Part shown: positions 1 through 64,000 of the stretch, piece by piece
How positions within the stretch are numbered: the stretch's first letter is position 1
Layout: each line of letters opens with the position of its first letter
Assembly: GCA_039714215.1 (NCBI GenBank)
Contig: JBDLJU010000001.1
Location: forward strand, 5,425-69,424
DNA length: 64,000 bases
DNA from: Chloroflexota bacterium
GTDB taxonomy: Bacteria; Chloroflexota; Anaerolineae; Anaerolineales; UBA11579
Direction of reading: 5' to 3'
Notes under the pieces: model-generated
The model's database searches: none
What the model was told of the DNA's origin: nothing
Seen by the model: the letters and a program-made list of their open reading frames with translations, nothing else
Position numbers and translations under genes: made by a program

Positions 1-2066
1 TCGGATTTTTCTTTCTCCAAGATCATCAAAGTAATATCATCATACTGAGGAGCCCCCTGGGCGTGTTCTTTGACCGCCTCAAGGATCTTGACCTGCAAAT
101 CGAAAGCAGGTTGATGGCGGTTCAGGATGACTGTTTCAACCAAATGATGATCATCGAATAATTCCCCTTCATTGTTCTGGGCCTCAGTTATCCCATCCGT
201 ATAAAGAATCAATTTATCCCCAGGTGAGAATTGCAAAGTGCGCCTTTCCCAGGAGGAGTCCTCCTCGATGCCGATCGGCATGCCAGTGCGGACGAGTGCA
301 ACAGGGACTGATTCAGGGTCAGTGCCAATCAAGATCGGAGGATTGTGGCCCGCGTTGCAATAAATCAAGGTGTTCTTGGTTGGATCTAAGACCCCATAAA
401 AGGTTGTGATAAAGAGGTTGGCCCGTGCATCTGCAAGGATGCGCTCGTTAGCCTCGCTAAGCACAAGGTCGGGACGGGATTGATATTCCAAGGCGTAGGT
501 GCGGATCAGGGTACGGCAAAGCGCCATATACAACGCTGCCCCAAGCCCTTTATCAGCTACATCAGCGATTACAATCCCCAACCGACCGCGGGACAGGGGG
601 ATCAAGTCAAAGAAGTCTCCAGACAGACCGCCAGCTGGTTCGAGAGAAACTGCGAGCTGCCAACCGGGAATGTTTGGAAACTGGTTAGGTAAGAAGCTGG
701 CCTGGATTTGGCCGGCAATCTTGATTTCCTGGCTCACCTTTTCGAGCGCAATCGAACGGGCGTATTCCTCCGCCTGATGAATTGCTGAGGAAATTTGGTC
801 ACGCAGAGAATGCAGGGCAGGGAACAGCCGCTGCAGCGCTTCAGTACTCCACGGTTGGGCCAGCTGATGAAGTTCCATGAAGATTCCGCCGATAATTTCC
901 TTACCTTCCTGAGCTAAAATCGGTGAATACACTACTGGGCGATGCGGCTTATGTTCCTCCTCCCAAGGAATTGGTTCTAAAGCAGTAAATGCCCGCGTAT
1001 TCGGGCACCCTTGAGCCCACTCCCAGATTTTAGTGATTTCGATGGGCCATTCGTCTTGCGGAGATTTAAATAGAATTTGACCTGGGATCATCCAGACCAC
1101 GATGTTTCCTGAAGGAAACATATTCGGAATATGCTCCCCAAGAATTTCTGGTAATATGGATACATCTGGGGGGGCGGTCAAAATTGCTCGACCAAGAGAT
1201 TCCAATTTCTCTAACTGCCTGGTTTGCTGCCGATTGCTTTCGGAGGTCATACTGAACTGTCTGGCGAGATATGCAACAATGATTAATCCCAGCACGAGGA
1301 AAATAAAAGTAGAAACCCCATTCTCAGAGTACAACCCAGCAGCAAGGATTGCGAAAGGATGGGCGAATGTTGGCAGAGCGAGCGAAAGGAAGAAGAATTG
1401 AACAATCGGTTGAATTTTTTCTGACCTGGTAAGTTTTTTTTGCGTATAAACTGCAAACAAAAAATATGGTAACCAGATCAGGATCAGTACTATAAAATTA
1501 ACAATAATTCCTGCAAAACCAGCGATGATGTTATGCGCGCCAAGATCCTGGATTGGATAAATTCCACCAAGTAATTCAAATACCCTTAAACCTGCGAGAT
1601 AGGGCAGGGTAAAACCTGCGATTGATAGAGAAAAATACCTCAAATTATTTAGCTTCGCAGCCTTACTGATGTCTTGGAACCAGCCAGAAAAGAATTGAAT
1701 GCCAAGCAGAACGATCATGATCCATAGGCTGGTTGGTCCAAAAATAAATGCCGCAGTCCAGACCGCCATACTATTGAATGACCCATCCGAACTTCCGTAA
1801 CGATCCTCTCTAAATTCTATGATCATGAAAAAATTTAAATAAGTGAAGAGAATAATTATTCCAGCAAGCAGCAGAAGCATCGTCCAATGTTGTCTGAATA
1901 TTGAAAAATCGCTTTCTCTCACCAACCAAAAAAATCCCAAGAGATAGGCAAGTGTTGAATAGCCAGTCGTCAGGATATCACCAACAATTACCAACTGCCG
2001 CGCAAGCGCGAAACTGGCAATATCAGGCCAAAATACTTTAGCAATCCGAAGAAGTGTCTTGTTCAA
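1..2066 (-). CDS. Membrane-anchored PP2C/SpoIIE-family protein phosphatase (RsbU-like); C-terminal end runs off the left window edge
   Basis: Absent from the ORF track because it is open at the edge. My minus-strand translation gives a polytopic hydrophobic N-terminal region (nt ~2066-1260), a linker, then a SpoIIE/PP2C domain (GGLSGDFFDLIPL, IVIADVADKGLGAALYMA, YCNAGHNPP, SPGDKLILYTDGITEA, YDDITLMILEKEKS). An in-frame TTG at 2066 has AAGGTG 7 nt upstream, and an in-frame stop lies at 2094-2096. An alternative ATG is at 1880. Confidence 0.8.
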   Translation of the reverse strand, partial: MNKTLLRIAKVFWPDIASFALARQLVIVGDILTTGYSTLAYLLGFFWLVRESDFSIFRQHWTMLLLLAGIIILFTYLNFFMIIEFREDRYGSSDGSFNSMAVWTAAFIFGPTSLWIMIVLLGIQFFSGWFQDISKAAKLNNLRYFSLSIAGFTLPYLAGLRVFELLGGIYPIQDLGAHNIIAGFAGIIVNFIVLILIWLPYFLFAVYTQKKLTRSEKIQPIVQFFFLSLALPTFAHPFAILAAGLYSENGVSTFIFLVLGLIIVAYLARQFSMTSESNRQQTRQLEKLESLGRAILTAPPDVSILPEILGEHIPNMFPSGNIVVWMIPGQILFKSPQDEWPIEITKIWEWAQGCPNTRAFTALEPIPWEEEHKPHRPVVYSPILAQEGKEIIGGIFMELHQLAQPWSTEALQRLFPALHSLRDQISSAIHQAEEYARSIALEKVSQEIKIAGQIQASFLPNQFPNIPGWQLAVSLEPAGGLSGDFFDLIPLSRGRLGIVIADVADKGLGAALYMALCRTLIRTYALEYQSRPDLVLSEANERILADARANLFITTFYGVLDPTKNTLIYCNAGHNPPILIGTDPESVPVALVRTGMPIGIEEDSSWERRTLQFSPGDKLILYTDGITEAQNNEGELFDDHHLVETVILNRHQPAFDLQVKILEAVKEHAQGAPQYDDITLMILEKEKS

Positions 2067-2320
2067 AAATCTGCACCTTAATTTCTTTTGTTCTTAAGCA
2101 ATCCTCACAAAGTCCTATCACCTTCGTGATCCAGGTGATCTCCATTTTTTCGAGACTCTCTTATTTTATCCGAAAAAATGGATCTGCGGATGAGAGACCT
2201 AGTGCCTTCAAAGAAAATACTACTTCAATGGCGACTAAGATGCGCGATGACGCGCGTCCAAGGGAGGTTCCTAAATAGTGTATAATTGGTGGCTCATAAA
2301 TAATAATAAGAGGAAATGAA

Positions 2321-2941
2321 ATGTTCAGATTTAAAAAATCGAAGAAAAATATCTTTTTAAAGTTGCTCGATGACCAGGCAACCTTGACTTACGAGGGTTT
2401 GAATATTTTGGTTGCTTACATGGAAAAACACACAAAGGAGCTCGCCCGAGAGCTGACCATCAAGGAAAAAGAAGCCGATGAAGTCAGAAGGATCTTAATT
2501 GATGAGCTGAACAAGACCTTCGTAACCCCCTTCGACCGCGAGGATATTTTCTCCCTATCGCGAGCAATTGATGATGTCCTGGATTACGCATACACTACAG
2601 TCGATGAGATGGATGTATTGGATGTCGAGCCGACCAGTTTTATGCTGCGAATTGCCTCGCTGCTGCGGGATTCTGCCTATGAAATTCAGCTGGGCGTTAA
2701 GCGCCTGGAAGGACATACTGGGGTTGCAATTGAGCACGCCCAACGTGCTAAAGCCCTCGAGAATCGAGTTGAATCTGTTTACCGCGAAGCGATTGCAGAT
2801 CTTTTCTCGGGACCTGAAGATGTCCATCACATTGTAGAAATGCTAAAAATGCGAGAAGTCTACCGCCATCTGAGCAATGCTGCTGACCGGGGTGATGAAG
2901 CAGCAAATTTGGTCGCCGATATCGTCGTTAAAATGGCTTAA
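2321..2941 (+). CDS. DUF47 / PhoU-like (YkaA-type) putative phosphate-transport regulator
   Basis: 206 aa helical protein with DUF47-like motifs (FVTPFDREDI, MREVYRHLSNAADRGDEAANLV). SD AAGAGGA lies upstream of the ATG. No Pit-type transporter is adjacent. Confidence 0.7.
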   Translation: MFRFKKSKKNIFLKLLDDQATLTYEGLNILVAYMEKHTKELARELTIKEKEADEVRRILIDELNKTFVTPFDREDIFSLSRAIDDVLDYAYTTVDEMDVLDVEPTSFMLRIASLLRDSAYEIQLGVKRLEGHTGVAIEHAQRAKALENRVESVYREAIADLFSGPEDVHHIVEMLKMREVYRHLSNAADRGDEAANLVADIVVKMA

Positions 2942-3003
2942 CTCGCACGTGTCAGCGTAATTAAATATTTTTGTTGGCACCGCTCTCTTCTTTGATTTCT
3001 AAG

Positions 3004-4104
3004 TTAGAGATTAAATCGATAATAAATCACATCCCCATCCTGAACGACGTATTCTCGCCCCTCTGAACGCAGCTGGCCAATGCTCTTTAATGCAGTCCAA
3101 CTACCGTGTTCTTCAAAATTTTCAAAGGTTGCTACATCAGCTTTGATAAATCCACGTTCAAAATCGGTATGGATTTGTCCAGCCGCCTGAGGCGCAGACC
3201 ACCCATCGGGAATTGTCCAGGCACGCACCTCGTCCTCATTAAAACTAAAATAACTGATCAGTCCAAGCATTTGATAACTTTTCCGGAGAATCTTATCCAA
3301 TCCGCGTTGTTTAATTCCAGAAATTTCTAAATATTCATTCCGCTCCTCTGGGGAAAAATCTATGATGTCCTCTTCAAGCCTGGCACAAATCGTCAGGTAC
3401 TCCACCTGCTTGTCAGAAGCATATTCTCTCAGCTCCGCTTCAAAGGAGGATTCGGAAACCAAGCCTTCTTCATCAACATTGCCAATAAATATCACCGGCT
3501 TGGCTGTCAGGAAGCGAAGCTCCTGGTTCAATTCCTGGAAAGCCGGATCGGTCCGGCCTTCAAATCCCCACAGCGGATTGCCCGCCGCAAGCACCTCCAG
3601 AAGTCGCCTGGCCATCTCCATTACAGGGATCAAATTTTTATCGCCCTTGACCTGGCGGCTGAGCTTTTCAATTCGTGCCTCAAGCTGCTGGTAATCCGCC
3701 AATGCCAATTCAGTATTAATAATCTCAATATCTTCAATAGGGGAGGGCAGAGCATTTATATGGACAACATTGGGGTCGTCAAAGCAGCGGACGACATGCA
3801 GTACTGCATCCACATCACGGATGTGACCTAGAAATTGATTTCCTAAACCTTCACCCTGGCTGGCGCCTTTCACCAAGCCAGCGACGTCGACAAATTGAAT
3901 CGTGGCATGGATTTTCCGCCCAACGTTTACTAAGGAAGCCAGCTTTTCAAGCCGGCTGTCTGGTACAGGGACAATTGATTTATTCGGTTCGATTGTACAA
4001 AAGGGGTAATTTGCAACCTGGGCAGCCTGTTCCTGCACCAAGGCATTAAAAATTGTTGATTTCCCAACATTTGGTAAACCGATGATTCCAATGCTTAAGC
4101 TCAT
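3004..4104 (-). CDS. ychF: Ribosome-binding ATPase YchF
   Basis: 366 aa with P-loop GLPNVGKST at the N-terminus and a C-terminal TGS-like region (ERGFIKADV). SD GGAGAG upstream. Confidence 0.93.
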   Translation of the reverse strand: MSLSIGIIGLPNVGKSTIFNALVQEQAAQVANYPFCTIEPNKSIVPVPDSRLEKLASLVNVGRKIHATIQFVDVAGLVKGASQGEGLGNQFLGHIRDVDAVLHVVRCFDDPNVVHINALPSPIEDIEIINTELALADYQQLEARIEKLSRQVKGDKNLIPVMEMARRLLEVLAAGNPLWGFEGRTDPAFQELNQELRFLTAKPVIFIGNVDEEGLVSESSFEAELREYASDKQVEYLTICARLEEDIIDFSPEERNEYLEISGIKQRGLDKILRKSYQMLGLISYFSFNEDEVRAWTIPDGWSAPQAAGQIHTDFERGFIKADVATFENFEEHGSWTALKSIGQLRSEGREYVVQDGDVIYYRFNL

Positions 4105-4182
4105 CTAAGGTTCTCTCCAGGTTAACAGTTGATTTGCTTCTAACCTATTTTAATCGAGAACGTGATCGGTATACAAGCCGTT

Positions 4183-5688
4183 CTAATGCCTAAAATGCCT
4201 GACCCCGGTAAATACCATCGCGATTCCCAGGTCATCAGCTGCCTGGATTGAGGCGTCATCTCGAATCGAACCCCCCGGTTGAATAATTGCAGTGATGCCG
4301 TACTCTGCAGCGGCATGCACTGCATCTGGGAAGGGGAAGAAGGCATCGGACGCCATTACTGCTCCCTTGGAGAGTTCCCCCGCCCGCTGCGCTGCGATAT
4401 GCACGCAGTCAATCCGGTTCGGCTGCCCCCCGCCAATCCCAACAGTGGCCTCACCTTGAACAAACACAATCGCATTCGATTTCACATGCTGGCAGGCTTT
4501 CCAGGCAAATTCCAATGCTTTCATTTCATCTGGGGTTGGTTCCCGTTTTGTGGGAACTTCTCTGCAGGTGCCCTCAGGATCGCCGGCATCAAAACTCTGC
4601 TGTAATACTCCGCCGGCAACTGAGCGCAATTCTGGTTTTAAATCGACAGCAGTATTCGTCATCTTTATTAATCGCAGGTTGGATTTTGACTGCAAACTCT
4701 CCAGCGCTTCCACAGTGAACTCGGGAGCAATGATGCATTCAACAAATAATTCACCTAGCTGATCTGCAACATGAAAATCAAAAACCTGGTTGGTGGCAAT
4801 CACACCCCCAAAAGCTGACACTGGATCAGAAGCCAGCGCCATCGGGTACGCCTCAGCCAAAGAATCGGCAGAAGCTATCCCACAAGGGGAAAGATGTTTG
4901 ACAATGCAGACCGTTGGGCGTTTAAAGCTGATTGCCGCCCTCCAGGCTGAATCCAGGTCCAGTAAGTTATTGTATGAAACCGGTTTTCCGTGCAGCTGCT
5001 CACCACCGAGAGGTCCTGATTCTGGCTGGTAGCCAAAGAACTGCGCAGTTTGGTGAGGGTTCTCGCCATAGCGTAAAGTCTGGCTCGGATACAAAGATAA
5101 TCTTTTCGACGAATTCACAGTCAAATAGGTGAAAATTGCATCATCATACTCTGATGTATGCGCAAAAGCCTTTTTCGCCAGGCTTAAACGCTTCTCTTCA
5201 TTAGATGACTCGTTAGTTTTGATATCATCAACCACTTCTGAATAATCTTCTGGTGAGACGACCACAGTCACCCGTTTAAAGTTCTTTGCAGCAGCACGGA
5301 TCAATGCCACTCCGCCAATATCAATGTTCTCTACCGCCTCTTCGATAGTCACATTTGGATTTTCAACGGTCGCTTGAAATGGATATAGATTTACTGCCAC
5401 CAGGTCGATCAAATCGGCGTCAATCATCTCCAGATCTGCCTTGTCCGCAGTCGATTCCCTCGCCAAAATTCCTCCATGCACTGCAGGATGGAGGGTTTTA
5501 ACTCGTCCACCCAATATTTCTGGAGAGCGGGTATAGGTCGCCACTTCAGTTACAGCAATGCCTGCCTGACGGACAGCCTCAGCGGTACCACCACTGGCTA
5601 GAAAATTCCATCCCAGCTCAGCCAGCGGCTTAACCAATTCTTCAATTAACCCAGTTTTATCTGATACTGACAACAAGGCGGTGGGCAT
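4183..5688 (-). CDS. purH: Bifunctional AICAR transformylase / IMP cyclohydrolase
   Basis: 501 aa with an N-terminal MGS-like domain (ALLSVSDKTGL) and a C-terminal AICARFT domain (VKHLSPCGIA, DAFFPFPD). Last gene of the pur string. Confidence 0.95.
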   Translation of the reverse strand: MPTALLSVSDKTGLIEELVKPLAELGWNFLASGGTAEAVRQAGIAVTEVATYTRSPEILGGRVKTLHPAVHGGILARESTADKADLEMIDADLIDLVAVNLYPFQATVENPNVTIEEAVENIDIGGVALIRAAAKNFKRVTVVVSPEDYSEVVDDIKTNESSNEEKRLSLAKKAFAHTSEYDDAIFTYLTVNSSKRLSLYPSQTLRYGENPHQTAQFFGYQPESGPLGGEQLHGKPVSYNNLLDLDSAWRAAISFKRPTVCIVKHLSPCGIASADSLAEAYPMALASDPVSAFGGVIATNQVFDFHVADQLGELFVECIIAPEFTVEALESLQSKSNLRLIKMTNTAVDLKPELRSVAGGVLQQSFDAGDPEGTCREVPTKREPTPDEMKALEFAWKACQHVKSNAIVFVQGEATVGIGGGQPNRIDCVHIAAQRAGELSKGAVMASDAFFPFPDAVHAAAEYGITAIIQPGGSIRDDASIQAADDLGIAMVFTGVRHFRH

Positions 5689-6289
5689 TTTTTATCTCCT
5701 TCTCATTGATCACTGACTGAATCGCGGATACCAACAAACGGTGCTCAACCTGATGAATCCGTTTTTCTAAATCATCTTGAGAATCGCTCGAAAAGATAGG
5801 GACTAATTCGGTGGCAATCACCGGGCCATCATCAACACCTTCATCAGGTACATAGTGGATCATTACACCAGTGTGGGAAATTTTTCCAGCCTGGAAAGCT
5901 GAGTAAGCCTCAGCAATCCCATGTGCCCCCGGGAAAGTACCGGGAAGGGCAGGGTGCAAATTGATTACCTGCCCCGGGAAGTGTTCTAAGAAAGCCATTG
6001 ATAAGATTCGCATCCATCCAGCCAGGATCACCAAATCTGGTGAATGTTGTTTAACAATTTCTGCTAATTCAGCATCGTAATCTGCACGGGGTTGACTTTT
6101 TTTTGATAAATGGACCGCTGCAGGGACACCAGCATTGCGCGCCCTTTCCAATCCGAAAGCAGACGGATTATTGCTGACAACCGCAGCTACATTGGCAGCC
6201 AAGCGGCCCTCGGCAGACGCCTTGAGGATCGCCCCCAAATTAGAGCCGCTCCCAGAAATCAGTACAACCAGCCGGGTGAGGTTAGACAA
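5657..6289 (-). CDS. purN: Phosphoribosylglycinamide formyltransferase
   Basis: 210 aa with LISGSGSNL, LAGWMRIL and INLHPALPG motifs. It overlaps purH by 32 nt and purD-purM by 8 nt. Confidence 0.93.
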   Translation of the reverse strand: MSNLTRLVVLISGSGSNLGAILKASAEGRLAANVAAVVSNNPSAFGLERARNAGVPAAVHLSKKSQPRADYDAELAEIVKQHSPDLVILAGWMRILSMAFLEHFPGQVINLHPALPGTFPGAHGIAEAYSAFQAGKISHTGVMIHYVPDEGVDDGPVIATELVPIFSSDSQDDLEKRIHQVEHRLLVSAIQSVINEKEIKNAHRLVVSIR

Positions 6290-8564
6290 GTTTAACTCCA
6301 GGGATCCCAGTGACCTGGCCTATGATCCAGGTTTCCTCGGTGATAGAGGATTGCAGAGCCTCCACCTGGTCCTTGTCAACAATTACCACCATCCCAATAC
6401 CCATATTGAACACACGGTACATTTCAGGTTTATCAATATTTCCCACTGACTGAATTAGCTTAAATATCTCTGGCACTTCCCACGAACGCATATCCAAATT
6501 AATGCCATATCCAGCCGGCAGCACTCTAGGGATGTTATCAATATGCCCGCCACCAGTGATATGCGCCAACGCCTTCACGGGATTATGAGGTTTAGTGAGC
6601 AGTGGTTGCAGTAACCCCAGATACGATCGATGCGGGGTAAGCAATGCCTCAAGAATAGTTAGCCCTGAATTTTTCAACCGGTTGTTGACCGGATATCCCT
6701 CAAAGATAGAACGGATCAAGCTGAAACCGTTGGTATGCGGTCCGTCAGAAGCAATCCCAACCAGCAAGTCACCAGCTTCAATCCCTGACCGGGGAAGGAT
6801 TTTACCTTTTTCGACAACACCAACGATCGTACCAGCGAGATCAAATTGATCCTGACGGTATACCCCAGGCATTTCGGCAGTTTCTCCACCCAGGAGTGCA
6901 ATCCCAGCTGACCGGCAGGCTGCTGAAATCCCAGTTACAATTTCTGCCAGATGTTCTGAGACCAATTTGCTTGAGGCGTAATAATCCAGAAAGAAGAGGG
7001 GGAAGGCCCCCTGGACAAGAATATCATTGATACAGTGATTGACGATGTCATGTCCAATGGATTGGTAGCTCCCAGCTTTGCTGGCAAGAATTACCTTCGT
7101 CCCAACACCATCGGTGGAAGCGACCAATACCGGGTTCGACAATGTGCTCAAACTAGAGATATCAAACAACCCACCGAATGAGCCTACTTCTGATAAAACC
7201 CTGGAATTATAAGTGCTTGAAACGGACTTTTTGATCAGATCCGCTGCGCGATTACCTTCATCAATCGAAACCCCAGAAGAAGCATAATTCGATGGTGTTT
7301 TGGCAATATCCGTGCGGTACTGCATGCCTGGGAATTTTATCTTTTCAAGCTGCCCGTTGGCATTCCTGGCAGCATCATTCAGTTCAGATCCCAGAGCGGT
7401 AATACCTAAAACACGGCCGCCGTTGGTCACTACCTGCTTGTTTCCAAAGGCGGTACCTGCATGAAACGCCCATCCATCGGAAACCAACTCCAACCCGGTT
7501 ATCGGATCCCCTTTGCGATATTCTTCGGGATATCCTTCAGAAGCCAGCACAACACACACAGCATATTTTTCATTCCAGCCAACCGAGTCCTTGATCTGGT
7601 CAAGCTCACCAGCTTCGCATGCGAGTAGAATCTCCACCAGGTCGCCATTTAATAAGGGCAAGATTACCTGGGTTTCCGGGTCGCCAAAGCGGCAGTTGTA
7701 TTCAAGCAGCCTGGGACCTTCTTCAGTCATGATGACCCCCGCATAAAGCACACCTGAGTAGGGAGTGCCTTCCGAAGCCATTCCACGCAATGCAGGAGCT
7801 ATGAAAGCCTCAGTCAGGTCGGCAGCCATTTCCGGTGGGCAATAAGGACTTGGGGCGAAAACACCCATCCCACCGGTATTCGGACCCTGGTCATTGTCCA
7901 GCAGCCTCTTGTGATCCTGCGCTGGCGGCATGCTTAGCAATTTTTTACCGTCAGTAAAAGCTAATAAGGAAACTTCTCGGCCAAACAAACGTTCTTCAAT
8001 AACCACTTGGGTTCCTGCATCCCCGAATTTGTTTTTATTGAAGATCAAATCCAATACGGCGACAGCCTGATCGTGATCCTCCGGTAAAAATACGCCTTTC
8101 CCCGCGGCTAAACCTGATACCTTGATCACATACTGATAGCTGACAGTTTGAATATACTCTAGAGCCGAGGAATGATCATCAACGACTACAAATTGCGCAG
8201 TTGGTATTTCATGGCGCTGCATAAATACTTTCGAAAACACTTTAGATGATTCAAGTTGAGCGGCTGCCTGGGATGGACCAAACACCAAATAGCCATTTTT
8301 CCTCAACTCGTCAGAGACTCCTGCAGCTAATGGAGATTCTGGACCAATCACAACAAAGTCAATCTCATGCTTTTTTGCAGCGATAAGGATTTCTTCGGCA
8401 TCATCCACATCACCGGGGATATTCATTCCAAAATCCGCAGTGCCCGGATTCCCTTGCATGCAGAACAGCTTCTTCAACCTTGGAGATTGGGAGAGCTTCC
8501 AAGCAAGCGCATGTTCTCTCCCGCCAGCCCCTAACAAGAGGATATTCACCTTAGCATTGTCCAT
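6282..8564 (-). CDS. purD/purM: Fused GAR synthetase (PurD) and AIR synthetase (PurM)
   Basis: 760 aa single ORF. Residues 1 to ~425 form the PurD ATP-grasp (LLLGAGGREHALAWKL, EYNCRFGDPE). Residues ~435-760 are PurM (GSFGGLFD, VASTDGVGTK, GGETAEMPG, HITGGG). Confidence 0.93.
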   Translation of the reverse strand: MDNAKVNILLLGAGGREHALAWKLSQSPRLKKLFCMQGNPGTADFGMNIPGDVDDAEEILIAAKKHEIDFVVIGPESPLAAGVSDELRKNGYLVFGPSQAAAQLESSKVFSKVFMQRHEIPTAQFVVVDDHSSALEYIQTVSYQYVIKVSGLAAGKGVFLPEDHDQAVAVLDLIFNKNKFGDAGTQVVIEERLFGREVSLLAFTDGKKLLSMPPAQDHKRLLDNDQGPNTGGMGVFAPSPYCPPEMAADLTEAFIAPALRGMASEGTPYSGVLYAGVIMTEEGPRLLEYNCRFGDPETQVILPLLNGDLVEILLACEAGELDQIKDSVGWNEKYAVCVVLASEGYPEEYRKGDPITGLELVSDGWAFHAGTAFGNKQVVTNGGRVLGITALGSELNDAARNANGQLEKIKFPGMQYRTDIAKTPSNYASSGVSIDEGNRAADLIKKSVSSTYNSRVLSEVGSFGGLFDISSLSTLSNPVLVASTDGVGTKVILASKAGSYQSIGHDIVNHCINDILVQGAFPLFFLDYYASSKLVSEHLAEIVTGISAACRSAGIALLGGETAEMPGVYRQDQFDLAGTIVGVVEKGKILPRSGIEAGDLLVGIASDGPHTNGFSLIRSIFEGYPVNNRLKNSGLTILEALLTPHRSYLGLLQPLLTKPHNPVKALAHITGGGHIDNIPRVLPAGYGINLDMRSWEVPEIFKLIQSVGNIDKPEMYRVFNMGIGMVVIVDKDQVEALQSSITEETWIIGQVTGIPGVKLV

Positions 8565-9984
8565 CAGTATTTTTGCTACTTTCGAACTGGTATTTGGTAT
8601 TCGATTGGTTCACTTCAAATGGATACGTACCGGTGAAACAAGCATTGCAGTATCCCTCAATGCTGTTGATCGCGGTCATCATTCCTTCAAGCGAGATGTA
8701 ATTCAAGCTGTCAGCGCCTAGTAGTTCCTTGATCTCTTCAATACCAAAATTCGATGCGATCAATTCCTCTGGAGTAGACATATCGACCCCCATGAAACAG
8801 GGGGCAATGATCGGGGGGCAGGTAATGCAAAAGTGGACTTCCTTTGCGCCTGCCTCTCTGATTAGTTTGACAAGACGCTTTGCCGTGGTTCCCCTCACAA
8901 TTGAATCATCAATTAAGATTACTCTCTGACCACTCAACACCTGGTCAATCGGGCTGTATTTCATATCCACACCTTTTTTACGGGAACTCTCGGATGGCTG
9001 AATAAAAGTGCGTCCGATGTATCGGTTTTTGAGCAGCCCAATATCATAGGGAATTTGACTTTCCACAGCATACCCCAAAGCAGCAGGAATAGATGAATCA
9101 GGGACGGGGACAACGACATCAGCTTCAATTGGAAATTCTTTGGCAACCTGTTCACCCAACCGTCGGCGGACCTGGTGGACAACCTTCCCGTCCCAGATAC
9201 TGTCGGGCCGCGAAAAATAAATATGTTCAAATGTGCATTTCGCCTGTGGCTGCTTAACTGGCAGCGCTTGATTTACAATTAATGCCGAATTGTGTAAATC
9301 GATCACCTCACCAGGGTTGACTTCGCGGATCGAATGACAGCCAATCACCTGCAATGCGCCGGTTTCGGAAGCCACCGCATAACCACCCTGAGAGAGCGAG
9401 CCGATCGTCAGCGGACGCAAACCCCATGGATCCCGTGCTGCAAAGATGCCGTCTAGAGTGAGGATCACAATCGAGTAAGCGCCAATCCACTTTGGCATGC
9501 AGTTTGAGATTTTTTTGATAAATCCAGCACCTTTTGCGCGGGCCAACATTGCCAGCATCACTTCAGTATCCGTAGAGGAAACCAGCCCCATTCCCTGGTC
9601 TAGCAGCTCTTTGCGCAGTTCAGCAGCATTGACCAGGTTACCGTTGTGCGCCAAAGCCACAGGTCCATGCTTGGTATTGAACTGCATCGGTTGTACGTTT
9701 TCGAGCGAGGAGGAGCCGGTTGTGCTGTAACGAGTATGACCAATCGCCAGTTTTCCTTCCAGCTGAGAAATCACATCCTCGGAAAACACCTGATTTACTA
9801 AACCCTGTCCCTTGTGCAGCGCCATCCGTTCGCCATCAGATACAGCAATCCCTGCCGCTTCTTGACCGCGATGCTGCAAAGCAAACAGCCCAAAGAAAGT
9901 TTGCCGGGCAGCTTCATTTGGCATTCTAGATGAGATGCCAAAAACGCCGCACTCGTGTTGGGGTTTATCGGAATAATTATCCAT
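8551..9984 (-). CDS. purF: Amidophosphoribosyltransferase
   Basis: 477 aa with Ntn-type catalytic Cys (HECGVFGI) and PRTase motif VILIDDSIVRGTT. Confidence 0.95.
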   Translation of the reverse strand: MDNYSDKPQHECGVFGISSRMPNEAARQTFFGLFALQHRGQEAAGIAVSDGERMALHKGQGLVNQVFSEDVISQLEGKLAIGHTRYSTTGSSSLENVQPMQFNTKHGPVALAHNGNLVNAAELRKELLDQGMGLVSSTDTEVMLAMLARAKGAGFIKKISNCMPKWIGAYSIVILTLDGIFAARDPWGLRPLTIGSLSQGGYAVASETGALQVIGCHSIREVNPGEVIDLHNSALIVNQALPVKQPQAKCTFEHIYFSRPDSIWDGKVVHQVRRRLGEQVAKEFPIEADVVVPVPDSSIPAALGYAVESQIPYDIGLLKNRYIGRTFIQPSESSRKKGVDMKYSPIDQVLSGQRVILIDDSIVRGTTAKRLVKLIREAGAKEVHFCITCPPIIAPCFMGVDMSTPEELIASNFGIEEIKELLGADSLNYISLEGMMTAINSIEGYCNACFTGTYPFEVNQSNTKYQFESSKNTDGQC

Positions 9985-10471
9985 TAAGTTTATTTACTAA
10001 AAGATCGGCGGAATCTAATTTCGCAGCATTGGTTTGCTGAAGTTCTTGCACCCGTCCTTTAATTACAGTGTCGCCGAGACCTAAGATCTTTGCGGCCGCC
10101 AGGGCTGCGTTTGCTGGATCGAGTACCAGCATCGGGCAAACCCCAGAAGGCATCCGCAGGGATGAAAAGATGTCGGCTCCGCCAAATGCATCACTGGGGG
10201 GCGGGCATGCAATTACCGGCCAGCTAACATTGGCATCCACCATTCCGCTGAGAGCATTGCTCCGTCCTGCTACGGTGATGAGCACCAGCCATTCCAAACT
10301 ATTTTGATATTCCTGGATGATTTTTAGTAATTTCCCCGGGGTTTTATGGGCTGAGGCTACCCGAACTTCAGTACGAATTTCAAATTGGTTAAGCTGTGCG
10401 ATAATAAGATCCACATGGGATTGATCTGAGGGAGAACCCATCAAGATCACCACCTTTGAATTGCTATCCAT
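9977..10471 (-). CDS. purE: Class II PurE (AIR carboxylase type)
   Basis: 164 aa with VILMGSPSD and SAHKTP. The diagnostic loop reads VAGRSNALSG (nt 10256-10270 encode AGRSN), not the class I AGGAAHLPG. It also has PVIACPP and SSLRMPSG, as in the AIRC domain of animal PAICS. Confidence 0.88.
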   Translation of the reverse strand: MDSNSKVVILMGSPSDQSHVDLIIAQLNQFEIRTEVRVASAHKTPGKLLKIIQEYQNSLEWLVLITVAGRSNALSGMVDANVSWPVIACPPPSDAFGGADIFSSLRMPSGVCPMLVLDPANAALAAAKILGLGDTVIKGRVQELQQTNAAKLDSADLLVNKLNG

Positions 10472-10481
10472 AATAATTCCT

Positions 10482-11438
10482 TTAATCTAAATAGTTACTC
10501 TTCTTTAAATTGGCAGTCAACCTTGGCGAAACTGGGGTTTCTCCTGGAAAGAAACCTTGTCCAGTCAATTTTTCATATAGGTCAATGTAACGATCCGAAA
10601 CCTGATTCCAAAGACCCTTTGGCATCTCTGGGGGTTCTCCTTCACCGCGATAATCGAGTTTAGCATATTCGAGCCGTAAAAATTCCTTATCATAATTTTC
10701 AGGTTCATCAGCGGCTCCGAATCTCTCCTGGTAGCTGTTTGCCAGCCAGAAACGGGAGGAATCCGGTGTGTGGATTTCATCGATCAGCACGATGCTGCCA
10801 TCAGGCAGCTTACCAAATTCATACTTGGTATCCACCAGGATCAATCCGGCCTGTAGAGCAACCTGCTGCCCATACTTAAACAATGCAAGCGCGGCCTTTT
10901 GTACCTGATCCCAGAGATGAGCATCAAGGTGTCCCTCTGTGACGACTTGATCAACAGTTAAGCGTTCATCATGCCCGCTGGGGCCGCCTTTTGTAGTAGG
11001 TGTAATCAAAGGGGAGGGGAGTTCCTGATTTTTTTTCAACCCTTCAGGAAGCTGATGTCCGTAAATATTCCTTTCGCCTAAATTATATCGATACCACAAA
11101 GCGGTTTTGGTCACCCCAGTGATATAGCCTCGAATGATTACTTCAATGGTCAGCGGATCGGCTTGTTTTACCACCATGGCGTTCTCATCTGGCAGATCAA
11201 GCATATGATTTGGGATGATCGACCTGGTTTGTTCCATCCACCAGGCAGTCAGCTGATTGAGAACCTGTCCTTTGTAAGGTACCGTTCCCAAAACTCGATC
11301 GAAAGCCGAAATCCGATCGGTTGTGACCAACAGTAAGCGGTCCTTGGTTATTCGGTAAATATCCCGGACTTTGCCAGAACTGATTGCCTCTAGTGATAGT
11401 GATGAACTGCTGAAATTGCTGCGGTTTGTTTCTGCCAT
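10482..11438 (-). CDS. purC: SAICAR synthetase (long form)
   Basis: 318 aa with SGKVRDIY, TDRISAFD and LVDTKYEFG motifs. Confidence 0.92.
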   Translation of the reverse strand: MAETNRSNFSSSSLSLEAISSGKVRDIYRITKDRLLLVTTDRISAFDRVLGTVPYKGQVLNQLTAWWMEQTRSIIPNHMLDLPDENAMVVKQADPLTIEVIIRGYITGVTKTALWYRYNLGERNIYGHQLPEGLKKNQELPSPLITPTTKGGPSGHDERLTVDQVVTEGHLDAHLWDQVQKAALALFKYGQQVALQAGLILVDTKYEFGKLPDGSIVLIDEIHTPDSSRFWLANSYQERFGAADEPENYDKEFLRLEYAKLDYRGEGEPPEMPKGLWNQVSDRYIDLYEKLTGQGFFPGETPVSPRLTANLKKSNYLD

Positions 11439-11455
11439 TTGTTCCTCTGTAATCC

Positions 11456-12217
11456 TTAAATCATTGCCAGGCCATTTTTGAATAAAGAAAGACCTAAATA
11501 TTTTCCTTTCTCATTTTTGTTCCTCGTCCAAGAGGGATTTTGATAAAACATAATATGGTCTTCTGGATGGGGCATCAACCCGAGTATATTCCCAGCTGGA
11601 TTGGTGATCCCTGCAATCCCGCTGGGAGATCCATTCGGATTCTCTGGATAAACCATATCTGCGCTGGATCCGTCCGAATATGAGTATTTTAATGCAATTT
11701 GTGAGTCAGATAGCGTCAGATTATCTTCTAACAAAAACCGACCTTCTCCATGAGCCACCGGGCAAACTATTCGCTCAATTCCTTTCAACCAACCAGATGG
11801 GTTGTTCTGGTTGAGTGTGAGCGTCACCCAGCGACATTCAAATTTTGCAGATTGATTATACGTCAATGTAGCTCGGTGACCGTTCCCTGGAAGCAAATCT
11901 GCTTTGACCAGTGCCTGGAAACCATTACAAATCCCAACTACTGGCCTACCAGACTCTACAAACTGTTTGACAACTTCAGAAAACCGGGTCTGCAGTTCGA
12001 TTGCCCAAAGCTGGCCAGCACCGAGTGCATCACCGTAAGAAAATCCACCCGGCAGAGCAAGCAGTCCAAAATCATCCCCCAGGCGATCAAGCTTCGCTAA
12101 TTCAGATAAGGGGATTATCTCGGGTTTTCCGCCAGCCAGTTGAAAGGCAGCCGCCAAATCGCCATCCCGATTCGTACCAGGAGCATGAAGAATTAACACA
12201 CGCTTTTCAGCTGCCAT
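11456..12217 (-). CDS. purQ: FGAM synthase glutaminase subunit
   Basis: Class I GATase with GGFSYGD, catalytic Cys in GICNGFQ and MPHPED. I place the start at ATG 12217 (MAAEKRVLILHAPG), not the ORF-track start at 12265. It overlaps the purL stop by 11 nt. Confidence 0.9.
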   Translation of the reverse strand: MAAEKRVLILHAPGTNRDGDLAAAFQLAGGKPEIIPLSELAKLDRLGDDFGLLALPGGFSYGDALGAGQLWAIELQTRFSEVVKQFVESGRPVVGICNGFQALVKADLLPGNGHRATLTYNQSAKFECRWVTLTLNQNNPSGWLKGIERIVCPVAHGEGRFLLEDNLTLSDSQIALKYSYSDGSSADMVYPENPNGSPSGIAGITNPAGNILGLMPHPEDHIMFYQNPSWTRNKNEKGKYLGLSLFKNGLAMI

Positions 12218-15143
12218 GTGAAGGGTCCTTTCCCGAACCGGTGAATGCCTGCAGGAGTTGATCAATTTCTAACTGTATTAGCGAATCAGAATCGTTTACG
12301 ATCTCGAGGATTTTGTCATCGGAAACCAGTCCAATCAATCGGCAGGGCAGGGGGGTAAATAATTCTTCAAAAACGTTTTTGTTCTCCGAAGAAACCGTTA
12401 CAAGCAAACATCCGTTGGTTTCTGCAAAACATGTCTGAATGCTAGATAGATCCACATTATTGAGGTTAACCCGGGCCCCTCTCCGCCCTGCGAGACACAT
12501 CTCAGCAAGGGAAACTGCCAAACCGCCTTCGCTAAGATCATGTGCTGCGGTAACCAGGCCTTTAGCTATTGTTTTATAAAGGCAACGATAAACCTGTATG
12601 TTTTCTTCAGATAAATCGGGGGGTCTATATTTTTGGGTAAACTTCCCTTCAACAGCAATATCGATCCTAGCCAGGTGGCTGCCAACGAATGTCGGTCTCC
12701 AATCCCCAATCAAATAAATCAGATGACCAGCTTGCTTCACATCCATCGTAATTGTTTTTCGAATGTCTGGAACAATGCTGATGCTCGAAATTAACAAGGT
12801 TCCAGGAATGGCGTGATGCTTTCCATCCTGACCGATGTATTCATTATTTAGTGAATCTTTTCCTGAAATAAATGGCGTGCGATAAAGCAGAGCAGCATCA
12901 CGACAGCCGCGGGCTGCCTCCACCAGCGAGCCGAGAATTTCAGGTCGATTGGGATTTCCCCAGCAGAAATTATCTAAAAGGGCAATCCGATCTGGGTCAG
13001 CTCCAACAGCTACCAGATTACGAACGGCCTCGTCAACCACGCTGAGCGCCATGTAATAGGGGTCAGACTCGCCGATGAGTGGATTGATCCCATTGGCCAC
13101 TGCAAAACCCCGCCAACCAGCAGTATTTAGAGGCTTAATCACCGCTGCATCACTGGGACCATCCTGTTTTTCCCCTGAAAATGGCTTGACCACTGTCGAG
13201 CCGCGTACCTCGTGGTCGTACTGTCGAATTACTTTTTCTTTGGAAGCGATATTCGGATGTGACAGTAATTTTATAAGAAGCTCTGAATAATTGACTTGCT
13301 GCGGAGAAATATTTAGAGATGCGGGTAAGTAATTTTCATCTCTAAATATGGCACTCGCTTCCAATTTTTTATCTGGAATTCCATTATGCAGGAATCCATT
13401 TCTCAACTCAACCACGGGGGTACCTGCGATGGCGACCTTGAGTGAGCCGCTCTCCTCAAAGCTACCGATATCACTGAGCTCAATCCAATACCGGCTGCAA
13501 ATTTCTTCCAGCTCATGAACCTTGTCTGCGGGGACCGCAAGCACCATTCGTTCTTGAGCTTCGCTTAACCAGATTTCCCAGGGCGCCAGGTTTTGATACT
13601 TAAGGGTAACATTCTCAAGATCCACATTTGCGCCCAACTTGCTGCTCATCTCTCCCACAGCGCTGGAGAGACCCCCGGCGCCGCAGTCCGTGATCGCATT
13701 GTAGAGCTTGTCATCCCGGGCAAGTTCAACCACTTCGATTAAACCCTTCTCGGTAATCGGGTCGCCAATTTGAACGGAAGCACCAGCCACTTCGCCGGTT
13801 TGAGCATCCATGGTGAGGCTGCTGAATGTCGCACCCCGAATACCATCCCTCCCTGTGCGTCCTCCGATCACAATGATCCGATCACCGGGTTGGGGAGAGG
13901 TCGGATGGGAATCAACCGGACCGATCCCTATACTCCCGCAGTAGACCAGGGGGTTAGCTGTATACCCAGGATGGTAATAGATTGCCCCATTGATCGTCGG
14001 AATCCCCAATTTGTTGCCATAGTCACCAACACCAGAGACCACCCCTGCCTGGATCCGCTTGGGATGGAGCACATTCTCTGGCAGGTCTCCCTCACCGCTC
14101 TCCTGGGGACCAAAACAAAGCACGTCCGTGTTTGCGATCGGCCGGTGAGAAACACCGAGCACATCACGCACGACACCACCGACACCGGTGTTTGCCCCAC
14201 CAAAAGGCTCGATCGCAGATGGGTGGTTATGGGTCTCTACTTTGAAGGAGAGGTCAAACTGATCATCAAAAGCAATCACTCCAGCGTTGTCCACAAAAGC
14301 TGAACGCACCCAGGAAGCATCAATTTCCTCGGTAACTGAGCGCAGATATCGGTTTAAAATGCCGTCAATGATTACTCCTGAATCGAGCTTTATCTCAGCT
14401 TTAAAGGTCTTGTGTACGCAGTGCTCCGACCAGGTTTGGGCCAAAGTTTCAAGTTCAGCATCAGTTGGATCCCGTTCAATCCCAATGAAATAATCTCGGA
14501 TGGCGATCATTTCTGTGAGATCGAGAGCCAATCGTCGTTCCTCAGATATCTTTAGTAATCTGGTTTCGTTCGCTGTAAGCAGGGAGATTGTTTCAATCAC
14601 AGGAAGCTCATTACTCGTAGTGTTGATGAACTCCGGATATATTTTTTGGTACGAAAAACGTTGAATTGTGCTGTTTACCAACAATTTTGAGGCAATTTGC
14701 TCAATTTCTAGCGGATTCATCACCGGATCGAACTGATACCGCATTCCAGTTGCTGCACCAAGAATATTTGAAATGCCCATGCGCCGGGCTGCTTCTAATA
14801 GCTCCTGGGCAGTGTTGTCAGTCACACCAGGACGGAAAGCGACTTCAACAGAATTTTCATTGTTTGAGGGATTGTTATTTTTTACAACCCTGTGTTTGAC
14901 CTGCTCTATGGCGTAGCTTTCAGTCACAGGGTCGATAATAAGCTTCTCTGTTAGTCTTTTCACCGTCGGAAGATCCAAATCTCCTTTAAGGAAATAGATA
15001 TTTTGAATTTCTGGGAGCTGGTATCCCCCAATCCCGATCACTTCGAGTTGGGTCTGGAGCTGGCGTTCCCGCTGTCTGAGGTTCGACGAAATCTCGATTC
15101 GAAAAACCTTTCTTGAATCCTCGCAATGATGTCTAGACAACAT
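12207..15143 (-). CDS. purL: FGAM synthase II (PurL) with an N-terminal tandem PurS-like domain
   Basis: 978 aa. Residues ~240-978 are small-type PurL (ETHNHPSAIEPFGGANTGVGG). Residues 1 to ~235 contain two PurS-like repeats (RLTEKLIIDPVTESYAIEQV and IASKLLVNSTIQRFSY). No glutaminase domain is fused. Confidence 0.92.
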   Translation of the reverse strand: MLSRHHCEDSRKVFRIEISSNLRQRERQLQTQLEVIGIGGYQLPEIQNIYFLKGDLDLPTVKRLTEKLIIDPVTESYAIEQVKHRVVKNNNPSNNENSVEVAFRPGVTDNTAQELLEAARRMGISNILGAATGMRYQFDPVMNPLEIEQIASKLLVNSTIQRFSYQKIYPEFINTTSNELPVIETISLLTANETRLLKISEERRLALDLTEMIAIRDYFIGIERDPTDAELETLAQTWSEHCVHKTFKAEIKLDSGVIIDGILNRYLRSVTEEIDASWVRSAFVDNAGVIAFDDQFDLSFKVETHNHPSAIEPFGGANTGVGGVVRDVLGVSHRPIANTDVLCFGPQESGEGDLPENVLHPKRIQAGVVSGVGDYGNKLGIPTINGAIYYHPGYTANPLVYCGSIGIGPVDSHPTSPQPGDRIIVIGGRTGRDGIRGATFSSLTMDAQTGEVAGASVQIGDPITEKGLIEVVELARDDKLYNAITDCGAGGLSSAVGEMSSKLGANVDLENVTLKYQNLAPWEIWLSEAQERMVLAVPADKVHELEEICSRYWIELSDIGSFEESGSLKVAIAGTPVVELRNGFLHNGIPDKKLEASAIFRDENYLPASLNISPQQVNYSELLIKLLSHPNIASKEKVIRQYDHEVRGSTVVKPFSGEKQDGPSDAAVIKPLNTAGWRGFAVANGINPLIGESDPYYMALSVVDEAVRNLVAVGADPDRIALLDNFCWGNPNRPEILGSLVEAARGCRDAALLYRTPFISGKDSLNNEYIGQDGKHHAIPGTLLISSISIVPDIRKTITMDVKQAGHLIYLIGDWRPTFVGSHLARIDIAVEGKFTQKYRPPDLSEENIQVYRCLYKTIAKGLVTAAHDLSEGGLAVSLAEMCLAGRRGARVNLNNVDLSSIQTCFAETNGCLLVTVSSENKNVFEELFTPLPCRLIGLVSDDKILEIVNDSDSLIQLEIDQLLQAFTGSGKDPSHGS

Positions 15144-15150
15144 AGATGAG

Positions 15151-15180
15151 ATTATATATCTAAATGAAAGTTAATGCCAG
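15151..15180 (-). promoter_or_regulatory. Candidate sigma-70-type promoter of the pur operon, positioned for a leaderless transcript
   Basis: On the minus strand, TATAAT (15156-15151) is followed by 7 nt (ctcatct) and then the purL ATG (15143). No SD is present. A weak -35 CTGGCA lies at 15180-15175 with an 18-nt spacer. Confidence 0.5.
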
Positions 15181-15217
15181 CACATGGTTAAGATATTTTT
15201 CACAAAATCGACTTGAA

Positions 15218-15239
15218 ATTTATTAAGCATATTTATTAA
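15218..15239. repeat. 9-bp direct repeat ATTTATTAA x2 (13-bp period) in the purL / LTD-gene divergent region
   Basis: Copies at 15218-15226 and 15231-15239 are identical. The repeat is AT-rich, so chance is not excluded. Confidence 0.3.
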
Positions 15240-15401
15240 TTCGATGCTAGGATATCAATTCGAGGAGGTTCTATCAAAACTATGACAAATAGATTGCTTC
15301 CGAGTTCAGAAATAAATAGTTGCTCCACATTTTAAGTTAACAAAAACTTCACGTTTTTGTTATTTTTTTATTCACTACCCGATCAAGGAGGATTAAGAAA
15401 C

Positions 15402-17627
15402 ATGTTTTCTAGCAAAAAGATTATCCGAATATTACTAATTTCTTTACTCCTAATGATGCTATTTTCCAGCACTGCTTCAGCCGCAAAAAAAGTCTCGATT
15501 AAAAACCCAAGCGAAGGTGCTGAGGTCAGCGGCCTTGTAACCATTTCTGGTACCGGTTCTGGGGCAGATACCGAGGTCTCTATTGACGGCGGTGCCTGGC
15601 AGGCCACCAGTGGCGGAAAAGACTGGAGCTATGATTGGGACACCACTCTCGAAACGGATGAATCCCACACGATCACTGTGCAATATACAGATGGCTCTAG
15701 TTCCGACAGCATCACTGTTGCGGTCAACAACGGCGGAAGCAGCGGTCCACGAGCTCCGGTTGTCGGCGAGGTGTTAATCAACGAATTTGTCGCAGCCGCT
15801 GGTTCCGTCGAAACCAGTGAATGGATTGAGATTTTCAACACCACCAGCGAGAGCTTGACCATCGGGGGAATGTTTATTGATGATATTGATGCTGGTGGTG
15901 GGGTACCGAAGGAGATCCCTGCCGATACCGTCATTGAAGCCAACAGCTATTACGTGATGAGCTTCGACCTGTTCTTCAACAATACCGGGGACGATGCCCG
16001 TTTATTGGGTACCGACAGCAGCACAGTTTTCGATGCGTATACCTATTCATCCGCAACCAGCGACATGAGCTGGTGCCGCAAGCCGGATGGTGACGACTGG
16101 GCAGTCATCGAATGCAGTCCAACACAGGGAACCACCAACGATCCACCGCTTCCTCCTGGAACATGGACCCCAGGCACCCTCGAAATTCATGTGCTAAACG
16201 TAGGGCAGGGCGAATCACAACTGATCATCAGCCCAACTGGGGAAACTCTTCTGATTGACGTTTTCGAAGCCAGCTGGAACACCAACGCAGGTGCTACCTG
16301 GGTGGCCAGCGAAATCCGCAGGATCACAGGCAGCAGCCATGTCGATTACATCATGGCAAGCCACTGGCATCTTGACCATATGGGATATGCTGGCTATGGT
16401 GGGATCTGGTCCTTGCTGGAAGAGCAGGGGATTACCACAGATGCAATCATCGATCGAGATGGCGGGGTATGGGATGATGCCAACCAGGACAATATTTGTG
16501 ATCCAGACCTTGAAATTGTCTGGCACAACGCCGGAACCACCTCAGGAACCGGACGAAATTGGGCCTGCTGGGTCACCGATCCTAACACCCTTGGAGGACA
16601 GGTGCGGGAATTAGCCCAACTTGGCTCTTCCACACAGATTGATCTCGGCATCGCCAATGGGGTCACCGTAAAGATCGTGCAGGTTGATGCAGATGGCGTG
16701 ATGATGGCAGACGGGATTACCCCGGTGCAAGGCGACCACACCGCTGATAGTCTGCCCCCATCAGAAAATGATTACTCAATCACCGTGTGGATCAACTGGG
16801 GCAAATTTGACTTTGTTTCTGGTGGAGACACAGACGGCGAGTACGCAACCAGTTCCTACGGCTATGTTTACAACGATGTTGAAAGTGTTGTAGCCGGTTT
16901 GATTGACCAGGAAGTTGAAGCGATATGGGTAAATCATCATGGTTCTGAGCACTCAACCAATCAGACTTATGTGGACACGCTTGATCCCAGCGTAGCAATA
17001 TACGGGGTCGGCAGCACCAATTCGTATGGCCATCCCGACCAGGCCGTGATTGATCGTTTGTACAACAACGGGACCAAGCAGTACTTCACCCAGATCGGTG
17101 ACCCGGATCGCGATTATTATGACTCGGTGATCGTTGATGGCAATGTGGTCATCCAGGTAACTGACAGCATTAACTATACGGTTGATGGGGATGCATATGA
17201 AGCCACCGACCCAAGTACCGGTCCTGCTGATCCGCGTACACCGGAAATTGGTGAAGTTGTCCTGAATGAATTCCTCGCTGCGCCGCAAACCTTGTTCTCT
17301 GTCGAGTGGATTGAGCTTTTTAACACTACCGGAGATCGCCTCGACATCGGCGGTATGTGGCTGGATGATTTGATCGGCGCTGGCAGTTCACCTCAGCAAA
17401 TACCAGCAGGAACAATCCTTGAACCTGGCAGCTATTACGTTTACGAGCTCTCCAGCTATCTGAATAATACCGGTGACGATGTTCACCTATTAGGTACAGA
17501 CGGCACGACAGTGCACGACAGCTATACATACAGTTCATCGAGCTATGACCTCTCCATCTGCCGAACCCCAGACGGCGGGGCCTGGACGATAGATTGTATC
17601 GCCACGAAAGGATTCACGAACAATTAA
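15402..17627 (+). CDS. Secreted multidomain protein: signal peptide, Ig-like domain, lamin-tail domain (LTD), ComEC-type metallo-beta-lactamase domain, second LTD
   Basis: Start taken at ATG 15402 (AAGGAGG at 15384-15390), not the TTG at 15357. Signal peptide MFSSKKIIRILLISLLLMMLFSSTASA. LTD-like segments are VLINEFVAA..EWIEIFNTT..MFIDD and VVLNEFLAA..EWIELFNTT..MWLDD. The MBL motif is HVLNVGQGES with HWHLDH at 16362-16379. Confidence 0.8.
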   Translation: MFSSKKIIRILLISLLLMMLFSSTASAAKKVSIKNPSEGAEVSGLVTISGTGSGADTEVSIDGGAWQATSGGKDWSYDWDTTLETDESHTITVQYTDGSSSDSITVAVNNGGSSGPRAPVVGEVLINEFVAAAGSVETSEWIEIFNTTSESLTIGGMFIDDIDAGGGVPKEIPADTVIEANSYYVMSFDLFFNNTGDDARLLGTDSSTVFDAYTYSSATSDMSWCRKPDGDDWAVIECSPTQGTTNDPPLPPGTWTPGTLEIHVLNVGQGESQLIISPTGETLLIDVFEASWNTNAGATWVASEIRRITGSSHVDYIMASHWHLDHMGYAGYGGIWSLLEEQGITTDAIIDRDGGVWDDANQDNICDPDLEIVWHNAGTTSGTGRNWACWVTDPNTLGGQVRELAQLGSSTQIDLGIANGVTVKIVQVDADGVMMADGITPVQGDHTADSLPPSENDYSITVWINWGKFDFVSGGDTDGEYATSSYGYVYNDVESVVAGLIDQEVEAIWVNHHGSEHSTNQTYVDTLDPSVAIYGVGSTNSYGHPDQAVIDRLYNNGTKQYFTQIGDPDRDYYDSVIVDGNVVIQVTDSINYTVDGDAYEATDPSTGPADPRTPEIGEVVLNEFLAAPQTLFSVEWIELFNTTGDRLDIGGMWLDDLIGAGSSPQQIPAGTILEPGSYYVYELSSYLNNTGDDVHLLGTDGTTVHDSYTYSSSSYDLSICRTPDGGAWTIDCIATKGFTNN

Positions 17628-17637
17628 CAACAAAATT

Positions 17638-17668
17638 CCAGGGAGGAGGGATCATCTCTCCTCCCTGG
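17638..17668 (+). other. Very stable GC-rich hairpin immediately after the LTD-MBL gene
   Basis: CCAGGGAGGAGGGA / TCTCTCCTCCCTGG forms 11 perfect bp, then G.U, then 2 bp, with a 3-nt loop. No U-tract follows. It ends at the ATG at 17669. Confidence 0.6.
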
Positions 17669-18367
17669 ATGATAGGAAATAACACCTTGCTAACATCCGA
17701 ATTTATGCAATTTTACCTCTCCGGGAATTCCAAATTCTGTGGAGCCAAAGATCCCTTTCAGGATATATTTTCAATTAATGATATTGAAATTCAGCTCCAT
17801 GCGCTGAGCTTGAGCGCAATCATAGATATTTTTTCAAAGACCTCAAAATTACCAAATATGATCAACGCCCAAGATCATTGGCTGCTGTGTTCCACGGAAG
17901 TGGCCTATAAACAATCGAAGGAAGTTGGGTCAGCAATTAACCAGCTGGGGATTGGTGGACCAAAACACAATGCTCGGGTATGGTGGCAAGTTTGCCGGGG
18001 AATTCAAGGGCGTTTTAAAGGTTCAATCACCGCACTCATTGAAGAGAATCAATTCGATGCAAATAAAATTTATGAATATCTGCAATCCAGCAAAACAACA
18101 TTCCCTGTGCTCTCTGGGCCGGTGGTTTCCATCCGTTGGATTGATATGGTCTCCCGGAGCTCCCAAAATCCACTGAAAAACTGGGAAAGCCTCAGGATGC
18201 CGCAGCCTGGCTCCCTCGTCCAGGCTGCCAAGGACCTGGGAATATACGCTAAAGAACTCCATCCTGCAGTCGTTTCTGCCCTGGAATTATGGAATGAGCA
18301 CTGCCAGGCCGGGAAATTTTCCACATGTGAATGGGATGGTTGTCCGAAGAAACAAACAGACAAATGA
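17669..18367 (+). CDS. Hypothetical protein (no family recognised)
   Basis: Long open frame (ORF-track 17594-18367, TTG start). ATGs lie at 17669 and 17705, neither with a clear SD, so the start is uncertain. The C-terminus has a Cys cluster (HCQAGKFSTCEWDGCP). Confidence 0.5.
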   Translation: MIGNNTLLTSEFMQFYLSGNSKFCGAKDPFQDIFSINDIEIQLHALSLSAIIDIFSKTSKLPNMINAQDHWLLCSTEVAYKQSKEVGSAINQLGIGGPKHNARVWWQVCRGIQGRFKGSITALIEENQFDANKIYEYLQSSKTTFPVLSGPVVSIRWIDMVSRSSQNPLKNWESLRMPQPGSLVQAAKDLGIYAKELHPAVVSALELWNEHCQAGKFSTCEWDGCPKKQTDK

Positions 18368-18912
18368 ATGCCAATGAACTGCAAATAACTTATCAATTTA
18401 TCTCAATTAACGCTCATAAACAGCGCTTCGTATCCATTTCTGGTTGAAAATTGCAGATAATTGAATAATTCCAAGGAGGGAAGGGCGTTATACAGCACGT
18501 TTGTTCTTTTTCCGCAAACGTTTCAAGAAAATCTCAATATACTGGACTATGCATCGATAGAGAAGAAATATTTGATACAGACCTCCGCCAATAACCAGGA
18601 AGAAAATAAGCGAACAACAAAGAAGAAAAGATGAATGATCGCTGATAAATGTAAGAAAAGAAAGAGAAAATCAACAGAAAACAAATAAAGATGTAATCCG
18701 CCGGGAAAATGAGGAAAACATTGCAGGGAGTGATAAGTTGTGTTATCGCTCCTAGTATGGTATGATTTCATGTAGTTGTCATTATTTTGGTTGTTTTGCG
18801 CCTTTTTCTTGAAATTGATTTATCAATAATTTTCTGGTTTTTTTGAGGTCTGCTCTTATGAAATTTTCTTTCTTTCATTTTTTCACCCCCCTGCTGGCAT
18901 CCACACTGGAGC

Positions 18913-20127
18913 ATGTTCATGATCAACGATAATTCTCTGCCTGCCCCGTTAACCAATTCCACAAATGCCGTAGAGCTGATTACTTCACACGCTCAGCAAA
19001 GTGCTGCCAATCCCCTTGAGGCCGCCAATCTCAACCAGCACCTGGGAAGTTTTATCAGCACAGTTGTCCAGGCAGCCAGCAAAAGCGATAATACCCAACG
19101 AGCGTACTACACCGGTTTAGCTACATTTTTCCAGTTCTTGAGCAGTGAGCACAAGGAGCTGTTAGAGCGGCTCAATTGGTATCCACTTGCAGACGTTGAA
19201 CGCGTGCCCGGTCAGAAAGCGAACTGGCACATCCGCGGGCAGGCAGTGATCGTACGGTTGGTACAAAGCTCCACATTAGACCGCTATCGCGATTGGTTGC
19301 TAGAAATAAATGCGGACCTTAGCCAGGCCACATTAAACCACCGCCTGAATGTCGTCAGAACCATGCTTCGGGTGGCAATGCGTGACGGTATCCTGCTCGG
19401 CGAGCAGTCCACAAATATGGGATTGACTCCTTATAAATCCCGCCAAATAATTAACAGGAAGTCTACCGGACGGCGTCTCTCAAGCGAAGAGGTCAAAATC
19501 CTCAAGGAAACTATCAAACAAATCGGGAGGATGGCATACAGCCGCGCGAAAGACGCCAAAAAATCACTTGCATTGAACAAGCCAGCCAGAGACCTGGCGA
19601 TTGTAAATATCATGCTTTATATGGGATTACGTACGATCGAAATCCGGCGAATTCTGATGGAAGACTTCTTCATTGACCAGGGAAAGTGGAATCTGGTGAT
19701 CCACGGGAAAGGCGATAAAGACCGGACCCTACCCGTTCACTCTGAAGCGCTCAAATCAATTCAGGATTGGATCTCCCAGGCAAACCCCCAGCTGGAAACT
19801 AAACTAACGCTGGGTACCGGAAAGATGCACCTATTTTATAACCTGCGCCCTACCGGACACCTTTCTAGCTATTCCTTGGGCAAGAATCCTGTGCCGCGTT
19901 TTCTGGCAAAGTATGGAGCTGCCTCTGGGATCGCCAGCGCGGATGGAAAAAACCGATTATCCCCCCACGATCTGCGGCGCACTTTCGGGCGCCGCGCATT
20001 TGACAACAACGCCCCGATTCTGGCAATCCAAAAAGCGTTCGGTCACGCAGATGTCAGCACAACGATGCAGTACATTGGCGTGGACGACCAGGACACCCAT
20101 GCGGTGATTTTTTCTGTTGACGAGTAA
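18913..20127 (+). CDS. Tyrosine recombinase / phage-integrase family protein
   Basis: 404 aa with the catalytic set visible: R in LRTIEIRR, HGKGDKDR, HDLRRTF (HxxR), and GHADVSTTMQYIG (His and Tyr). The second ATG at 18919 has better SD spacing (GGAG). Confidence 0.85.
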   Translation: MFMINDNSLPAPLTNSTNAVELITSHAQQSAANPLEAANLNQHLGSFISTVVQAASKSDNTQRAYYTGLATFFQFLSSEHKELLERLNWYPLADVERVPGQKANWHIRGQAVIVRLVQSSTLDRYRDWLLEINADLSQATLNHRLNVVRTMLRVAMRDGILLGEQSTNMGLTPYKSRQIINRKSTGRRLSSEEVKILKETIKQIGRMAYSRAKDAKKSLALNKPARDLAIVNIMLYMGLRTIEIRRILMEDFFIDQGKWNLVIHGKGDKDRTLPVHSEALKSIQDWISQANPQLETKLTLGTGKMHLFYNLRPTGHLSSYSLGKNPVPRFLAKYGAASGIASADGKNRLSPHDLRRTFGRRAFDNNAPILAIQKAFGHADVSTTMQYIGVDDQDTHAVIFSVDE

Positions 20128-20144
20128 GCCCCCTTCCCTATTGC

Positions 20145-20792
20145 CTATGCGCCGCTGGTGCGAATATCCTTAATCTCCTTTGCATACGTTTTCATGATCT
20201 TTTCAACTTCGGTTTGTTTTACATCACCAACTTTTAACATCACTTCACGTGTTTCAGGTTCTTCACTCGCATAAGTGCCAATCGCAATCACGTTACCGCC
20301 CTGCTGAGCGATTGCCTGGGCCATTTTTGCAAGCTCTCCCGGTTGATCTTCCAATAAAAATGTAGCCCTGACTCCACTTTCACGAGCGCCAGTCAGTTCT
20401 ATCAACAAACGGAACAAATCTGTTTCAGTGATAATCCCAGTTAATTCTTTCCCAGCCATCACCGGCACACCTCCGACCTTGCGATCAGCCATGATCTTTG
20501 CAGCTTCTTCGATTGGGGTTTCTTCAGTCACAGTGATAACGTCCTTAGTCATCAGCTCTGCAACTGTAATCTTACTTAACAAATAGTTTAATTCCCAGAT
20601 ACTTAGACTTGTGGCCATTGAAGGAGTAGCGTTCAACAAATCCTTCTCTGAAACAATCCCCACCAATTTCCCAGCTTTAACTACTGGTGCTCGGCGGATA
20701 CCCTTGGCTTTCATCAACTGCAGCACTTCTTGAATCGGCGTATCAGGGCTGACATGGACAACAGGTTGAGTCATTCTTTCACCAACTAACAT
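20145..20792 (-). CDS. CBS-pair plus ACT domain protein (AcuB-like)
   Basis: 215 aa with two CBS repeats (VHVSPDTPIQEVL..GIRRAPVV, VITVTEETPIEEAA..VGGVPVM) and a C-terminal ACT-like segment. SD AAGGAG. Confidence 0.8.
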   Translation of the reverse strand: MLVGERMTQPVVHVSPDTPIQEVLQLMKAKGIRRAPVVKAGKLVGIVSEKDLLNATPSMATSLSIWELNYLLSKITVAELMTKDVITVTEETPIEEAAKIMADRKVGGVPVMAGKELTGIITETDLFRLLIELTGARESGVRATFLLEDQPGELAKMAQAIAQQGGNVIAIGTYASEEPETREVMLKVGDVKQTEVEKIMKTYAKEIKDIRTSGA

Positions 20793-20827
20793 TTAATTCT
20801 CCTTTTCTATAAATTGGTTAATTATTT

Positions 20828-21538
20828 TTAGCCTTCGCGCTTTTCAAAACAATACCCAATCCCATGCTCAGTGTGCAAATATACCGGATTGGCGGGATCT
20901 TGCTCCAGTTTTTGTCGCAATCTTCCAACATATACTCTAAGGTACTCTGATTCTTGACCATATTCTGGTCCCCAAATTTGTTTTAAGATCCGTTGGTGAG
21001 AGAGCACTTTTCCAGAATTTCTCATCAAGAGAACCAATAAATTAAATTCAGTCGGAGTTAGCACAACCCCCTCCCCCAAGACATCCACGCTGTGGCGACC
21101 TACATCCACAAAGATATTACCTTGCTCTATCTGTTCATCAGCAACCGGGATTTCTTCCCAGTTCGCCCGGCGAAGGACAGCCTTGACCCTGGCAAGCAGC
21201 TCACCGACCCCAAATGGCTTTGTGAGGTAGTCATCGGCGCCTAGATTAAATGCCTGGATTTTATCTCGTTCTTCACCAAGTGCGGAGAGCACGATGATCG
21301 GAACTGTTGAATTTTCCCGGATGCGCCTGATCGTCTCAAGCCCATCCATGATCGGCATCATTACATCTAAAATCACCAGATTGATTAATTCCTTATCAAA
21401 TTTTTCTAAGGCCACTATACCATTAGAAGCTGTAGTTACCAGGAAGCCGCGCACCTCCAGATTCTTCCTAATAAATTTTCTTAATGGTTCTTCATCATCG
21501 ACAACTAAAATGCTGATTCTTTTCATCGTAAGTTTCAA
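20828..21538 (-). CDS. OmpR/KdpE-family response regulator
   Basis: 236 aa with a receiver domain (ILVVDDE, phospho-acceptor in LVILDVMMP) and a winged-helix C-terminus (LRVYVGRLRQKLE, GIGYCF). Confidence 0.9.
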   Translation of the reverse strand: MKLTMKRISILVVDDEEPLRKFIRKNLEVRGFLVTTASNGIVALEKFDKELINLVILDVMMPIMDGLETIRRIRENSTVPIIVLSALGEERDKIQAFNLGADDYLTKPFGVGELLARVKAVLRRANWEEIPVADEQIEQGNIFVDVGRHSVDVLGEGVVLTPTEFNLLVLLMRNSGKVLSHQRILKQIWGPEYGQESEYLRVYVGRLRQKLEQDPANPVYLHTEHGIGYCFEKREG

Positions 21539-21557
21539 TTCTCTTTCCTAGTAGTAT

Positions 21558-24236
21558 TTAATCAACTGGCAGCGTAAAAGCCAGGCAAGCTCCGGTTTCC
21601 TGCTCATCAACCCAGATTTCTCCACCGTGCGCTTTGACAAACCCTCTGCAGATTGCCAACCCCAATCCAACACCCGGTGTCTCGCGATTAAGCCCAGTCT
21701 CCAGCCGATAAAAGCTGTCGAAGACTGCAGTACGTTTATTTTTAGCAATTCCAGGACCAAAGTCTTTTACCCTGGTGATCAAATTGCCATCGCTCAATGA
21801 GACGGTGACCTGAATTGGCAGATCGCTTTGAGAATACTTGACCGCATTTTCGATCAAATTTCGAACGACAACTTCAACCCGATAGGGATCGATCAGCATC
21901 TTGGGGAGATCCACTGGAACGTCCAGTTTGATCCGTTCTCCTGGACTTGGGGAAGCCTGTTGAATTGCTCGTTCAACAATCTCGTTGTAGGAACAAAGGA
22001 TTTTCTTGAGAGTGAGGCTGCCTGCTTCAATCCGGGAGATATCCAACAGATTATTCACCAGGTCACTGAGCCTATCTGCCTCATTTGAGATAATTTCCAG
22101 GAACTCCCGCTGGGAGTCTGGCTCCCATTCGACATCCCTGGCGAGCAGCGTGGTGGCGTATCCCTTTATTGATGCTAAAGGAGTTTGCAGTTCGTGAGAA
22201 ACCGTTGAGATTAATCCAGTTTTCATCCGATCCAGCTCATGCTCTTTGGTCATATCTTGAAGGAACTGACCATGACCGATTGAGAAGCCTGTGCCATCTT
22301 TCACTGCAAATCCCTGCAGCCGATAAAACTTTTTCCCGGCAGAAGTTTCGAGATTAAAAGTAATTTCTTCCTCACCTTCACTGTTAAGTACACCCTGGAG
22401 TCTGGCCAGAGCTTCGGTTTTGTTTTCCGCGTCTTCGAAAATGGCTTTGAACAATTCGTCAGCTGGCTTCCCCAATAATTCAGAATCTGGTAAATTTGCC
22501 AGTTCCCTCACCATGCGATTAATATACAAGATTTCTCCCGACAAATTCTCCAACACCAAGCCAACCTCGAGAGATTGGATCAACGCCTCCAGGCGGCTGG
22601 TCTGAATTTGCAGCTGGGAATCACTACGAGAAAACAATTCAGCGTTTTCAATAGCCATCGCAGCCTGGTTCGCAAAACTGAGCAACAGATCGATATTATT
22701 ATCGGTGAAGACATTCACTTCAGGGCTGTAGACCACTAAAGCTGCTGGTGGAGCATGGATCGTCTGCAGAGGAATTGCTGCGAATGCCTGGTAGCCTTCC
22801 TGTTCAGCGCGCTGGCGCATATATTGATACTCTGCATCAGCTTTGACATCCTGAATAATGATCGGCTGACCAATCCTGAGAGCTCTTACCGTGATCGATG
22901 TGCCTTCATCCGGCTGAAATACCAACTCCTCAGCATAGCGTGGAGACAAACCACGGCTTGCCCTCGAAATAAAAGCCCCGCCGCTTTCGTCCTGTGCCAC
23001 AATTGTGGATTTTTTAATACCCAGTAAGCTTTCCACCTGCTCCAAGATCGTCGTGAGTACAATTTCAGGATCCAACGAGGAAACCACAACCTGGCTGGTT
23101 TCCAGCAAGGTGCCTAATTCATCGATCCTTGCTTGCAAAGACTCCTCCATCCATGAGAAGCTGCGGATCAGGTTCCCAATTTGGTCTTCCCGGCGACTGA
23201 TCTCTAAGAATCTTTCCTTGCGGTCCAGGCCCCCGGATGGATCAGATCCAACCTGAACGCTGTACGCAGCAAGCTTTTCTAACGGTTGGAGCACATTGAA
23301 ATACAGGGCGCCCCAGAAGAATATTCCAATACCCGAGATGACCAGGATAACCAAATTGACCCCACGATGAAGCAGTTCTGGTGTGTGAAATGATACCGAG
23401 GTTGGCTGGCTGACAATCACCCCCCATCCAGCACTGGGAATTGGGACATAACTGTACAGCCTCTCAACACCGTCTTGGGCATGGTCAATCCGGCTTCCCT
23501 CACCGCCTGCCAGTAGATCCCCAATAATTTCTGGCAATCTTTCAGTCAGGTTCTGAAGTAATTCTTCAGGTTTGGGGGAAGCAACCGTATCACCAATTGA
23601 ATCCACAATTACCAATTCGAATTGATCACTTTCAGGATATCCCTGGGTGATCCTACTCAATGTTGAACTGAAAGATTGGAGCTTAATATTCGCGGCAACC
23701 ACACCCCGAAATTCTTCACCCTCCCAAATAGGCATCACCGCTGTGGTGACTGGCTCGAGTGTGGTTGGAGAGATTCTTCCCAATGCAATTAAAGGCGATT
23801 CAGTCTCCATCGCACGTTTAAAGTAAGAACGAAAAGAAAAATTTGACCCAACGGAACTTATCGGTCCAACAGGGTAATGAACGATCATGATGCCATCAGG
23901 AGACAAACGATAGATGAGGGATACATCTGGCCTGGCACTCATCACGTTTTCAAAAATCTCTAACATGCCCTGGTTGTCACCCGCAATGACTGCATCGTAC
24001 TTTGCCACCTCTAAAATACTCAGGAGTGAATATTCAAGCGCGGTGTCTGTTTCCTCAGCGATCACCCGCGCGAGGGTCAAATCCCCCGCAATGATATCCT
24101 GCCGCAGACGGTCACTGGCAAACTGGTCAAAAGCCAATGCCATGATTACGATAGGTACGACAAATAATGAGTATAAAACCAGCAGCTGAATACCTAGATC
24201 ATTGCGCAGCCTGGAGAGGAAACCTCGAATCATCAT
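21558..24236 (-). CDS. Sensor histidine kinase (Cache-like extracellular domain, HAMP, GAF, PAS, HisKA, HATPase)
   Basis: 892 aa with two TM segments flanking a ~270-aa periplasmic-type domain. H-box SHELQTPLASIKGY and G-box GVGLGLAICRGFV. Confidence 0.85.
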   Translation of the reverse strand: MMIRGFLSRLRNDLGIQLLVLYSLFVVPIVIMALAFDQFASDRLRQDIIAGDLTLARVIAEETDTALEYSLLSILEVAKYDAVIAGDNQGMLEIFENVMSARPDVSLIYRLSPDGIMIVHYPVGPISSVGSNFSFRSYFKRAMETESPLIALGRISPTTLEPVTTAVMPIWEGEEFRGVVAANIKLQSFSSTLSRITQGYPESDQFELVIVDSIGDTVASPKPEELLQNLTERLPEIIGDLLAGGEGSRIDHAQDGVERLYSYVPIPSAGWGVIVSQPTSVSFHTPELLHRGVNLVILVISGIGIFFWGALYFNVLQPLEKLAAYSVQVGSDPSGGLDRKERFLEISRREDQIGNLIRSFSWMEESLQARIDELGTLLETSQVVVSSLDPEIVLTTILEQVESLLGIKKSTIVAQDESGGAFISRASRGLSPRYAEELVFQPDEGTSITVRALRIGQPIIIQDVKADAEYQYMRQRAEQEGYQAFAAIPLQTIHAPPAALVVYSPEVNVFTDNNIDLLLSFANQAAMAIENAELFSRSDSQLQIQTSRLEALIQSLEVGLVLENLSGEILYINRMVRELANLPDSELLGKPADELFKAIFEDAENKTEALARLQGVLNSEGEEEITFNLETSAGKKFYRLQGFAVKDGTGFSIGHGQFLQDMTKEHELDRMKTGLISTVSHELQTPLASIKGYATTLLARDVEWEPDSQREFLEIISNEADRLSDLVNNLLDISRIEAGSLTLKKILCSYNEIVERAIQQASPSPGERIKLDVPVDLPKMLIDPYRVEVVVRNLIENAVKYSQSDLPIQVTVSLSDGNLITRVKDFGPGIAKNKRTAVFDSFYRLETGLNRETPGVGLGLAICRGFVKAHGGEIWVDEQETGACLAFTLPVD

Positions 24237-24245
24237 TTAATAAAC

Positions 24246-26366
24246 TTAATCGCCCTCCTTCGAAGAAAGGAACATCCGCATATCAACAGCAACTGCGCCG
24301 CATCCCTCTTCGAATACATACAGTGGATTAATTTCTACTTCATCAATTTGCTGATGATCGACAATCAGCTGTCCGATCCTGACCAGCACATCCTTGACAG
24401 CTTGAACATCTGCAGCCGCATATTGTCTGAATCCTTGCAGCTTCTTCCCAGCCCAAGAATTATTGATCAAATAATCAAGGTCCTCGGAGGTTAGCGGAGC
24501 CAATGCAAAATTAATATCCTTGATCCCTTCCACCTCAACTCCACCGCTGCCGAACATTACCAGCGGTCCAAAGATTGGATCTCGCACCGCTCCGACAATC
24601 ACTTCATGGCCCCCAGAAACCATTTTTTGAACATAAGCACCTCGAATGTCAACTTCAGGCTTAAGAGCCTTTACTGCCGCTGTGAGATGGCTGTAGGCAT
24701 CTTCTACCTCCTGCCCATCCTGTAAATTTAGGACAATTCCTCCAAGATCAGATTTGTGGGAGATACCTTCGGCTGCGATTTTTAACACCACCGGTAATCC
24801 AATTTCCTCGGAGATTTTAACGGCTGAGTTCGCGTTTCCTGCCAGGTGAAGTTTGCCTACAGGAATACCATAGAGATCCAGTATATTTTCAGTTTCCTCG
24901 GCTGGCACTAACCTATCAATATTTTTACTCAGGATAGCAAGGATTGGCTCAACGGGACTTTGATCAATTTCTAAATTAATCCTTTGATGATTGCCATTAG
25001 CCGTTACAACTTGGGTTCGCTTCCAAAGAGCACCAATTGCAGAAGCGGCTTTCTCCGGAAAATTATATTCTGGGACCTTATTTACCCGCAGCATCGCCAC
25101 TCCTGCTGCCACCTGCTCACTACCCATTAGCGAATACACCACGGGCTTCTGATTTTTTACTTTTATTACTGGCAGACAGGCGGAAACCATATCCTCAACA
25201 GGATACATTGGCGGCGGCGGAGCAATTACCATCACAGCATCCACTTCTGGAGAATCCAGCAGAATTTTTAAGCATTCCGAATAAAGCTCTGCAGATGCGG
25301 AAGCGAGGATATCAATCGGGTTTTCAATGCTTGCGGCATCAGGGAGCAAAGCCGATAGTTTTTCTTTATCGGTCACGGTCAAATCAGCCATGGTTAATCC
25401 ATGGACAGAGAGTGCATCTGTGGCAGCGACACCCGGTCCACCAGCATTGGTCAAAACTGCCACGCGGTTACCTGCAGGAAGCGGGGCCCAGGCAAGCGAT
25501 TCTGCCCAATTAAACATTTCTTCCGTGTTTTCTGCACGGATCACACCGGCTCGCCGGAAAGCAGCATCGAATGCGTGGTCTGCTCCTGCCAACGCGCCCG
25601 TATGTGAGGAAGCTGCCTGCTTGCCTTTTTCTGTACGGCCAACCTTAAGCGCAATCACTGGTTTTTTAGCTGAAGCCTGCGTCGCTTGAGCAACAAACTT
25701 GTCTCCATCTTTTACGCTTTCAAGATAAAGGGTGATTACAGCGGTGTGTTCATCTTCCGCTAAAGATCCAATCACATCGGACTCATTAACTACGATTTGA
25801 TTGCCAAGACTGATAATCGTTGAAAAACTAAAACCTGCCCTTCTCACCCAGTCAATAACACCAGCACCAAGGGCACCTGAGTGGGTAATAAATCCAATAT
25901 CACCAGGTTCAGGCATTGGTGGCTGAATAAAGGTAGTATCAATTGGGAAATGGGTGTCGATCACCCCGATGCAGTTAGGTCCAAGTATATTAAGTCCCCT
26001 GTCCTCGGCTAGTTTAATACAATCAACTTCGTAAGCGCGACCAGCAATACCAATTTCAGAAAAACCTCCAGAAATTATGATGAAATTATTAATCCCATTA
26101 TGACTACACGCATTAATTGATTCCGCCACGATTGGTGCAGGAATGACCACAACCGCAAGGTCAATATCTACAGGTAAGTGTGCAATTGAAGTATGCATTT
26201 GCTTTCCAAATAAATCCCCGCCCTTTGGATTGACAAAATACAAATCTCCCGAAAAACCGCTGGCAATCAAATTTCGGGAAACACCATAACCTAACTTGGC
26301 CTGGTTAGATGTCGCTCCTATTACGGCGACACTCTTAGGGTTCAACAGATTTTTTAGATTTGGCAT
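24246..26366 (-). CDS. ADP-forming acetyl-/acyl-CoA synthetase (fused alpha-beta)
   Basis: CoA-binding N-terminus (KSVAVIGATSN), succinyl-CoA-ligase-like middle and an ATP-grasp C-terminus. Start taken at ATG 26366 (MPNLKNLL). The ORF-track extension to 26444 would run through the tRNA-Met terminator. Confidence 0.8.
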   Translation of the reverse strand: MPNLKNLLNPKSVAVIGATSNQAKLGYGVSRNLIASGFSGDLYFVNPKGGDLFGKQMHTSIAHLPVDIDLAVVVIPAPIVAESINACSHNGINNFIIISGGFSEIGIAGRAYEVDCIKLAEDRGLNILGPNCIGVIDTHFPIDTTFIQPPMPEPGDIGFITHSGALGAGVIDWVRRAGFSFSTIISLGNQIVVNESDVIGSLAEDEHTAVITLYLESVKDGDKFVAQATQASAKKPVIALKVGRTEKGKQAASSHTGALAGADHAFDAAFRRAGVIRAENTEEMFNWAESLAWAPLPAGNRVAVLTNAGGPGVAATDALSVHGLTMADLTVTDKEKLSALLPDAASIENPIDILASASAELYSECLKILLDSPEVDAVMVIAPPPPMYPVEDMVSACLPVIKVKNQKPVVYSLMGSEQVAAGVAMLRVNKVPEYNFPEKAASAIGALWKRTQVVTANGNHQRINLEIDQSPVEPILAILSKNIDRLVPAEETENILDLYGIPVGKLHLAGNANSAVKISEEIGLPVVLKIAAEGISHKSDLGGIVLNLQDGQEVEDAYSHLTAAVKALKPEVDIRGAYVQKMVSGGHEVIVGAVRDPIFGPLVMFGSGGVEVEGIKDINFALAPLTSEDLDYLINNSWAGKKLQGFRQYAAADVQAVKDVLVRIGQLIVDHQQIDEVEINPLYVFEEGCGAVAVDMRMFLSSKEGD

Positions 26367-26420
26367 GCAGAATTCCTGGAGTATGAGAATACTAAGATTA
26401 TAAACCACAATCCAAGAATA

Positions 26421-26451
26421 GAAAAAAGGGTTGCTCTTAAACAACCCTTTT
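26421..26451 (-). terminator. Intrinsic terminator downstream of tRNA-Met
   Basis: 9-bp stem AAAGGGTTG / CAACCCTTT (26425-26433 with 26442-26450) with an 8-nt loop, followed on the minus strand by a T-run. Confidence 0.75.
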
Positions 26452-26454
26452 GTG

Positions 26455-26527
26455 TGGCGAGGGACGGACTTGAACCGTCAACCCATGGCTTATGAGTCCA
26501 TTGCTCTGCCGATTGAGCTACCTCGCC
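26455..26527 (-). tRNA. tRNA with CAT anticodon (elongator Met, or Ile2 if lysidine-modified)
   Basis: Cloverleaf folded by hand: acceptor GGCGAGG/CCTCGCC, D-stem GCTC/GAGC, anticodon loop CTCATAA, T-arm GACGG-TTCAAGT-CCGTC, discriminator A. There is an A31.G39 mismatch, CCA is not encoded, and it is not initiator-like. Confidence 0.9.
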
Positions 26528-26542
26528 TAGTTAAGCGGAGAA

Positions 26543-26571
26543 AGTTTACTATGAGCACACCGATTTGTCAA
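26543..26571 (-). promoter_or_regulatory. Sigma-70-type promoter for tRNA-Met
   Basis: Minus strand TTGACA (26571-26566), 17 nt, TAAACT (26548-26543). The -10 ends 15 nt before the tRNA 5' end. Confidence 0.6.
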
Positions 26572-26599
26572 CTTTTATCGAATAATCTCCCGTATTTTT

Positions 26600-26980
26600 T
26601 TACTCATTGAAGGTCAACCACATGATCCAGGCATCCCAATTGCTGGTGAATTCTTGTGGTTCAGCTTCCTGGAATTTCTCTTCAGGTATATAGCCGCCAT
26701 CCGGGATGGGCACGATGACAATATCATCCTCCATCCCCATCCAATTCTGCTCGCGCGCCCACTCTGCAATCGCCTCATCAGATTCGGCATATTCAATTGA
26801 CTGCATCAATGAATATTCTTGGGCTTGTAGATCCGCCAGTCTCCCCTCTTCAACCTCCATTTGGCCGCGCAGTTCCATCAAGTGGATCATCCGGGAATTA
26901 AAATCAACCACCAGCAGCAGTAAAAGAACTACCCCTAAAGCAGTTGCTATTCTTCGTGCCCAAGCCCGGAATATCTTCAT
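26600..26980 (-). CDS. FtsB/DivIC-like septum-formation-initiator family protein (tentative)
   Basis: Start taken at ATG 26980 (MKIFRAW). It has a single N-terminal TM (ALGVVLLLLLVV), a coiled-coil segment (RGQMEVEEGRLADLQAQEYSL) and an acidic tail. Confidence 0.5.
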   Translation of the reverse strand: MKIFRAWARRIATALGVVLLLLLVVDFNSRMIHLMELRGQMEVEEGRLADLQAQEYSLMQSIEYAESDEAIAEWAREQNWMGMEDDIVIVPIPDGGYIPEEKFQEAEPQEFTSNWDAWIMWLTFNE

Positions 26981-26986
26981 AATCTG

Positions 26987-27016
26987 ATTATACTTCACTC
27001 TCAATTTATTGCGCAA
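26987..27016 (-). promoter_or_regulatory. Candidate promoter giving a leaderless ftsB-like mRNA
   Basis: Minus strand TTGCGC (27016-27011), 18 nt, TATAAT (26992-26987), then 6 nt (cagatt), then ATG 26980. No SD. Confidence 0.45.
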
Positions 27017-27070
27017 GTAAAAATAGAATCTGCAAGAAACATTCCAATCAACGATTTTACGAGATACCCC

Positions 27071-27107
27071 AAATTAAACAAAAACAACTCAACAGATGAG
27101 TTGTTTT
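27071..27107 (-). terminator. Intrinsic terminator downstream of tRNA-Leu
   Basis: 10-bp stem AAAACAACTC / GAGTTGTTTT (27081-27090 with 27098-27107) with a 7-nt loop and T-rich 3' flank on the minus strand. Confidence 0.7.
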
Positions 27108-27108
27108 A

Positions 27109-27192
27109 TGCCGAAGGTGGGAGTCGAACCCACATGGGCCGAAGCCCACTACGCCCTGAACGTAGCGCGTCTGCCTGTTCCGCCACTTCGGC
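27109..27192 (-). tRNA. tRNA-Leu (CAG)
   Basis: Acceptor GCCGAAG/CTTCGGC, anticodon arm CTACG-TTCAGGG-CGTAG, long variable arm GGGC-TTCG-GCCC, T-arm GTGGG-TTCGACT-CCCAC. Confidence 0.93.
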
Positions 27193-27200
27193 TCTGCGGT

Positions 27201-27228
27201 ATTTTACTTTGTTTTAGTTATTTGTCAA
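27201..27228 (-). promoter_or_regulatory. Sigma-70-type promoter for tRNA-Leu
   Basis: Minus strand TTGACA (27228-27223), 16 nt, TAAAAT (27206-27201). The tRNA 5' end lies 8 nt after the -10. Confidence 0.6.
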
Positions 27229-27251
27229 CTAATTGCCTGATCTTAACAAAT

Positions 27252-29315
27252 TTATTCCTCAACAATCCCAATTGCAGATAAAATGGATTGAATTAATGCT
27301 AAATCAGGCGCTTGAGTCCATACTACTCTTTGAGCATCGATGAACAAGCAGTCAACCGAGGTGTGATTTTGATAACAAGTCACACCATCTGCAACTTGCA
27401 GAACAGATGCACCATCTTTGCTGTTCAGCATACTGTTGAAAGCGTTTCTGAATTCATCAGCGTCAGCCTGGGTATCCCATTCCCATTCGACCAGGATAAC
27501 ATACTCCTGTGTGGACATCCGCAAGTATAATTGGGCAGCATCCCCACCCCACCCGGCAGCAGCATTTGCTGCGGTTGCATCGGAAACTTCAGCTCCTGTA
27601 TCAGCTGGGGCAGCCATCATCAAATATGTTTTCCACTCCCCAAGAGTGCCTTTGAAGACTTCCTGCCAGGATACGCCGAGTTCATCCGCGAGATCAGAAC
27701 TTAGCACTTCAACCGGAAGTTCAGCGTTATCATATTTTTCGGGGTGGATAAGTTGTTCAGTGGAAGCAGGCAGCTCGACGTATAGAGAGTCCAGCGATTC
27801 TAAGCCAAACGAATTGTAGTAACCTTCGATTAATATTGTTCCAAATGAGTCTGGGAAAGCCAGGGTTTCCTCAATGAATGCTGGGGCCCCGTCGACTGCA
27901 GGAACAGTGAACCGATTAATTTCAGTTTGATTATATTCTTGCGTTGCGGTTTCGCCAAAATACTCCACGCCCCATTTATTGGCGAAGTAAGCAGCCTCTC
28001 CCTTGATCAAAGCCCGAAGAATTTCACAGCTTTCCTCTACCGGTGAACATATCGGATAATAACCTAGATCTGCAAACGAAATACGTTCATTCCGGTAATT
28101 TTGAACGACTGCATGAGCGTATGCGTAACGCTGATATTGGCTTGTTGGAAAATCTGTGAGGATCACCTTGCCCGAATCAGCAAACAAGATCGTACCATTT
28201 GGGTCCGCCCACAAATTTTGGATCAGCGAATCCGTTTCTGCTGGTTCAGCGGCGAGACCAAACCCAGTGTAGAAAAAACCCACCTGGCGTGTTAAATCTC
28301 GATATTCGGCTAGCCTGGCGTATTCTGAGAGAACACTTGCCAAGTCATTTTCTGAAACTACAAACCCGTTGGTTTGGGGAAGCGTTGTTTCGTCCATAAT
28401 CCCACCAAGCTGTTCCCTGATGAGATCAAATTCGCTATCTTCTTCATCTGAAGGTGAGCGGATTTCCTCAAAATCGAACAATAAATCACTGAGCATGGGA
28501 ACGCTTGGTTCCGGCTCTTGAGTTGGCTCAATCGTTGCAGGAGCGGTAGGGGTCCAGGTCGCAGCTAGATTAATTTCCGAAGTAGCATCAGCCTCAGGGG
28601 TACCATCGATCCCTTCTCCCGGTGTTCCCTCAGCCTGCGGTTGATTACCTGCAATCAAATAGCGAATTTGGGGCACCCGACCTGCGAGACCAAAACACGA
28701 AAAGATGGCGATCAGCATGATCAACAAAAAGACACCCCGTCGCATCCCAAATACTTTCTTGGTGTACTTTTCTTTCTTCTTCTCTTGTTTCTCTACCTTG
28801 GCTTGTTCCTTCTCAATCAAATCTTCTTCAACCGGTTCAGGATCTGCTGCAACAGGCTCTGGGACAATTTTTGTCACCTCTTCAGGTGGAACCTTGTCCT
28901 CTTGAGTTGGGGCAGGTTTATCCTCGCCAAGCAGCCTCTTAGAGAGCAAATCATCACTCGGATCGGTTGGCAAAGCACCCCCCGGTCGTGTTTTCGGTCT
29001 CACCGGGCGCGGCTGTTCTTGTTTTGGCGGTGGAGCCTGAGCGGCTTGATGTGCTGCACCCCCCGATTCTTGCAATTTCAGCAGCCTAGTTAGGGCTTTG
29101 TCATTATTTGGGTTGACTTTCAACGCCTGTTCCAAAGCGTAGATCTGGCGATCGAGCACCGGAACAGTAAAACTGAGCATATACCAGGCCTGGTCAACTT
29201 CTGGGTGGTCCCGGAGAAGTTCTACCAATATCTTTCTGGCGCTTTTCAGTTTCCCTTCTTTGATTAAGCCAGCGGCTTGTTTTAATTGTCCAACAGTTTC
29301 TTGATCCATACTCAT
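27252..29315 (-). CDS. Single-pass membrane protein with N-terminal TPR, Pro/Lys-rich linker and large extracytoplasmic domain; function unknown
   Basis: 687 aa. It has TPR-like helices at the N-terminus, the linker AQAPPPKQEQPRPVRPKTRPGG, a TM (VFLLIMLIAIFSCFGLAG) and a ~450-aa acidic C-terminal domain. SD AGGTGA. Confidence 0.7.
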   Translation of the reverse strand: MSMDQETVGQLKQAAGLIKEGKLKSARKILVELLRDHPEVDQAWYMLSFTVPVLDRQIYALEQALKVNPNNDKALTRLLKLQESGGAAHQAAQAPPPKQEQPRPVRPKTRPGGALPTDPSDDLLSKRLLGEDKPAPTQEDKVPPEEVTKIVPEPVAADPEPVEEDLIEKEQAKVEKQEKKKEKYTKKVFGMRRGVFLLIMLIAIFSCFGLAGRVPQIRYLIAGNQPQAEGTPGEGIDGTPEADATSEINLAATWTPTAPATIEPTQEPEPSVPMLSDLLFDFEEIRSPSDEEDSEFDLIREQLGGIMDETTLPQTNGFVVSENDLASVLSEYARLAEYRDLTRQVGFFYTGFGLAAEPAETDSLIQNLWADPNGTILFADSGKVILTDFPTSQYQRYAYAHAVVQNYRNERISFADLGYYPICSPVEESCEILRALIKGEAAYFANKWGVEYFGETATQEYNQTEINRFTVPAVDGAPAFIEETLAFPDSFGTILIEGYYNSFGLESLDSLYVELPASTEQLIHPEKYDNAELPVEVLSSDLADELGVSWQEVFKGTLGEWKTYLMMAAPADTGAEVSDATAANAAAGWGGDAAQLYLRMSTQEYVILVEWEWDTQADADEFRNAFNSMLNSKDGASVLQVADGVTCYQNHTSVDCLFIDAQRVVWTQAPDLALIQSILSAIGIVEE

Positions 29316-29382
29316 TTCACCTATTGATATCAGAGATATTAATTAATGCTTAGTTAATTTTTTTGTCTTCCCTGTTTGGGTC

Positions 29383-29610
29383 TTAATAATCATCGACCTC
29401 ATCCAAGTCTAATTCTTCAAAACCTTCATCTTCCCATTCTTCTTCAAAGTCAAAACCATCATCGTCCATGAGTGTGGTATTTACAAAATCTACAGACTCC
29501 TCAGAGTAGGTTAAACAACCATCTTCGGGATCCAACTCAATAGAAGTAGCAATACAAAATCCCTTGGACAAAAAGACGCATTCTTCATACAGGCATCTTA
29601 TCCTGGGCAT
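29383..29610 (-). CDS. Small 4-Cys protein with strongly acidic tail (hypothetical)
   Basis: Start at ATG 29610 (MPRIRCLYEECVF) with AAGGAGA upstream. 75 aa, with Cys at positions 6, 11, 19 and 32, and a C-terminal DDDGFDFEEEWEDEGFEELDLDEVDDY. Confidence 0.5.
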   Translation of the reverse strand: MPRIRCLYEECVFLSKGFCIATSIELDPEDGCLTYSEESVDFVNTTLMDDDGFDFEEEWEDEGFEELDLDEVDDY

Positions 29611-29644
29611 GATTATTCTCCTTCGTTGACAAGTTAATATCTGC

Positions 29645-30868
29645 TCAATATTTTTTACGGATATCAACAATGGAATCTCTTCTTAATAATTGTACACCAG
29701 CTGGTATCTTAATCAAGCAATTTGACTGAACAAGAGCGTACAAATTTCCTGAACTTTGGTTGCCTGTAAGCGTCACCCTGAGCTGTTTTCCTTTAACTTT
29801 CCAGGTTCCAGGGAGATAACTTTCACGTCCATCTGAGAAAAAATCAGTTTCAATGACAGCTTTTTCGATTCTTTCATTTTCTTCTCGTTTCCCCGCTAAA
29901 CGCATGATTGCAGGACAAACAAAAATTGTATACGCAACAAAAGACGAAACCGGGTTTCCAGGAAGACCAACAAATTGCGTGCCCTTGTATTTACCAAAGG
30001 CTAATGGCTTACCTGGTCGCATATTAACTTTCCAAAAATCGAGCTTACCATGCTTCTCGATTACTTTGCGGACATAATCATGTACCCCCATACTAACCCC
30101 TCCTGAGGTGATAATCAAGTCCACTTTTGCTTCGATCAGCTGCTCAAAGGCGCTGAGTATATCTAATTCGGTATCCGCGACAATCCCCAAATCTACAACC
30201 TGGCTCCCACAGCTTTTAACCAGAGCAGAAAGCATATGGGAGTTTGAATTCCATATCTGCCCTTCCGATAGCGGATTGCCCGGTTCAATTAATTCATCGC
30301 CTGAAGAAAAAATCCCCACACGCGGCTGCCTGTAAACAGATACAGTTTCTTTTCCAAGCATCGCCAGCATCCCTACATCCTGCGGGAGGAGCGCCTCACC
30401 TGCATTGAGGATCAAGGAACCTTTGTTGTAATTCTCGCCCTGGATGCGGATATTCTCCCCGGGAGAAACAGGATGTACAACCTGTGCTTCAGAGGGAAGG
30501 GCTTCTTTGGAGAAATCAAGATCGGTATCCTCAACTCTGACAACAGCATCTGCACCGGGAGGAACCATTGCACCAGTCATGATTAAAACCCCCTCACCAG
30601 AGCCCACTCGATTCCCTGGGTGATCGCCGGCGGCTATTTTGCCAACAATTTTCAAGGGAACCGGTTTGCCCTTACCAGCCGTGGATATGTCAGCAGAACG
30701 CACCGCAATCCCATCCATAGCTGAATGTGAAAAACCAGGTGAATCTTGCTCCGCATAGATGTCCGCTGACAATACTCTTCCCAGGGCATCAGAGAATTTA
30801 ATCATTTCACTCTGAACTGGAGAAAAATAACTTAACAATCTTTCTCGCGCTTCGTTTACCTGTAACAT
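29645..30868 (-). CDS. moeA: Molybdopterin molybdenumtransferase
   Basis: 407 aa with the MoeA pattern (HSAMDGIAV, IFSSGDEL, TSGGVSMG, PGNPVS). Confidence 0.9.
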   Translation of the reverse strand: MLQVNEARERLLSYFSPVQSEMIKFSDALGRVLSADIYAEQDSPGFSHSAMDGIAVRSADISTAGKGKPVPLKIVGKIAAGDHPGNRVGSGEGVLIMTGAMVPPGADAVVRVEDTDLDFSKEALPSEAQVVHPVSPGENIRIQGENYNKGSLILNAGEALLPQDVGMLAMLGKETVSVYRQPRVGIFSSGDELIEPGNPLSEGQIWNSNSHMLSALVKSCGSQVVDLGIVADTELDILSAFEQLIEAKVDLIITSGGVSMGVHDYVRKVIEKHGKLDFWKVNMRPGKPLAFGKYKGTQFVGLPGNPVSSFVAYTIFVCPAIMRLAGKREENERIEKAVIETDFFSDGRESYLPGTWKVKGKQLRVTLTGNQSSGNLYALVQSNCLIKIPAGVQLLRRDSIVDIRKKY

Positions 30869-30883
30869 ACCATCTCCATCTGG

Positions 30884-33145
30884 TTATCCCGGCTTGATCC
30901 TGCGAGCTTCCATCACGTTGGGTAAGTTTTCAAGGATGGTCAGCACCCGACTAAGTTGTGAAATATTACCTACCTCAAGGGTGAGGTCAAAGGTGGCTAA
31001 GCTCTGGTCTACATCAACTTTTACCTGCCGCATATTGATCGCTTCCTCAGCAATCACGGTAGACACATCGCGGAGCAAACCATCTCGATCATAGGCCGAA
31101 ATCCTAACATCTACTGGATAAGTGGCTTTCGGCTCACCCCAGGATACTCTGGCAAGCCGCTCACGATCCTTGGTACGGAGCACATTGGGGCAATCCGTGC
31201 GGTGAACTGTCGCCCCGCGCCCACGAGTAATATATCCGATGATCTCATCTCCGGGAGCAGGCTTACAGCAGCGTGCAATCGTGGTGAGTAAGCCCTTCAA
31301 TCCCAAAACGGTGACCGCGTCCCCTCCCAGTGTGACCGTGTCACCGAGCTCATCCTTATTGATGAATGCGAGATATTCTTCATCATCGTCTTCATCGATG
31401 GTCAGGTGGTTGATCAAGCGGTTGATTGATAAATCGCCCACGCCAATCGCAGTATACATATCTTCCGCACTGCGATATCGAAAATCCTTGGTCAATTTAT
31501 CCGTTTCAATATCGGTGATATTCAATCGGCGAAGTTCTCGCTCCAAAAGACCTTTCCCGGAAGAAATATTTTGATCGCGATCCTGACGCCGGAACCACTG
31601 TCTGACCTTGGAACGCGCCCGGCTGGTATTAATTAATTTCAAATTGGTGTTCAACCAATCCCTGCTGGGACCGCCGCGCTTGGCGGTAAGGATTTCAACC
31701 TGATCCCCAGTTTGAAGCACATACTCAAGCGAGACCAACTTACCGTTGATCTTCGCTCCCCGGCAGCGATGTCCAACTTCAGTATGCACGTGGTAGGCAA
31801 AATCAATCGGTGTAGACCCCAGGGGCAGGTCAAATATATCTCCGGCTGGGGTAAAGACGTACACTCGATCACTGAAGACATCTGTTTTCATACTGTCGAC
31901 AAACTCTCCAGCATCATCAACTTCCTGCATCCACTCCATCAGCTGGCGCAGCCAGACAATTCGTCGTTCGTAGGTTTCGTCGCGCTGGGAGCCTTCCTTA
32001 TAACGCCAGTGAGCCGCAATCCCATACTCAGCGTTTTCGTCCATTTCTGTGGTGCGGATCTGCACTTCAAGCGTGCGCCCGTCGTCATAGATCACCGCAG
32101 TGTGCAGCGATTGGTAAAAGTTGTCTTTTGGGGCGGCGATGTAATCATCAAAATCACCAGGAAGAGGTCGCCATTTGGTATGGATAATCCCTAAGACGCT
32201 GTAGCAGGTTGGAATATCTTCCACCGTTATTCTTACCGCGCGCACATCCCGGACAGAATCAAAAGCTAAGCCCTTGCTTTTCATTTTAAGATAGATCGAG
32301 TAAATATGCTTTGAGCGCCCTGAAACCTCAGCTTCAATACCACTCTGAGAGAGGATCCCTTGCAAATCAACAACGATGGCATCAACCTGCTCATCCCGCT
32401 CGGAACGCCGTTCTGCCAGATTCTCTGCAATTTCTCGGTAAGTTTCAGGGTCGGTATACCTGAAGGCAAGGTCTTCCAGTTCCCATTTAATTTGCCAGAT
32501 CCCCAACCGGCTTGCCAGGGGCGCAAAAATATCCAGAGTTTGTTGGGCAATACGCTTGCGTTTGCGTTCTGGTACATATCCCAGGGTTCGCATATTGTGC
32601 AGGCGGTCTGCTAACTTGATCAACACCACCCGGATGTCTTCCCCCATCGCTAAGAATGTTTTCCTTAAGGTCTCAGAGGCCAGATCGGTACGTCGGCTTC
32701 GTTCCCGTTCTAGCTCTTCTTCATCTGGATCCGTTAATCCGCGCCGGGCTGCAATTTCTTTCTTTTCAATTTCTCGTTTGGTTTCTTGTTGAACGATTTC
32801 AATATTTTGATCACTGCGGGAAACTCTGGGGAGGTGGGTAAGTTTCGTTACCCCGTCAACCAGGCTGGCTACTTCTGCCCCAAAATCTTTTTCAATATCC
32901 TCAAGTTCTACTTTTGTGTCTTCAACGGTATCATGGAGCAGTCCCGCAGCGACCACCAGGGGAGGAACTCGCAAATCGGCCAAGATGAATGCAACCGCCA
33001 CACAATGGTAAACATAAGCCTCTCCTGAAGATCGCTTTTGACCTTTGTGAGCCTTATCAGCAAATCGGTAGGCGCGTAATATGAAGTCATGGTCTTTCGG
33101 AGTGTAATAATCTGGCAGTGCCTCAATCAAACCTTCAATATTCAT
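30884..33145 (-). CDS. rel: Bifunctional (p)ppGpp synthetase/hydrolase
   Basis: 753 aa with an HD hydrolase domain (GLLHDTVEDT), a RelA/SpoT synthetase domain (YQSLHT, EVQIRT), a TGS domain and a C-terminal ACT domain. Confidence 0.95.
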   Translation of the reverse strand: MNIEGLIEALPDYYTPKDHDFILRAYRFADKAHKGQKRSSGEAYVYHCVAVAFILADLRVPPLVVAAGLLHDTVEDTKVELEDIEKDFGAEVASLVDGVTKLTHLPRVSRSDQNIEIVQQETKREIEKKEIAARRGLTDPDEEELERERSRRTDLASETLRKTFLAMGEDIRVVLIKLADRLHNMRTLGYVPERKRKRIAQQTLDIFAPLASRLGIWQIKWELEDLAFRYTDPETYREIAENLAERRSERDEQVDAIVVDLQGILSQSGIEAEVSGRSKHIYSIYLKMKSKGLAFDSVRDVRAVRITVEDIPTCYSVLGIIHTKWRPLPGDFDDYIAAPKDNFYQSLHTAVIYDDGRTLEVQIRTTEMDENAEYGIAAHWRYKEGSQRDETYERRIVWLRQLMEWMQEVDDAGEFVDSMKTDVFSDRVYVFTPAGDIFDLPLGSTPIDFAYHVHTEVGHRCRGAKINGKLVSLEYVLQTGDQVEILTAKRGGPSRDWLNTNLKLINTSRARSKVRQWFRRQDRDQNISSGKGLLERELRRLNITDIETDKLTKDFRYRSAEDMYTAIGVGDLSINRLINHLTIDEDDDEEYLAFINKDELGDTVTLGGDAVTVLGLKGLLTTIARCCKPAPGDEIIGYITRGRGATVHRTDCPNVLRTKDRERLARVSWGEPKATYPVDVRISAYDRDGLLRDVSTVIAEEAINMRQVKVDVDQSLATFDLTLEVGNISQLSRVLTILENLPNVMEARRIKPG

Positions 33146-33162
33146 AATATCCTTCTAGCTAA

Positions 33163-33191
33163 AGTATAATCAGCCCTTTGATTTGAGACAA
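33163..33191 (-). promoter_or_regulatory. Candidate sigma-70 promoter for rel-moeA
   Basis: Minus strand TTGTCT (33191-33186), 17 nt, TATACT (33168-33163). SD GAAGGA lies before ATG 33145. Confidence 0.45.
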
Positions 33192-33225
33192 GGAAATGAC
33201 TAATTTATTCTAAGCTCAATAATCC

Positions 33226-33254
33226 TTGACTGACACTCAGCCGTATGGTAAACT
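33226..33254 (+). promoter_or_regulatory. Sigma-70-type promoter for tRNA-Asp
   Basis: TTGACT (33226-33231), 17 nt, TAAACT (33249-33254). The tRNA starts 13 nt later. Confidence 0.6.
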
Positions 33255-33266
33255 CTCTCCGTTGTT

Positions 33267-33342
33267 GGTCCCGTGGTGTAGCTTGGTTCAACATGCCGCC
33301 CTGTCAAGGCGGAGATCGCGGGTTCAAATCCCGTCGGGACCG
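33267..33342 (+). tRNA. tRNA-Asp (GTC)
   Basis: Acceptor GGTCCCG/CGGGACC, anticodon arm CGCC-CTGTCAA-GGCG, T-arm GCGGG-TTCAAAT-CCCGT, discriminator G. CCA is not encoded. Confidence 0.93.
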
Positions 33343-33350
33343 CCTCTTTG

Positions 33351-33388
33351 AAACCTGGACTGTGAAAATCTGTCCAGGTTTTTGTTTT
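33351..33388 (+). terminator. Intrinsic terminator after tRNA-Asp
   Basis: 10-bp stem AAACCTGGAC / GTCCAGGTTT (33351-33360 with 33372-33381), followed by TTTTGTTTT. Confidence 0.8.
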
Positions 33389-33416
33389 AACTCCCCCCTG
33401 GATTATCGGATTTTTT

Positions 33417-34679
<1,263 letters not shown>

Positions 34680-34796
34680 AATTTCTCCTCAGCGAATTGA
34701 TCAACTGCTCATTCTATTATATTGTAAGATTACAAACTCCTCCGGAAGATACCAAGCTTAATAATTATAAACCTTCCTCATTTTCTGTTAGGTAAT

Positions 34797-34805
34797 TGGT
34801 ATAAT
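34797..34805 (+). promoter_or_regulatory. Extended -10 promoter element upstream of ino1
   Basis: TGgTATAAT at 34797-34805, 37 nt before ATG 34843. The SD AGGATGAGAGG lies between them. Confidence 0.45.
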
Positions 34806-34842
34806 TACCAGATAATCAAATAGGATGAGAGGTATTATCTAA

Positions 34843-35925
34843 ATGGCAAAGAAAAATAATAAAGTAAGAGTAGCGATTATCGGGGTCGGGAACTGCGCAT
34901 CTTCGTTGGTCCAGGGCGTGGAGTACTACAAAAATGCAGCCAGCGACCAAGAGATCCCCGGATTAATGCATGCAACAGTAGGAAACTACCACATTTCAGA
35001 TATTGAATTCACGGCCGCATTTGATGTGGTTGACTCAAAAGTTGGCAAAGATCTCAGTGAGGCGATTTGGGCTGAACCCAACAACACGATCAAATTTGCC
35101 GATGTCCCCAAACTGGGTGTGCCAGTGCATCGCGGGATGACTCATGATGGGATTGGAAAATACCTCTCCAAGGTTGTGACCAAAGCACCTGGTCCCACAG
35201 CCGACATGATCAAAATCCTCAAAGATACCAAAACGGATGTGGTGATCAACTACTTACCGGTTGGATCCGAGATGGCAACGAAATGGTATGTCGAACAAGC
35301 TCTCGAAGCCGGCTGTGGTTTCGTTAACTGCATCCCGGTTTTTATTGCGACCTCAGAATATTGGTCGAAACGTTTCGAAGACCGCGGTCTGCCAATCATT
35401 GGCGACGATATCAAAAGCCAGGTTGGCGCAACAATCACCCATCGCGTACTGACCAACCTTTTTCACGATCGCGGGATCCACTTAGACCATACCTACCAGC
35501 TTAATTTTGGCGGAAATATGGATTTCTACAACATGCTCGAACGCGAGCGCCTGGAATCTAAGAAAATTTCAAAGACCAATGCAGTCACCAGCCAGCTGCC
35601 GTATGATCTCGGCGAAGGTAATGTGCATGTCGGACCAAGTGACTATGTGCCCTGGTTAACTGACCGAAAATGGTGCCATATCCGCATGGAAGGCCAAGCC
35701 TTCGGAGATGTGCCATTGAACCTCGAATTAAAACTCGAAGTCTGGGACTCGCCGAATTCAGCGGGGGTGGTGATCGATGCGGTGCGCTGCATTAAAATCG
35801 CTCTGGATCGTGGGATGAGCGGCCCCCTGACAGCGCCCTCCTCCTACTTCATGAAATCTCCTCCCATTCAATACACAGATGATGTTGCCCGTCAGAAAAC
35901 AGAAGATTTTATCCAAGGAGATTAG
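34843..35925 (+). CDS. ino1: myo-Inositol-1-phosphate synthase (bacterial/archaeal type)
   Basis: 360 aa with a Rossmann N-terminus [22 protein letters not shown] and an overall MIPS-like sequence. Confidence 0.88.
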
Positions 35926-35945
35926 ACCTATATATTTTTTATCTT

Positions 35946-35978
35946 AGGAAGCAGGAAACTTCCTGCTTCCTATTTCTT
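35946..35978 (+). terminator. Intrinsic terminator after ino1
   Basis: Near-perfect palindrome AGGAAGCAGGAA-ac-TTCCTGCTTCCT (35946-35971), followed by ATTTCTT. Confidence 0.75.
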
Positions 35979-36032
35979 GTGATATCGAGATCCATGTCCA
36001 TCGCAAGGCTACAACAGGAAAGATAAAAAACC

Positions 36033-36983
36033 ATGGCTTTAACAAGATACGCTTTCAAAAAAATTAGACTATCAGCGTCACTCCCGGAAATTTTCCCGAT
36101 GGGGATTGGTACATGGGCTTGGGGTGATAAATTTTACTGGTCACTCTGCGCCAACAAGATTGATTTTGCTAACCTCGAAGAGGCCTATAAATTCTGCCTT
36201 GAATCAGAGGTGATTTTCTTCGATACCGCAGAAGTCTATGCGCAAGGGCGTTCGGAAAAAACACTCTGCCGGTTTAGAGAACAAACTGATAAACAGATCT
36301 CAATTGCAACAAAATTCTTCCCATACCCCTGGCGGACTGGTGCATCCTTCCGGAAAGCACTGAAGAACAGTCTGAATCGTCTTGGGTCAGAATCCGTTGA
36401 CCTCTACCAGATCCACTGGCCCTCTTCCACAATCCCGATCAGTTCGTTGATGAATTTGATGGCAGACGCAGTCGAGGACGGCTTGATCAAAGCTGTGGGG
36501 GTCTCGAATTTTAATCTCGAACAAACCAAACAGGCAATGGAAACATTGGCCCAGCGAGGTATCCCATTAACCTCAAATCAAATTATCTACAACCTGATAG
36601 CACGCGAGCATGAAATCTCTGGTTTGATCGAATTTTGTAATCAAAATAATGTCACTGTGATTGCTTACAGTCCGCTCGCTCAGGGCATCCTGACGGGAAA
36701 ATTTACCCCCGAGAACCCGCCTCCTGGTGTCAGGGGCATCCTCAATCGCAAACAGGATTTAATCCGCTACCAGGGCCTGCTGGAAGCGATGAAACCCATC
36801 GCAAAGCAGCACCAGGCAACACTCGCTCAGGTCGCGATCAATTGGACGATTTGTAAGGGCACCCTCCCAATCCCTGGCGTAAAATCCCTCACACAGGCGA
36901 AAGACAACCTCGGCGCACTGGCTTTCCAGTTGAGCGAGGATGAAATCAATCTGCTCGATCAGATCAGTTTGGACATTCAATGA
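36033..36983 (+). CDS. Aldo/keto reductase family oxidoreductase
   Basis: 316 aa with AKR pattern (FFDTAEVYAQGRSE, VDLYQIHWP, VGVSNF, AYSPLAQG). Confidence 0.85.
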   Translation: MALTRYAFKKIRLSASLPEIFPMGIGTWAWGDKFYWSLCANKIDFANLEEAYKFCLESEVIFFDTAEVYAQGRSEKTLCRFREQTDKQISIATKFFPYPWRTGASFRKALKNSLNRLGSESVDLYQIHWPSSTIPISSLMNLMADAVEDGLIKAVGVSNFNLEQTKQAMETLAQRGIPLTSNQIIYNLIAREHEISGLIEFCNQNNVTVIAYSPLAQGILTGKFTPENPPPGVRGILNRKQDLIRYQGLLEAMKPIAKQHQATLAQVAINWTICKGTLPIPGVKSLTQAKDNLGALAFQLSEDEINLLDQISLDIQ

Positions 36984-37744
36984 TCGCTGATAAAACCTTC
37001 TGGTTCATTCGGCATGGTGAAAGTGAAGGGAACGCCGGGTTGCCCACACCTTCCGCCGGTGAGATTCACCTCACCAACAAAGGAATCCAGCAAGCCGAGT
37101 GTATCCCCGATCAAATCATAGATGCGCCAGATATGTTCGTGGTCTCCCCATTTTGCCGAACCAGCGAAACAGCCGCGCCAACGCTCAAAAAATTCCCGAA
37201 TGTCCCTGTCGAAACCTGGAACATTCAGGAGTACACCTACCTGCCAGAAAAGCTGCATGACAATACCACACTCAAACAACGCCGCTGGCCCGCGATCCGG
37301 TACTTCATGCGGATGGATCCGGAGTTAATTCTCGGTCCAGGGGCTGAATCATTCAATCAACTAATTGCACGAGTTGATTCCACTTTGGAAAAGTTGGTAT
37401 CTGGAACCTCTTCAACCATCATCTTGTTCAGCCATGGCTGGTTCATGAGGACACTAATATGGCGCTTGATATTCTTTCCAGGGCTTTGGGGAGGGATATC
37501 ACTGGGGGAATTAAAAGACAAAATGCCAACATCAGATTTTTTGTTTAAACTATTTTCCAGGAATCCAGATATTGGTAAGAACCAAATCAAACACTTTCTA
37601 AGATTCTCAGGGATCATCTCGGTGCCGAATGGGTCAATCCTGAAGCTGCGATGGCAAGCCAAGCAAGCTCAGTTTAAGCTTGATCAGGTAACCGTAGACC
37701 ACATCAAACCGGAACTTCGCGGCACCCATTTATCTGATCGATAA
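36980..37744 (+). CDS. Histidine phosphatase (phosphoglycerate-mutase-like) family protein
   Basis: 254 aa with the RHGE motif at the N-terminus (FIRHGESEGN) and a second His in LFSHGWF. ATGA start/stop overlap with the AKR gene. Confidence 0.8.
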   Translation: MIADKTFWFIRHGESEGNAGLPTPSAGEIHLTNKGIQQAECIPDQIIDAPDMFVVSPFCRTSETAAPTLKKFPNVPVETWNIQEYTYLPEKLHDNTTLKQRRWPAIRYFMRMDPELILGPGAESFNQLIARVDSTLEKLVSGTSSTIILFSHGWFMRTLIWRLIFFPGLWGGISLGELKDKMPTSDFLFKLFSRNPDIGKNQIKHFLRFSGIISVPNGSILKLRWQAKQAQFKLDQVTVDHIKPELRGTHLSDR

Positions 37745-37761
37745 GATTCCCCCAAACGTGA

Positions 37762-38958
37762 TCACCCAATGCGGCAGACGAGACCTTTTAAATACTGCCC
37801 CTCGGGGAAATTCAAACCAACCGGATGGTCAGCGCTTTGACTCATCCGATGCAGGATCCTTGCGTCCACGGATGCATCCAGCGCAGCCCCAGCCACAATT
37901 TTTTGGAACAGCGCTTCGTCAATTCCGCCGGAACAAGAGAAGGTAAACAGCGTTCCTCCAGGCCGAAGCAGTTTAAAGGCCAGCAAATTTATGTCCTTAT
38001 AACCTCTCGCCGCCTGATTGGCGTGTGACCGCGTTGGCGCAAATTTTGGCGGATCGAGGATGATCAGGTCAAAACTACGTCCCTGATCCCTGAACTTGCG
38101 CAATTGCTTAAACACATCTGCCTGGATGATTTCTAGTATCTTTTCATCATACGAGTTCAAAACAGAGTTTTGTTGGAGCAGCTCCAGAGCTGGAGCAGAA
38201 TTATCCACTGCGGTAACTGAATTCGCCCCACCGGCTGCAGCATTTAGAGAAAACCCTCCCGAATAGGAAAAACAATCAAGTACGTCTTTACCCGCAGCGT
38301 ATTTTTGCAAAAGCTGCCGGTTTGCGCGTTGGTCAAGATAAAAACCAGTTTTATGTCCACTGGTTATCGGCACCAAGTATTTTATTCCATACTCGCTAAT
38401 TTCAAGCGGATCAACAAATTCAGAACCCGCCAATAAACCAACCTTGTGTTCAAGTCCTTCTAAAATTCTCACTTCGGCATCAGAACGCTCATAAATTGCT
38501 TCAACCCCGGTGAGGTCGAGGAGGATTTCAGCGATAGCTTCACGCCAGACTTCTACCCCATTACTCAAAATTTGGGCAACGATCACCTTAGCGTATTGAT
38601 CAACGACCAAGCCGGGAATTCCGTCCGATTCGGCATGTACCAACCGGAGCGAATCAGAAACCTGTCCAATCCCAAGCCCCTCCCGTAGTGCAATCGATTT
38701 TTCCAGGAGCGATCGAATAAAGTCCTGATCAACGATTTGATCCTGCTGATAGCTCCAAACCCTGCCAACAATTTGTGAATTATGACTATACGCAATCTGT
38801 GCAATAAACCGGTTTTCCGCCGAAAACACCGGAATTACATCACCATCTGCGGGCTCCCCAACCACTTGATGGACTGCCCCTGAGAACACCCAGGGATGCC
38901 TGCGCATCAGTGATTTTTCTCTTCCAGGTTTTAGATTCATTCGGGCATTCTGGTTCAT
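37762..38958 (-). CDS. rlmI: 23S rRNA m5C methyltransferase RlmI-like (PUA plus SAM-MTase)
   Basis: 398 aa with an N-terminal PUA-like segment (RRHPWVFSGAV) and class I MTase motifs (VLDCFSYSGGFS, LDPPKF). ATGA overlap with the ligA stop. Confidence 0.85.
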   Translation of the reverse strand: MNQNARMNLKPGREKSLMRRHPWVFSGAVHQVVGEPADGDVIPVFSAENRFIAQIAYSHNSQIVGRVWSYQQDQIVDQDFIRSLLEKSIALREGLGIGQVSDSLRLVHAESDGIPGLVVDQYAKVIVAQILSNGVEVWREAIAEILLDLTGVEAIYERSDAEVRILEGLEHKVGLLAGSEFVDPLEISEYGIKYLVPITSGHKTGFYLDQRANRQLLQKYAAGKDVLDCFSYSGGFSLNAAAGGANSVTAVDNSAPALELLQQNSVLNSYDEKILEIIQADVFKQLRKFRDQGRSFDLIILDPPKFAPTRSHANQAARGYKDINLLAFKLLRPGGTLFTFSCSGGIDEALFQKIVAGAALDASVDARILHRMSQSADHPVGLNFPEGQYLKGLVCRIG

Positions 38959-40991
38959 AGCGGTTCGCCTGCCAGTTCTCGCAGTCCTGCTTCATCGAGG
39001 ACCGGGATACCCAATTGCTCAGCTTTGGCAAATTTTGAGCCAGGGCTTTCTCCAGAAACCAGATAAGATGTTTTTGAACTCACCGCGGAGATCACCTTCC
39101 CGCCTCGCTCCTGGATATAGTCTTTCACTGCTTTTCGCGAAAATCCAGCCAACGTCCCCGTCACCACAAAACTTAGCCCTTCAAGCGGCTGCGGTAGACC
39201 TTCCGCGCCGGAATCCCCGGAGAGCTCCGGCCACATCCCGGATTGCTTGAGCTTTGCCAAGATATTTTGATTGGCGGGGAGTGCAAACCAGTCGACTACC
39301 GCCTGGGCAATATTCGGACCAATTCCTTCAATTTCGATTAATTCCTCTAGTGTGGTTGCAGCAAGGCGATCCATGCTGCAGTAGAAGGTTGCCAATTCTG
39401 CCCCGACGACTTCCCCAACCCCGCGGATACCCAAAGCAAAGATAAAACGACTGAGGGGACGCTGCTTTGAAGATTCAATCGCAGCCAAAAGGTTGTCGGC
39501 TTTTTTGTCTCCAAAACCCTCTAGTTCAATCAAATCCTCACGTTTTAGGCGGTACAGATCAGCGACATCCTTGACCAAGCCCTGCTCGACAAGCTGCTCA
39601 ACCAATTTAATTCCTAACCCAACAATATCCAGTGTCGTCCGCGAGACATAGTGCTCAAGATTTCTGACCAGTTGTGCCGGGCATGCTGGATTGACACAGT
39701 ACCAGGCCACCTCCCCTTCTATGGTGGCAACTTTTTCTTCGCAAGCGGGGCACACATCAGGTGGGCTGTAAGTAACTGCACTTTCTGGGCGGACCTCAAG
39801 GATAGGACCCTTTACATAAGGGATCACATCGCCGGCTCGTTTGATTCGAACCCGGTCATGGATGCGGATATCTTTGTCCTGTATAAAATCAAAATTATGC
39901 AAAGTAGCCTGACGGACAATTACACCACCAACTTCCACGGCATCGAGGATCGCATAGGGAGTCAGTACGCCGGTGCGGCCAACATTGACACCGATATCGA
40001 GCAGCTCTGTGGTGACTTCCTGCGCTGGGAATTTATAGGCAATCGCCCCGCGGGGATCTTTCCCAACAATACCTAATGAGTCAGCCATGGCAATATTATT
40101 GATTTTTACAACTGCCCCATCGATCTCGTACGGCAGGCTGATGCGCCGTTCCCCCCAAGCTTCACAGGCTTCCACAACTTCTTCGATATCGAGGCAGTGT
40201 ACGATATTTTCCGGCACAGAAAAGCCATAAGCCCTAAGCAATTCTAGGGATTCAAGTTGGCTTTCCGGAACCTCGCTGCCCTCACTTGTTACAATCGTAT
40301 AGACCAGTAAACGCAGCGGCCGAGCAGCTGTTACCGCTGAATCCAAATTGCGCAATGCGCCCGCGGCAGTGTTGCGCGGAGTCTGGTAGACTTTTTCACC
40401 GAGCTCTTCCTGCTTTCGGTTGAGCTCCTCGAAATCCTCCAGGTCAATAAACACCTCACCGCGTACTACCAAATATTCAGGGGGCGCTGGGCCATCCTGG
40501 AAGACTGGGATTGAGAGCGGCAGCGACTGCAGTGTTTTTAGATTACGAGTGACCTCTTCCCCAATTTCACCATTCCCGCGGGTAGCACCCTGGACAAAGA
40601 TTCCGTTTCGGTAGTGCAGCACGACTGTAAGCCCATCAAGTTTTGGTTCAACAGTGAAATCTGACGCAGCAACCTTGGGATTAAGTTTAGCGATCCTATC
40701 TAACCAACTGCGCAGATCTTCGGCATCGAATCCGTTTGCGAGACTCAATATCGGTTGAGGATGTTGAACTTTTCTGAACCTGTCGGATACACCCCCACCC
40801 ACCCGCTGACTTGGAGAATCAGGGGTGATTAAGTCGGGGTATTTGGATTCAAGCTGGAGGAGTTCAGCAACAAGCTGATCATATTCAGCATCGCTGATGA
40901 TCGGCATATCCAACACATGGTATCGGTGATTATGCTCTTGAATAATTTTTATTAATTCTTCTAATCTAGATTTTTCTTTTGCTGCGTCCAT
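38955..40991 (-). CDS. ligA: NAD-dependent DNA ligase
   Basis: 678 aa with the adenylation motif EPKLDGL, an OB fold, a Cys4 zinc finger (CPACEEKV..CVNPACPAQ), HhH repeats and a C-terminal BRCT domain. Confidence 0.97.
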   Translation of the reverse strand: MDAAKEKSRLEELIKIIQEHNHRYHVLDMPIISDAEYDQLVAELLQLESKYPDLITPDSPSQRVGGGVSDRFRKVQHPQPILSLANGFDAEDLRSWLDRIAKLNPKVAASDFTVEPKLDGLTVVLHYRNGIFVQGATRGNGEIGEEVTRNLKTLQSLPLSIPVFQDGPAPPEYLVVRGEVFIDLEDFEELNRKQEELGEKVYQTPRNTAAGALRNLDSAVTAARPLRLLVYTIVTSEGSEVPESQLESLELLRAYGFSVPENIVHCLDIEEVVEACEAWGERRISLPYEIDGAVVKINNIAMADSLGIVGKDPRGAIAYKFPAQEVTTELLDIGVNVGRTGVLTPYAILDAVEVGGVIVRQATLHNFDFIQDKDIRIHDRVRIKRAGDVIPYVKGPILEVRPESAVTYSPPDVCPACEEKVATIEGEVAWYCVNPACPAQLVRNLEHYVSRTTLDIVGLGIKLVEQLVEQGLVKDVADLYRLKREDLIELEGFGDKKADNLLAAIESSKQRPLSRFIFALGIRGVGEVVGAELATFYCSMDRLAATTLEELIEIEGIGPNIAQAVVDWFALPANQNILAKLKQSGMWPELSGDSGAEGLPQPLEGLSFVVTGTLAGFSRKAVKDYIQERGGKVISAVSSKTSYLVSGESPGSKFAKAEQLGIPVLDEAGLRELAGEPL

Positions 40992-40997
40992 GCCCCC

Positions 40998-41003
40998 ATT
41001 ATA
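40998..41003 (-). promoter_or_regulatory. TATAAT box 6 nt upstream of the ligA ATG (candidate leaderless start)
   Basis: Minus strand reads TATAAT-gggggc-ATG. No convincing -35 or SD. Confidence 0.4.
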
Positions 41004-41017
41004 CCCTTTTGCCGAGT

Positions 41018-41692
41018 TTAACTATTTTCAAAAAAGCGGTTGAATCCGCGGAAACAATCCGCACCCAAACGGTGGCCGACATCTGTAAAGCAGCTGGTCA
41101 CCTGCGCACCGCCAGTCTCAAAGAGCTTCACAGCTTGCTGAGCTCTCTCAAGCGGCACGATTTCGTCCCTGGTGCCGTGGCCAACAAATATCTTCTTGCC
41201 ATGTAAATCTAAATCGGATGGATCCGAACCTTCAGCCAAAAAACCAGAGAGAATTGCCAGACGAGATACTTTTTCAGGGTTGACGAAGAAAAACTCCCCG
41301 GCCAACGCAGATCCCTGACTGAATCCGGCAATATTTAATTCCTCAAAATTTGCAGGAAATTGAGTCGCAAGCTCAGAGATTAAGCTGGACAACAAATTAA
41401 CGGGATGCTCAAAATCCTTTTTGTTCGCCCATTTGCCCGTTTTGTCCTCTACCCAGCTGTAACCAGCGTACTTGGAATGATTTGAGGGATATAAACCCCG
41501 CGGTGAGATAATCATGGCATCAGGGTTGAGTTTATTTGCAAACACCCACATCGAATTTTCGTCACCTGTCCAACCGTGGAGCAGGAAGAAAACTGGCGCA
41601 CCCTCAACTTTCTGAGGCAGTCGAATCTTTAACTCCCACGTTCCTAATGTGAGAGATTTTAACAGGTCACTCATCATTAGCCTTTTTAACAA
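41018..41692 (-). CDS. Alpha/beta hydrolase (phospholipase/carboxylesterase family)
   Basis: 224 aa with LLHGWTGDE, the nucleophile elbow GFSQGS, HGTRDEIVP and a distal His (DVGHRL). Confidence 0.75.
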   Translation of the reverse strand: MLKRLMMSDLLKSLTLGTWELKIRLPQKVEGAPVFFLLHGWTGDENSMWVFANKLNPDAMIISPRGLYPSNHSKYAGYSWVEDKTGKWANKKDFEHPVNLLSSLISELATQFPANFEELNIAGFSQGSALAGEFFFVNPEKVSRLAILSGFLAEGSDPSDLDLHGKKIFVGHGTRDEIVPLERAQQAVKLFETGGAQVTSCFTDVGHRLGADCFRGFNRFFENS

Positions 41693-41891
41693 TCACATCC
41701 AGCAGCAGCATTACAAGGGCAATAAAAATTAGGGGAACCATCCCCGCGAAGATGCAGATCAGCCCGCTGACCGCGGCGCTTGGGCCATACAGCCAATAAA
41801 TCAGTCCATCGCCAATAATGAGGAGCACAAGGAAAAATCCAACAGCCAGGCGTAGGTTGGTCTTGCGGGCATATTCTCGAAGGTCACGCAT
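41667..41891 (-). CDS. Small two-TM membrane protein (hypothetical)
   Basis: Start taken at ATG 41891 (MRDLREYARKT). It has two hydrophobic helices and overlaps both neighbours, which is consistent with operon coupling. Confidence 0.45.
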   Translation of the reverse strand: MRDLREYARKTNLRLAVGFFLVLLIIGDGLIYWLYGPSAAVSGLICIFAGMVPLIFIALVMLLLDVIVKKANDE

Positions 41892-42771
41892 CAACCACGC
41901 CCGCTTTATTTTTAATCCAACGTACAGGTTTTTTCCAGGGGGAGACCGCCGCACGAAGCTCAGGGAGCATTTCTAAAGCAGCAATTTCACCGCGCTTCGC
42001 GATTTCGGAGACGTCAATTTGGTCGAGCATTCCGACGCCGTGCAAATTTGGTAAAATGGCGACTTCTGGTTTTTGGGTCTTGAGCAGCAGTTCGGTCATC
42101 CTGATCGAGCTCATCTCGCTTGACCGGACAAAGACATTGATTGCCTGGGCAAGGCGCAGCCTGGAAATATATTCCACCATTGCGTTAGTTGTGGGGGTTT
42201 CTGGGACATTGAATGACTCTCCAGGCATGGAGCGCTGATTAAGAGCTACGGCCACCAGAGGAAGATCTGACCGCAGTTCACGGACAGGTCGAATTGGCAC
42301 CGGACAAAGCACCCCTCCATCAACCAGCAGCCTTCCCTTCCAGCGTCTGGCCGGAAACACACCAGGCACGGCAGTGCTTGCCAAAACCGCATCAATCAGA
42401 GGGCCTTCGTTAAAGATAATCACTTCACCGCGATCAAGGTCGACCGCAGTCGTTGCAAATGGGATCGGCAAATCAGCGAAGGTTCTGTCTCCCAGAAAAT
42501 TGCTTAATATTTTGGTGATCCCCTCAAAACCCAACAGCGAAGGCTCATCACCCTTCTGGCGGCCGTACAGCTTGGTTAATTCCAGATCACGAAATTCATC
42601 CTTGATCTCTTGTGGAGAAACTCCGCATAGATAAACCGCGCCAATCAAACCGCCCACACTTGTTCCGGCAAGCGCTTGAATCTCGAAACCTTCTCGATCC
42701 AACACTTCAAGAACGCCCAGGTGCGCAGCCCCTTTGACGCCCCCACCTCCTAATGCTAAAGCAATTTCCAT
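41884..42771 (-). CDS. Patatin-like phospholipase
   Basis: 295 aa with the oxyanion motif GGGVKG, nucleophile GTSVGG and catalytic Asp in VDGG. Confidence 0.88.
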   Translation of the reverse strand: MEIALALGGGGVKGAAHLGVLEVLDREGFEIQALAGTSVGGLIGAVYLCGVSPQEIKDEFRDLELTKLYGRQKGDEPSLLGFEGITKILSNFLGDRTFADLPIPFATTAVDLDRGEVIIFNEGPLIDAVLASTAVPGVFPARRWKGRLLVDGGVLCPVPIRPVRELRSDLPLVAVALNQRSMPGESFNVPETPTTNAMVEYISRLRLAQAINVFVRSSEMSSIRMTELLLKTQKPEVAILPNLHGVGMLDQIDVSEIAKRGEIAALEMLPELRAAVSPWKKPVRWIKNKAGVVDA

Positions 42772-42774
42772 CGA

Positions 42775-44535
42775 TTATTCCGCCTTGAATGGCACCTCAA
42801 CTACTTTTTTGTGAACTTCAGCCAAAAGCGTGTCTTTGATCGCTAAGACATTGCTGATAATTTCATCGACGGGGACTGCACTACGATCAGCATCCCGCCG
42901 AAGCTTAAGTTCAATTTCGCCTTTCTCGAGAGAGCGCTTCCCAATCGTCAGTCGGATAGGCACACCGATCAAATCAGCATCATTGAATTTAACCCCAGGG
43001 CTCTCGCTGCGGTCATCAAGGAGCACCTCCAAACCGGCCTCCTCCAGCTGCTGGTAAACCTCAGCAGCTTTCTCCTCCCCGCCTTTCAATGCCACAATAT
43101 GAACCTGGTACGGTGCGATCGTAATCGGCCAAATCAATCCATGCTCATCGTGATGCTCTTCAGCAATACACGCCAGCAGCCGTCCGCTGCCAATCCCATA
43201 ACTCCCCATAATTACTGGCTGGGCCTTTCCGTTCTTGTCTAGGAAATTAGCGCCAAGCGCTTCTGTGTATTTGGTACCTAATTTAAAGATATTACCAATT
43301 TCCACACCGCGTTTCTCGTCTAAAGCGTTTCCGCAGTTTATACAGGCGAAATCTTTTTCTGCTGCAGTGATGTCTGCAACAATCGACGCCTCAAAATCTC
43401 GACCATAATTGACGTTTAGATAATGGAAACCTTCTTCGTTAGCTCCACTGACTAAGTTTGGTGATTTCGCAACCAGCTCGTCAACCACAACCAGCACATC
43501 CTTTAATCCAATCGGGGATGCGTAACCGGGCGAAGCACCGACTGCAGCGATTTCATCATCCTGTGCAGGACGCAATTCCTTGGCTTTTACCGCGTTAACC
43601 AATTTTGTTTCATTCAATTCCAAATCGCCGCGAACTACTGCAAAGACCAATTTCTCATGATCTTCGGTGCCTTCAGTAAAAGTTCCCATCATGAAAACCG
43701 CCTTGGCAGTTTTACTCTCAGGGATTTTGAGGAATTCAGCCAAATCTGCAATGGTGGCTGCCCCTGGAGTGGCCACTTTTTCCAACTCTCCCAAAGGTTC
43801 CTCTGTTATCTCAGGCTGTTGAAACAGGGCAATTTGCCGGTTCGCCATGTAGCCGCAATCGTTACAGATCAACAGGGTGTCCTCCCCTATCGGGGTGAGG
43901 TACATATACTCGTGCGCCATCGAACCGCCCATCATGCCCACATCAGAGAGCACTGCCGCTGAAGGCAGATCGCAGCGATTGAAGATGTTGAAATACGCCT
44001 GGTAGTGAGCTTTATACTGTTTATCAAGCCCCTCTTCATCCAGGTCAAGGCTGTAGCTATCCTTCATGGTGAACTCGCGGACGCGAATCAAACCCGCCCG
44101 AGGACGAGGGTCATCTCGAAACTTGGTTTGAATATGGTAAACCAGCTTGGGGAGCTGTTTGTAGGAATGGATCATCTTGCGCACCAGGTCAGCAACCACC
44201 TCTTCATGGGTCATTGCCAGGACCATATCGGCATCTTTACGATCTTTGAAGCGTCCCATCTCACTGCCGATTTCGTAATAGCGGTTGGTTTCTTTCCAAA
44301 CTTCTGCAGGGTTTACTACCGGCATGCTCAATTCCTGACCGCCGATTGCATTGATTTCGTCCCGCATGATATTTTCAATTTTATTCAACGAGCGCTTTGA
44401 TAAAGGTAGAACCGAATAAATTCCCGCACCAAGCTGCTTGATAAACCCCGCCCGTACCAGCAGTTGATGGCTGGCGACTTCAGCGTCAGCGGGGACCTCT
44501 CGTAATGTTTGGAAAAACAGATCGCTCATCTTCAT
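42775..44535 (-). CDS. proS: Prolyl-tRNA synthetase (bacterial type with INS editing domain)
   Basis: 586 aa with class II motifs (FRDDPRPRAGLIRVREF, GSYGIGSGRL) and a C-terminal anticodon-binding domain. Confidence 0.96.
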   Translation of the reverse strand: MKMSDLFFQTLREVPADAEVASHQLLVRAGFIKQLGAGIYSVLPLSKRSLNKIENIMRDEINAIGGQELSMPVVNPAEVWKETNRYYEIGSEMGRFKDRKDADMVLAMTHEEVVADLVRKMIHSYKQLPKLVYHIQTKFRDDPRPRAGLIRVREFTMKDSYSLDLDEEGLDKQYKAHYQAYFNIFNRCDLPSAAVLSDVGMMGGSMAHEYMYLTPIGEDTLLICNDCGYMANRQIALFQQPEITEEPLGELEKVATPGAATIADLAEFLKIPESKTAKAVFMMGTFTEGTEDHEKLVFAVVRGDLELNETKLVNAVKAKELRPAQDDEIAAVGASPGYASPIGLKDVLVVVDELVAKSPNLVSGANEEGFHYLNVNYGRDFEASIVADITAAEKDFACINCGNALDEKRGVEIGNIFKLGTKYTEALGANFLDKNGKAQPVIMGSYGIGSGRLLACIAEEHHDEHGLIWPITIAPYQVHIVALKGGEEKAAEVYQQLEEAGLEVLLDDRSESPGVKFNDADLIGVPIRLTIGKRSLEKGEIELKLRRDADRSAVPVDEIISNVLAIKDTLLAEVHKKVVEVPFKAE

Positions 44536-44715
44536 AAATTCTTCTCCTAAAGCATATTAAAAAACAATCCCCGAATTATCGGGGGCAATAGTAAACAGTT
44601 GAAATCAAAATAGATACCGATTATATCTATTTGGCCCCTCCAAATTGAATTCCCGGCACAGAGGCCGGCGTAGGGACAGGGAATTTAATCATGTCACACT
44701 TCATATATTTAACCA
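44536..44715 (-). promoter_or_regulatory. proS 5' leader (~180 nt) with alternative terminator/antiterminator pairing
   Basis: Three hairpins are present: 44650-44685, 44608-44632 and the terminator. GGGGC (44638-44634) is complementary to GCCCC (44586-82), the 5' arm of the terminator. Confidence 0.45.
44558..44586 (-). terminator. Terminator-like hairpin inside the proS 5' leader
   Basis: Minus strand CCCCGA-taat-TCGGGG followed by ATTGTTTTTT, 22-50 nt upstream of the proS ATG. Confidence 0.55.
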
Positions 44716-44721
44716 TGCTAG

Positions 44722-44750
44722 TTTATACCGTTTGAATTTTTTTTTGTCAA
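44722..44750 (-). promoter_or_regulatory. Sigma-70-type promoter of proS
   Basis: Minus strand TTGACA (44750-44745), 17 nt, TATAAA (44727-44722). Confidence 0.6.
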
Positions 44751-44781
44751 GAAATAACCCAAACGAATATGAAGAATAGCC

Positions 44782-44797
44782 TGGCACAGACCTTGCA
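44782..44797 (+). promoter_or_regulatory. Sigma-54 (-24/-12) type promoter upstream of the 44836-53043 operon
   Basis: TGGCACagaccTTGCA matches TGGCAC-N5-TTGCA at all 11 core positions with canonical GG/GC spacing. The GC lies ~40 nt upstream of ATG 44836, and SD GGAGG is at 44826-44830. Confidence 0.6.
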
Positions 44798-44835
44798 CAT
44801 TATTAGACTATAGAAAAACAAAGCTGGAGGCTGAC

Positions 44836-45174
44836 ATGAACAAATTGGACACAACACAAATAATTCTCCTGGTAGATGCAGTCCTTTTCCTCTTAGGAGT
44901 GATTACTTTTATCACCGGGATCATCATTTTGGCATCGAAAGCAATGAGCCGCGATATTCGCACAATTTCCTCGCAAACGGCTCAGCTTGCCCAGAAAGGA
45001 ATCGCCGAAGACGTTGCAGGCCTGGTGGGGAATGCCTCCGCTCTGATGAACGCCCTGCAGCAAATGGTTAAAACCGCCACTGGGATCGGTGTTTTCATGG
45101 TCATGCTCGGAATCCTCCTGATCGGCGCGTCCATTTTTGTTTTCCTGAATATTAACAACTTTCCCACATTCTAA
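44836..45174 (+). CDS. Small two-TM membrane protein (hypothetical)
   Basis: 112 aa with TM1 at ~aa 8-33, an amphipathic helical middle (SSQTAQLAQKGIAEDVAGLVGNASALMNALQQMV) and TM2 at ~aa 86-105. Good SD. The next gene starts 9 nt after its stop. Confidence 0.6.
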   Translation: MNKLDTTQIILLVDAVLFLLGVITFITGIIILASKAMSRDIRTISSQTAQLAQKGIAEDVAGLVGNASALMNALQQMVKTATGIGVFMVMLGILLIGASIFVFLNINNFPTF

Positions 45175-45183
45175 GGCCTGCTG

Positions 45184-48100
45184 ATGAGTAATTTACTTGT
45201 TCAAAACCTCAAAAAATTGTTCTCCGAAGACCAATTTGGTCAGATCATTCGTGGGTTAAGGACCGATGCTGCAGTCTGGACTGCAGTCCAGGACCCAGCA
45301 ATAACAAAAAAAATGGTTGACCTTGCAGGTCCTGATCTTTCCCGCTGGACGCCAGCTTTTGCCGCCTTGACCATTTTAGGATTTTCGGACCTCTTTCCGA
45401 AGCTCAAGACGGATACTTTTTCATTGGATGAAAACCTAAAGAACCAGGCTTTGGTTGAACTTGAAAAAATCACCACTCAATCAAACGAAAACACATACCC
45501 CCTTCCAATTGAATCTGCTGTACTGGCAGCTCTTGCCCTCAGGGAACGCTGGTTGATATTAATGCAGCCAGACATTTCTGTATTTAAGGTCGAATCAAAT
45601 CTTGCTGCCTGGAAATCAGTGATTGCCTGTTTGATTGGACTATTACCCGACCCCGCAAGCCTGATAACCGATCTGCTGAACGCCAATTCCCCAAAACTGC
45701 ACACCCTGGCGATCCACGGCCTGACCACCAACCCGGCAGAAGAAGAACATCTTTCAGATGTTTTCTTGCGAGCAGCCCTCGAGCTCTCCCCGATTGCAAG
45801 GATCGACATTTTACGCCAGTGCACACAACTAAATCCCAAACTGGCAGAATTCCTGGCAATCAGATTGATCAAACAATTGGAGCTAGGAAATCGCCCTAAC
45901 AATAATCCCTTTGATAATATTCAAAATCTCGTAGAAATGTCCGAGATGCTCAAGATTACTGGTCAGTACGAGCAAGCCATTCCCGCACTTGAAAACTTAT
46001 GGCAAACCACGACCAACTTGCAAACTGACCTGACCGCTCAATTAGCCCAGGCAGCTGCGAAAAACAAGGATCAAGATTCAGCATTGTTAGCTGTTGAAAA
46101 GATCGCCAAGCTCGCAGACCAAATTCCGGTGGACGCCAGCGCTGATATTGCCCTGGCACAAATTCAAACTGGTCAGCTCGACCCCAATAATTTAGAGATT
46201 AAATCTATCCCAGCTACAAATAAACCAGAAACCCCTTCAGCCCTACTGGCTAAAGCGCAGTTGGCTGTAAAAAATAATCAACAGGACCAGGCTCAAACTT
46301 TCGCTGCCCAGGCATACGAAGCTACGATCCAATTCCTCCGCACGAAAGATACGCTGCCCTCAGACATTTCCAATACACTCACCCCCGATTTCCTTCAGGC
46401 TTTGATTGCGTGCTTGATTGAGCTGGAGCTTGCCATTGAGGCCAGTGAATTAGCTGATTCTGTTATTGCCATGCTTCCAAACCATGCGGAAATTGTGAAT
46501 TTATTCAGCCAGGCAAAATTCCTTTCTGGTGAGACGACCAAATCACTCGAAAACGCGTACGTTGCCTCTGCTTTAGAACCCAACAATCCTTTTTACCGGC
46601 GCAGCCTGATCGAAATGCTGGTGAAAATGGAACGCTGGCAGGATTCTGTCAGGGAAGCAGACGCATACCTGGCTCAACTTGATACACCCAGCACGGCTGA
46701 TATCCACCTGGTTGCCACCTGCTACCTGCACACCAAACAATATCGTGATGCTGCAATCATCGCCAACCGGGGCCTGGCATTAGAAACAGACAGCAGCGAC
46801 CTTCATGCCCTGCTCGGAAAGATCTACCAGCAGGACAATAAGACTGAAAAGGCAGTAAAACACTATAATCAGGCGATCTTGATCAGCCCCCAGACCACGG
46901 AATTCTGGTCTGATCTCGCCATGCTCTACCAGGATCAGGGGAAAGTAGAAAAAGCTGAGGAAATCCTCTTTTCTGCTTTTGAGGTGATCCCCAACAACGC
47001 CCACCTCCACCTTCAGCTAGGTCAAATCCACTGTGCAAACAACAAATCTACAGAAGCCCTCGCTGAATTCAACATTGCCCATCAATACGTTGATGTAGAG
47101 ACTACCCAAGAAACTCGGCAAGAAATCTTCACACAGCTCGGTACTCATTTACAAAATCAAGGGTATCGCCAAGAAGCACTTACCACGCTTGAGGAAGGTC
47201 ACCAGGCCTTCCCGGTGAACCCAAAAATAGCTCATCTGCTGGGAAAGTCACTCTCGGATGATGGGAGAGATCAAGAAGCATTGGCAGCTTTTGAAATTGC
47301 TTCCCAATCTAAAAAAGTAACTGCCAACCTGCTCCTGGACCACAGTAAAGCCCTGCTGGCTGTTGGCGGAAAATCAGCCGAAGCAGCGGAAAAGATTTCA
47401 CAGGCTTTGGAACTTGAGCCAAACAATCAGCTGTGCTCTCCCCTCCTGGGTGAAGCTGCTGCACAGTCCGGTGACCACCATCAGGCGATCAATATTTTCC
47501 AGAACGCTCTGCAGTCTGACCTTGCTAAAGATCCAACCTGGCAGGTAAAGCTCTCCACCAACCTGGCTAATTCAGCCTTTGAACTCAACCAACCTGAGAT
47601 TGCTATCACCTTCTTGCAGGAATCTTTACAGAAATCTCCTGACAACTTATTAGCAAAACAAACCTTATGCCAGGCTTTCATTTATACCAACCTGAACAGG
47701 GATGCCCAGAGATTGATCGAGGAAATCCTTGAACAGAATCCACAGAACCTGGAAATCCTGATGTGGGCGTCTGATCAGGCGATCAAAATCAATGATCTTG
47801 ATTATGCCTCTGAAGTTCTCAACCAGGCCAAAGAAATCGCCCCCCAGAAAGCCGACATTATGGTCCGCCTGGGATACATTCAGCTCGAAAAGGGCGAAGA
47901 AGCAGTAGCCAGAGAGACCTTTGGTCAGCTGTTCTCCGCAGAAAATGTGGACATCAGCAACCTGCGCCTCGCCGCTCAGGCCTTAATTGGTCTTGGTGAT
48001 ATTTCCAGCAGCATTCCTTATCTTGAGAAAGCGCTGGAACTCAGCGATTATAAATCCAGCGACCTGCTCCGAGAGCTGACCATCCTGCACCTGCAATCTG

Positions 48101-50469
48101 GTAATGATCAAGCTGCCCTCGAGACTGTTCAGAAACAAATCAAGATCCAGCCGATGCAGTCCAGCTTACATGTCAGCGAAGCAGATATTTTCTGCAAGCT
48201 CTCCCAACCCAATGCAGCGCTGAACAGCATGCTGAAAGCGCTCAAACTTGCCCCGGATTCTGCACCACTGCATCTCAAAACTGCCAGACTGCAACGGACA
48301 AATCACGATCTCTCGAAGAGTCTCTTCCATATCAAACGCGCTCTGCAAGCAGATGCTGCTGATCCCGAAATTCAGATCCAGGCTGCGGAGGTGCTCCAGG
48401 CATGCTTGTTAGATGAGCAAGCCTTGTCAGTGACTTCCTCGCTGCTCGAGAATGAACAGCCAAGCCCCGCAGCGCTTGTCTTGAGAGCTGAACTGCTCCT
48501 GGATCAGAGTTTTGAAAAAGACCAGGATCAAATTGAAGATTTGGTCCGGATGGCGGCCCGCTTGTCTAGCAGTGACCCCAAACTGATGGCCCTCCAATCC
48601 CGAATCGAATCCCTTTTCGGTGACTCTTATAGAGCAGAAAGTATTTTTGAACAGGCAATGCTCAATCTCTCCGCCTATGATGTCAAAGAGCTGGACGATC
48701 TATCCCTGAGCACAATAAAACTCTCCCTTGCTAAAGCTGCACTTGAGATGAAGAAATGGGATATCTCCATATACTTCTCAAAGGAAGCACAGAAGCTAAC
48801 TCCGAATGAACCCGCTCCTTATTTACTGCAGGTGATTGCCTATACAAAACGAGCTGAGGCCCATTTCCGCAGCAGAGCAATCCATATGGGCAACCCAACC
48901 TCCGTATCGATTGCCAGACACCCAATTACGATAGCAGCTTTCAACCAGGCAATCGAATCCACCGAAAGCTTTGCCCCCGCCCCATCCGCCAACAATACAC
49001 TCAGCCGCTGGCGCACACGTGGAGAGCTTGCCTTGTTGGATAAAGAGCCAGGCACATCGATTGACACATTGAGCGAAACTCCTGATGACTTTGCCGCCCT
49101 GCTGACGGCTTTTAATAAAGCAGAAATCGTCCCTGATATAGACCTCTCACGGCATCATCAATCGGCAGAGGTGATTTTCCAACGGGCACTGCTTAATTCA
49201 CAGCTGGACCCAGAACAAGCGCTCACATTGGCTGAGACTCTCGTTCAGATGACCCCCAACAACCCTGAATATGCCGCATTGTATGCCTTCCTTGCCAAAG
49301 CGGTTGGAGAAGATCAGGTTGCATTAAACAGCATCGAACACGCCATCAGGCTGGTCAGCGGCGAGTCGTTGTGGCACGCCTTAGCTGGCGAACTGCATAT
49401 GACCTTCTCCAACTACCCTGAGGCAATCAGCCACTTTGAACTGGCTCAGAAGATCGACGAAACCAACCCAGCACACAGCTTCAACCTTGGAAAAGCATAT
49501 GCAGCCAATAACTATTACGCAAAAGCGATCCCAGCCCTTGAAAAAGCTGTCGATCAAGCCCCGCTCGAGCCAGAATACTGGATTTCACTGGCGAAAACTT
49601 ATCAAAGCAGCGAGCAGGACGATTCTGCCATCGAGGCGGTCAAGAAAGCGTTGAAATTAGCGCCGAACAGCCTAAAAATCGTGCTGTCTGCGGCAGAAAT
49701 TGCCACTCAGTCTGAAACAGAAAGCGCCGTAGGCGAGAAATTGGCTGCTAAAGCCGTATCCATGGCAACCCAATCTTCCGTAGAGATCATTCAAATTTGT
49801 GAGCTGCTGGTCAAGCTCAATCAAATTGAGCAGGCGCTGGTTTACATCAACGGAAAGATCGATTTAGCCGTTGAGCAAATTCCTCTGCTGATCCAGCGGG
49901 CGAAACTGATTGGTTTACAACAAGGCAGCCAGGAAAAACTCAACCTGCTGATCGAACTCGCCAAAGAAAATTCCAAAAACCCATTGATCTTTGCTAATCT
50001 GGCCGATGCCTACATTGATACAAACAATCCTGAGGAAGCAATTCGCTCTGCCCAGTTTGCGCTCAAGTATGCCGACCAATCACTCGACCTCCCCCACCGG
50101 GCAAAGCTGCATTACCAGCTCGGCGTGCTTCTCCGTCAGTCCGGTCAGCTCGACCAGGCATTACACCAACTGACGCAAACACTGCAGCTCACCCCGAACT
50201 TCCTGGCAGCTCACCTGGAGATCGGTGAAACACTGACCCAAAGAAATGAATTCGAAAAAGCCTTAACTCATTACCAGACGGCGATTGAAATTTCGCCGAA
50301 TGACCCCAGAGCTTACAAAGAAGCTGGGATGCTGCTCAAAGAAGGAAAAGATTATCTCGGCGCAGAAACCATGTTCCGGCAAGCTTATGCCCACGATAAA
50401 AACGACCTATTCATTCAACGCCAGCTGGCGGCTGTGATCGCCCTGGCATTAATTCACCAGCCAAGGTAA
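45184..50469 (+). CDS. Giant TPR-repeat protein (1761 aa), no signal peptide
   Basis: Uninterrupted 5.3 kb ORF. From ~aa 430 onward it has recurrent 34-aa TPR-like periodicity (e.g. ALGKIYQQDNKTEKAVKHYNQAILISPQ, LAMLYQDQGKVEKAEEILFSAFEVIPNN). Confidence 0.85.
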   Translation: MSNLLVQNLKKLFSEDQFGQIIRGLRTDAAVWTAVQDPAITKKMVDLAGPDLSRWTPAFAALTILGFSDLFPKLKTDTFSLDENLKNQALVELEKITTQSNENTYPLPIESAVLAALALRERWLILMQPDISVFKVESNLAAWKSVIACLIGLLPDPASLITDLLNANSPKLHTLAIHGLTTNPAEEEHLSDVFLRAALELSPIARIDILRQCTQLNPKLAEFLAIRLIKQLELGNRPNNNPFDNIQNLVEMSEMLKITGQYEQAIPALENLWQTTTNLQTDLTAQLAQAAAKNKDQDSALLAVEKIAKLADQIPVDASADIALAQIQTGQLDPNNLEIKSIPATNKPETPSALLAKAQLAVKNNQQDQAQTFAAQAYEATIQFLRTKDTLPSDISNTLTPDFLQALIACLIELELAIEASELADSVIAMLPNHAEIVNLFSQAKFLSGETTKSLENAYVASALEPNNPFYRRSLIEMLVKMERWQDSVREADAYLAQLDTPSTADIHLVATCYLHTKQYRDAAIIANRGLALETDSSDLHALLGKIYQQDNKTEKAVKHYNQAILISPQTTEFWSDLAMLYQDQGKVEKAEEILFSAFEVIPNNAHLHLQLGQIHCANNKSTEALAEFNIAHQYVDVETTQETRQEIFTQLGTHLQNQGYRQEALTTLEEGHQAFPVNPKIAHLLGKSLSDDGRDQEALAAFEIASQSKKVTANLLLDHSKALLAVGGKSAEAAEKISQALELEPNNQLCSPLLGEAAAQSGDHHQAINIFQNALQSDLAKDPTWQVKLSTNLANSAFELNQPEIAITFLQESLQKSPDNLLAKQTLCQAFIYTNLNRDAQRLIEEILEQNPQNLEILMWASDQAIKINDLDYASEVLNQAKEIAPQKADIMVRLGYIQLEKGEEAVARETFGQLFSAENVDISNLRLAAQALIGLGDISSSIPYLEKALELSDYKSSDLLRELTILHLQSGNDQAALETVQKQIKIQPMQSSLHVSEADIFCKLSQPNAALNSMLKALKLAPDSAPLHLKTARLQRTNHDLSKSLFHIKRALQADAADPEIQIQAAEVLQACLLDEQALSVTSSLLENEQPSPAALVLRAELLLDQSFEKDQDQIEDLVRMAARLSSSDPKLMALQSRIESLFGDSYRAESIFEQAMLNLSAYDVKELDDLSLSTIKLSLAKAALEMKKWDISIYFSKEAQKLTPNEPAPYLLQVIAYTKRAEAHFRSRAIHMGNPTSVSIARHPITIAAFNQAIESTESFAPAPSANNTLSRWRTRGELALLDKEPGTSIDTLSETPDDFAALLTAFNKAEIVPDIDLSRHHQSAEVIFQRALLNSQLDPEQALTLAETLVQMTPNNPEYAALYAFLAKAVGEDQVALNSIEHAIRLVSGESLWHALAGELHMTFSNYPEAISHFELAQKIDETNPAHSFNLGKAYAANNYYAKAIPALEKAVDQAPLEPEYWISLAKTYQSSEQDDSAIEAVKKALKLAPNSLKIVLSAAEIATQSETESAVGEKLAAKAVSMATQSSVEIIQICELLVKLNQIEQALVYINGKIDLAVEQIPLLIQRAKLIGLQQGSQEKLNLLIELAKENSKNPLIFANLADAYIDTNNPEEAIRSAQFALKYADQSLDLPHRAKLHYQLGVLLRQSGQLDQALHQLTQTLQLTPNFLAAHLEIGETLTQRNEFEKALTHYQTAIEISPNDPRAYKEAGMLLKEGKDYLGAETMFRQAYAHDKNDLFIQRQLAAVIALALIHQPR

Positions 50470-50481
50470 ACAGGATAATCC

Positions 50482-53043
50482 ATGGAAAATCTAACAAGCA
50501 CTTACACCAAATCCAGAGTTATCAACCGCAGTACGCTGCTTGCCATGCTTAACGCGGCGGTCTCGACCGGAGCAACCAAATTTGCCCGCAGGGCTGCCGC
50601 GATGTGGCTGGAGGCGTTTTCCGGCGACTTGGCAGTCGAATACCAACAAGCCGCAGCGATGTTGAAAGATGACCTGGTCACAGATGCGATACCAATACTC
50701 AAACAAATTTGTTTCACTGACCCAGAATACCTGGCTGCCCAGCGTCTATTGGCATATTCAAGCGGGCACGCTCAATACTCGTCAGTGGCAACTGCCCAAG
50801 GCTGCATTGCAGCTTTAGGCGGCAGCTACCGGGGAAGCAGTCCTGCCCCTGAATGGGCTGACCTGCTGGTAAAAGCTCGTGAAGCTGAGCGCACAAAAAA
50901 TATTTCTGAAGCGCAGCAATTCTATCTAGAAGCACTCACCCTGCAGCCAAACACGCCATTACCAGCTGTGCTGCATCTGAAATTCACTGTGGAACAATAT
51001 GACTGGAAAACCAATTACAAATTAGGCGAACAGTATATTGCCCGCTGGCCTGATGCGCTCTCCTGCATCCTCACACATGCAAACACGCTCACCGCCGGCG
51101 GCGATCAAGGACAATCGGTCAGCTTACTGCATCAAGCAGCATCCCTGGACATTGGCGGGCAGGTCGCCGCCCGGTTGTGGGGCACAACCCATGCATATCT
51201 CGGCATCTGGCCGCAGAACCCCACCCTGGAATTTAACCTCCCCATCCCCGCTGAAGTAGCCGCAGTGCTGGGCTGGAATCAGCTGCCTCAGGGGAGTGAA
51301 TCCCGGAAAAAATCTTCCCGAATATTTAACTTCAAGCAAACATCAAGTGATAATACTGAAGAAGAAATCAACGTCTCAAACCAGGTAATCGAATCCGCAA
51401 AAGAAGAATTTGAAAAACTTGCGTCAAAGCTGAAAAAATCAGACCTCGGAAATGGCGATGGCCGCTTCCCAGTTTATCTGGTGATCACCTCGCAGCAGGG
51501 GCTTGAAAAACAATATGGCATCGACCAGCTGGCATCGATTGACGCCGCTCTCAAGCAAGTGGTGACAGCAACCCAGATGCTGCCCAATTGGAACTCCTAT
51601 CTGGTGTATGTCGATGAAGCCACCTCAACGGACCAATTTGGCCTCCCCCCGGCGAAAGCGAATGACGCCTGGGCAATTAAATCCCTGATTAACAAACTAG
51701 ACGAGCGTCTTGCACAGGGAGGAGAAATGATTGGTGCAATCTTGATTGTTGGTGGGCCGACGGTGGTACCCTTCCACCACCTGCCAAATCCAATTGATGA
51801 CTTTGATACCGATGTGCCTTCAGACAACCCGTATGCCAGCTCGGATGAAAATTATTTCGTGCCCACCTGGCCGATTGGCAGGCTCCCGGGCAGCGGCGAC
51901 AGCGACCCAACCGCCTTACTGCGCCAATTAGAGAAGGTGAACCGAGACCGTAGTGCCAGGATCACCCAGAACAGCCGCTCCTTCTTCCTGAGATTGTTCG
52001 ATTGGCTGCGATCAAAGATCAGCATGAATAGCAGCAAGCACAACTTCGGTTATTCTGCCGAAGTCTGGCAGCGGGCTGCACATTCTGTTTTCCGCCCGAT
52101 CGGGAAAGCGCACACCTTGATGATTTCCCCACCGACAGAAGCGGTTAATTTCGAGCGCAAGAAACAAAAACCAAGCCGTCTGGCATACTACAACCTGCAT
52201 GGGTTGGAAGATGCCCCGGAGTGGTACGGGCAGAGAGACCCGATTGAAACGATTAATGGCCCTGACTATCCGATTGCACTACGCCCTAAGGATATCCAAA
52301 ACAGCGGCAGTGCCCCGCACATTGTGTTTTCCGAAGCCTGCTTTGGAGCGAATATCTTCCAAAAGCGGATTGAGGATGCCATTGTGCTCAAGTTCCTGGA
52401 CTCAGGCACCAAGGCAGTTGTCGGCTCAACCTGCACCTCCTACGGCTCAATCGCTCCCCCGCTGATCGCCGCAGATCTCTTAGGCAAGGCATTCTGGAGC
52501 ATTCTCAAAGATGGCTACCCTGCCGGTGAAGCGCTGCGCAGAGCAAAAATCCATCTGGCGAAAGATATGAACCGCCGGCAAGGCTACCTCGATGGTGAAG
52601 ACCAGAAAACCCTGGTTTCCTTTGTGCTTTACGGCGACCCATTAGCCCAGCCTGATTTATTGAATGAGAACACCGCTGCAAAGGCTAACTTACGCCTGAC
52701 CTACGATTCAGAAAATATCCACACAGTCTGTGACAAGGTCAATCACCCCAACGAAAATTCGATCCCGCCTGAGGTGGTCAAACAGGTCAAATCTGTGGTC
52801 AACCAATATCTCCCCGGAATGAGTAATGCCCAGGTGCACTACAGCCACAGTCATGTAGAGTGCAGCGGTCACGATTGCCCCAGCAACCATATGGGCGCTA
52901 AGACTGCACCAGATCATCCCCTCACCCGCAAAGTGGTGACACTCAGCAAGAAGTATGAAAGAGGCAAGAGCACCCATCACCAACACGCACGAATAACGAT
53001 TAATGCCAAAGGCGAGATGGTAAAACTGGCAGTATCCCGCTAG
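50482..53043 (+). CDS. Helical-repeat N-domain fused to a gingipain (C25)/caspase-like clan CD His-Cys domain; His/Cys-rich tail
   Basis: 853 aa with ILIVGGPTVVPF...VPSDNPYASSD...WPIGRLPG, then YYNLHG (His573, nt 52198-52200) and IVFSEACFG (Cys620, nt 52339-52341). This is the order and context seen in C25/CHAT/caspase folds. No signal peptide. Confidence 0.6.
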   Translation: MENLTSTYTKSRVINRSTLLAMLNAAVSTGATKFARRAAAMWLEAFSGDLAVEYQQAAAMLKDDLVTDAIPILKQICFTDPEYLAAQRLLAYSSGHAQYSSVATAQGCIAALGGSYRGSSPAPEWADLLVKAREAERTKNISEAQQFYLEALTLQPNTPLPAVLHLKFTVEQYDWKTNYKLGEQYIARWPDALSCILTHANTLTAGGDQGQSVSLLHQAASLDIGGQVAARLWGTTHAYLGIWPQNPTLEFNLPIPAEVAAVLGWNQLPQGSESRKKSSRIFNFKQTSSDNTEEEINVSNQVIESAKEEFEKLASKLKKSDLGNGDGRFPVYLVITSQQGLEKQYGIDQLASIDAALKQVVTATQMLPNWNSYLVYVDEATSTDQFGLPPAKANDAWAIKSLINKLDERLAQGGEMIGAILIVGGPTVVPFHHLPNPIDDFDTDVPSDNPYASSDENYFVPTWPIGRLPGSGDSDPTALLRQLEKVNRDRSARITQNSRSFFLRLFDWLRSKISMNSSKHNFGYSAEVWQRAAHSVFRPIGKAHTLMISPPTEAVNFERKKQKPSRLAYYNLHGLEDAPEWYGQRDPIETINGPDYPIALRPKDIQNSGSAPHIVFSEACFGANIFQKRIEDAIVLKFLDSGTKAVVGSTCTSYGSIAPPLIAADLLGKAFWSILKDGYPAGEALRRAKIHLAKDMNRRQGYLDGEDQKTLVSFVLYGDPLAQPDLLNENTAAKANLRLTYDSENIHTVCDKVNHPNENSIPPEVVKQVKSVVNQYLPGMSNAQVHYSHSHVECSGHDCPSNHMGAKTAPDHPLTRKVVTLSKKYERGKSTHHQHARITINAKGEMVKLAVSR

Positions 53044-53546
53044 TCAGTCTGCGAGCTGTGTAATTCAACAAATTCACTTTGCCTTGTAATCAGATCAAAT
53101 AAAACCATCGTGCTGCGTCCGTTCAGGCCAAGAATTTCTCCTGGATTGAGCAGCACGGTTTTATTTACCTGTTCAAGACTGGCGGTATGGTTGTGCCCAA
53201 AGCAAACCAAGTCATATTCCCCCGATTGAGCCAACCTTTTCCCAATTTCAGGGTAATGATTCATGGCTATGCGCAGGCCTTCGACTTCCAGTTCAGCCAG
53301 CTCACCATACAGCGCAAAATTGCCAGACTTGGCCGCAAGATTCGCCACAGCCTGGTGATCGCCGTCATTGTTGCCCCACACCAGATGGACAGGAATATCC
53401 CCCAAGCCTTCCACCAGCTGATTCACCATGAATGGGGAAATCAAATCGCCGCAGTGCAGCACTGCCTGACATTCCCGCAAATGAGGTAACGCCTCTTCCA
53501 TCCGCCAAAAATTATCATGAGAGTCACTGAGAATTCCAATCTGCAT
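53040..53546 (-). CDS. YfcE/MJ0936-type metallophosphoesterase
   Basis: Start taken at ATG 53546 (MQIGILSDSHDN). Motifs DSHD, HCGD, GNND and GHNH. SD GGAGAGGAAGG. Confidence 0.8.
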   Translation of the reverse strand: MQIGILSDSHDNFWRMEEALPHLRECQAVLHCGDLISPFMVNQLVEGLGDIPVHLVWGNNDGDHQAVANLAAKSGNFALYGELAELEVEGLRIAMNHYPEIGKRLAQSGEYDLVCFGHNHTASLEQVNKTVLLNPGEILGLNGRSTMVLFDLITRQSEFVELHSSQTD

Positions 53547-53621
53547 CGAGTACCTTCCTCTCCATCGCAATTGTGTTTATGATACACTCTATCCTATCAA
53601 ATTTATTCAGGATCACAAGAC

Positions 53622-54770
53622 ATGAAACAAAAGTTTATCGATACTGCAGTTACCGTAGTCAGTATGGTCATTATGTTCGCCGCTGGCTATTACACAAACC
53701 ATTTGATCAATCCTCCAGAACTTGACATGCCAGTACTTTCCCAGGCACGAGAAGTCATGGAAAACCATGCCTGGTACCCTGTCCCGCCAATCAAGGAGCA
53801 GGAATACGGGATGATCGCAGGTCTGGTAGCTTCTTATGACGACCCTTATGCCTCCTTTATCGAACCATATCAGCACGAATTGTACACCGATACTTTCCAG
53901 GGCAGCTTCGGTGGGATCGGCTCAGAGGTCACCAAAAACCAGGCTGGCGAGATCTTGCTTTATCCTTTCCCTGACAGCCCTGCGAATGAAGCAGGGATCG
54001 AAGATGGAGACCGCCTGGTATCGGTTGAGGGAACCGAGATCACCGAGGAGGATTCTTTGGATTCGGTGGTATCTATGCTGCGTGGCCCGGTTGGACAAAA
54101 AGTGAGCCTATCCGTTTACCGGCCTTCCCAGGAAACCACCCTGGATTTTAAGATTAAGCGCCAGGAATTTGCCCTTCCTTCGGTAACCTGGCGGATTCTT
54201 GAGGAGGATGCAGAGGTTGGCTTAATCCGGGTTAACCTAATTGCTGACACAACACCTGATGAAATACAACAGGCGGTGGAAGATTTAAGTTCTTCGAATG
54301 CTTCAAAATTTATCCTGGACCTGAGAGGGAACGGCGGCGGTTTACTTGAAGCAGGGGTTGAGATCGCCAGATTGTTCCTCGAAAAAGGGACGATCATCGA
54401 GCAGCAGTATGCGGGTTCTGATTTGGAAAGCTACAAGGCAAAACAAACCGGCGATCTGGCTGAAATCCCCCTGGTAGTGCTGATCGACCACAGCACCGCC
54501 AGCGCCTCAGAGATTATTGCCGGTGCCCTCCAGCAGCAGGATCGGGCAATCTTGATCGGTACACCATCTTTTGGGAAGAACGAGATTCAATATGTTTTCA
54601 AACTGCAGGATGATTCAAGTATCCATGTCACAGCGGGAAAATGGTGGCTCCCAGGAGAAGAGTCGATAGAAGACTTTTTCCTCTCACCAGATATCGTCAT
54701 CTCTCCAGAAAATTACTCCGACAGCGAGCATTTTCTTAAAGCCATCGAGTATTTTTCAAGCATCGATTAA
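53622..54770 (+). CDS. S41 family C-terminal processing peptidase with PDZ domain
   Basis: 382 aa with an N-terminal TM anchor, a PDZ domain (GIGSEV..GDRLVSVEG), LDLRGNGGG and catalytic Ser in STASASE. Confidence 0.9.
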   Translation: MKQKFIDTAVTVVSMVIMFAAGYYTNHLINPPELDMPVLSQAREVMENHAWYPVPPIKEQEYGMIAGLVASYDDPYASFIEPYQHELYTDTFQGSFGGIGSEVTKNQAGEILLYPFPDSPANEAGIEDGDRLVSVEGTEITEEDSLDSVVSMLRGPVGQKVSLSVYRPSQETTLDFKIKRQEFALPSVTWRILEEDAEVGLIRVNLIADTTPDEIQQAVEDLSSSNASKFILDLRGNGGGLLEAGVEIARLFLEKGTIIEQQYAGSDLESYKAKQTGDLAEIPLVVLIDHSTASASEIIAGALQQQDRAILIGTPSFGKNEIQYVFKLQDDSSIHVTAGKWWLPGEESIEDFFLSPDIVISPENYSDSEHFLKAIEYFSSID

Positions 54771-54793
54771 TTTTTCAATCTGATTCAAATCAC

Positions 54794-54837
54794 AAAAAAA
54801 TCCCAGCTTAAAATACGGCTGGGATTTATCTGTTTTT
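54794..54837. terminator. Bidirectional intrinsic terminator between the S41 peptidase gene and moxR
   Basis: 10-bp stem AAATCCCAGC / GCTGGGATTT (54798-54807 with 54818-54827), flanked by an A-run on the left and a T-run on the right. Confidence 0.8.
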
Positions 54838-54847
54838 ACTTCTCAGG

Positions 54848-55843
54848 TCAGCTAACCGGAACCACCCTTAATAACTCAGCGATAATTTCATCTGGGTTAA
54901 CCTGTTCTGCCTGTGCTTCGAAATTGAGCAATATGCGGTGGCGCAGCGCTGGGAATACCACACCGTGCACATCTTCGATTGCCACCGCTTTGCGATTATC
55001 CAGCAGGGCAGCCACTTTAGCGCCCCATACAACCGCCTGTACACCGCGCGGGCTGGCCCCCACCCGCAGATGCCGGCGCACACTGTCGATTGCTTCGGGT
55101 GAATCCGGCCGGGTTGCATTGACCAGGCGAGCCACATAGCGATAAACCTGGTCAGCGATCGGGACCTGTTTTGATAGAAACTGCATGGCCATCAAGGTAC
55201 CCGCCGAGGCGACCTGCTCAGCTTTCGGAAGTTCCGCACCAGTAGTCCGCTTGGCAATCTCAACCAGCTCATCCTCACTGGGATATGGCACCTCCAGTTT
55301 GAAGAGGAAACGGTCGAGCTGCGCTTCCGGCAGCGGATAGGTTCCTTCCATTTCAATCGGATTCTGGGTTGCAAGCACAAAGAAAGGTTTTGGCAGCTGG
55401 TACAAGCTTCCTCCCACCGTAACACTGCCCTCCTGCATCGCCTCTAACAGTGCAGATTGAGTACGCGGCGCTGCACGATTAATTTCATCCGCCAATACCA
55501 AATTGGCGAACAAGGGACCTTTCTCAAATTTGAATTCTCGTTCGCCCTGCTCCGAGGTGACCAGGATTGTACTCCCGATAATATCGGCAGGCATCAGGTC
55601 AGGCGTAAACTGCACCCGGTTGTAGCTGCAATCCAGCACTTCTGCAAGGGTTTTTACCAAGATTGTTTTGCCTAAGCCAGGGACACCCTCTAACAACCCA
55701 TTCCCACCAGCAAGCAAAGTGATCAGTAAATCACGTACTAACTTTTGCTGTCCAACAATAACTTTGGACAGCTGGGCTTCAATCTGGTTCGCAGCGCTGC
55801 GATATTCTTCTATACTGATCGACATGGTTTTATTTTCACTCAT
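54848..55843 (-). CDS. MoxR-family AAA+ ATPase
   Basis: Start taken at ATG 55843 (MSENKT, SD GGAG), not 55915. Walker A is GVPGLGKT, Walker B is LADEINRA, followed by ATQNP. Confidence 0.9.
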   Translation of the reverse strand: MSENKTMSISIEEYRSAANQIEAQLSKVIVGQQKLVRDLLITLLAGGNGLLEGVPGLGKTILVKTLAEVLDCSYNRVQFTPDLMPADIIGSTILVTSEQGEREFKFEKGPLFANLVLADEINRAAPRTQSALLEAMQEGSVTVGGSLYQLPKPFFVLATQNPIEMEGTYPLPEAQLDRFLFKLEVPYPSEDELVEIAKRTTGAELPKAEQVASAGTLMAMQFLSKQVPIADQVYRYVARLVNATRPDSPEAIDSVRRHLRVGASPRGVQAVVWGAKVAALLDNRKAVAIEDVHGVVFPALRHRILLNFEAQAEQVNPDEIIAELLRVVPVS

Positions 55844-55860
55844 CTTTGTACTCCGTCTGT

Positions 55861-58440
55861 TTAAGGTCTTCGCCAGGGCATTTTCCACCGTCGGAATGCA
55901 ATTTCCAAAGGCCATAAGATTATAATTAATCCAAGCAAAATTTCAAAAGAATTCTCTTTTCCAAGCAAACTAACCTCATTTTCGGTTGAATTTTGCAGTT
56001 TTCCGAAGCTGGTCGAGTTAATACCTGGAAATTCTGTCCATTTTTGAAGCAATTCCTTGCCCACTTTCGGGGCCTTGAACTGCCATTCGACCGGATAGTT
56101 CACCGTGAATGGTACCCCAATTTCTTGTTCCTTCCCATTGATTTCGTACTGAATTACGCCGCGGTATCCGCCGAATTGCGGAATAGGAAATTCAATCTGG
56201 TACTCCCCAGGACCGATCGGCAGCATCAAAAACCTTGACGGCAGATTGGATTGATCGGTGTAGATAAATTCTGGGGCGAGATGATTGATTGGGAAACCAT
56301 CTAGATCAAAAACCTTGAAAGTCACCTGGGCTTGTTGCTGATCAACCAGCAGCTCAACTGAGGAGAAATCAAATCTTGGGTCAGGCAGCGAATATTGGAT
56401 CACCTGGCGCCAAAACTCTCCCGCCTGTGACCAGGAAACCATCCCCGGGACCCATTCAGCGCCCATATCTCCCATCCAGGCAACGACATGCCCGTGACCC
56501 ACCTGCCAGGAAGACAGCAAAGGATCATCGAAGTTCCCGGAGAGCAGGATGTCCTCAGCTCCGAAATCAACCTTGCTGGATACCGCATTGTATCCAAATA
56601 TGCGTGGAAAATTGGACATCTCAATCCCGTTTAAAACCGGATGATTCTGAATGCCTGCCACAGAATTTGTTTCCCCGACCTGAATATTTTCACTGTGAGC
56701 GGCTTTACTCTCAGAGACCATCACCCCGGGAAGGTCAGCGGGGTCAAACACCTGGTAAAAGCGCCCATTCCCTTCTTGGGCGATAAAAGACAGGGTTTCC
56801 TCATCGCTCTCGTAACCCAATGCGATCGTAGAGATGGAGATGTTTTGCCGGCGGCCGATTGCAGTCAAAATTTCAAATTTCTCAAGGGTATCCTCATCGT
56901 TATCACTGGCTCCATCCGACATGAGCAAGATGTGTTTATATTCGGTTGGTTTGGTCTCGATGATCTTGGCGAGCGCTTCCTGCAATGCCTGGCTGATCTC
57001 GGTGCCACCGCTCGCCTTGATTTGACTGACAGCATCAAGCGCTAATCGCAGGCTGATCCCATCCCCCACTTCAGTAATATCCACATCCCAATTGGTATAA
57101 CTGTTAAACGTAAGCACGCCGAGGTAATCTTCCGGCCTCAGGCTCTCAATTGCACGCGCGGCAGCTTCTTTGGTCAGCTCGATCGGGGAGATGTCACTGT
57201 CCTCGTCTTGCGCCATGCTGCCAGATCGATCAAGTACCATCACATAGGTGGTTGGGTGGCGTTCTATCCGCTCTGGAGCGGTAAGGTCAACAGGGAGCAA
57301 TGGTTCCAACCGGGTATTCTCATACCCTCCGAGATTGTAGCTATTGCGCCCACCAAGGACGACCAAAGAACGACCATAATCCAAAACAAACGATTCCAGA
57401 CTGATCATCTGTTCATAATTTAAGTCCTGAGAGAGAAGGTCGAAGAGCAGGATTGCCTGATATCCTGCGAGCTGGTCGCGGGAGGTGGTCAGGTCATAGG
57501 GAGAAACCGTATCGATCTCAAGACCCTCATCTGCCAACGCCTGCGAAAGCTTGTCTGCCGCCTGGGTGCCGCGGCTGACCAGCAAGACCTGCGGCGGTGG
57601 AAAAACCTCGATTGCAGCATAGATCGAATTGTTGTGCTCAAACTGATCATTATCTATTTTTACCGTAACGTCGACCAGCATAATCCCTGGGTCTCCGGAC
57701 CGCAATCGAATAGCCGCCAGATTGTCCCCTTGATCAACCTTAACCAATATCTCCTCTTGATAGGTTCCATTAACAGTGATGCCTACTGAAACCTGACCTG
57801 CGGCAGGAGATTGAATCGGGAGGTGGATGTTAAATTCAGAATTTTCCCACACTCCGCTGGGACCAAGAACTTCTCCCAGAATAAGATCATTTTCCATTGT
57901 TTTCCCCAGCAGATGAACGAGGGCGAAATCAACATTGTCATTGCTCATTTCGATCAGTTGTTTTTCTATTTCTGTGTGATCCAGAACCACCCCGTCAGAA
58001 GCAATGATGATCTTTCCATTCTGGCCAGAGATGAGGTCGTGAGCGGCTTCCAATGCTGCTGCCAGGTTGCTCTCCTGTGTGCCTACCTGTGGCCATTGGC
58101 CTGAAAGCATCATCCCGGGCTGTTCACCAAAGGGGATCACGATTCGTTTTGCACCACTTTCTATCCAATCTTCAGCAAAATCCCAGGCTTCATCTAATGA
58201 CTGCTGATCAATGCTATCTGAGACATCAATCAGCATAATTTCGAGGCCAGCCTGCCTGGATTGCTCCTTGCTCTGATTGAGTGCAAAATAGCTAAACAGC
58301 AAGAGAACAAGCAATCCAATCCGAACTGCTAAAGCAAATTGTCTTCGCAAAGCAATTTTTTGCGCGTACCATACCAGACCCAGCACGGCAAAGATCGATA
58401 AAACCCAGGGAGCAAACAGCTTTACCGCCATGCGCGCCAT
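55861..58440 (-). CDS. Large membrane protein with two VWA domains (BatB-like)
   Basis: 859 aa with N-terminal TMs and MIDAS DxSxS motifs at IDVSDS and LDRSGS. A C-terminal TM is followed by RRWKMPWRRP. Confidence 0.8.
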   Translation of the reverse strand: MARMAVKLFAPWVLSIFAVLGLVWYAQKIALRRQFALAVRIGLLVLLLFSYFALNQSKEQSRQAGLEIMLIDVSDSIDQQSLDEAWDFAEDWIESGAKRIVIPFGEQPGMMLSGQWPQVGTQESNLAAALEAAHDLISGQNGKIIIASDGVVLDHTEIEKQLIEMSNDNVDFALVHLLGKTMENDLILGEVLGPSGVWENSEFNIHLPIQSPAAGQVSVGITVNGTYQEEILVKVDQGDNLAAIRLRSGDPGIMLVDVTVKIDNDQFEHNNSIYAAIEVFPPPQVLLVSRGTQAADKLSQALADEGLEIDTVSPYDLTTSRDQLAGYQAILLFDLLSQDLNYEQMISLESFVLDYGRSLVVLGGRNSYNLGGYENTRLEPLLPVDLTAPERIERHPTTYVMVLDRSGSMAQDEDSDISPIELTKEAAARAIESLRPEDYLGVLTFNSYTNWDVDITEVGDGISLRLALDAVSQIKASGGTEISQALQEALAKIIETKPTEYKHILLMSDGASDNDEDTLEKFEILTAIGRRQNISISTIALGYESDEETLSFIAQEGNGRFYQVFDPADLPGVMVSESKAAHSENIQVGETNSVAGIQNHPVLNGIEMSNFPRIFGYNAVSSKVDFGAEDILLSGNFDDPLLSSWQVGHGHVVAWMGDMGAEWVPGMVSWSQAGEFWRQVIQYSLPDPRFDFSSVELLVDQQQAQVTFKVFDLDGFPINHLAPEFIYTDQSNLPSRFLMLPIGPGEYQIEFPIPQFGGYRGVIQYEINGKEQEIGVPFTVNYPVEWQFKAPKVGKELLQKWTEFPGINSTSFGKLQNSTENEVSLLGKENSFEILLGLIIILWPLEIAFRRWKMPWRRP

Positions 58441-60236
58441 GCCTCCAAAACGAGTAGAATTATCACAGATCCCAGCAGCCAGGGGGTGAGATCAACCAGG
58501 ATTTTCTGATCTTCCCAGGCGTCAATCTCTTGATCTGAAACATCCTCGGTCCACGGACGCGGACGAAGGTCACTCTCTTCGTAATCTCCCGAATTCACCC
58601 CAAAATATATTTGCCCAGTATCAGTGGGCTCGCTCGGACTATTCACTGAGTATCGACCAAATTGTCTTAGTTCGAACTCGCCTTTGTTGTCAAGCAGGGT
58701 TGAAATTCCCGCTGGATCGATGATTGTAATTCCCTCTGGCAATGATATTTGTGGGAATTTGATGATTTCGCCAATTAGATATGATTGCTCAACCTGGAAT
58801 TCGCGGTTGGTTTCGACCACATTCGAAATTAATAACGGGAAAGAAGGATGCATCGTCAGGTTCCCAACAGTCAGCTCTGGTAAAAAGACGAGGAGATTAC
58901 CAGTGGGCAGCTCAGCTTGAAGCAGGAGCGGGATTTCTCCCGCAGCAACCAAAGGATCGAATTCTGACTGCCAGAGCGGGATAGCTCTGCTTTCCTGCCA
59001 GCGGACACCGGCAAAGTCGATGTCTCCGGTAATTGGACCATAATGGATCTCAAGCGGCTGGTTGATTAAATTTACTCCCCGCACCTGGAGCAGGTCAGAA
59101 CCGGAGGGAGGGTCAAAAACCAAGATCGACCCAGCTGGCCAATCCGCAGGGAGGAATTCACGAAACACGGTCAGGTTGAACCGCGCGGAATCCCGGTACT
59201 CAAGCGGGTCGATGACCGTTAAATCCAGGTCGGGGATTGCCCGCAAGGCTCGCTCCAGCGCCCCTGGCTTTGCGGCAACCAGGGCAACGCTGAGCTTTTT
59301 CTCAGACCAATATCCTATTCCGGCGGAATTGTCCTCTAGCAGCGGGTCAGACCCACTTAGTTCAACATGCAGATAATCTGGCTCTCTATGCAGGGTCAAT
59401 GCATAAGGCTGGCTGGAATCAGGAAGCAGCTTAACTTCAGCCCGGTGGACCTCAACTCCATCTTCGATCACCCGGATTTGATGAACGCTTTCATCTGTGG
59501 AATGATTAAGGATATTTGCGTACAGTTGATAAACGCCTTCGGAAATTTTTAGCATCTGCAAATCTGTGACCGCCTGATTCGGCCAGGCTTTTCCATAAAA
59601 GTGCCAATCGATTGGAAGTTCGTACTCCCAATCATCCGCTAAATCGAAAGCACCATCGGTAAAAATATGAACCTCAACTCCCTGCTCAAATTCAAGCGTC
59701 GCTTCAGCCAGCACAAAACCAGCCTGAAGTTGGAAACCGCTTCCGCCTGCGGTTAATTCAGAAATCCGTTTGGTCAATGTTGCGCGTGAAATTTCTGAGG
59801 TATCTCCAACAAGCTCGACATCATTTCCCAAGGCAATGACCGCAATGGCTGATTGACTTTCAACACCACCGATCAGTTCAATCAAATCAGCTTTTGCAGC
59901 AGCAAACCGGCTGGGTGCCAGATCAACAGCCAACATAGAAGTTGAAGTGTCCACCAAAATAATCACCTGACGCCCTTGCCCAAAAAGCGCAGGGAGTTTA
60001 ATCTGAGGCTGGGCGAATGCCAGACTGATCGCAGCCGCGACCAACAAATCAAGCAGCAGCAGCCAACTTAATTTGATTCGCCGTGGTTTGCTGCCATGTG
60101 ATTTTTTATCCAAAAATGACCACAAGACCAGGCTGGATACATCGAAATGCTGCTTTCTCTCAAAAAAGAGGTGCAGCCCGATGATCAGGGGCAGGCTGAT
60201 CATCCCGAGGAGGCCTAACGGGTTCAAAAAGCTCAT
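58422..60236 (-). CDS. BatA-like protein (aerotolerance-regulator N-terminal domain plus VWA)
   Basis: 604 aa. The N-terminus MSFLNPLGLLGMISLPLIIGLHLFFERK is BatA-type, the MIDAS motif is VDTSTS, and there is a C-terminal TM. Confidence 0.8.
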   Translation of the reverse strand: MSFLNPLGLLGMISLPLIIGLHLFFERKQHFDVSSLVLWSFLDKKSHGSKPRRIKLSWLLLLDLLVAAAISLAFAQPQIKLPALFGQGRQVIILVDTSTSMLAVDLAPSRFAAAKADLIELIGGVESQSAIAVIALGNDVELVGDTSEISRATLTKRISELTAGGSGFQLQAGFVLAEATLEFEQGVEVHIFTDGAFDLADDWEYELPIDWHFYGKAWPNQAVTDLQMLKISEGVYQLYANILNHSTDESVHQIRVIEDGVEVHRAEVKLLPDSSQPYALTLHREPDYLHVELSGSDPLLEDNSAGIGYWSEKKLSVALVAAKPGALERALRAIPDLDLTVIDPLEYRDSARFNLTVFREFLPADWPAGSILVFDPPSGSDLLQVRGVNLINQPLEIHYGPITGDIDFAGVRWQESRAIPLWQSEFDPLVAAGEIPLLLQAELPTGNLLVFLPELTVGNLTMHPSFPLLISNVVETNREFQVEQSYLIGEIIKFPQISLPEGITIIDPAGISTLLDNKGEFELRQFGRYSVNSPSEPTDTGQIYFGVNSGDYEESDLRPRPWTEDVSDQEIDAWEDQKILVDLTPWLLGSVIILLVLEAWRAWR

Positions 60237-61195
60237 CGATTCACCAGGATATTTTTTGCCCGCAGATTTGGGAGTACCTCTCCCTCAAGAGAAGCGTTGG
60301 TATTAACCAGGGTGTAAGATACATGGTGCTCGACACATGCCATATCCAGACGTTTTTGCCAATCGGAGACCCGCTGGTGATACTTGGCCAAAGCCCTTGC
60401 AGTCAGATCGAAATTGACCTTCTTATGGGTTTCAACATCCTCCAGTTCGATAGATCCTCTGATTACCGGGGCTAATTCCTGGGGATGAAGCAGATGAACC
60501 ACGTTTACCATCCACGCAGGCGTCGGTAAACCGCCCAAAATTTCAGATAGTCTGTCCGCCTCTAGCAGATCAGATAAAATAAAAACAATCCCCCCATTCA
60601 TCACCGATGTTCTTAATTTGGTCAAAGCTTGTCCAAGGCTGGCTTCGCCTGAATAATTGAGCTGATCCAAATATCGGGCGGTGGAGTTGAATTGTCCCTT
60701 TCCAGAAATTGGCCCTAGCGCCTTATTACCTCGCCCGCCGTAGGGCTGAAGATATAATCGATCCCCATAATCCAGCGCTAAATAGGACAACATCGAGGCC
60801 AGTTTCTTTTGAAGGACTGATTTCGGCGGCGCCCCCCAATGCATTGACCCGCTGCAGTCAAGTAATATAAAAATGTTAACCGATTTAGTAAGCTCCCCTT
60901 GCCTGATGATCACGCCATCCTGGCGGGCGGATGCGCGCCAATCCACATAGCGAATATCGTCACCAGCCGTATAGCTGCGGTGCTCAATGAATTCGGTGGA
61001 TGGTTTCCGCCGGTGACTGCTGCGCGCCCCCGTCCGGCTGCCGCTCAATTCCTTGCTTGCCTGGATCTGCAGGCGGTTAAGTTGGCGGAAAATCGCTGAG
61101 CTCAAGGATGCCGAATAGCTCCTCTGAATTTCTGAGGAGCTATCAACCTGAGATCCTGGCTCTTTATTGAGGCGTAAAATACGACGAAACCACAT
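60233..61195 (-). CDS. DUF58 (VWA-like) protein
   Basis: DUF58 pattern: FIEHRSYTAGDDIRYVDW and ILLDCSGSM. The start is uncertain (ATG 61195 or TTG 61252). ATGA overlap with the BatA-like start. Confidence 0.8.
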   Translation of the reverse strand: MWFRRILRLNKEPGSQVDSSSEIQRSYSASLSSAIFRQLNRLQIQASKELSGSRTGARSSHRRKPSTEFIEHRSYTAGDDIRYVDWRASARQDGVIIRQGELTKSVNIFILLDCSGSMHWGAPPKSVLQKKLASMLSYLALDYGDRLYLQPYGGRGNKALGPISGKGQFNSTARYLDQLNYSGEASLGQALTKLRTSVMNGGIVFILSDLLEADRLSEILGGLPTPAWMVNVVHLLHPQELAPVIRGSIELEDVETHKKVNFDLTARALAKYHQRVSDWQKRLDMACVEHHVSYTLVNTNASLEGEVLPNLRAKNILVNR

Positions 61196-62444
61196 TGTTA
61201 TTTTTCCAAGAATATGAATATGAGGGCAAATCAGTTCCCTCGTTTGAGTCAAAGTTAACCCCGTCTAGATTGACCTCGTCTCCCAACACCAATACTGAAT
61301 CTGCACTGCCCCCACCCGGGACAGCCAATAAATCCGAGATATCTTCAGCGCTCTCGACCAAAACCCCCTCCCCTTCACCAGCCAGACGGGGGATTGGGGC
61401 ATCCTCATCTGTGTTGGCGTCCTGGTCTACAACCGCGTGATTATTATGATTTAGATTTCGGAGCAATTCCGCCACCTCCCCCAACGAGCGTTTGATTTGC
61501 TCAACTTCCCCGTTCTCAAGAGCTTCGGTCGCAGCGCTAAAAACATCAGTGATCGATTGATACTTCGAGAGGTACAGCTCCCTCACCAATCCATTGAATT
61601 GGTCTGCAACCAGGAGATGAGTATTTGTTGACAGGCGGCCAGCATTCTCTGAAATCAAATCCAGCTGCTTTGCCGCTTTGGAAAGATTTCCTTTTGTCAA
61701 AGCAGTTCCGAAACCAGCAGTGGCAGTATTATTCAAAAGCCCTTCGCCAACATGTTTTAATGCCTCCATTATTTTTTCATTTTCTTCTGGAGTGAACTCG
61801 ACAAGATCCCCACCAGCAACCGTCTCAGCCTGAAGAGCAGCTGTCCGGGAGATTGGAGATTGGCCGGGGATCCCCGAAGGAAAAACATCCAAGAAACCAG
61901 GCTCGCTTCCCAAACCGGGGAGCAAACTTATCTCAGATCCAGTCACCACAGAATCGAATAAATCCAATCCTGAAAGGTTGATCGTCGCCAGCAGTAAAAC
62001 CACAACGACGAGGGCTTCCAGATCATTGCGGAGCCGCCAACCTTTTTTCAATACTCGACGGATCAGCTCCGGGAGCAAAATTGCAGTCTCCTGCAGGAGG
62101 GCAGTATTTAGCTCATTTTGTGTGAATGAAACTTCTTTTTCGGATTCGGAAACTTGATAAGAGGTGGAGATTTGTTCCTGCAGTTCAAGTTTTCGATCGA
62201 CCCGCCACAGGAAATCGGAGAATTTAACTGGTTTAACCAACAGCGTCAGTAGAGAGATCAGTCCGGCGGCTGCCGAGATCAACAGCCAATAATCAGGGTT
62301 ATCCAGCTGGCCGCTAAAAGTGTTTATCCCCCAACAGAAAATGTAAACTGCTCCGCTGATCCAGGCGCTGCGCACCAGCAGGCGGATTGCCTTCTGAGCT
62401 ACAGCCAGGCAGTAAAGCCATCGGAAGCGACTTGATAGTTTCAT
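61164..62444 (-). CDS. Membrane protein of the MoxR/VWA operon (hypothetical)
   Basis: 426 aa with two N-terminal TM helices, a third near aa 145, and an acidic C-terminal half. 4-nt overlap with the upstream gene. Confidence 0.55.
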   Translation of the reverse strand: MKLSSRFRWLYCLAVAQKAIRLLVRSAWISGAVYIFCWGINTFSGQLDNPDYWLLISAAAGLISLLTLLVKPVKFSDFLWRVDRKLELQEQISTSYQVSESEKEVSFTQNELNTALLQETAILLPELIRRVLKKGWRLRNDLEALVVVVLLLATINLSGLDLFDSVVTGSEISLLPGLGSEPGFLDVFPSGIPGQSPISRTAALQAETVAGGDLVEFTPEENEKIMEALKHVGEGLLNNTATAGFGTALTKGNLSKAAKQLDLISENAGRLSTNTHLLVADQFNGLVRELYLSKYQSITDVFSAATEALENGEVEQIKRSLGEVAELLRNLNHNNHAVVDQDANTDEDAPIPRLAGEGEGVLVESAEDISDLLAVPGGGSADSVLVLGDEVNLDGVNFDSNEGTDLPSYSYSWKNNNVVSSYFTPQ

Positions 62445-63904
62445 AACAGATCAGCCTCGACCGGATAAGGTTTCCGCGCAGAAATAGCCTGACGAATGAT
62501 CAGCCCGGTGCAGACAAGTATCACCAGGGAGATCAGGAACTGGAAATAAGTATTCTGCTGGATACCCAGGAGAGACAAGAGGATCAAAACCTGTTCGCCG
62601 CTCTCCGTGTCACCAAGGGCAAGCAACCGCTGCCCAATCGATAAAATTTCCTTGCTCCTGAATGGGTTGATCCCAATCCCCTGCTGGCGAATCAGGTCAA
62701 GGCCAGCACGGAGATCAAGTACCTCTTTTGAGACGGCGAGATATGCCTCAAGTTCTGATACTCTGCGCGTATCTCCAAGTTGTTGGAAAAGGTCCAGGGC
62801 GAGTGCGCCAGCAGTGTAGCTCTCTTTATACTCCCCAGATAAGAGAGCATCCCGCGCCTGCAAGGTAAGCTGGTCTGCTTCTACCCCCAGTTTGGCTTTG
62901 GCCAGTAATCCCTGAGCAGCAATGAGCTCGTCTGGATTACCGAAAATTTCAATAATGAAGACTGCTTCATCAAGCCGTAGAACCGATTCTTGATAGGCTC
63001 CAGCATCAAGAAGTTGACGAATAACATCCAGATCGTAAGCATGAAAAATATTTACCTGCCAGCGATGATCGAGATAGACAGGGAAATATGTTTCCCAGTG
63101 CTCCTCAAGCCCCTGGATGCTGCTCCCATATACCTCTGCAGCTGCCTCGTGATAACCCTGTTTATGATTTATTTCTTTGAGAAAATCAATAAATTTTTCC
63201 CAACCGTACACATCGACCAGATAGGCCACTGTACTGGTCGATTGCAGCAAGGCGCGCTGATCAGATAAAGGCGCGTTTTCTTCCCAGAGCACTTTCCAGT
63301 TCAGCTCTGCCTCTTGAGGGCGGCCGCCAGCTTCAAAACGAGACGTAAAGGTCTCTCCTGGATCCTCGAAATAACCGCCTAAGCCATTCAACAGTCCCGG
63401 GGGAGCAAATCCGCCGGAAAGCTCACCAGCAAACAAGACGGCTAACTCGTGGCGGACCCCATTAAGCACAGCAGGCTGCCAGCTGTCCTCTTCTCGAATT
63501 TGATGTAGGAACAAGGCGATCTCACGCGTGCCTGCCCGGCTGTGAGCAGTGCCTTCCCCAAGAAATGGAGTCTGGGGATTCAGGCAGTAGAAATCATCGT
63601 GCAGCGGGTAAATTCTCAAGGTGATTGGTAGCAATAAATTTGTTTTAAAAACCTTGCGATAATCAACAAGCATCTGGTTGATCTCCGTAGATAGCTCATT
63701 GACGAGATCAGTGGAAAACCTAGTAAAGCCTAATGGGTAAACGACAACAAATCCGCCCATACCTTTTTCCTGCCAATCCAAATCGGTGAAGCAAAATTCC
63801 TGCTTAAAAGGTGACGCGTTTACAGTATTTTGCCTCCCAAATAAAACAACGGGGATTAACAAGAGAGCCAGCAAACCGACCCGATACCACCTTCGATTCC
63901 TCAT
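62441..63904 (-). CDS. Exported/anchored protein with a degenerate peptidase-MA-like segment, helical repeats and a C-terminal TM
   Basis: 487 aa with a signal-like N-terminus (RVGLLALLLIPVVLFG), the segment RHELAVLF..PPGLLNGLGGYFE (nt 63365-63454) and a C-terminal TM (FLISLVILVCTGLII). Confidence 0.55.
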   Translation of the reverse strand: MRNRRWYRVGLLALLLIPVVLFGRQNTVNASPFKQEFCFTDLDWQEKGMGGFVVVYPLGFTRFSTDLVNELSTEINQMLVDYRKVFKTNLLLPITLRIYPLHDDFYCLNPQTPFLGEGTAHSRAGTREIALFLHQIREEDSWQPAVLNGVRHELAVLFAGELSGGFAPPGLLNGLGGYFEDPGETFTSRFEAGGRPQEAELNWKVLWEENAPLSDQRALLQSTSTVAYLVDVYGWEKFIDFLKEINHKQGYHEAAAEVYGSSIQGLEEHWETYFPVYLDHRWQVNIFHAYDLDVIRQLLDAGAYQESVLRLDEAVFIIEIFGNPDELIAAQGLLAKAKLGVEADQLTLQARDALLSGEYKESYTAGALALDLFQQLGDTRRVSELEAYLAVSKEVLDLRAGLDLIRQQGIGINPFRSKEILSIGQRLLALGDTESGEQVLILLSLLGIQQNTYFQFLISLVILVCTGLIIRQAISARKPYPVEADLL

Positions 63905-63913
63905 TAGTAACGA

Positions 63914-63942
63914 ATCTTAGCATAGAACGAAAATGCATGCAA
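63914..63942 (-). promoter_or_regulatory. Candidate sigma-70 promoter of the MoxR/VWA operon
   Basis: Minus strand TTGCAT (63942-63937), 17 nt, TAAGAT (63919-63914), then 9 nt, then ATG 63904. No SD. Confidence 0.4.
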
Positions 63943-64000
63943 ACTTGCGGCTCAGCCATGTCCTTAATAATCTTCACCAATTCACTCAGAGTATGCTAGA

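Follow-up and report, generated by a model that had tools for sequence, protein, structure and literature searches.

The window, that is the whole 64-kb stretch of DNA that was analysed, carries three consecutive forward-strand genes, ORF1, ORF2 and ORF3 (Table 1), and the short gaps of 9 and 12 nt between them fit an operon, here referred to as ORF1-TPR-C25. ORF1 matched no Pfam or NCBIfam family and a look-up of its exact sequence returned no record. The window's ORF3 by itself falls below the Pfam thresholds. Among 16 ORF3 orthologues, Peptidase_C25 was matched in 10 (best E 4e-14) and CHAT in 7, and H573, G574 and C620 are invariant in an alignment of 16 sequences; hence, the "clan-CD-like" label that an earlier note on this DNA had attached to the protein is reasonable at the family level. 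His573, as part of a His-Gly pair, and Cys620 would constitute the catalytic dyad. Homologues of ORF3 carry the names of Anaerolineales or Chloroflexota MAGs, many of them with Peptidase_C25, and the window itself stems from an Anaerolineales-type Chloroflexota MAG.

Upstream of ORF1, positions 44782-44797 of the forward strand read cTGGCACagaccTTGCAc, in which TGGCAC and TTGCA are separated by agacc and flanked by a c on either side. All 11 positions of the sigma-54 core TGGCAC-N5-TTGCA are matched, as had been claimed, and the GG and GC doublets lie exactly 10 bp apart. The motif has the orientation of the operon and starts 54 nt 5' of the ATG at 44836, with 38 nt between element and ATG that include a GGAGG, in agreement with the earlier description. 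The predicted 5'UTR is about 27 nt long and without stable structure.

Table 1. Coordinates of features in the window and, where an L number is given, in loci of relatives
Feature	Position	Strand	Remarks
Predicted sigma-54-type core promoter TGGCACAGACCTTGCA	44782-44797	+	-24 GG at 44783-44784; -12 GC at 44795-44796
Predicted transcription start	44806-44810	+	From sigma-54 promoter geometry; ~12 nt past the -12 C
Shine-Dalgarno GGAGG	44826-44830	+	5 nt before ATG
ORF1	44836-45174	+	112 aa; small membrane protein with two hydrophobic segments; first gene of the operon
ORF2	45184-50469	+	1761-aa TPR protein; start 9 nt past the ORF1 stop
ORF3	50482-53043	+	853 aa; N-terminal TPR region and C25/CHAT-like (clan CD) domain
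Divergent sigma-70-type proS promoter	44722-44750	-	TTGACA 44750-44745; 17-nt spacer; TATAAA 44727-44722
proS upstream region	44536-44750	-	Leader of ~180 nt
Terminator-like hairpin and T-run	44584-44569		Just before the proS ribosome-binding site
Inverted repeat CTTCATAT / ATATGAAG	44699-44706 / 44767-44774		8 bp
Weaker, probable sigma-54-type site TGGAATGTTTCTTGCA	27031-27046	-	67 nt before ATG 26980; conserved
DivIC/FtsB-like gene	26600-26980	-	126 aa; DivIC E 5e-5, below the Pfam cutoff; homologues named FtsB
tRNA-Leu	27109-27192		Upstream of the DivIC/FtsB-like gene; with terminator
tRNA-Met	26454-26527		Downstream of the DivIC/FtsB-like gene
OmpR-type regulator	20828-21538		
Purine cluster, fused genes	6282-8564; 12207-15143	-	
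Sigma-54-type site before rpoN (examples)	L083 9934; L085 9932; L086 9933		Also in ~50 loci of L088-L156
Gene A	L073 202-1545; L020 769-2109; L077 12720-14015		Conserved protein of ~445 aa
Sigma-54-type site before ftsZ	L073 1509; L020 2073; L015 1483; L019 1240; L041 1456; L116 14485; others		
Degenerate tandem site before ORF1	L043 4233; L047 4052; L050 4059; L056 4093; L069 4102; L075 4081; L079 4098		
5'UTR hairpin of ORF1	L025, L030, L035, L039, L048, L051, L052, L057-L059, L061, L062, L068, L077, L078		
GGCGC-N5-ATTGCA element before the C25 gene	L048 9945; L052 9936; L058, L062 and L068 9902; L105 20209		
Site after a longer activator gene	L141 15573		26 bits

Motif frequency and the region upstream of the element

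The exact TGGCAC-N5-TTGCA occurs once in the window, on both strands taken together, and shuffled sequences lead to an expectation of 0.03, as the earlier note had stated. Its count of only two other TGGCAC hexamers was wrong, as the window holds 25 more (13 on the forward strand and 12 on the reverse). When up to two mismatches to the pattern are allowed, 18 matches are found where 23 are expected, and the degenerate pattern thus shows no enrichment. The expectation of 0.03 per window also amounts to about two such 11-base matches in a 4-Mb genome, and the motif count alone is therefore not significant genome-wide. This frequency is what speaks for a chance match without function. Such a match is hardly credible, however, since position, orientation and sequence are conserved across dozens of divergent loci (described below), and since the site scored 21.4 bits with a position weight matrix (PWM) built from 44 orthologous sites, with the window's own site left out, where the maximum across 200 simulated windows was 20.9 bits. 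It is conservation, and not the motif count, that is decisive for the promoter.

The space in which an enhancer would usually be found is occupied by a divergent, near-consensus sigma-70-type promoter of proS, which starts about 30 bp from the sigma-54 element. A block upstream of the element is strongly conserved in L081, the locus of a relative with 82% identity in ORF3, and this block belongs to the proS promoter and leader. An Rfam search of 44300-45000 with E values up to 1 returned no family, so no known RNA, for instance a T-box, accounts for the block. The 8-bp inverted repeat pointed out earlier does exist, but the suggestion that it could be a binding site did not hold up: 60% of simulated regions contained at least one inverted 8-mer pair and L081 does not conserve the second arm, and on these grounds the repeat was rejected as an activator site. 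When the DNA upstream of 26 sites of the kind found in the window (type III, defined below) was searched for a conserved enhancer, TTCGTCAATA was the sole enriched k-mer. It was rejected as an enhancer because it represents the -35 box (TTGACG) of divergent sigma-70 promoters and lies at a variable distance.

As to proS itself, its leader holds a small ORF in which four of 10 codons specify Pro (FPVPTPASVP) and which differs from L081 mostly by synonymous changes. Together with the terminator-like hairpin before the ribosome-binding site, the leader may be a proline-codon leader-peptide attenuator. Also in the window, a purine cluster contains fused genes, which encode a 760-aa GARS_N/A/C and AIRS/AIRS_C protein, that is a PurD-PurM fusion, and a 978-aa protein combining PurS with FGAM synthase.

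Conservation of the element before ORF1

An ORF3 alignment was used to scan one genome per GTDB species, which resulted in 80 loci from Anaerolineales or Chloroflexota. Of these, 60 have an orthologue of ORF1 some 5.5 kb upstream of ORF3, as the first gene of the operon, and the predicted three-gene operon is conserved in relatives. Within 300 nt before ORF1, a GG..GC site matching at least 9 of the 11 core positions was present in 45 of the 60 operons, compared to about 0.9 expected by chance as calculated from base frequencies. The distances of the orthologous sites to the ORF1 start all fall between 41 and 90 nt, with a median of 53. With the loci anchored on rpoN included, an nGGCAY-N4-CTTGCA site was found in 63 of 84 loci, at a median distance of about 52 nt and represented by 51 distinct 16-mers; the check proposed in the earlier note, whether orthologous operons carry the element, thus came out strongly in its favour. 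In L001-L080 the PWM gave 59 hits of 18 bits or more, all of them on the operon strand and none on the other.

In an alignment anchored on the site, the successive columns are G, G, C (0.93), A (0.87), Y, A/G, N3, C (0.89), T, T, G, C, A, and the sequence flanking the 45 anchored sites is unconserved. Because the sites for the PWM were chosen by the canonical consensus, the GG, TTGC and A columns are invariant in part as a result of that choice; the enrichment, position and strand bias of the sites are not products of it. Site selection made no use of the C before TTGCA or of the A/G after GGCAY, which are therefore independent signs of selection. Between the window and L081 all 11 core positions are kept, with changes in the spacer only, and the sequence on both sides of the element has diverged.

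The same alignments bear on two other ways of reading the element. TTGCA could in principle be the -35 box of a sigma-70 promoter; this was ruled out, as no -10 box is conserved downstream in the 45 anchored sites, where TAnnnT 16-18 bp past TTGCA showed no conservation. A sigma-70 consensus scan of the forward strand of the intergenic region also gave no match. Alternatively, the element may be a conserved operator for another DNA-binding protein, for instance of the OmpR type, or the site of a different sigma factor. TGGCAC and TTGCAC do resemble a direct repeat with an 11-bp period, that is one helical turn, and an OmpR-type regulator is encoded in the window. Nevertheless, the two halves differ (GG versus TG) at invariant positions, the base that follows TTGCA is unconserved while that following GGCA is always Y, and no separate -35/-10 promoter is conserved nearby. 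The element, moreover, co-occurs with rpoN and a sigma-54 activator gene, abuts the stop codon of the latter and precedes rpoN itself, as described in the following section. We hence regard an operator or a foreign sigma site as very improbable, and retain the reading as a sigma-54 promoter.

Three further elements were observed in relatives. In one clade, the main ORF1 site is accompanied by a second, degenerate site in tandem (TGGCkT or TGGCCC ... TTGCA), located 80-150 nt further upstream. In loci where rpoN precedes the operon (type I, defined below), a hairpin UCCUGA...UCAGGAGG opens the predicted ORF1 5'UTR in 17 of 19 cases and pairs with the ORF1 Shine-Dalgarno; it is missing in the window and rare among type III loci. 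Type I loci also have a weaker GGCGC-N5-ATTGCA some 50-57 nt before the C25 gene start, within the 3' end of the TPR gene, which could be an internal promoter or mere coding conservation and is absent in the window.

Sigma-54 genes, the activator and further sites

In about 20 of the GTDB loci, rpoN (RpoN box ARRTVAKYR) and the gene for an activator with a GAFTGA loop lie directly upstream of ORF1 on the same strand. Pfam identified the products of the upstream trio as Sigma54_CBD and DBD (RpoN), PAS-HisKA-HATPase_c (a histidine kinase, HK) and Response_reg, Sigma54_activat and AAA_lid_14 (the activator), and found no HTH or other DNA-binding domain in the activator. The activator has a median length of 391 aa in 49 loci, and its alignment to the NCBIfam NtrC/AtoC models ends at about position 385 of 460. 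Across the same 49 loci, the site follows the activator stop codon at a median of 10 nt (range 4-126); in L048, for example, TGGCAC lies 8 nt after the TAA.

A predicted RpoN is widespread in the lineage. The best 120 clusters of RpoN proteins in the group have identities of at least 59% and lengths of about 470 aa throughout, and most contain all three sigma-54 domains. Three RpoN proteins picked irrespective of the operon were all encoded in rpoN-HK-activator-ORF1-TPR-C25 clusters, and an RpoN-anchored metagenome scan yielded 14 more such clusters. These findings, with the site conserved before ORF1 and the sigma-54 genes adjacent in many relatives, support the interpretation put forward in the earlier note, and we consider it very likely that 44782-44797 is a sigma-54 (RpoN)-dependent -24/-12 promoter driving the ORF1-TPR-C25 operon.

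Three architectures were distinguished among the loci. The first, type I, has the order rpoN-HK-activator-[site]-ORF1-TPR-C25, and in type II the order is activator-[site]-gene A-[site]-ftsZ-three small genes-ORF1-TPR-C25. In type III, which comprises the window, L081 and 24 other loci, [site]-ORF1-TPR-C25 stands among unrelated neighbours, and the site is kept in 26 of 26. The statement that the window encodes no enhancer-binding ATPase proved correct: its ORFs of at least 150 aa contain neither a Sigma54_activat nor a sigma-54 domain, and tblastn of the window with NtrC and RpoN probes gave no match (the probes were the E. coli NtrC central domain and RpoN, used only for locating candidates). 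Since rpoN and the activator gene are absent here, we infer that they and the kinase gene are encoded outside the window in the source genome. In L127, L135 and L137, rpoN-HK-activator clusters stand alone, and no operon lies within 6.8 kb of them; this is the arrangement that a type III genome would need.

That absence from the 64 kb around the operon, and the patchy distribution of sigma-54 in Chloroflexi, are also what would be expected of a relic, in which an ancestral sigma-54 site persists after the loss of rpoN or of the activator and the operon is read from another promoter. Such a relic would not readily explain why the core is intact at 11 of 11 positions in the window and L081 despite the diverged neighbouring bases, why every type III locus keeps the site or why the window has a second conserved site, and no alternative sigma-70 promoter is apparent on the forward strand. 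We therefore assign only a slight probability to a relic. The motif, its conservation and, in relatives, its linkage to the genes for RpoN, kinase and activator are shown directly by the sequences; we infer its current use in the source genome, its start site, its signal and an enhancer-independent mode.

The second site of the window precedes a DivIC/FtsB-like gene located between two tRNA genes and is probably also of the sigma-54 type. It is the only other match to GG-N7-CTTGCA in the window, and the 15.0 bits that it scored with the PWM do not exceed chance when taken alone. The pattern TGGwwT-N4-CTTGCA with the exact GG-N10-GC spacing is nevertheless kept in five of five homologous DivIC/FtsB-like loci, which range from 46 to 100% in protein identity and one of which has a different upstream gene. 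A sigma-70-like CTTGC-N18-TATAAT is conserved in tandem and ends 6 nt before the ATG, a leaderless geometry, and the gene may thus have two promoters.

Sites of the same type were found at three more positions in relatives. In the loci anchored on rpoN, the start codon of rpoN is preceded, at a distance of about 67 nt, by a site of 19.8-27.3 bits. Of 80 rpoN loci, 55 have this site; those that lack it mostly contain rpoN genes of at most 37% identity, which probably stem from other phyla. A site before rpoN-HK-activator suggests that the unit is itself sigma-54-dependent, which would imply positive feedback, and some basal promoter must then also exist. The conserved gene A, which always adjoins ftsZ, has its own site in 14 of 15 loci. 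The N-terminus of its product reads ...NRIGFHYFPDT.HYRE.DL..WLPE..., and neither gene A nor the three small genes between ftsZ and ORF1 matched a Pfam or NCBIfam family. The ftsZ gene is genuine, with 382.6 bits to TIGR00065 where the cutoff is 295.2, and lies immediately upstream of the ORF1-TPR-C25 operon, or downstream of it in L077. In 17 of 19 Anaerolineales loci, ftsZ is preceded at 50-160 nt by a canonical TGGCAC-N5-TTGCA, mostly 11/11, compared to 0.007 expected per locus, with the qualification that some of these sites fall within the 3' end of gene A, so that coding constraint may add to their conservation. In the distant rpoN locus L141 (37% identity), a 26-bit site was observed after a longer activator gene (462 aa), and the gene past this site is no ORF1 homologue by tblastn.

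Taken together, the features suggest the following mode of action. The sigma-54 holoenzyme would bind the GG and GC doublets of the element as a closed complex. The PAS histidine kinase would be the partner of the activator, whose REC domain would be phosphorylated and whose Sigma54_activat domain carries the GAFTGA loop. With ATP, this activator would remodel the closed into an open complex from solution, with no upstream enhancer, and transcription would begin near 44808. The promoter falls outside the classical enhancer-dependent class in that the activator has no HTH and no conserved activator sites were found upstream, where members of that class have them at about 80-150 bp. An activator that lacks a DNA-binding domain should need no enhancer site, and this lack, combined with a proS promoter in the upstream space, points to enhancer-independent activation. 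Only the 16-bp core would then need to travel with the operon, which could leave the rpoN cluster without losing control.

Relation to known sigma-54 systems and biological context

The sigma-54 promoter consensus TGGCAC-N5-TTGCA was reportedly compiled by Barrios et al. in 1999, and glnAp2 and nifH are examples of canonical -24/-12 promoters. The element described here resembles these in its 11/11 core, in the 10-bp distance between GG and GC, in the short 5'UTR and in the RpoN box ARRTVAKYR of the lineage. It differs in that there is neither room for nor sign of an upstream enhancer, and the lineage adds to the consensus a conserved C before TTGCA and an A/G after GGCAY.

Enhancer-independent activation has been described for CtcC of Chlamydia trachomatis, a REC and AAA+ protein without a DNA-binding domain (PMC7482065). 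The CtcB/CtcC pair (PMC7482065) and the pair described here are alike as two-component systems with an activator of this composition, and AtoC is the closest characterised sequence relative of both CtcC and the lineage activator. Unlike CtcB/CtcC, the genes for rpoN, kinase and activator form a single cluster here, which is preceded by a sigma-54-type site of its own and usually adjoins the target operon; the target genes and the phylum, Chloroflexota, also differ. A second parallel is FlgR of Helicobacter and Campylobacter, which PMC3162934 lists as an enhancer-independent activator without HTH (type Ic). As in FlgS/FlgR, the lineage activator has no HTH and is expected to act from solution, whereas the flagellar genes controlled by FlgR are replaced by the TPR/C25-like operon, ftsZ, gene A and probably the DivIC/FtsB-like gene.

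The survey of Francke et al. (2011) reported sigma-54 and its activators in some Chloroflexi, and did not find the cell-division category to be over-represented near sigma-54, activators or promoters (PMC3162934). In contrast, ftsZ is a recurrent neighbour with its own site in the loci analysed here. Literature searches for ftsZ in combination with a sigma-54-dependent promoter, and for an Anaerolineae C25/TPR operon, returned nothing relevant. What looks new is the circuit and its regulon and not the mechanism, and the regulon is apparently undescribed.

Sigma-54 has barely been documented in Chloroflexota. The Anaerolineales are abundant and mostly uncultured bacteria of sediments, sludge and soils, described as multicellular and filamentous. 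Their circuit is a small one, with a single sigma factor, kinase and activator and a handful of targets, and the sharply defined target sites make it directly testable. We tentatively propose, as a possibility that we rate as less likely than not, that the Anaerolineales sigma-54 circuit reinforces itself and that its regulon (ftsZ, the DivIC/FtsB-like gene, gene A and ORF1-TPR-C25) is related to cell division or to the filament and not to metabolism. Sigma-54 might then serve as a signal-gated factor of division or development, and the TPR and C25-like proteins might be new division- or septum-associated factors. If sigma-54 does gate ftsZ and the DivIC/FtsB-like gene, core division genes would here be controlled by an enhancer-type sigma factor, which would be unusual, and this would provide a functional context for ORF1, the giant TPR protein and the C25-like protein, which are conserved and uncharacterised.

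Follow-up and report, generated by a model that had tools for sequence, protein, structure and literature searches.

A conserved Anaerolineae gene trio for a small membrane protein, a TPR scaffold and a gingipain-like peptidase, with apparent sigma-54 control and a possible link to cell division

The three-gene locus and its products

In the window, by which we mean the whole 64-kb stretch of DNA that was analysed, three genes follow one another closely on the plus strand behind a candidate sigma-54 promoter.

44782-44797, + strand: putative sigma-54 -24/-12 promoter TGGCACagaccTTGCA, ~39 nt upstream of the ATG of the small gene
44836-45174, + strand: gene 1, small-protein gene, 112 aa (open reading frame and translation)
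45184-50469, + strand: gene 2, TPR scaffold gene, 1761 aa (open reading frame and translation)
50482-53043, + strand: gene 3, peptidase gene, 853 aa (open reading frame and translation)

The gaps between the abutting open reading frames are 9 nt (genes 1 and 2) and 12 nt (genes 2 and 3), in keeping with the tight three-gene operon described in an earlier note on this DNA, and independent gene calls in relatives likewise make the trio genes abut or overlap. The 3' limit of the operon is given by a convergent Metallophos gene, which overlaps the peptidase stop codon by 4 nt. The neighbours in the window are housekeeping genes (the pur operon, relA, ligA and proS, the last of these upstream of the trio), and an Rfam scan of the window returned three tRNAs only. 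Neither ftsZ nor rpoN nor the activator gene discussed below is found within the 64 kb. The earlier note had also remarked on the lack of a CRISPR, nuclease or NTPase partner, and indeed we found no CRISPR array, gRAMP/Cas7-11 or Csx30/31 in the window or in the inspected flanks of related loci, and no sensor NTPase, nuclease or toxin partner for the trio in the window by Pfam and NCBIfam searches. The downstream Metallophos gene, S41 protease and MoxR/VWA Bat-like operon were rejected as partners of the trio, with co-occurrence in just 10/58 and 4/58 loci, as was proS as a conserved neighbour, with linkage in 0 loci.

The three genes keep their order and their common strand in 61/61 related loci that reach far enough upstream, with the scaffold gene between genes 1 and 3 in every one of them, and this constancy makes the arrangement more than chance. 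The peptidase occurs in at least 559 species genomes of Anaerolineae, and its copies across the class share 40-55% identity. The trio is thus a class-wide core, syntenic and apparently single-locus unit of filamentous Anaerolineae. Its co-occurrence beyond close relatives, a check that the earlier note had named, is answered by these counts, while the suggestion made there that it might sit in variable regions does not hold for a core unit with housekeeping neighbours.

The 112-aa product of gene 1, for which Pfam and NCBIfam gave no family match, has two hydrophobic segments, at residues ~9-33 and ~83-104, which enclose a loop of 52 residues. This loop (LAQKGIAEDVAGLVGNAS) is the best-conserved part of the protein in an alignment of 60 homologs, and its flanks are enriched in positive charge, with K+R counts over these homologs of 3.7 vs 0.25 and 0.38 in the two tails. 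Because of this enrichment, the positive-inside rule suggests that the loop of the two-TM hairpin protein faces the cytoplasm, and we propose that the gene 1 product is a membrane anchor.

The 1761-aa protein, previously taken for a TPR scaffold, matches many TPR families of Pfam and NCBIfam (TPR_2, 5e-57; TPR_19, 6e-51; TPR_14, TPR_1, TPR_16 and others) and deserves that name. The matches cover residues ~410 to 1760, and the N-terminal ~400 residues match neither TPR nor any other family in the two collections. When compared with 55 orthologs, the protein is collinear at merely 20-30% identity, and its best-conserved stretch, residues 1641-1760, reaches 40-48%. An N-terminal hydrophobic signal is absent, by inspection, from both the scaffold and the peptidase. 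Judged by its sequence, the scaffold is a cytoplasmic TPR solenoid.

The 853-aa product of gene 3 can be divided as follows.

50515-51276, + strand: N-terminal TPR-like helical domain, residues ~12-265 (AF2, weak TPR matches)
51277-51456, + strand: variable, probably disordered linker, residues ~266-325 (alignment, pLDDT <50)
51457-52656, + strand: predicted clan CD catalytic core of two subdomains, residues ~326-725 (alignment, model, Foldseek)
52198-52200, + strand: codon of the predicted catalytic His573, in YYNLHG (alignment and model)
52339-52341, + strand: codon of the predicted catalytic Cys620, in SEACFG (alignment and model)
52759-53040, + strand: C-terminal ~95-residue alpha/beta domain, residues ~760-853 (hhalign, alignment, translation)

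The N-terminal domain is predicted to form helical hairpins (pLDDT 85-95 in the full-length AF2 model), and it gives weak TPR_14/TPR_2 matches as well as TPR matches in a PDB profile search. In homologs, the linker takes up insertions of up to ~200 residues. The C-terminal domain carries an insert, HxxCxGHxCP (H791, C794, H797 and C799; nt 52852-52878), whose Cys and His residues are conserved at 90% or above. The core contains the invariant motifs LPNPxDDxDxDVPSDNPYA, NLHG, SEAC[FY]GA and GYLDGEDQKT, and both His573 and Cys620 are invariant in alignments of 32 and of 120 homologs.

Two AF2 models were made, one of the full-length protein from 32 sequences, which was poor around the dyad, and one of residues 319-853 from 120 sequences, with a pLDDT of 84 and a pTM of 0.89. 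In the predicted model, H573-G574 directly follows strand 567-571 and C620 directly follows strand 614-617, which is the order expected for clan CD, namely His-Gly before Cys with each at the C-terminal end of a beta-strand. Foldseek returned six PDB matches at E<=1e-3, all of them clan CD (two each for Kgp, Csx29 and separase), with gingipain K at the top (1.6e-10) and Csx29 (TPR-CHAT) and separase next. When the PDB was searched by sequence, the single protein and two profiles gave TPR matches only, or nothing, and the clan CD assignment therefore rests on the fold together with HMM matches of family members. The window copy itself has no match at threshold in Pfam or NCBIfam, and no peptidase HMM match even at E<=10. 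Its homologs number more than 1099, with precomputed Peptidase_C25 matches described as 'faint' or 'weak', and when the domain alone was used as query for 14 family members, 7/14 matched Pfam Peptidase_C25 (best 4.4e-14) and 6/14 matched CHAT (weak). By sequence, the family is a divergent C25 (PF01364) relative, at or beyond the edge of that family. Taken by its predicted fold, the gene 3 product is a cysteine peptidase of the gingipain-like kind (clan CD, related to C25). The clan CD His-Cys domain that the earlier note had seen in it is borne out by the Foldseek matches and the invariant dyad, and the check named there for a non-protease fold turned up a predicted model matching the protease fold instead.

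Sigma-54 promoters and the ftsZ neighbourhood in relatives

The site TGGCACagaccTTGCA is a perfect match to the sigma-54 consensus used here (TGGCAC-N5-TTGCA, with the -24 GG and -12 GC), and it is the sole perfect one in the window. No sigma-70-like site was seen between proS and the small gene, and an Rfam scan of the promoter region gave no riboswitch or leader RNA. Equivalent sites, for which up to 2 mismatches were allowed provided that the GG/GC core was intact, are present in 43/61 related loci, most of them between -39 and -71, as compared with 3/61 control intragenic regions. The remaining 18 loci without a site of their own all have a sigma-54-driven p447-ftsZ cluster directly upstream on the same strand. 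Sigma-54 control of the trio, which had been put forward as apparent from the window, is therefore supported by a predicted promoter at a conserved distance in most loci.

The presumptive regulators can be seen in relatives, 18/61 of whose loci have rpoN, a PAS histidine kinase gene and the gene for an NtrC-type activator immediately upstream of the trio. The kinase is cytoplasmic and PAS-containing, and the activator consists of REC, sigma-54 AAA+ and lid domains and ends without an HTH DNA-binding domain. The same type of promoter also precedes rpoN, ftsZ and p447, a gene specific to this lineage, in relatives. In six loci fetched around p447 (L082-L087), the sigma-54 sites with at most 1 mismatch each stand a short way upstream of one of four genes, namely rpoN, p447, ftsZ and the small gene, the sole exception being a 1-mismatch site on the minus strand in L086.

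The trio directly follows a p447-ftsZ-p89-(p92)-p258 cluster on the same strand in 21/61 loci. The identity of FtsZ is confirmed by Tubulin and FtsZ_C matches and a DIPAFLRR tail. Sigma-54 promoters of this cluster are placed in front of p447 and of ftsZ; those of ftsZ, with 0-1 mismatch, are present in 15/15 loci where upstream DNA was available, no more than ~170 nt from the called start and for the most part 36-62 nt upstream of it. The entire cluster from rpoN to the peptidase gene, 11-12 genes, is found on three long contigs (L082, L085 and L087), and in L077 the order is different, with p447-ftsZ-p89 located downstream of the peptidase gene behind a perfect sigma-54 site. In all, about two thirds of the related loci have the trio contiguous with ftsZ, with rpoN and the two-component system, or with both, and it adjoins neither ftsZ nor rpoN in about one third of lineages, that of the window included.

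A further connection comes from p89, the gene just after ftsZ, whose product aligns with the C-terminal domain of the peptidase (hhalign probability 94.7%, E 6e-8, 80 columns). On this alignment, the stand-alone p89 is a paralog of the peptidase C-terminal domain. For p447 we obtained no Pfam match and no PDB relative by profile search. By eye, p89 and the C-terminal domain look PepSY-like, a resemblance for which Pfam and PDB profile searches gave no support.

Possible functions of the trio

Our best explanation, in which we place middling confidence, is that the trio forms a membrane-tethered cytoplasmic TPR scaffold-protease complex belonging to a sigma-54-controlled division gene set of Anaerolineae. 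We infer the link to cell division from genomic context only, and we favour it because of the same-strand adjacency to ftsZ in 21/61 loci, the downstream adjacency in L077, the shared promoter type and the paralogy of p89. In such a complex, the TPR solenoid (~1800 residues) would dock on the loop of the small protein, probably via its best-conserved C-terminal repeats, and would recruit the peptidase through the TPR-like domain at the N-terminus of the latter; specific interfaces of the scaffold are uncertain since this protein is weakly conserved (20-30% identity). The peptidase would be an active gingipain-like His/Cys enzyme, as the invariant dyad suggests, and its C-terminal domain and p89 would probably bind a common partner at the division site, possibly FtsZ or another divisome component. 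Placed at the septum, the complex may then combine scaffolding with site-specific proteolysis, by which a division or septal protein would be matured, released or removed.

Linkage and co-regulation with ftsZ could, however, reflect a shared regulator instead of a shared process. The corresponding alternative, to our minds possible if somewhat unlikely, is that the trio is a sigma-54-regulated proteolysis or scaffolding module, of the cytoplasm or the membrane, outside division (envelope, sheath, exopolymer, stress or protein quality control) that shares just its regulator with ftsZ, and that the nearness of the two comes from the clustering of sigma-54 targets at regulator genes. That the trio has its own sigma-54 promoter, that it is unlinked from ftsZ in many lineages, the window included, and that in L082 a strong terminator-like hairpin splits p258 from the small gene would all fit such a module, as would comparative work that gives sigma-54 a general role in controlling the bacterial exterior (PMC3162934). 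It accounts less readily for a paralog of the peptidase C-terminal domain directly after ftsZ, for the 18 loci in which a trio lacking its own promoter stands behind a same-strand ftsZ cluster, or for the strong sites of L082-L087, which with one exception precede rpoN, p447, ftsZ or the trio. Even so understood, the trio remains a clean target of sigma-54 throughout the class.

A bolder form of the division hypothesis, which we think unlikely as a whole, would put Anaerolineae division under a dedicated, self-activating sigma-54/two-component circuit that drives ftsZ, the lineage-specific genes p447, p89, p92 and p258, and the trio. The trio, as a giant TPR platform anchored in the membrane and bearing a gingipain-like protease, would then be a bacterial 'separase-like' factor, cleaving a divisome or septal-junction component to finish septation or to set filament breakage.

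The earlier note had drawn attention to conflict and programmed-death biology, and a TPR-CHAT-like module whose protease responds to a danger signal by killing the cell or halting its growth would be consistent with the TPR plus clan CD architecture and the Foldseek matches to Csx29 (E ~1e-4), both of which recall Craspase, and with hosts that are multicellular filaments; a variant in which developmentally programmed death of single cells fragments the filaments would even suit the division link. We consider this improbable, since patchy, fast-evolving defence genes are unlike a universal, syntenic trio found in at least 559 species, with a peptidase 40-55% identical among them, housekeeping neighbours, co-regulation with ftsZ and no sensor NTPase, nuclease, CRISPR or toxin partner. 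PADLOC gave no match for the peptidase or the small protein and, for the scaffold, generic TPR similarity only, in a PDC-M71B stretch (1e-9). A class-wide core unit that is so often contiguous with rpoN or ftsZ does not sustain the suggestion.

Lastly, a purely structural trio with a non-catalytic pseudo-protease, towards which the missing peptidase HMM match of the window protein and the poor first model might point, is about as improbable, given that pseudo-enzymes normally lose the catalytic dyad, whereas here neither His573-Gly and Ala-Cys620 nor several motifs flanking them vary among 120 homologs, the model from the deeper alignment is confident, and the significant PDB matches are all clan CD peptidases or domains (Kgp, Csx29 and separase).

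Relation to known systems and significance

Gingipains are secreted virulence proteases with a signal peptide, a propeptide and a T9SS C-terminal domain. The closest structural likeness of the peptidase is to the C25 enzyme Kgp of Porphyromonas gingivalis (PDB 4rbm and 6i9a; Foldseek E 1.6e-10, TM 0.45-0.52), with which the predicted model shares a two-subdomain alpha/beta core followed by a small beta-rich domain, and a His-Gly...Cys dyad after beta-strands. Sequence identity to gingipain is ~12%, however, with the window copy below all HMM thresholds. The peptidase further differs in having, by inspection, no signal peptide, propeptide or T9SS domain and a predicted cytoplasmic location, and in carrying an N-terminal TPR-like domain and a p89-like C-terminal domain with the Cys/His insert.

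Csx29 of the type III-E Craspase (8eey_B and 7y84_C; E ~1e-4) likewise combines N-terminal TPR with clan CD protease at the C-terminus, and a large partner presumably controls the protease there as well as in the trio. The trio, in contrast, comes without gRAMP/Cas7-11, CRISPR array or Csx30/31, its partners being the 1761-aa TPR and 2-TM proteins, and it is a core gene set under sigma-54 and linked to ftsZ rather than a mobile defence locus. Separase, a eukaryotic enzyme that cleaves cohesin and is tied to the division cycle, also joins a large helical-repeat scaffold to a clan CD protease (9hma and 5u1t; E 1.5e-4 to 6e-4). A similar tie is apparent for the trio on account of its ftsZ linkage, but separase has scaffold and protease in one polypeptide, while the trio has them as separate proteins and lacks a securin-like partner. 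The resemblance implies no homology beyond clan CD.

Cyanobacterial ZipN/Ftn2 is a TPR-containing FtsZ tether, a single protein with DnaJ, TPR and TM parts. The trio may be likened to it in concept, as a lineage-specific membrane-associated TPR protein found with FtsZ in filamentous or multicellular bacteria; it differs in that anchor, scaffold and protease are separate proteins, and FtsZ binding by the trio is putative. On the regulatory side, Chlamydia CtcB/CtcC and Helicobacter FlgS/FlgR offer a parallel. CtcC and FlgR are listed as truncated sigma-54 activators without a DNA-binding domain (PMC3162934), and the activator of the relatives is equally truncated, goes with a cytoplasmic PAS kinase and is encoded beside rpoN. 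Instead of the flagellar or chlamydial late genes of those systems, the apparent targets here are the trio, p447 and ftsZ, and the regulator genes lie outside the window.

Anaerolineae are abundant filamentous bacteria of sediments, digesters and activated sludge, and cell division in Chloroflexota is almost unstudied. A 2025 preprint on Litorilinea states that there had been no earlier live-cell imaging of filament growth and division for the phylum (10.1101/2025.08.19.671072). Our literature search found no description of the trio, in agreement with its earlier designation as an undescribed system, and no report of sigma-54-dependent ftsZ. If the division hypothesis is true, ftsZ would be transcribed from sigma-54 promoters, and division would be a signal-gated decision, because a two-component system has to activate such promoters in an ATP-dependent step. 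The tools of bacterial division would come to include a clan CD protease with a TPR scaffold of 1,800 residues, and the scaffold-plus-caspase-fold logic of separase and Craspase would be echoed in a housekeeping role. The same hypothesis would give a testable functional context to at least seven conserved proteins now called 'hypothetical', namely the small anchor, the TPR protein, the peptidase, p447, p89, p92 and p258.

Operon structure and distribution of the trio

The three genes abut on the forward strand, with intergenic gaps of 9 and 12 nt. They follow a 300-nt intergenic region that is common to the divergent proS, and at the other end the last 4 nt of the operon are overlapped by a convergent Metallophos gene:

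44782-44797: sigma-54 -24/-12 element TGGCACagaccTTGCA, a perfect match to the consensus
44836-45174, + strand: ORF of the small protein, 112 aa
45184-50469, + strand: ORF of the TPR protein, 1761 aa
50482-53043, + strand: ORF of the peptidase, 853 aa

The element TGGCACagaccTTGCA is the sole perfect sigma-54 match within the 64 kb of the window, and no sigma-70-like site was found in the proS/small-gene intergenic region. With the pur operon, ychF, relA, moeA, glgC, ligA, proS and three tRNAs among its genes, the window is ordinary core chromosome.

In a scan of one genome per species, relatives of the peptidase were found in at least 559 genomes, and all 80 loci that we fetched came from Anaerolineae or Chloroflexota MAGs, the hosts including Anaerolinea, Leptolinea, Brevefilum and Aquidulcis. 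Sixty-one of the 80 loci (60 of them independent) reached far enough upstream to display the whole trio. The small gene, the TPR gene and the peptidase gene followed each other in this order on one strand in 61/61. The TPR gene encodes 1300-2100 aa in these loci, a few calls being split, and in independent gene calls the trio genes abut or overlap. The downstream genes of the window (Metallophos, S41 protease, MoxR/VWA) rarely stay with the trio (10/58 and 4/58 loci) and proS does so in no locus, so that the trio itself is the unit. It is a core module found across the class rather than a set of island genes.

The three proteins

The small protein has a 52-residue loop flanked by two hydrophobic segments, and this loop (..LAQKGIAEDVAGLVGNAS..) is its best-conserved part among 60 homologs. 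Lysine and arginine are concentrated in the flanks of the loop, with a K+R count of 3.7 versus 0.25 and 0.38 in the tails, a bias that assigns the loop to the cytoplasm. The 1761-aa protein is a TPR solenoid (TPR_2 at 5e-57, among other matches) that is collinear with its orthologs yet only 20-30% identical to them, the most conserved part being the final 120 residues (40-48%).

The peptidase has the same sequence as MEN8240320.1, which is annotated as 'hypothetical protein' in a Chloroflexota MAG. It has no match of its own in Pfam or NCBIfam, and no PDB relative was found by sequence. Its family is large and homogeneous: one search gave more than 1099 matches, and a separate one gave 527 clusters at 50% identity (E<1e-30). 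The best 150 matches are mostly 830-1120 aa long with the domain at the same place; the dozen or so shorter entries are probably fragmentary. Invariant in the family are His573 (NLHG), Cys620 (SEAC[FY]GA), the Asp-rich motif LPNPxDDxDxDVPSDNPYA at residues 434-452, and GYLDGEDQKT.

In a first AF2 model, only the N-terminal TPR-like domain (residues 12-265) and one half of the core came out well, while a second, covering residues 319-853 and built with 120 sequences, reached a pLDDT of 84 and a pTM of 0.89. When the second model was compared with the PDB by Foldseek, 6/6 matches with E<=1e-3 were clan CD, namely gingipain K (1.6e-10), the TPR-CHAT protein Csx29 and separase. In this model His573 and Cys620 each directly follow a beta-strand, the canonical clan CD layout, and Pfam searches with 14 family members gave Peptidase_C25 in 7/14 (best 4e-14) and CHAT in 6/14. 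The clan CD fold that had been proposed from the sequence alone is therefore right. As for family, this is a divergent relative of C25, fused to a TPR-like domain and predicted to be cytoplasmic, not a gingipain.

The linker from the TPR-like domain to the peptidase core (window 51277-51456; columns 300-600 of A1, our alignment of peptidase homologs) varies from ~55 to >250 residues, and in some homologs (e.g. P0075, 1070 aa) it carries low-complexity, repeat-like inserts.

Sigma-54 control, linkage to ftsZ and the likely role of the trio

Sigma-54 sites were counted when the GG/GC core was intact and no more than two mismatches were present. By this measure 43/61 loci have a site before the small gene, for the most part at -39 to -71, as against only 3/61 control stretches. 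All 18 loci that lack a promoter of their own before the small gene have the cluster p447 - ftsZ - p89 - (p92) - p258 directly upstream on the same strand, an arrangement seen in 21/61 loci altogether. The assignment of ftsZ is secure (Tubulin and FtsZ_C matches, DIPAFLRR tail). Its four lineage-specific neighbors, flanking ftsZ where ftsA, ftsQ or sepF-type genes usually sit, have no Pfam match, and the hydrophobic segments of p92 and p258 look like single membrane anchors. About 1710 homologs of p447 were found, and all those with a source name are 'hypothetical'. In the following, L numbers denote related loci fetched from other genomes:

L073:202-1545, 2750-3019, 2989-3267 and 3277-4053: p447, p89, p92 and p258
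L073:1509-1524, L082:11371-11386, L015:1483, L019:1240, L020:2073, L034:5: ftsZ promoter in p447
L035:2972-4147, L077:3283-4458, L082:6954-8117: activator gene (15 more loci carry it)
L082:3290-3305, L085:3508-3523: perfect sigma-54 sites 50-116 nt upstream of rpoN

In all 15 loci for which the DNA before ftsZ is available, a sigma-54 site (0-1 mismatch) is found no more than ~170 nt from the called start of ftsZ, mostly 36-62 nt 5' of it, and seven loci have such a site ~40 nt 5' of p447. The ftsZ promoter TGGCACAAGTATTGCA falls within the final codons of p447 (GAT GGC ACA AGT ATT GCA = D G T S I A), whose 3' end is thus dual-use coding and promoter DNA; the GDGTSIA motif occurs in 77/126 p447 homologs. 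The codons are the same or nearly so in most loci, in proteins ~50% identical, and this constancy of codon choice argues for selection on the DNA itself.

In 18/61 loci a gene for an NtrC-type activator (~390 aa; REC, Sigma54_activat and lid) lies directly upstream of the trio on the same strand, with the trio promoter in the 50-140-nt gap 3' of it. The activator ends without an HTH, and in this it resembles CtcC of Chlamydia and FlgR of Helicobacter, which likewise lack a DNA-binding domain (PMC3162934); sigma-54 itself has been reported in only some Chloroflexi (PMC3162934). Further 5' are a gene for a ~650-aa PAS HisKA/HATPase kinase, without a TM segment in the L082 copy that was inspected, and rpoN. 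The perfect sites before rpoN in L082 and L085 point to autoregulation and suggest that rpoN, kinase and activator genes form a self-activating operon.

The genes of L077 are arranged as rpoN - kinase - activator - trio - [perfect sigma-54 site] - p447 - ftsZ - p89. Among the loci fetched around p447, the long contigs L082, L085 and L087 contain the whole cluster from rpoN through the peptidase, and L083, L084 and L086 contain p447-ftsZ-p89-p92 without the trio. All but one of the sigma-54 sites (at most one mismatch) in these six lie just 5' of rpoN, p447, ftsZ or the small gene, the lone exception being a one-mismatch site on the minus strand of L086. Lastly, hhalign matched the p89 family to the C-terminal ~95 residues of the peptidase (probability 94.7%, E 6e-8, 80 columns), where the peptidase has an extra HxxCxGHxCP insert.

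In Leptolinea/Anaerolinea-type loci (L048:9945, L051:9936, L053:9908, L060:9918, L072:9905), a sigma-54-like site with one mismatch, TGGCGCGATTATTGCA, recurs within the 3' end of the TPR gene, at a distance of 25-60 nt from the peptidase gene that follows; no counterpart occurs in the window. The site may be an internal promoter, or else conserved coding sequence that happens to match.

Taken together, the common promoter type, the position next to ftsZ and rpoN on the same strand and the paralogy with p89 make it most likely that the trio is part of a division gene set under sigma-54 control in Anaerolineae; for an actual association with division we see about an even chance. The hairpin anchor, TPR platform and clan CD protease would probably form a membrane-tethered cytoplasmic complex, which probably acts on a division-site protein. 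Operon structure, conservation of the promoter, linkage, fold, the invariant dyad, the topology bias and the paralogy of the domains are observed, and the complex itself, its action at the septum, its substrate and any contact with FtsZ are inferred. A module with a role other than division, having the regulator alone in common with the division genes, we regard as possible though rather unlikely. The earlier note's conflict or cell-death module is not supported, given the spread over at least 559 genomes, the intact trios and a PADLOC search that returned nothing specific for them, and is very improbable, as is a pseudo-protease, given a family-invariant dyad.

The TPR and clan CD folds are already known, and Craspase and separase already pair a helical scaffold with a caspase-fold protease. 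What is new is the predicted membrane-anchored arrangement of three proteins, its housekeeping status throughout the class, the sigma-54/two-component control dedicated to it and the tie to ftsZ, none of which we found described in a literature search.

Other features of the window

The only other sigma-54 near-match of the window (28524, + strand, one mismatch) is probably due to chance. It falls within a 687-aa ORF (27252-29315, - strand) that has no Pfam match and adjoins tRNA-Leu and tRNA-Met. A Bat-like aerotolerance-type operon (54848-63904, - strand) encodes a MoxR AAA+ ATPase, an 859-aa VWA protein, a BatA-N/VWA protein, DUF58 and two unassigned ORFs, and is syntenic with the trio in the closest relatives only (4/58 loci). 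Between the pur operon and a CBS/ACT gene, 15357-20127 holds three ORFs: a phage-type integrase (18913-20127), a 756-aa protein with lamin-tail (LTD) and Big_7 domains, and a 257-aa ORF without a Pfam match. No tRNA adjoins this stretch, which may be a small integrated element.
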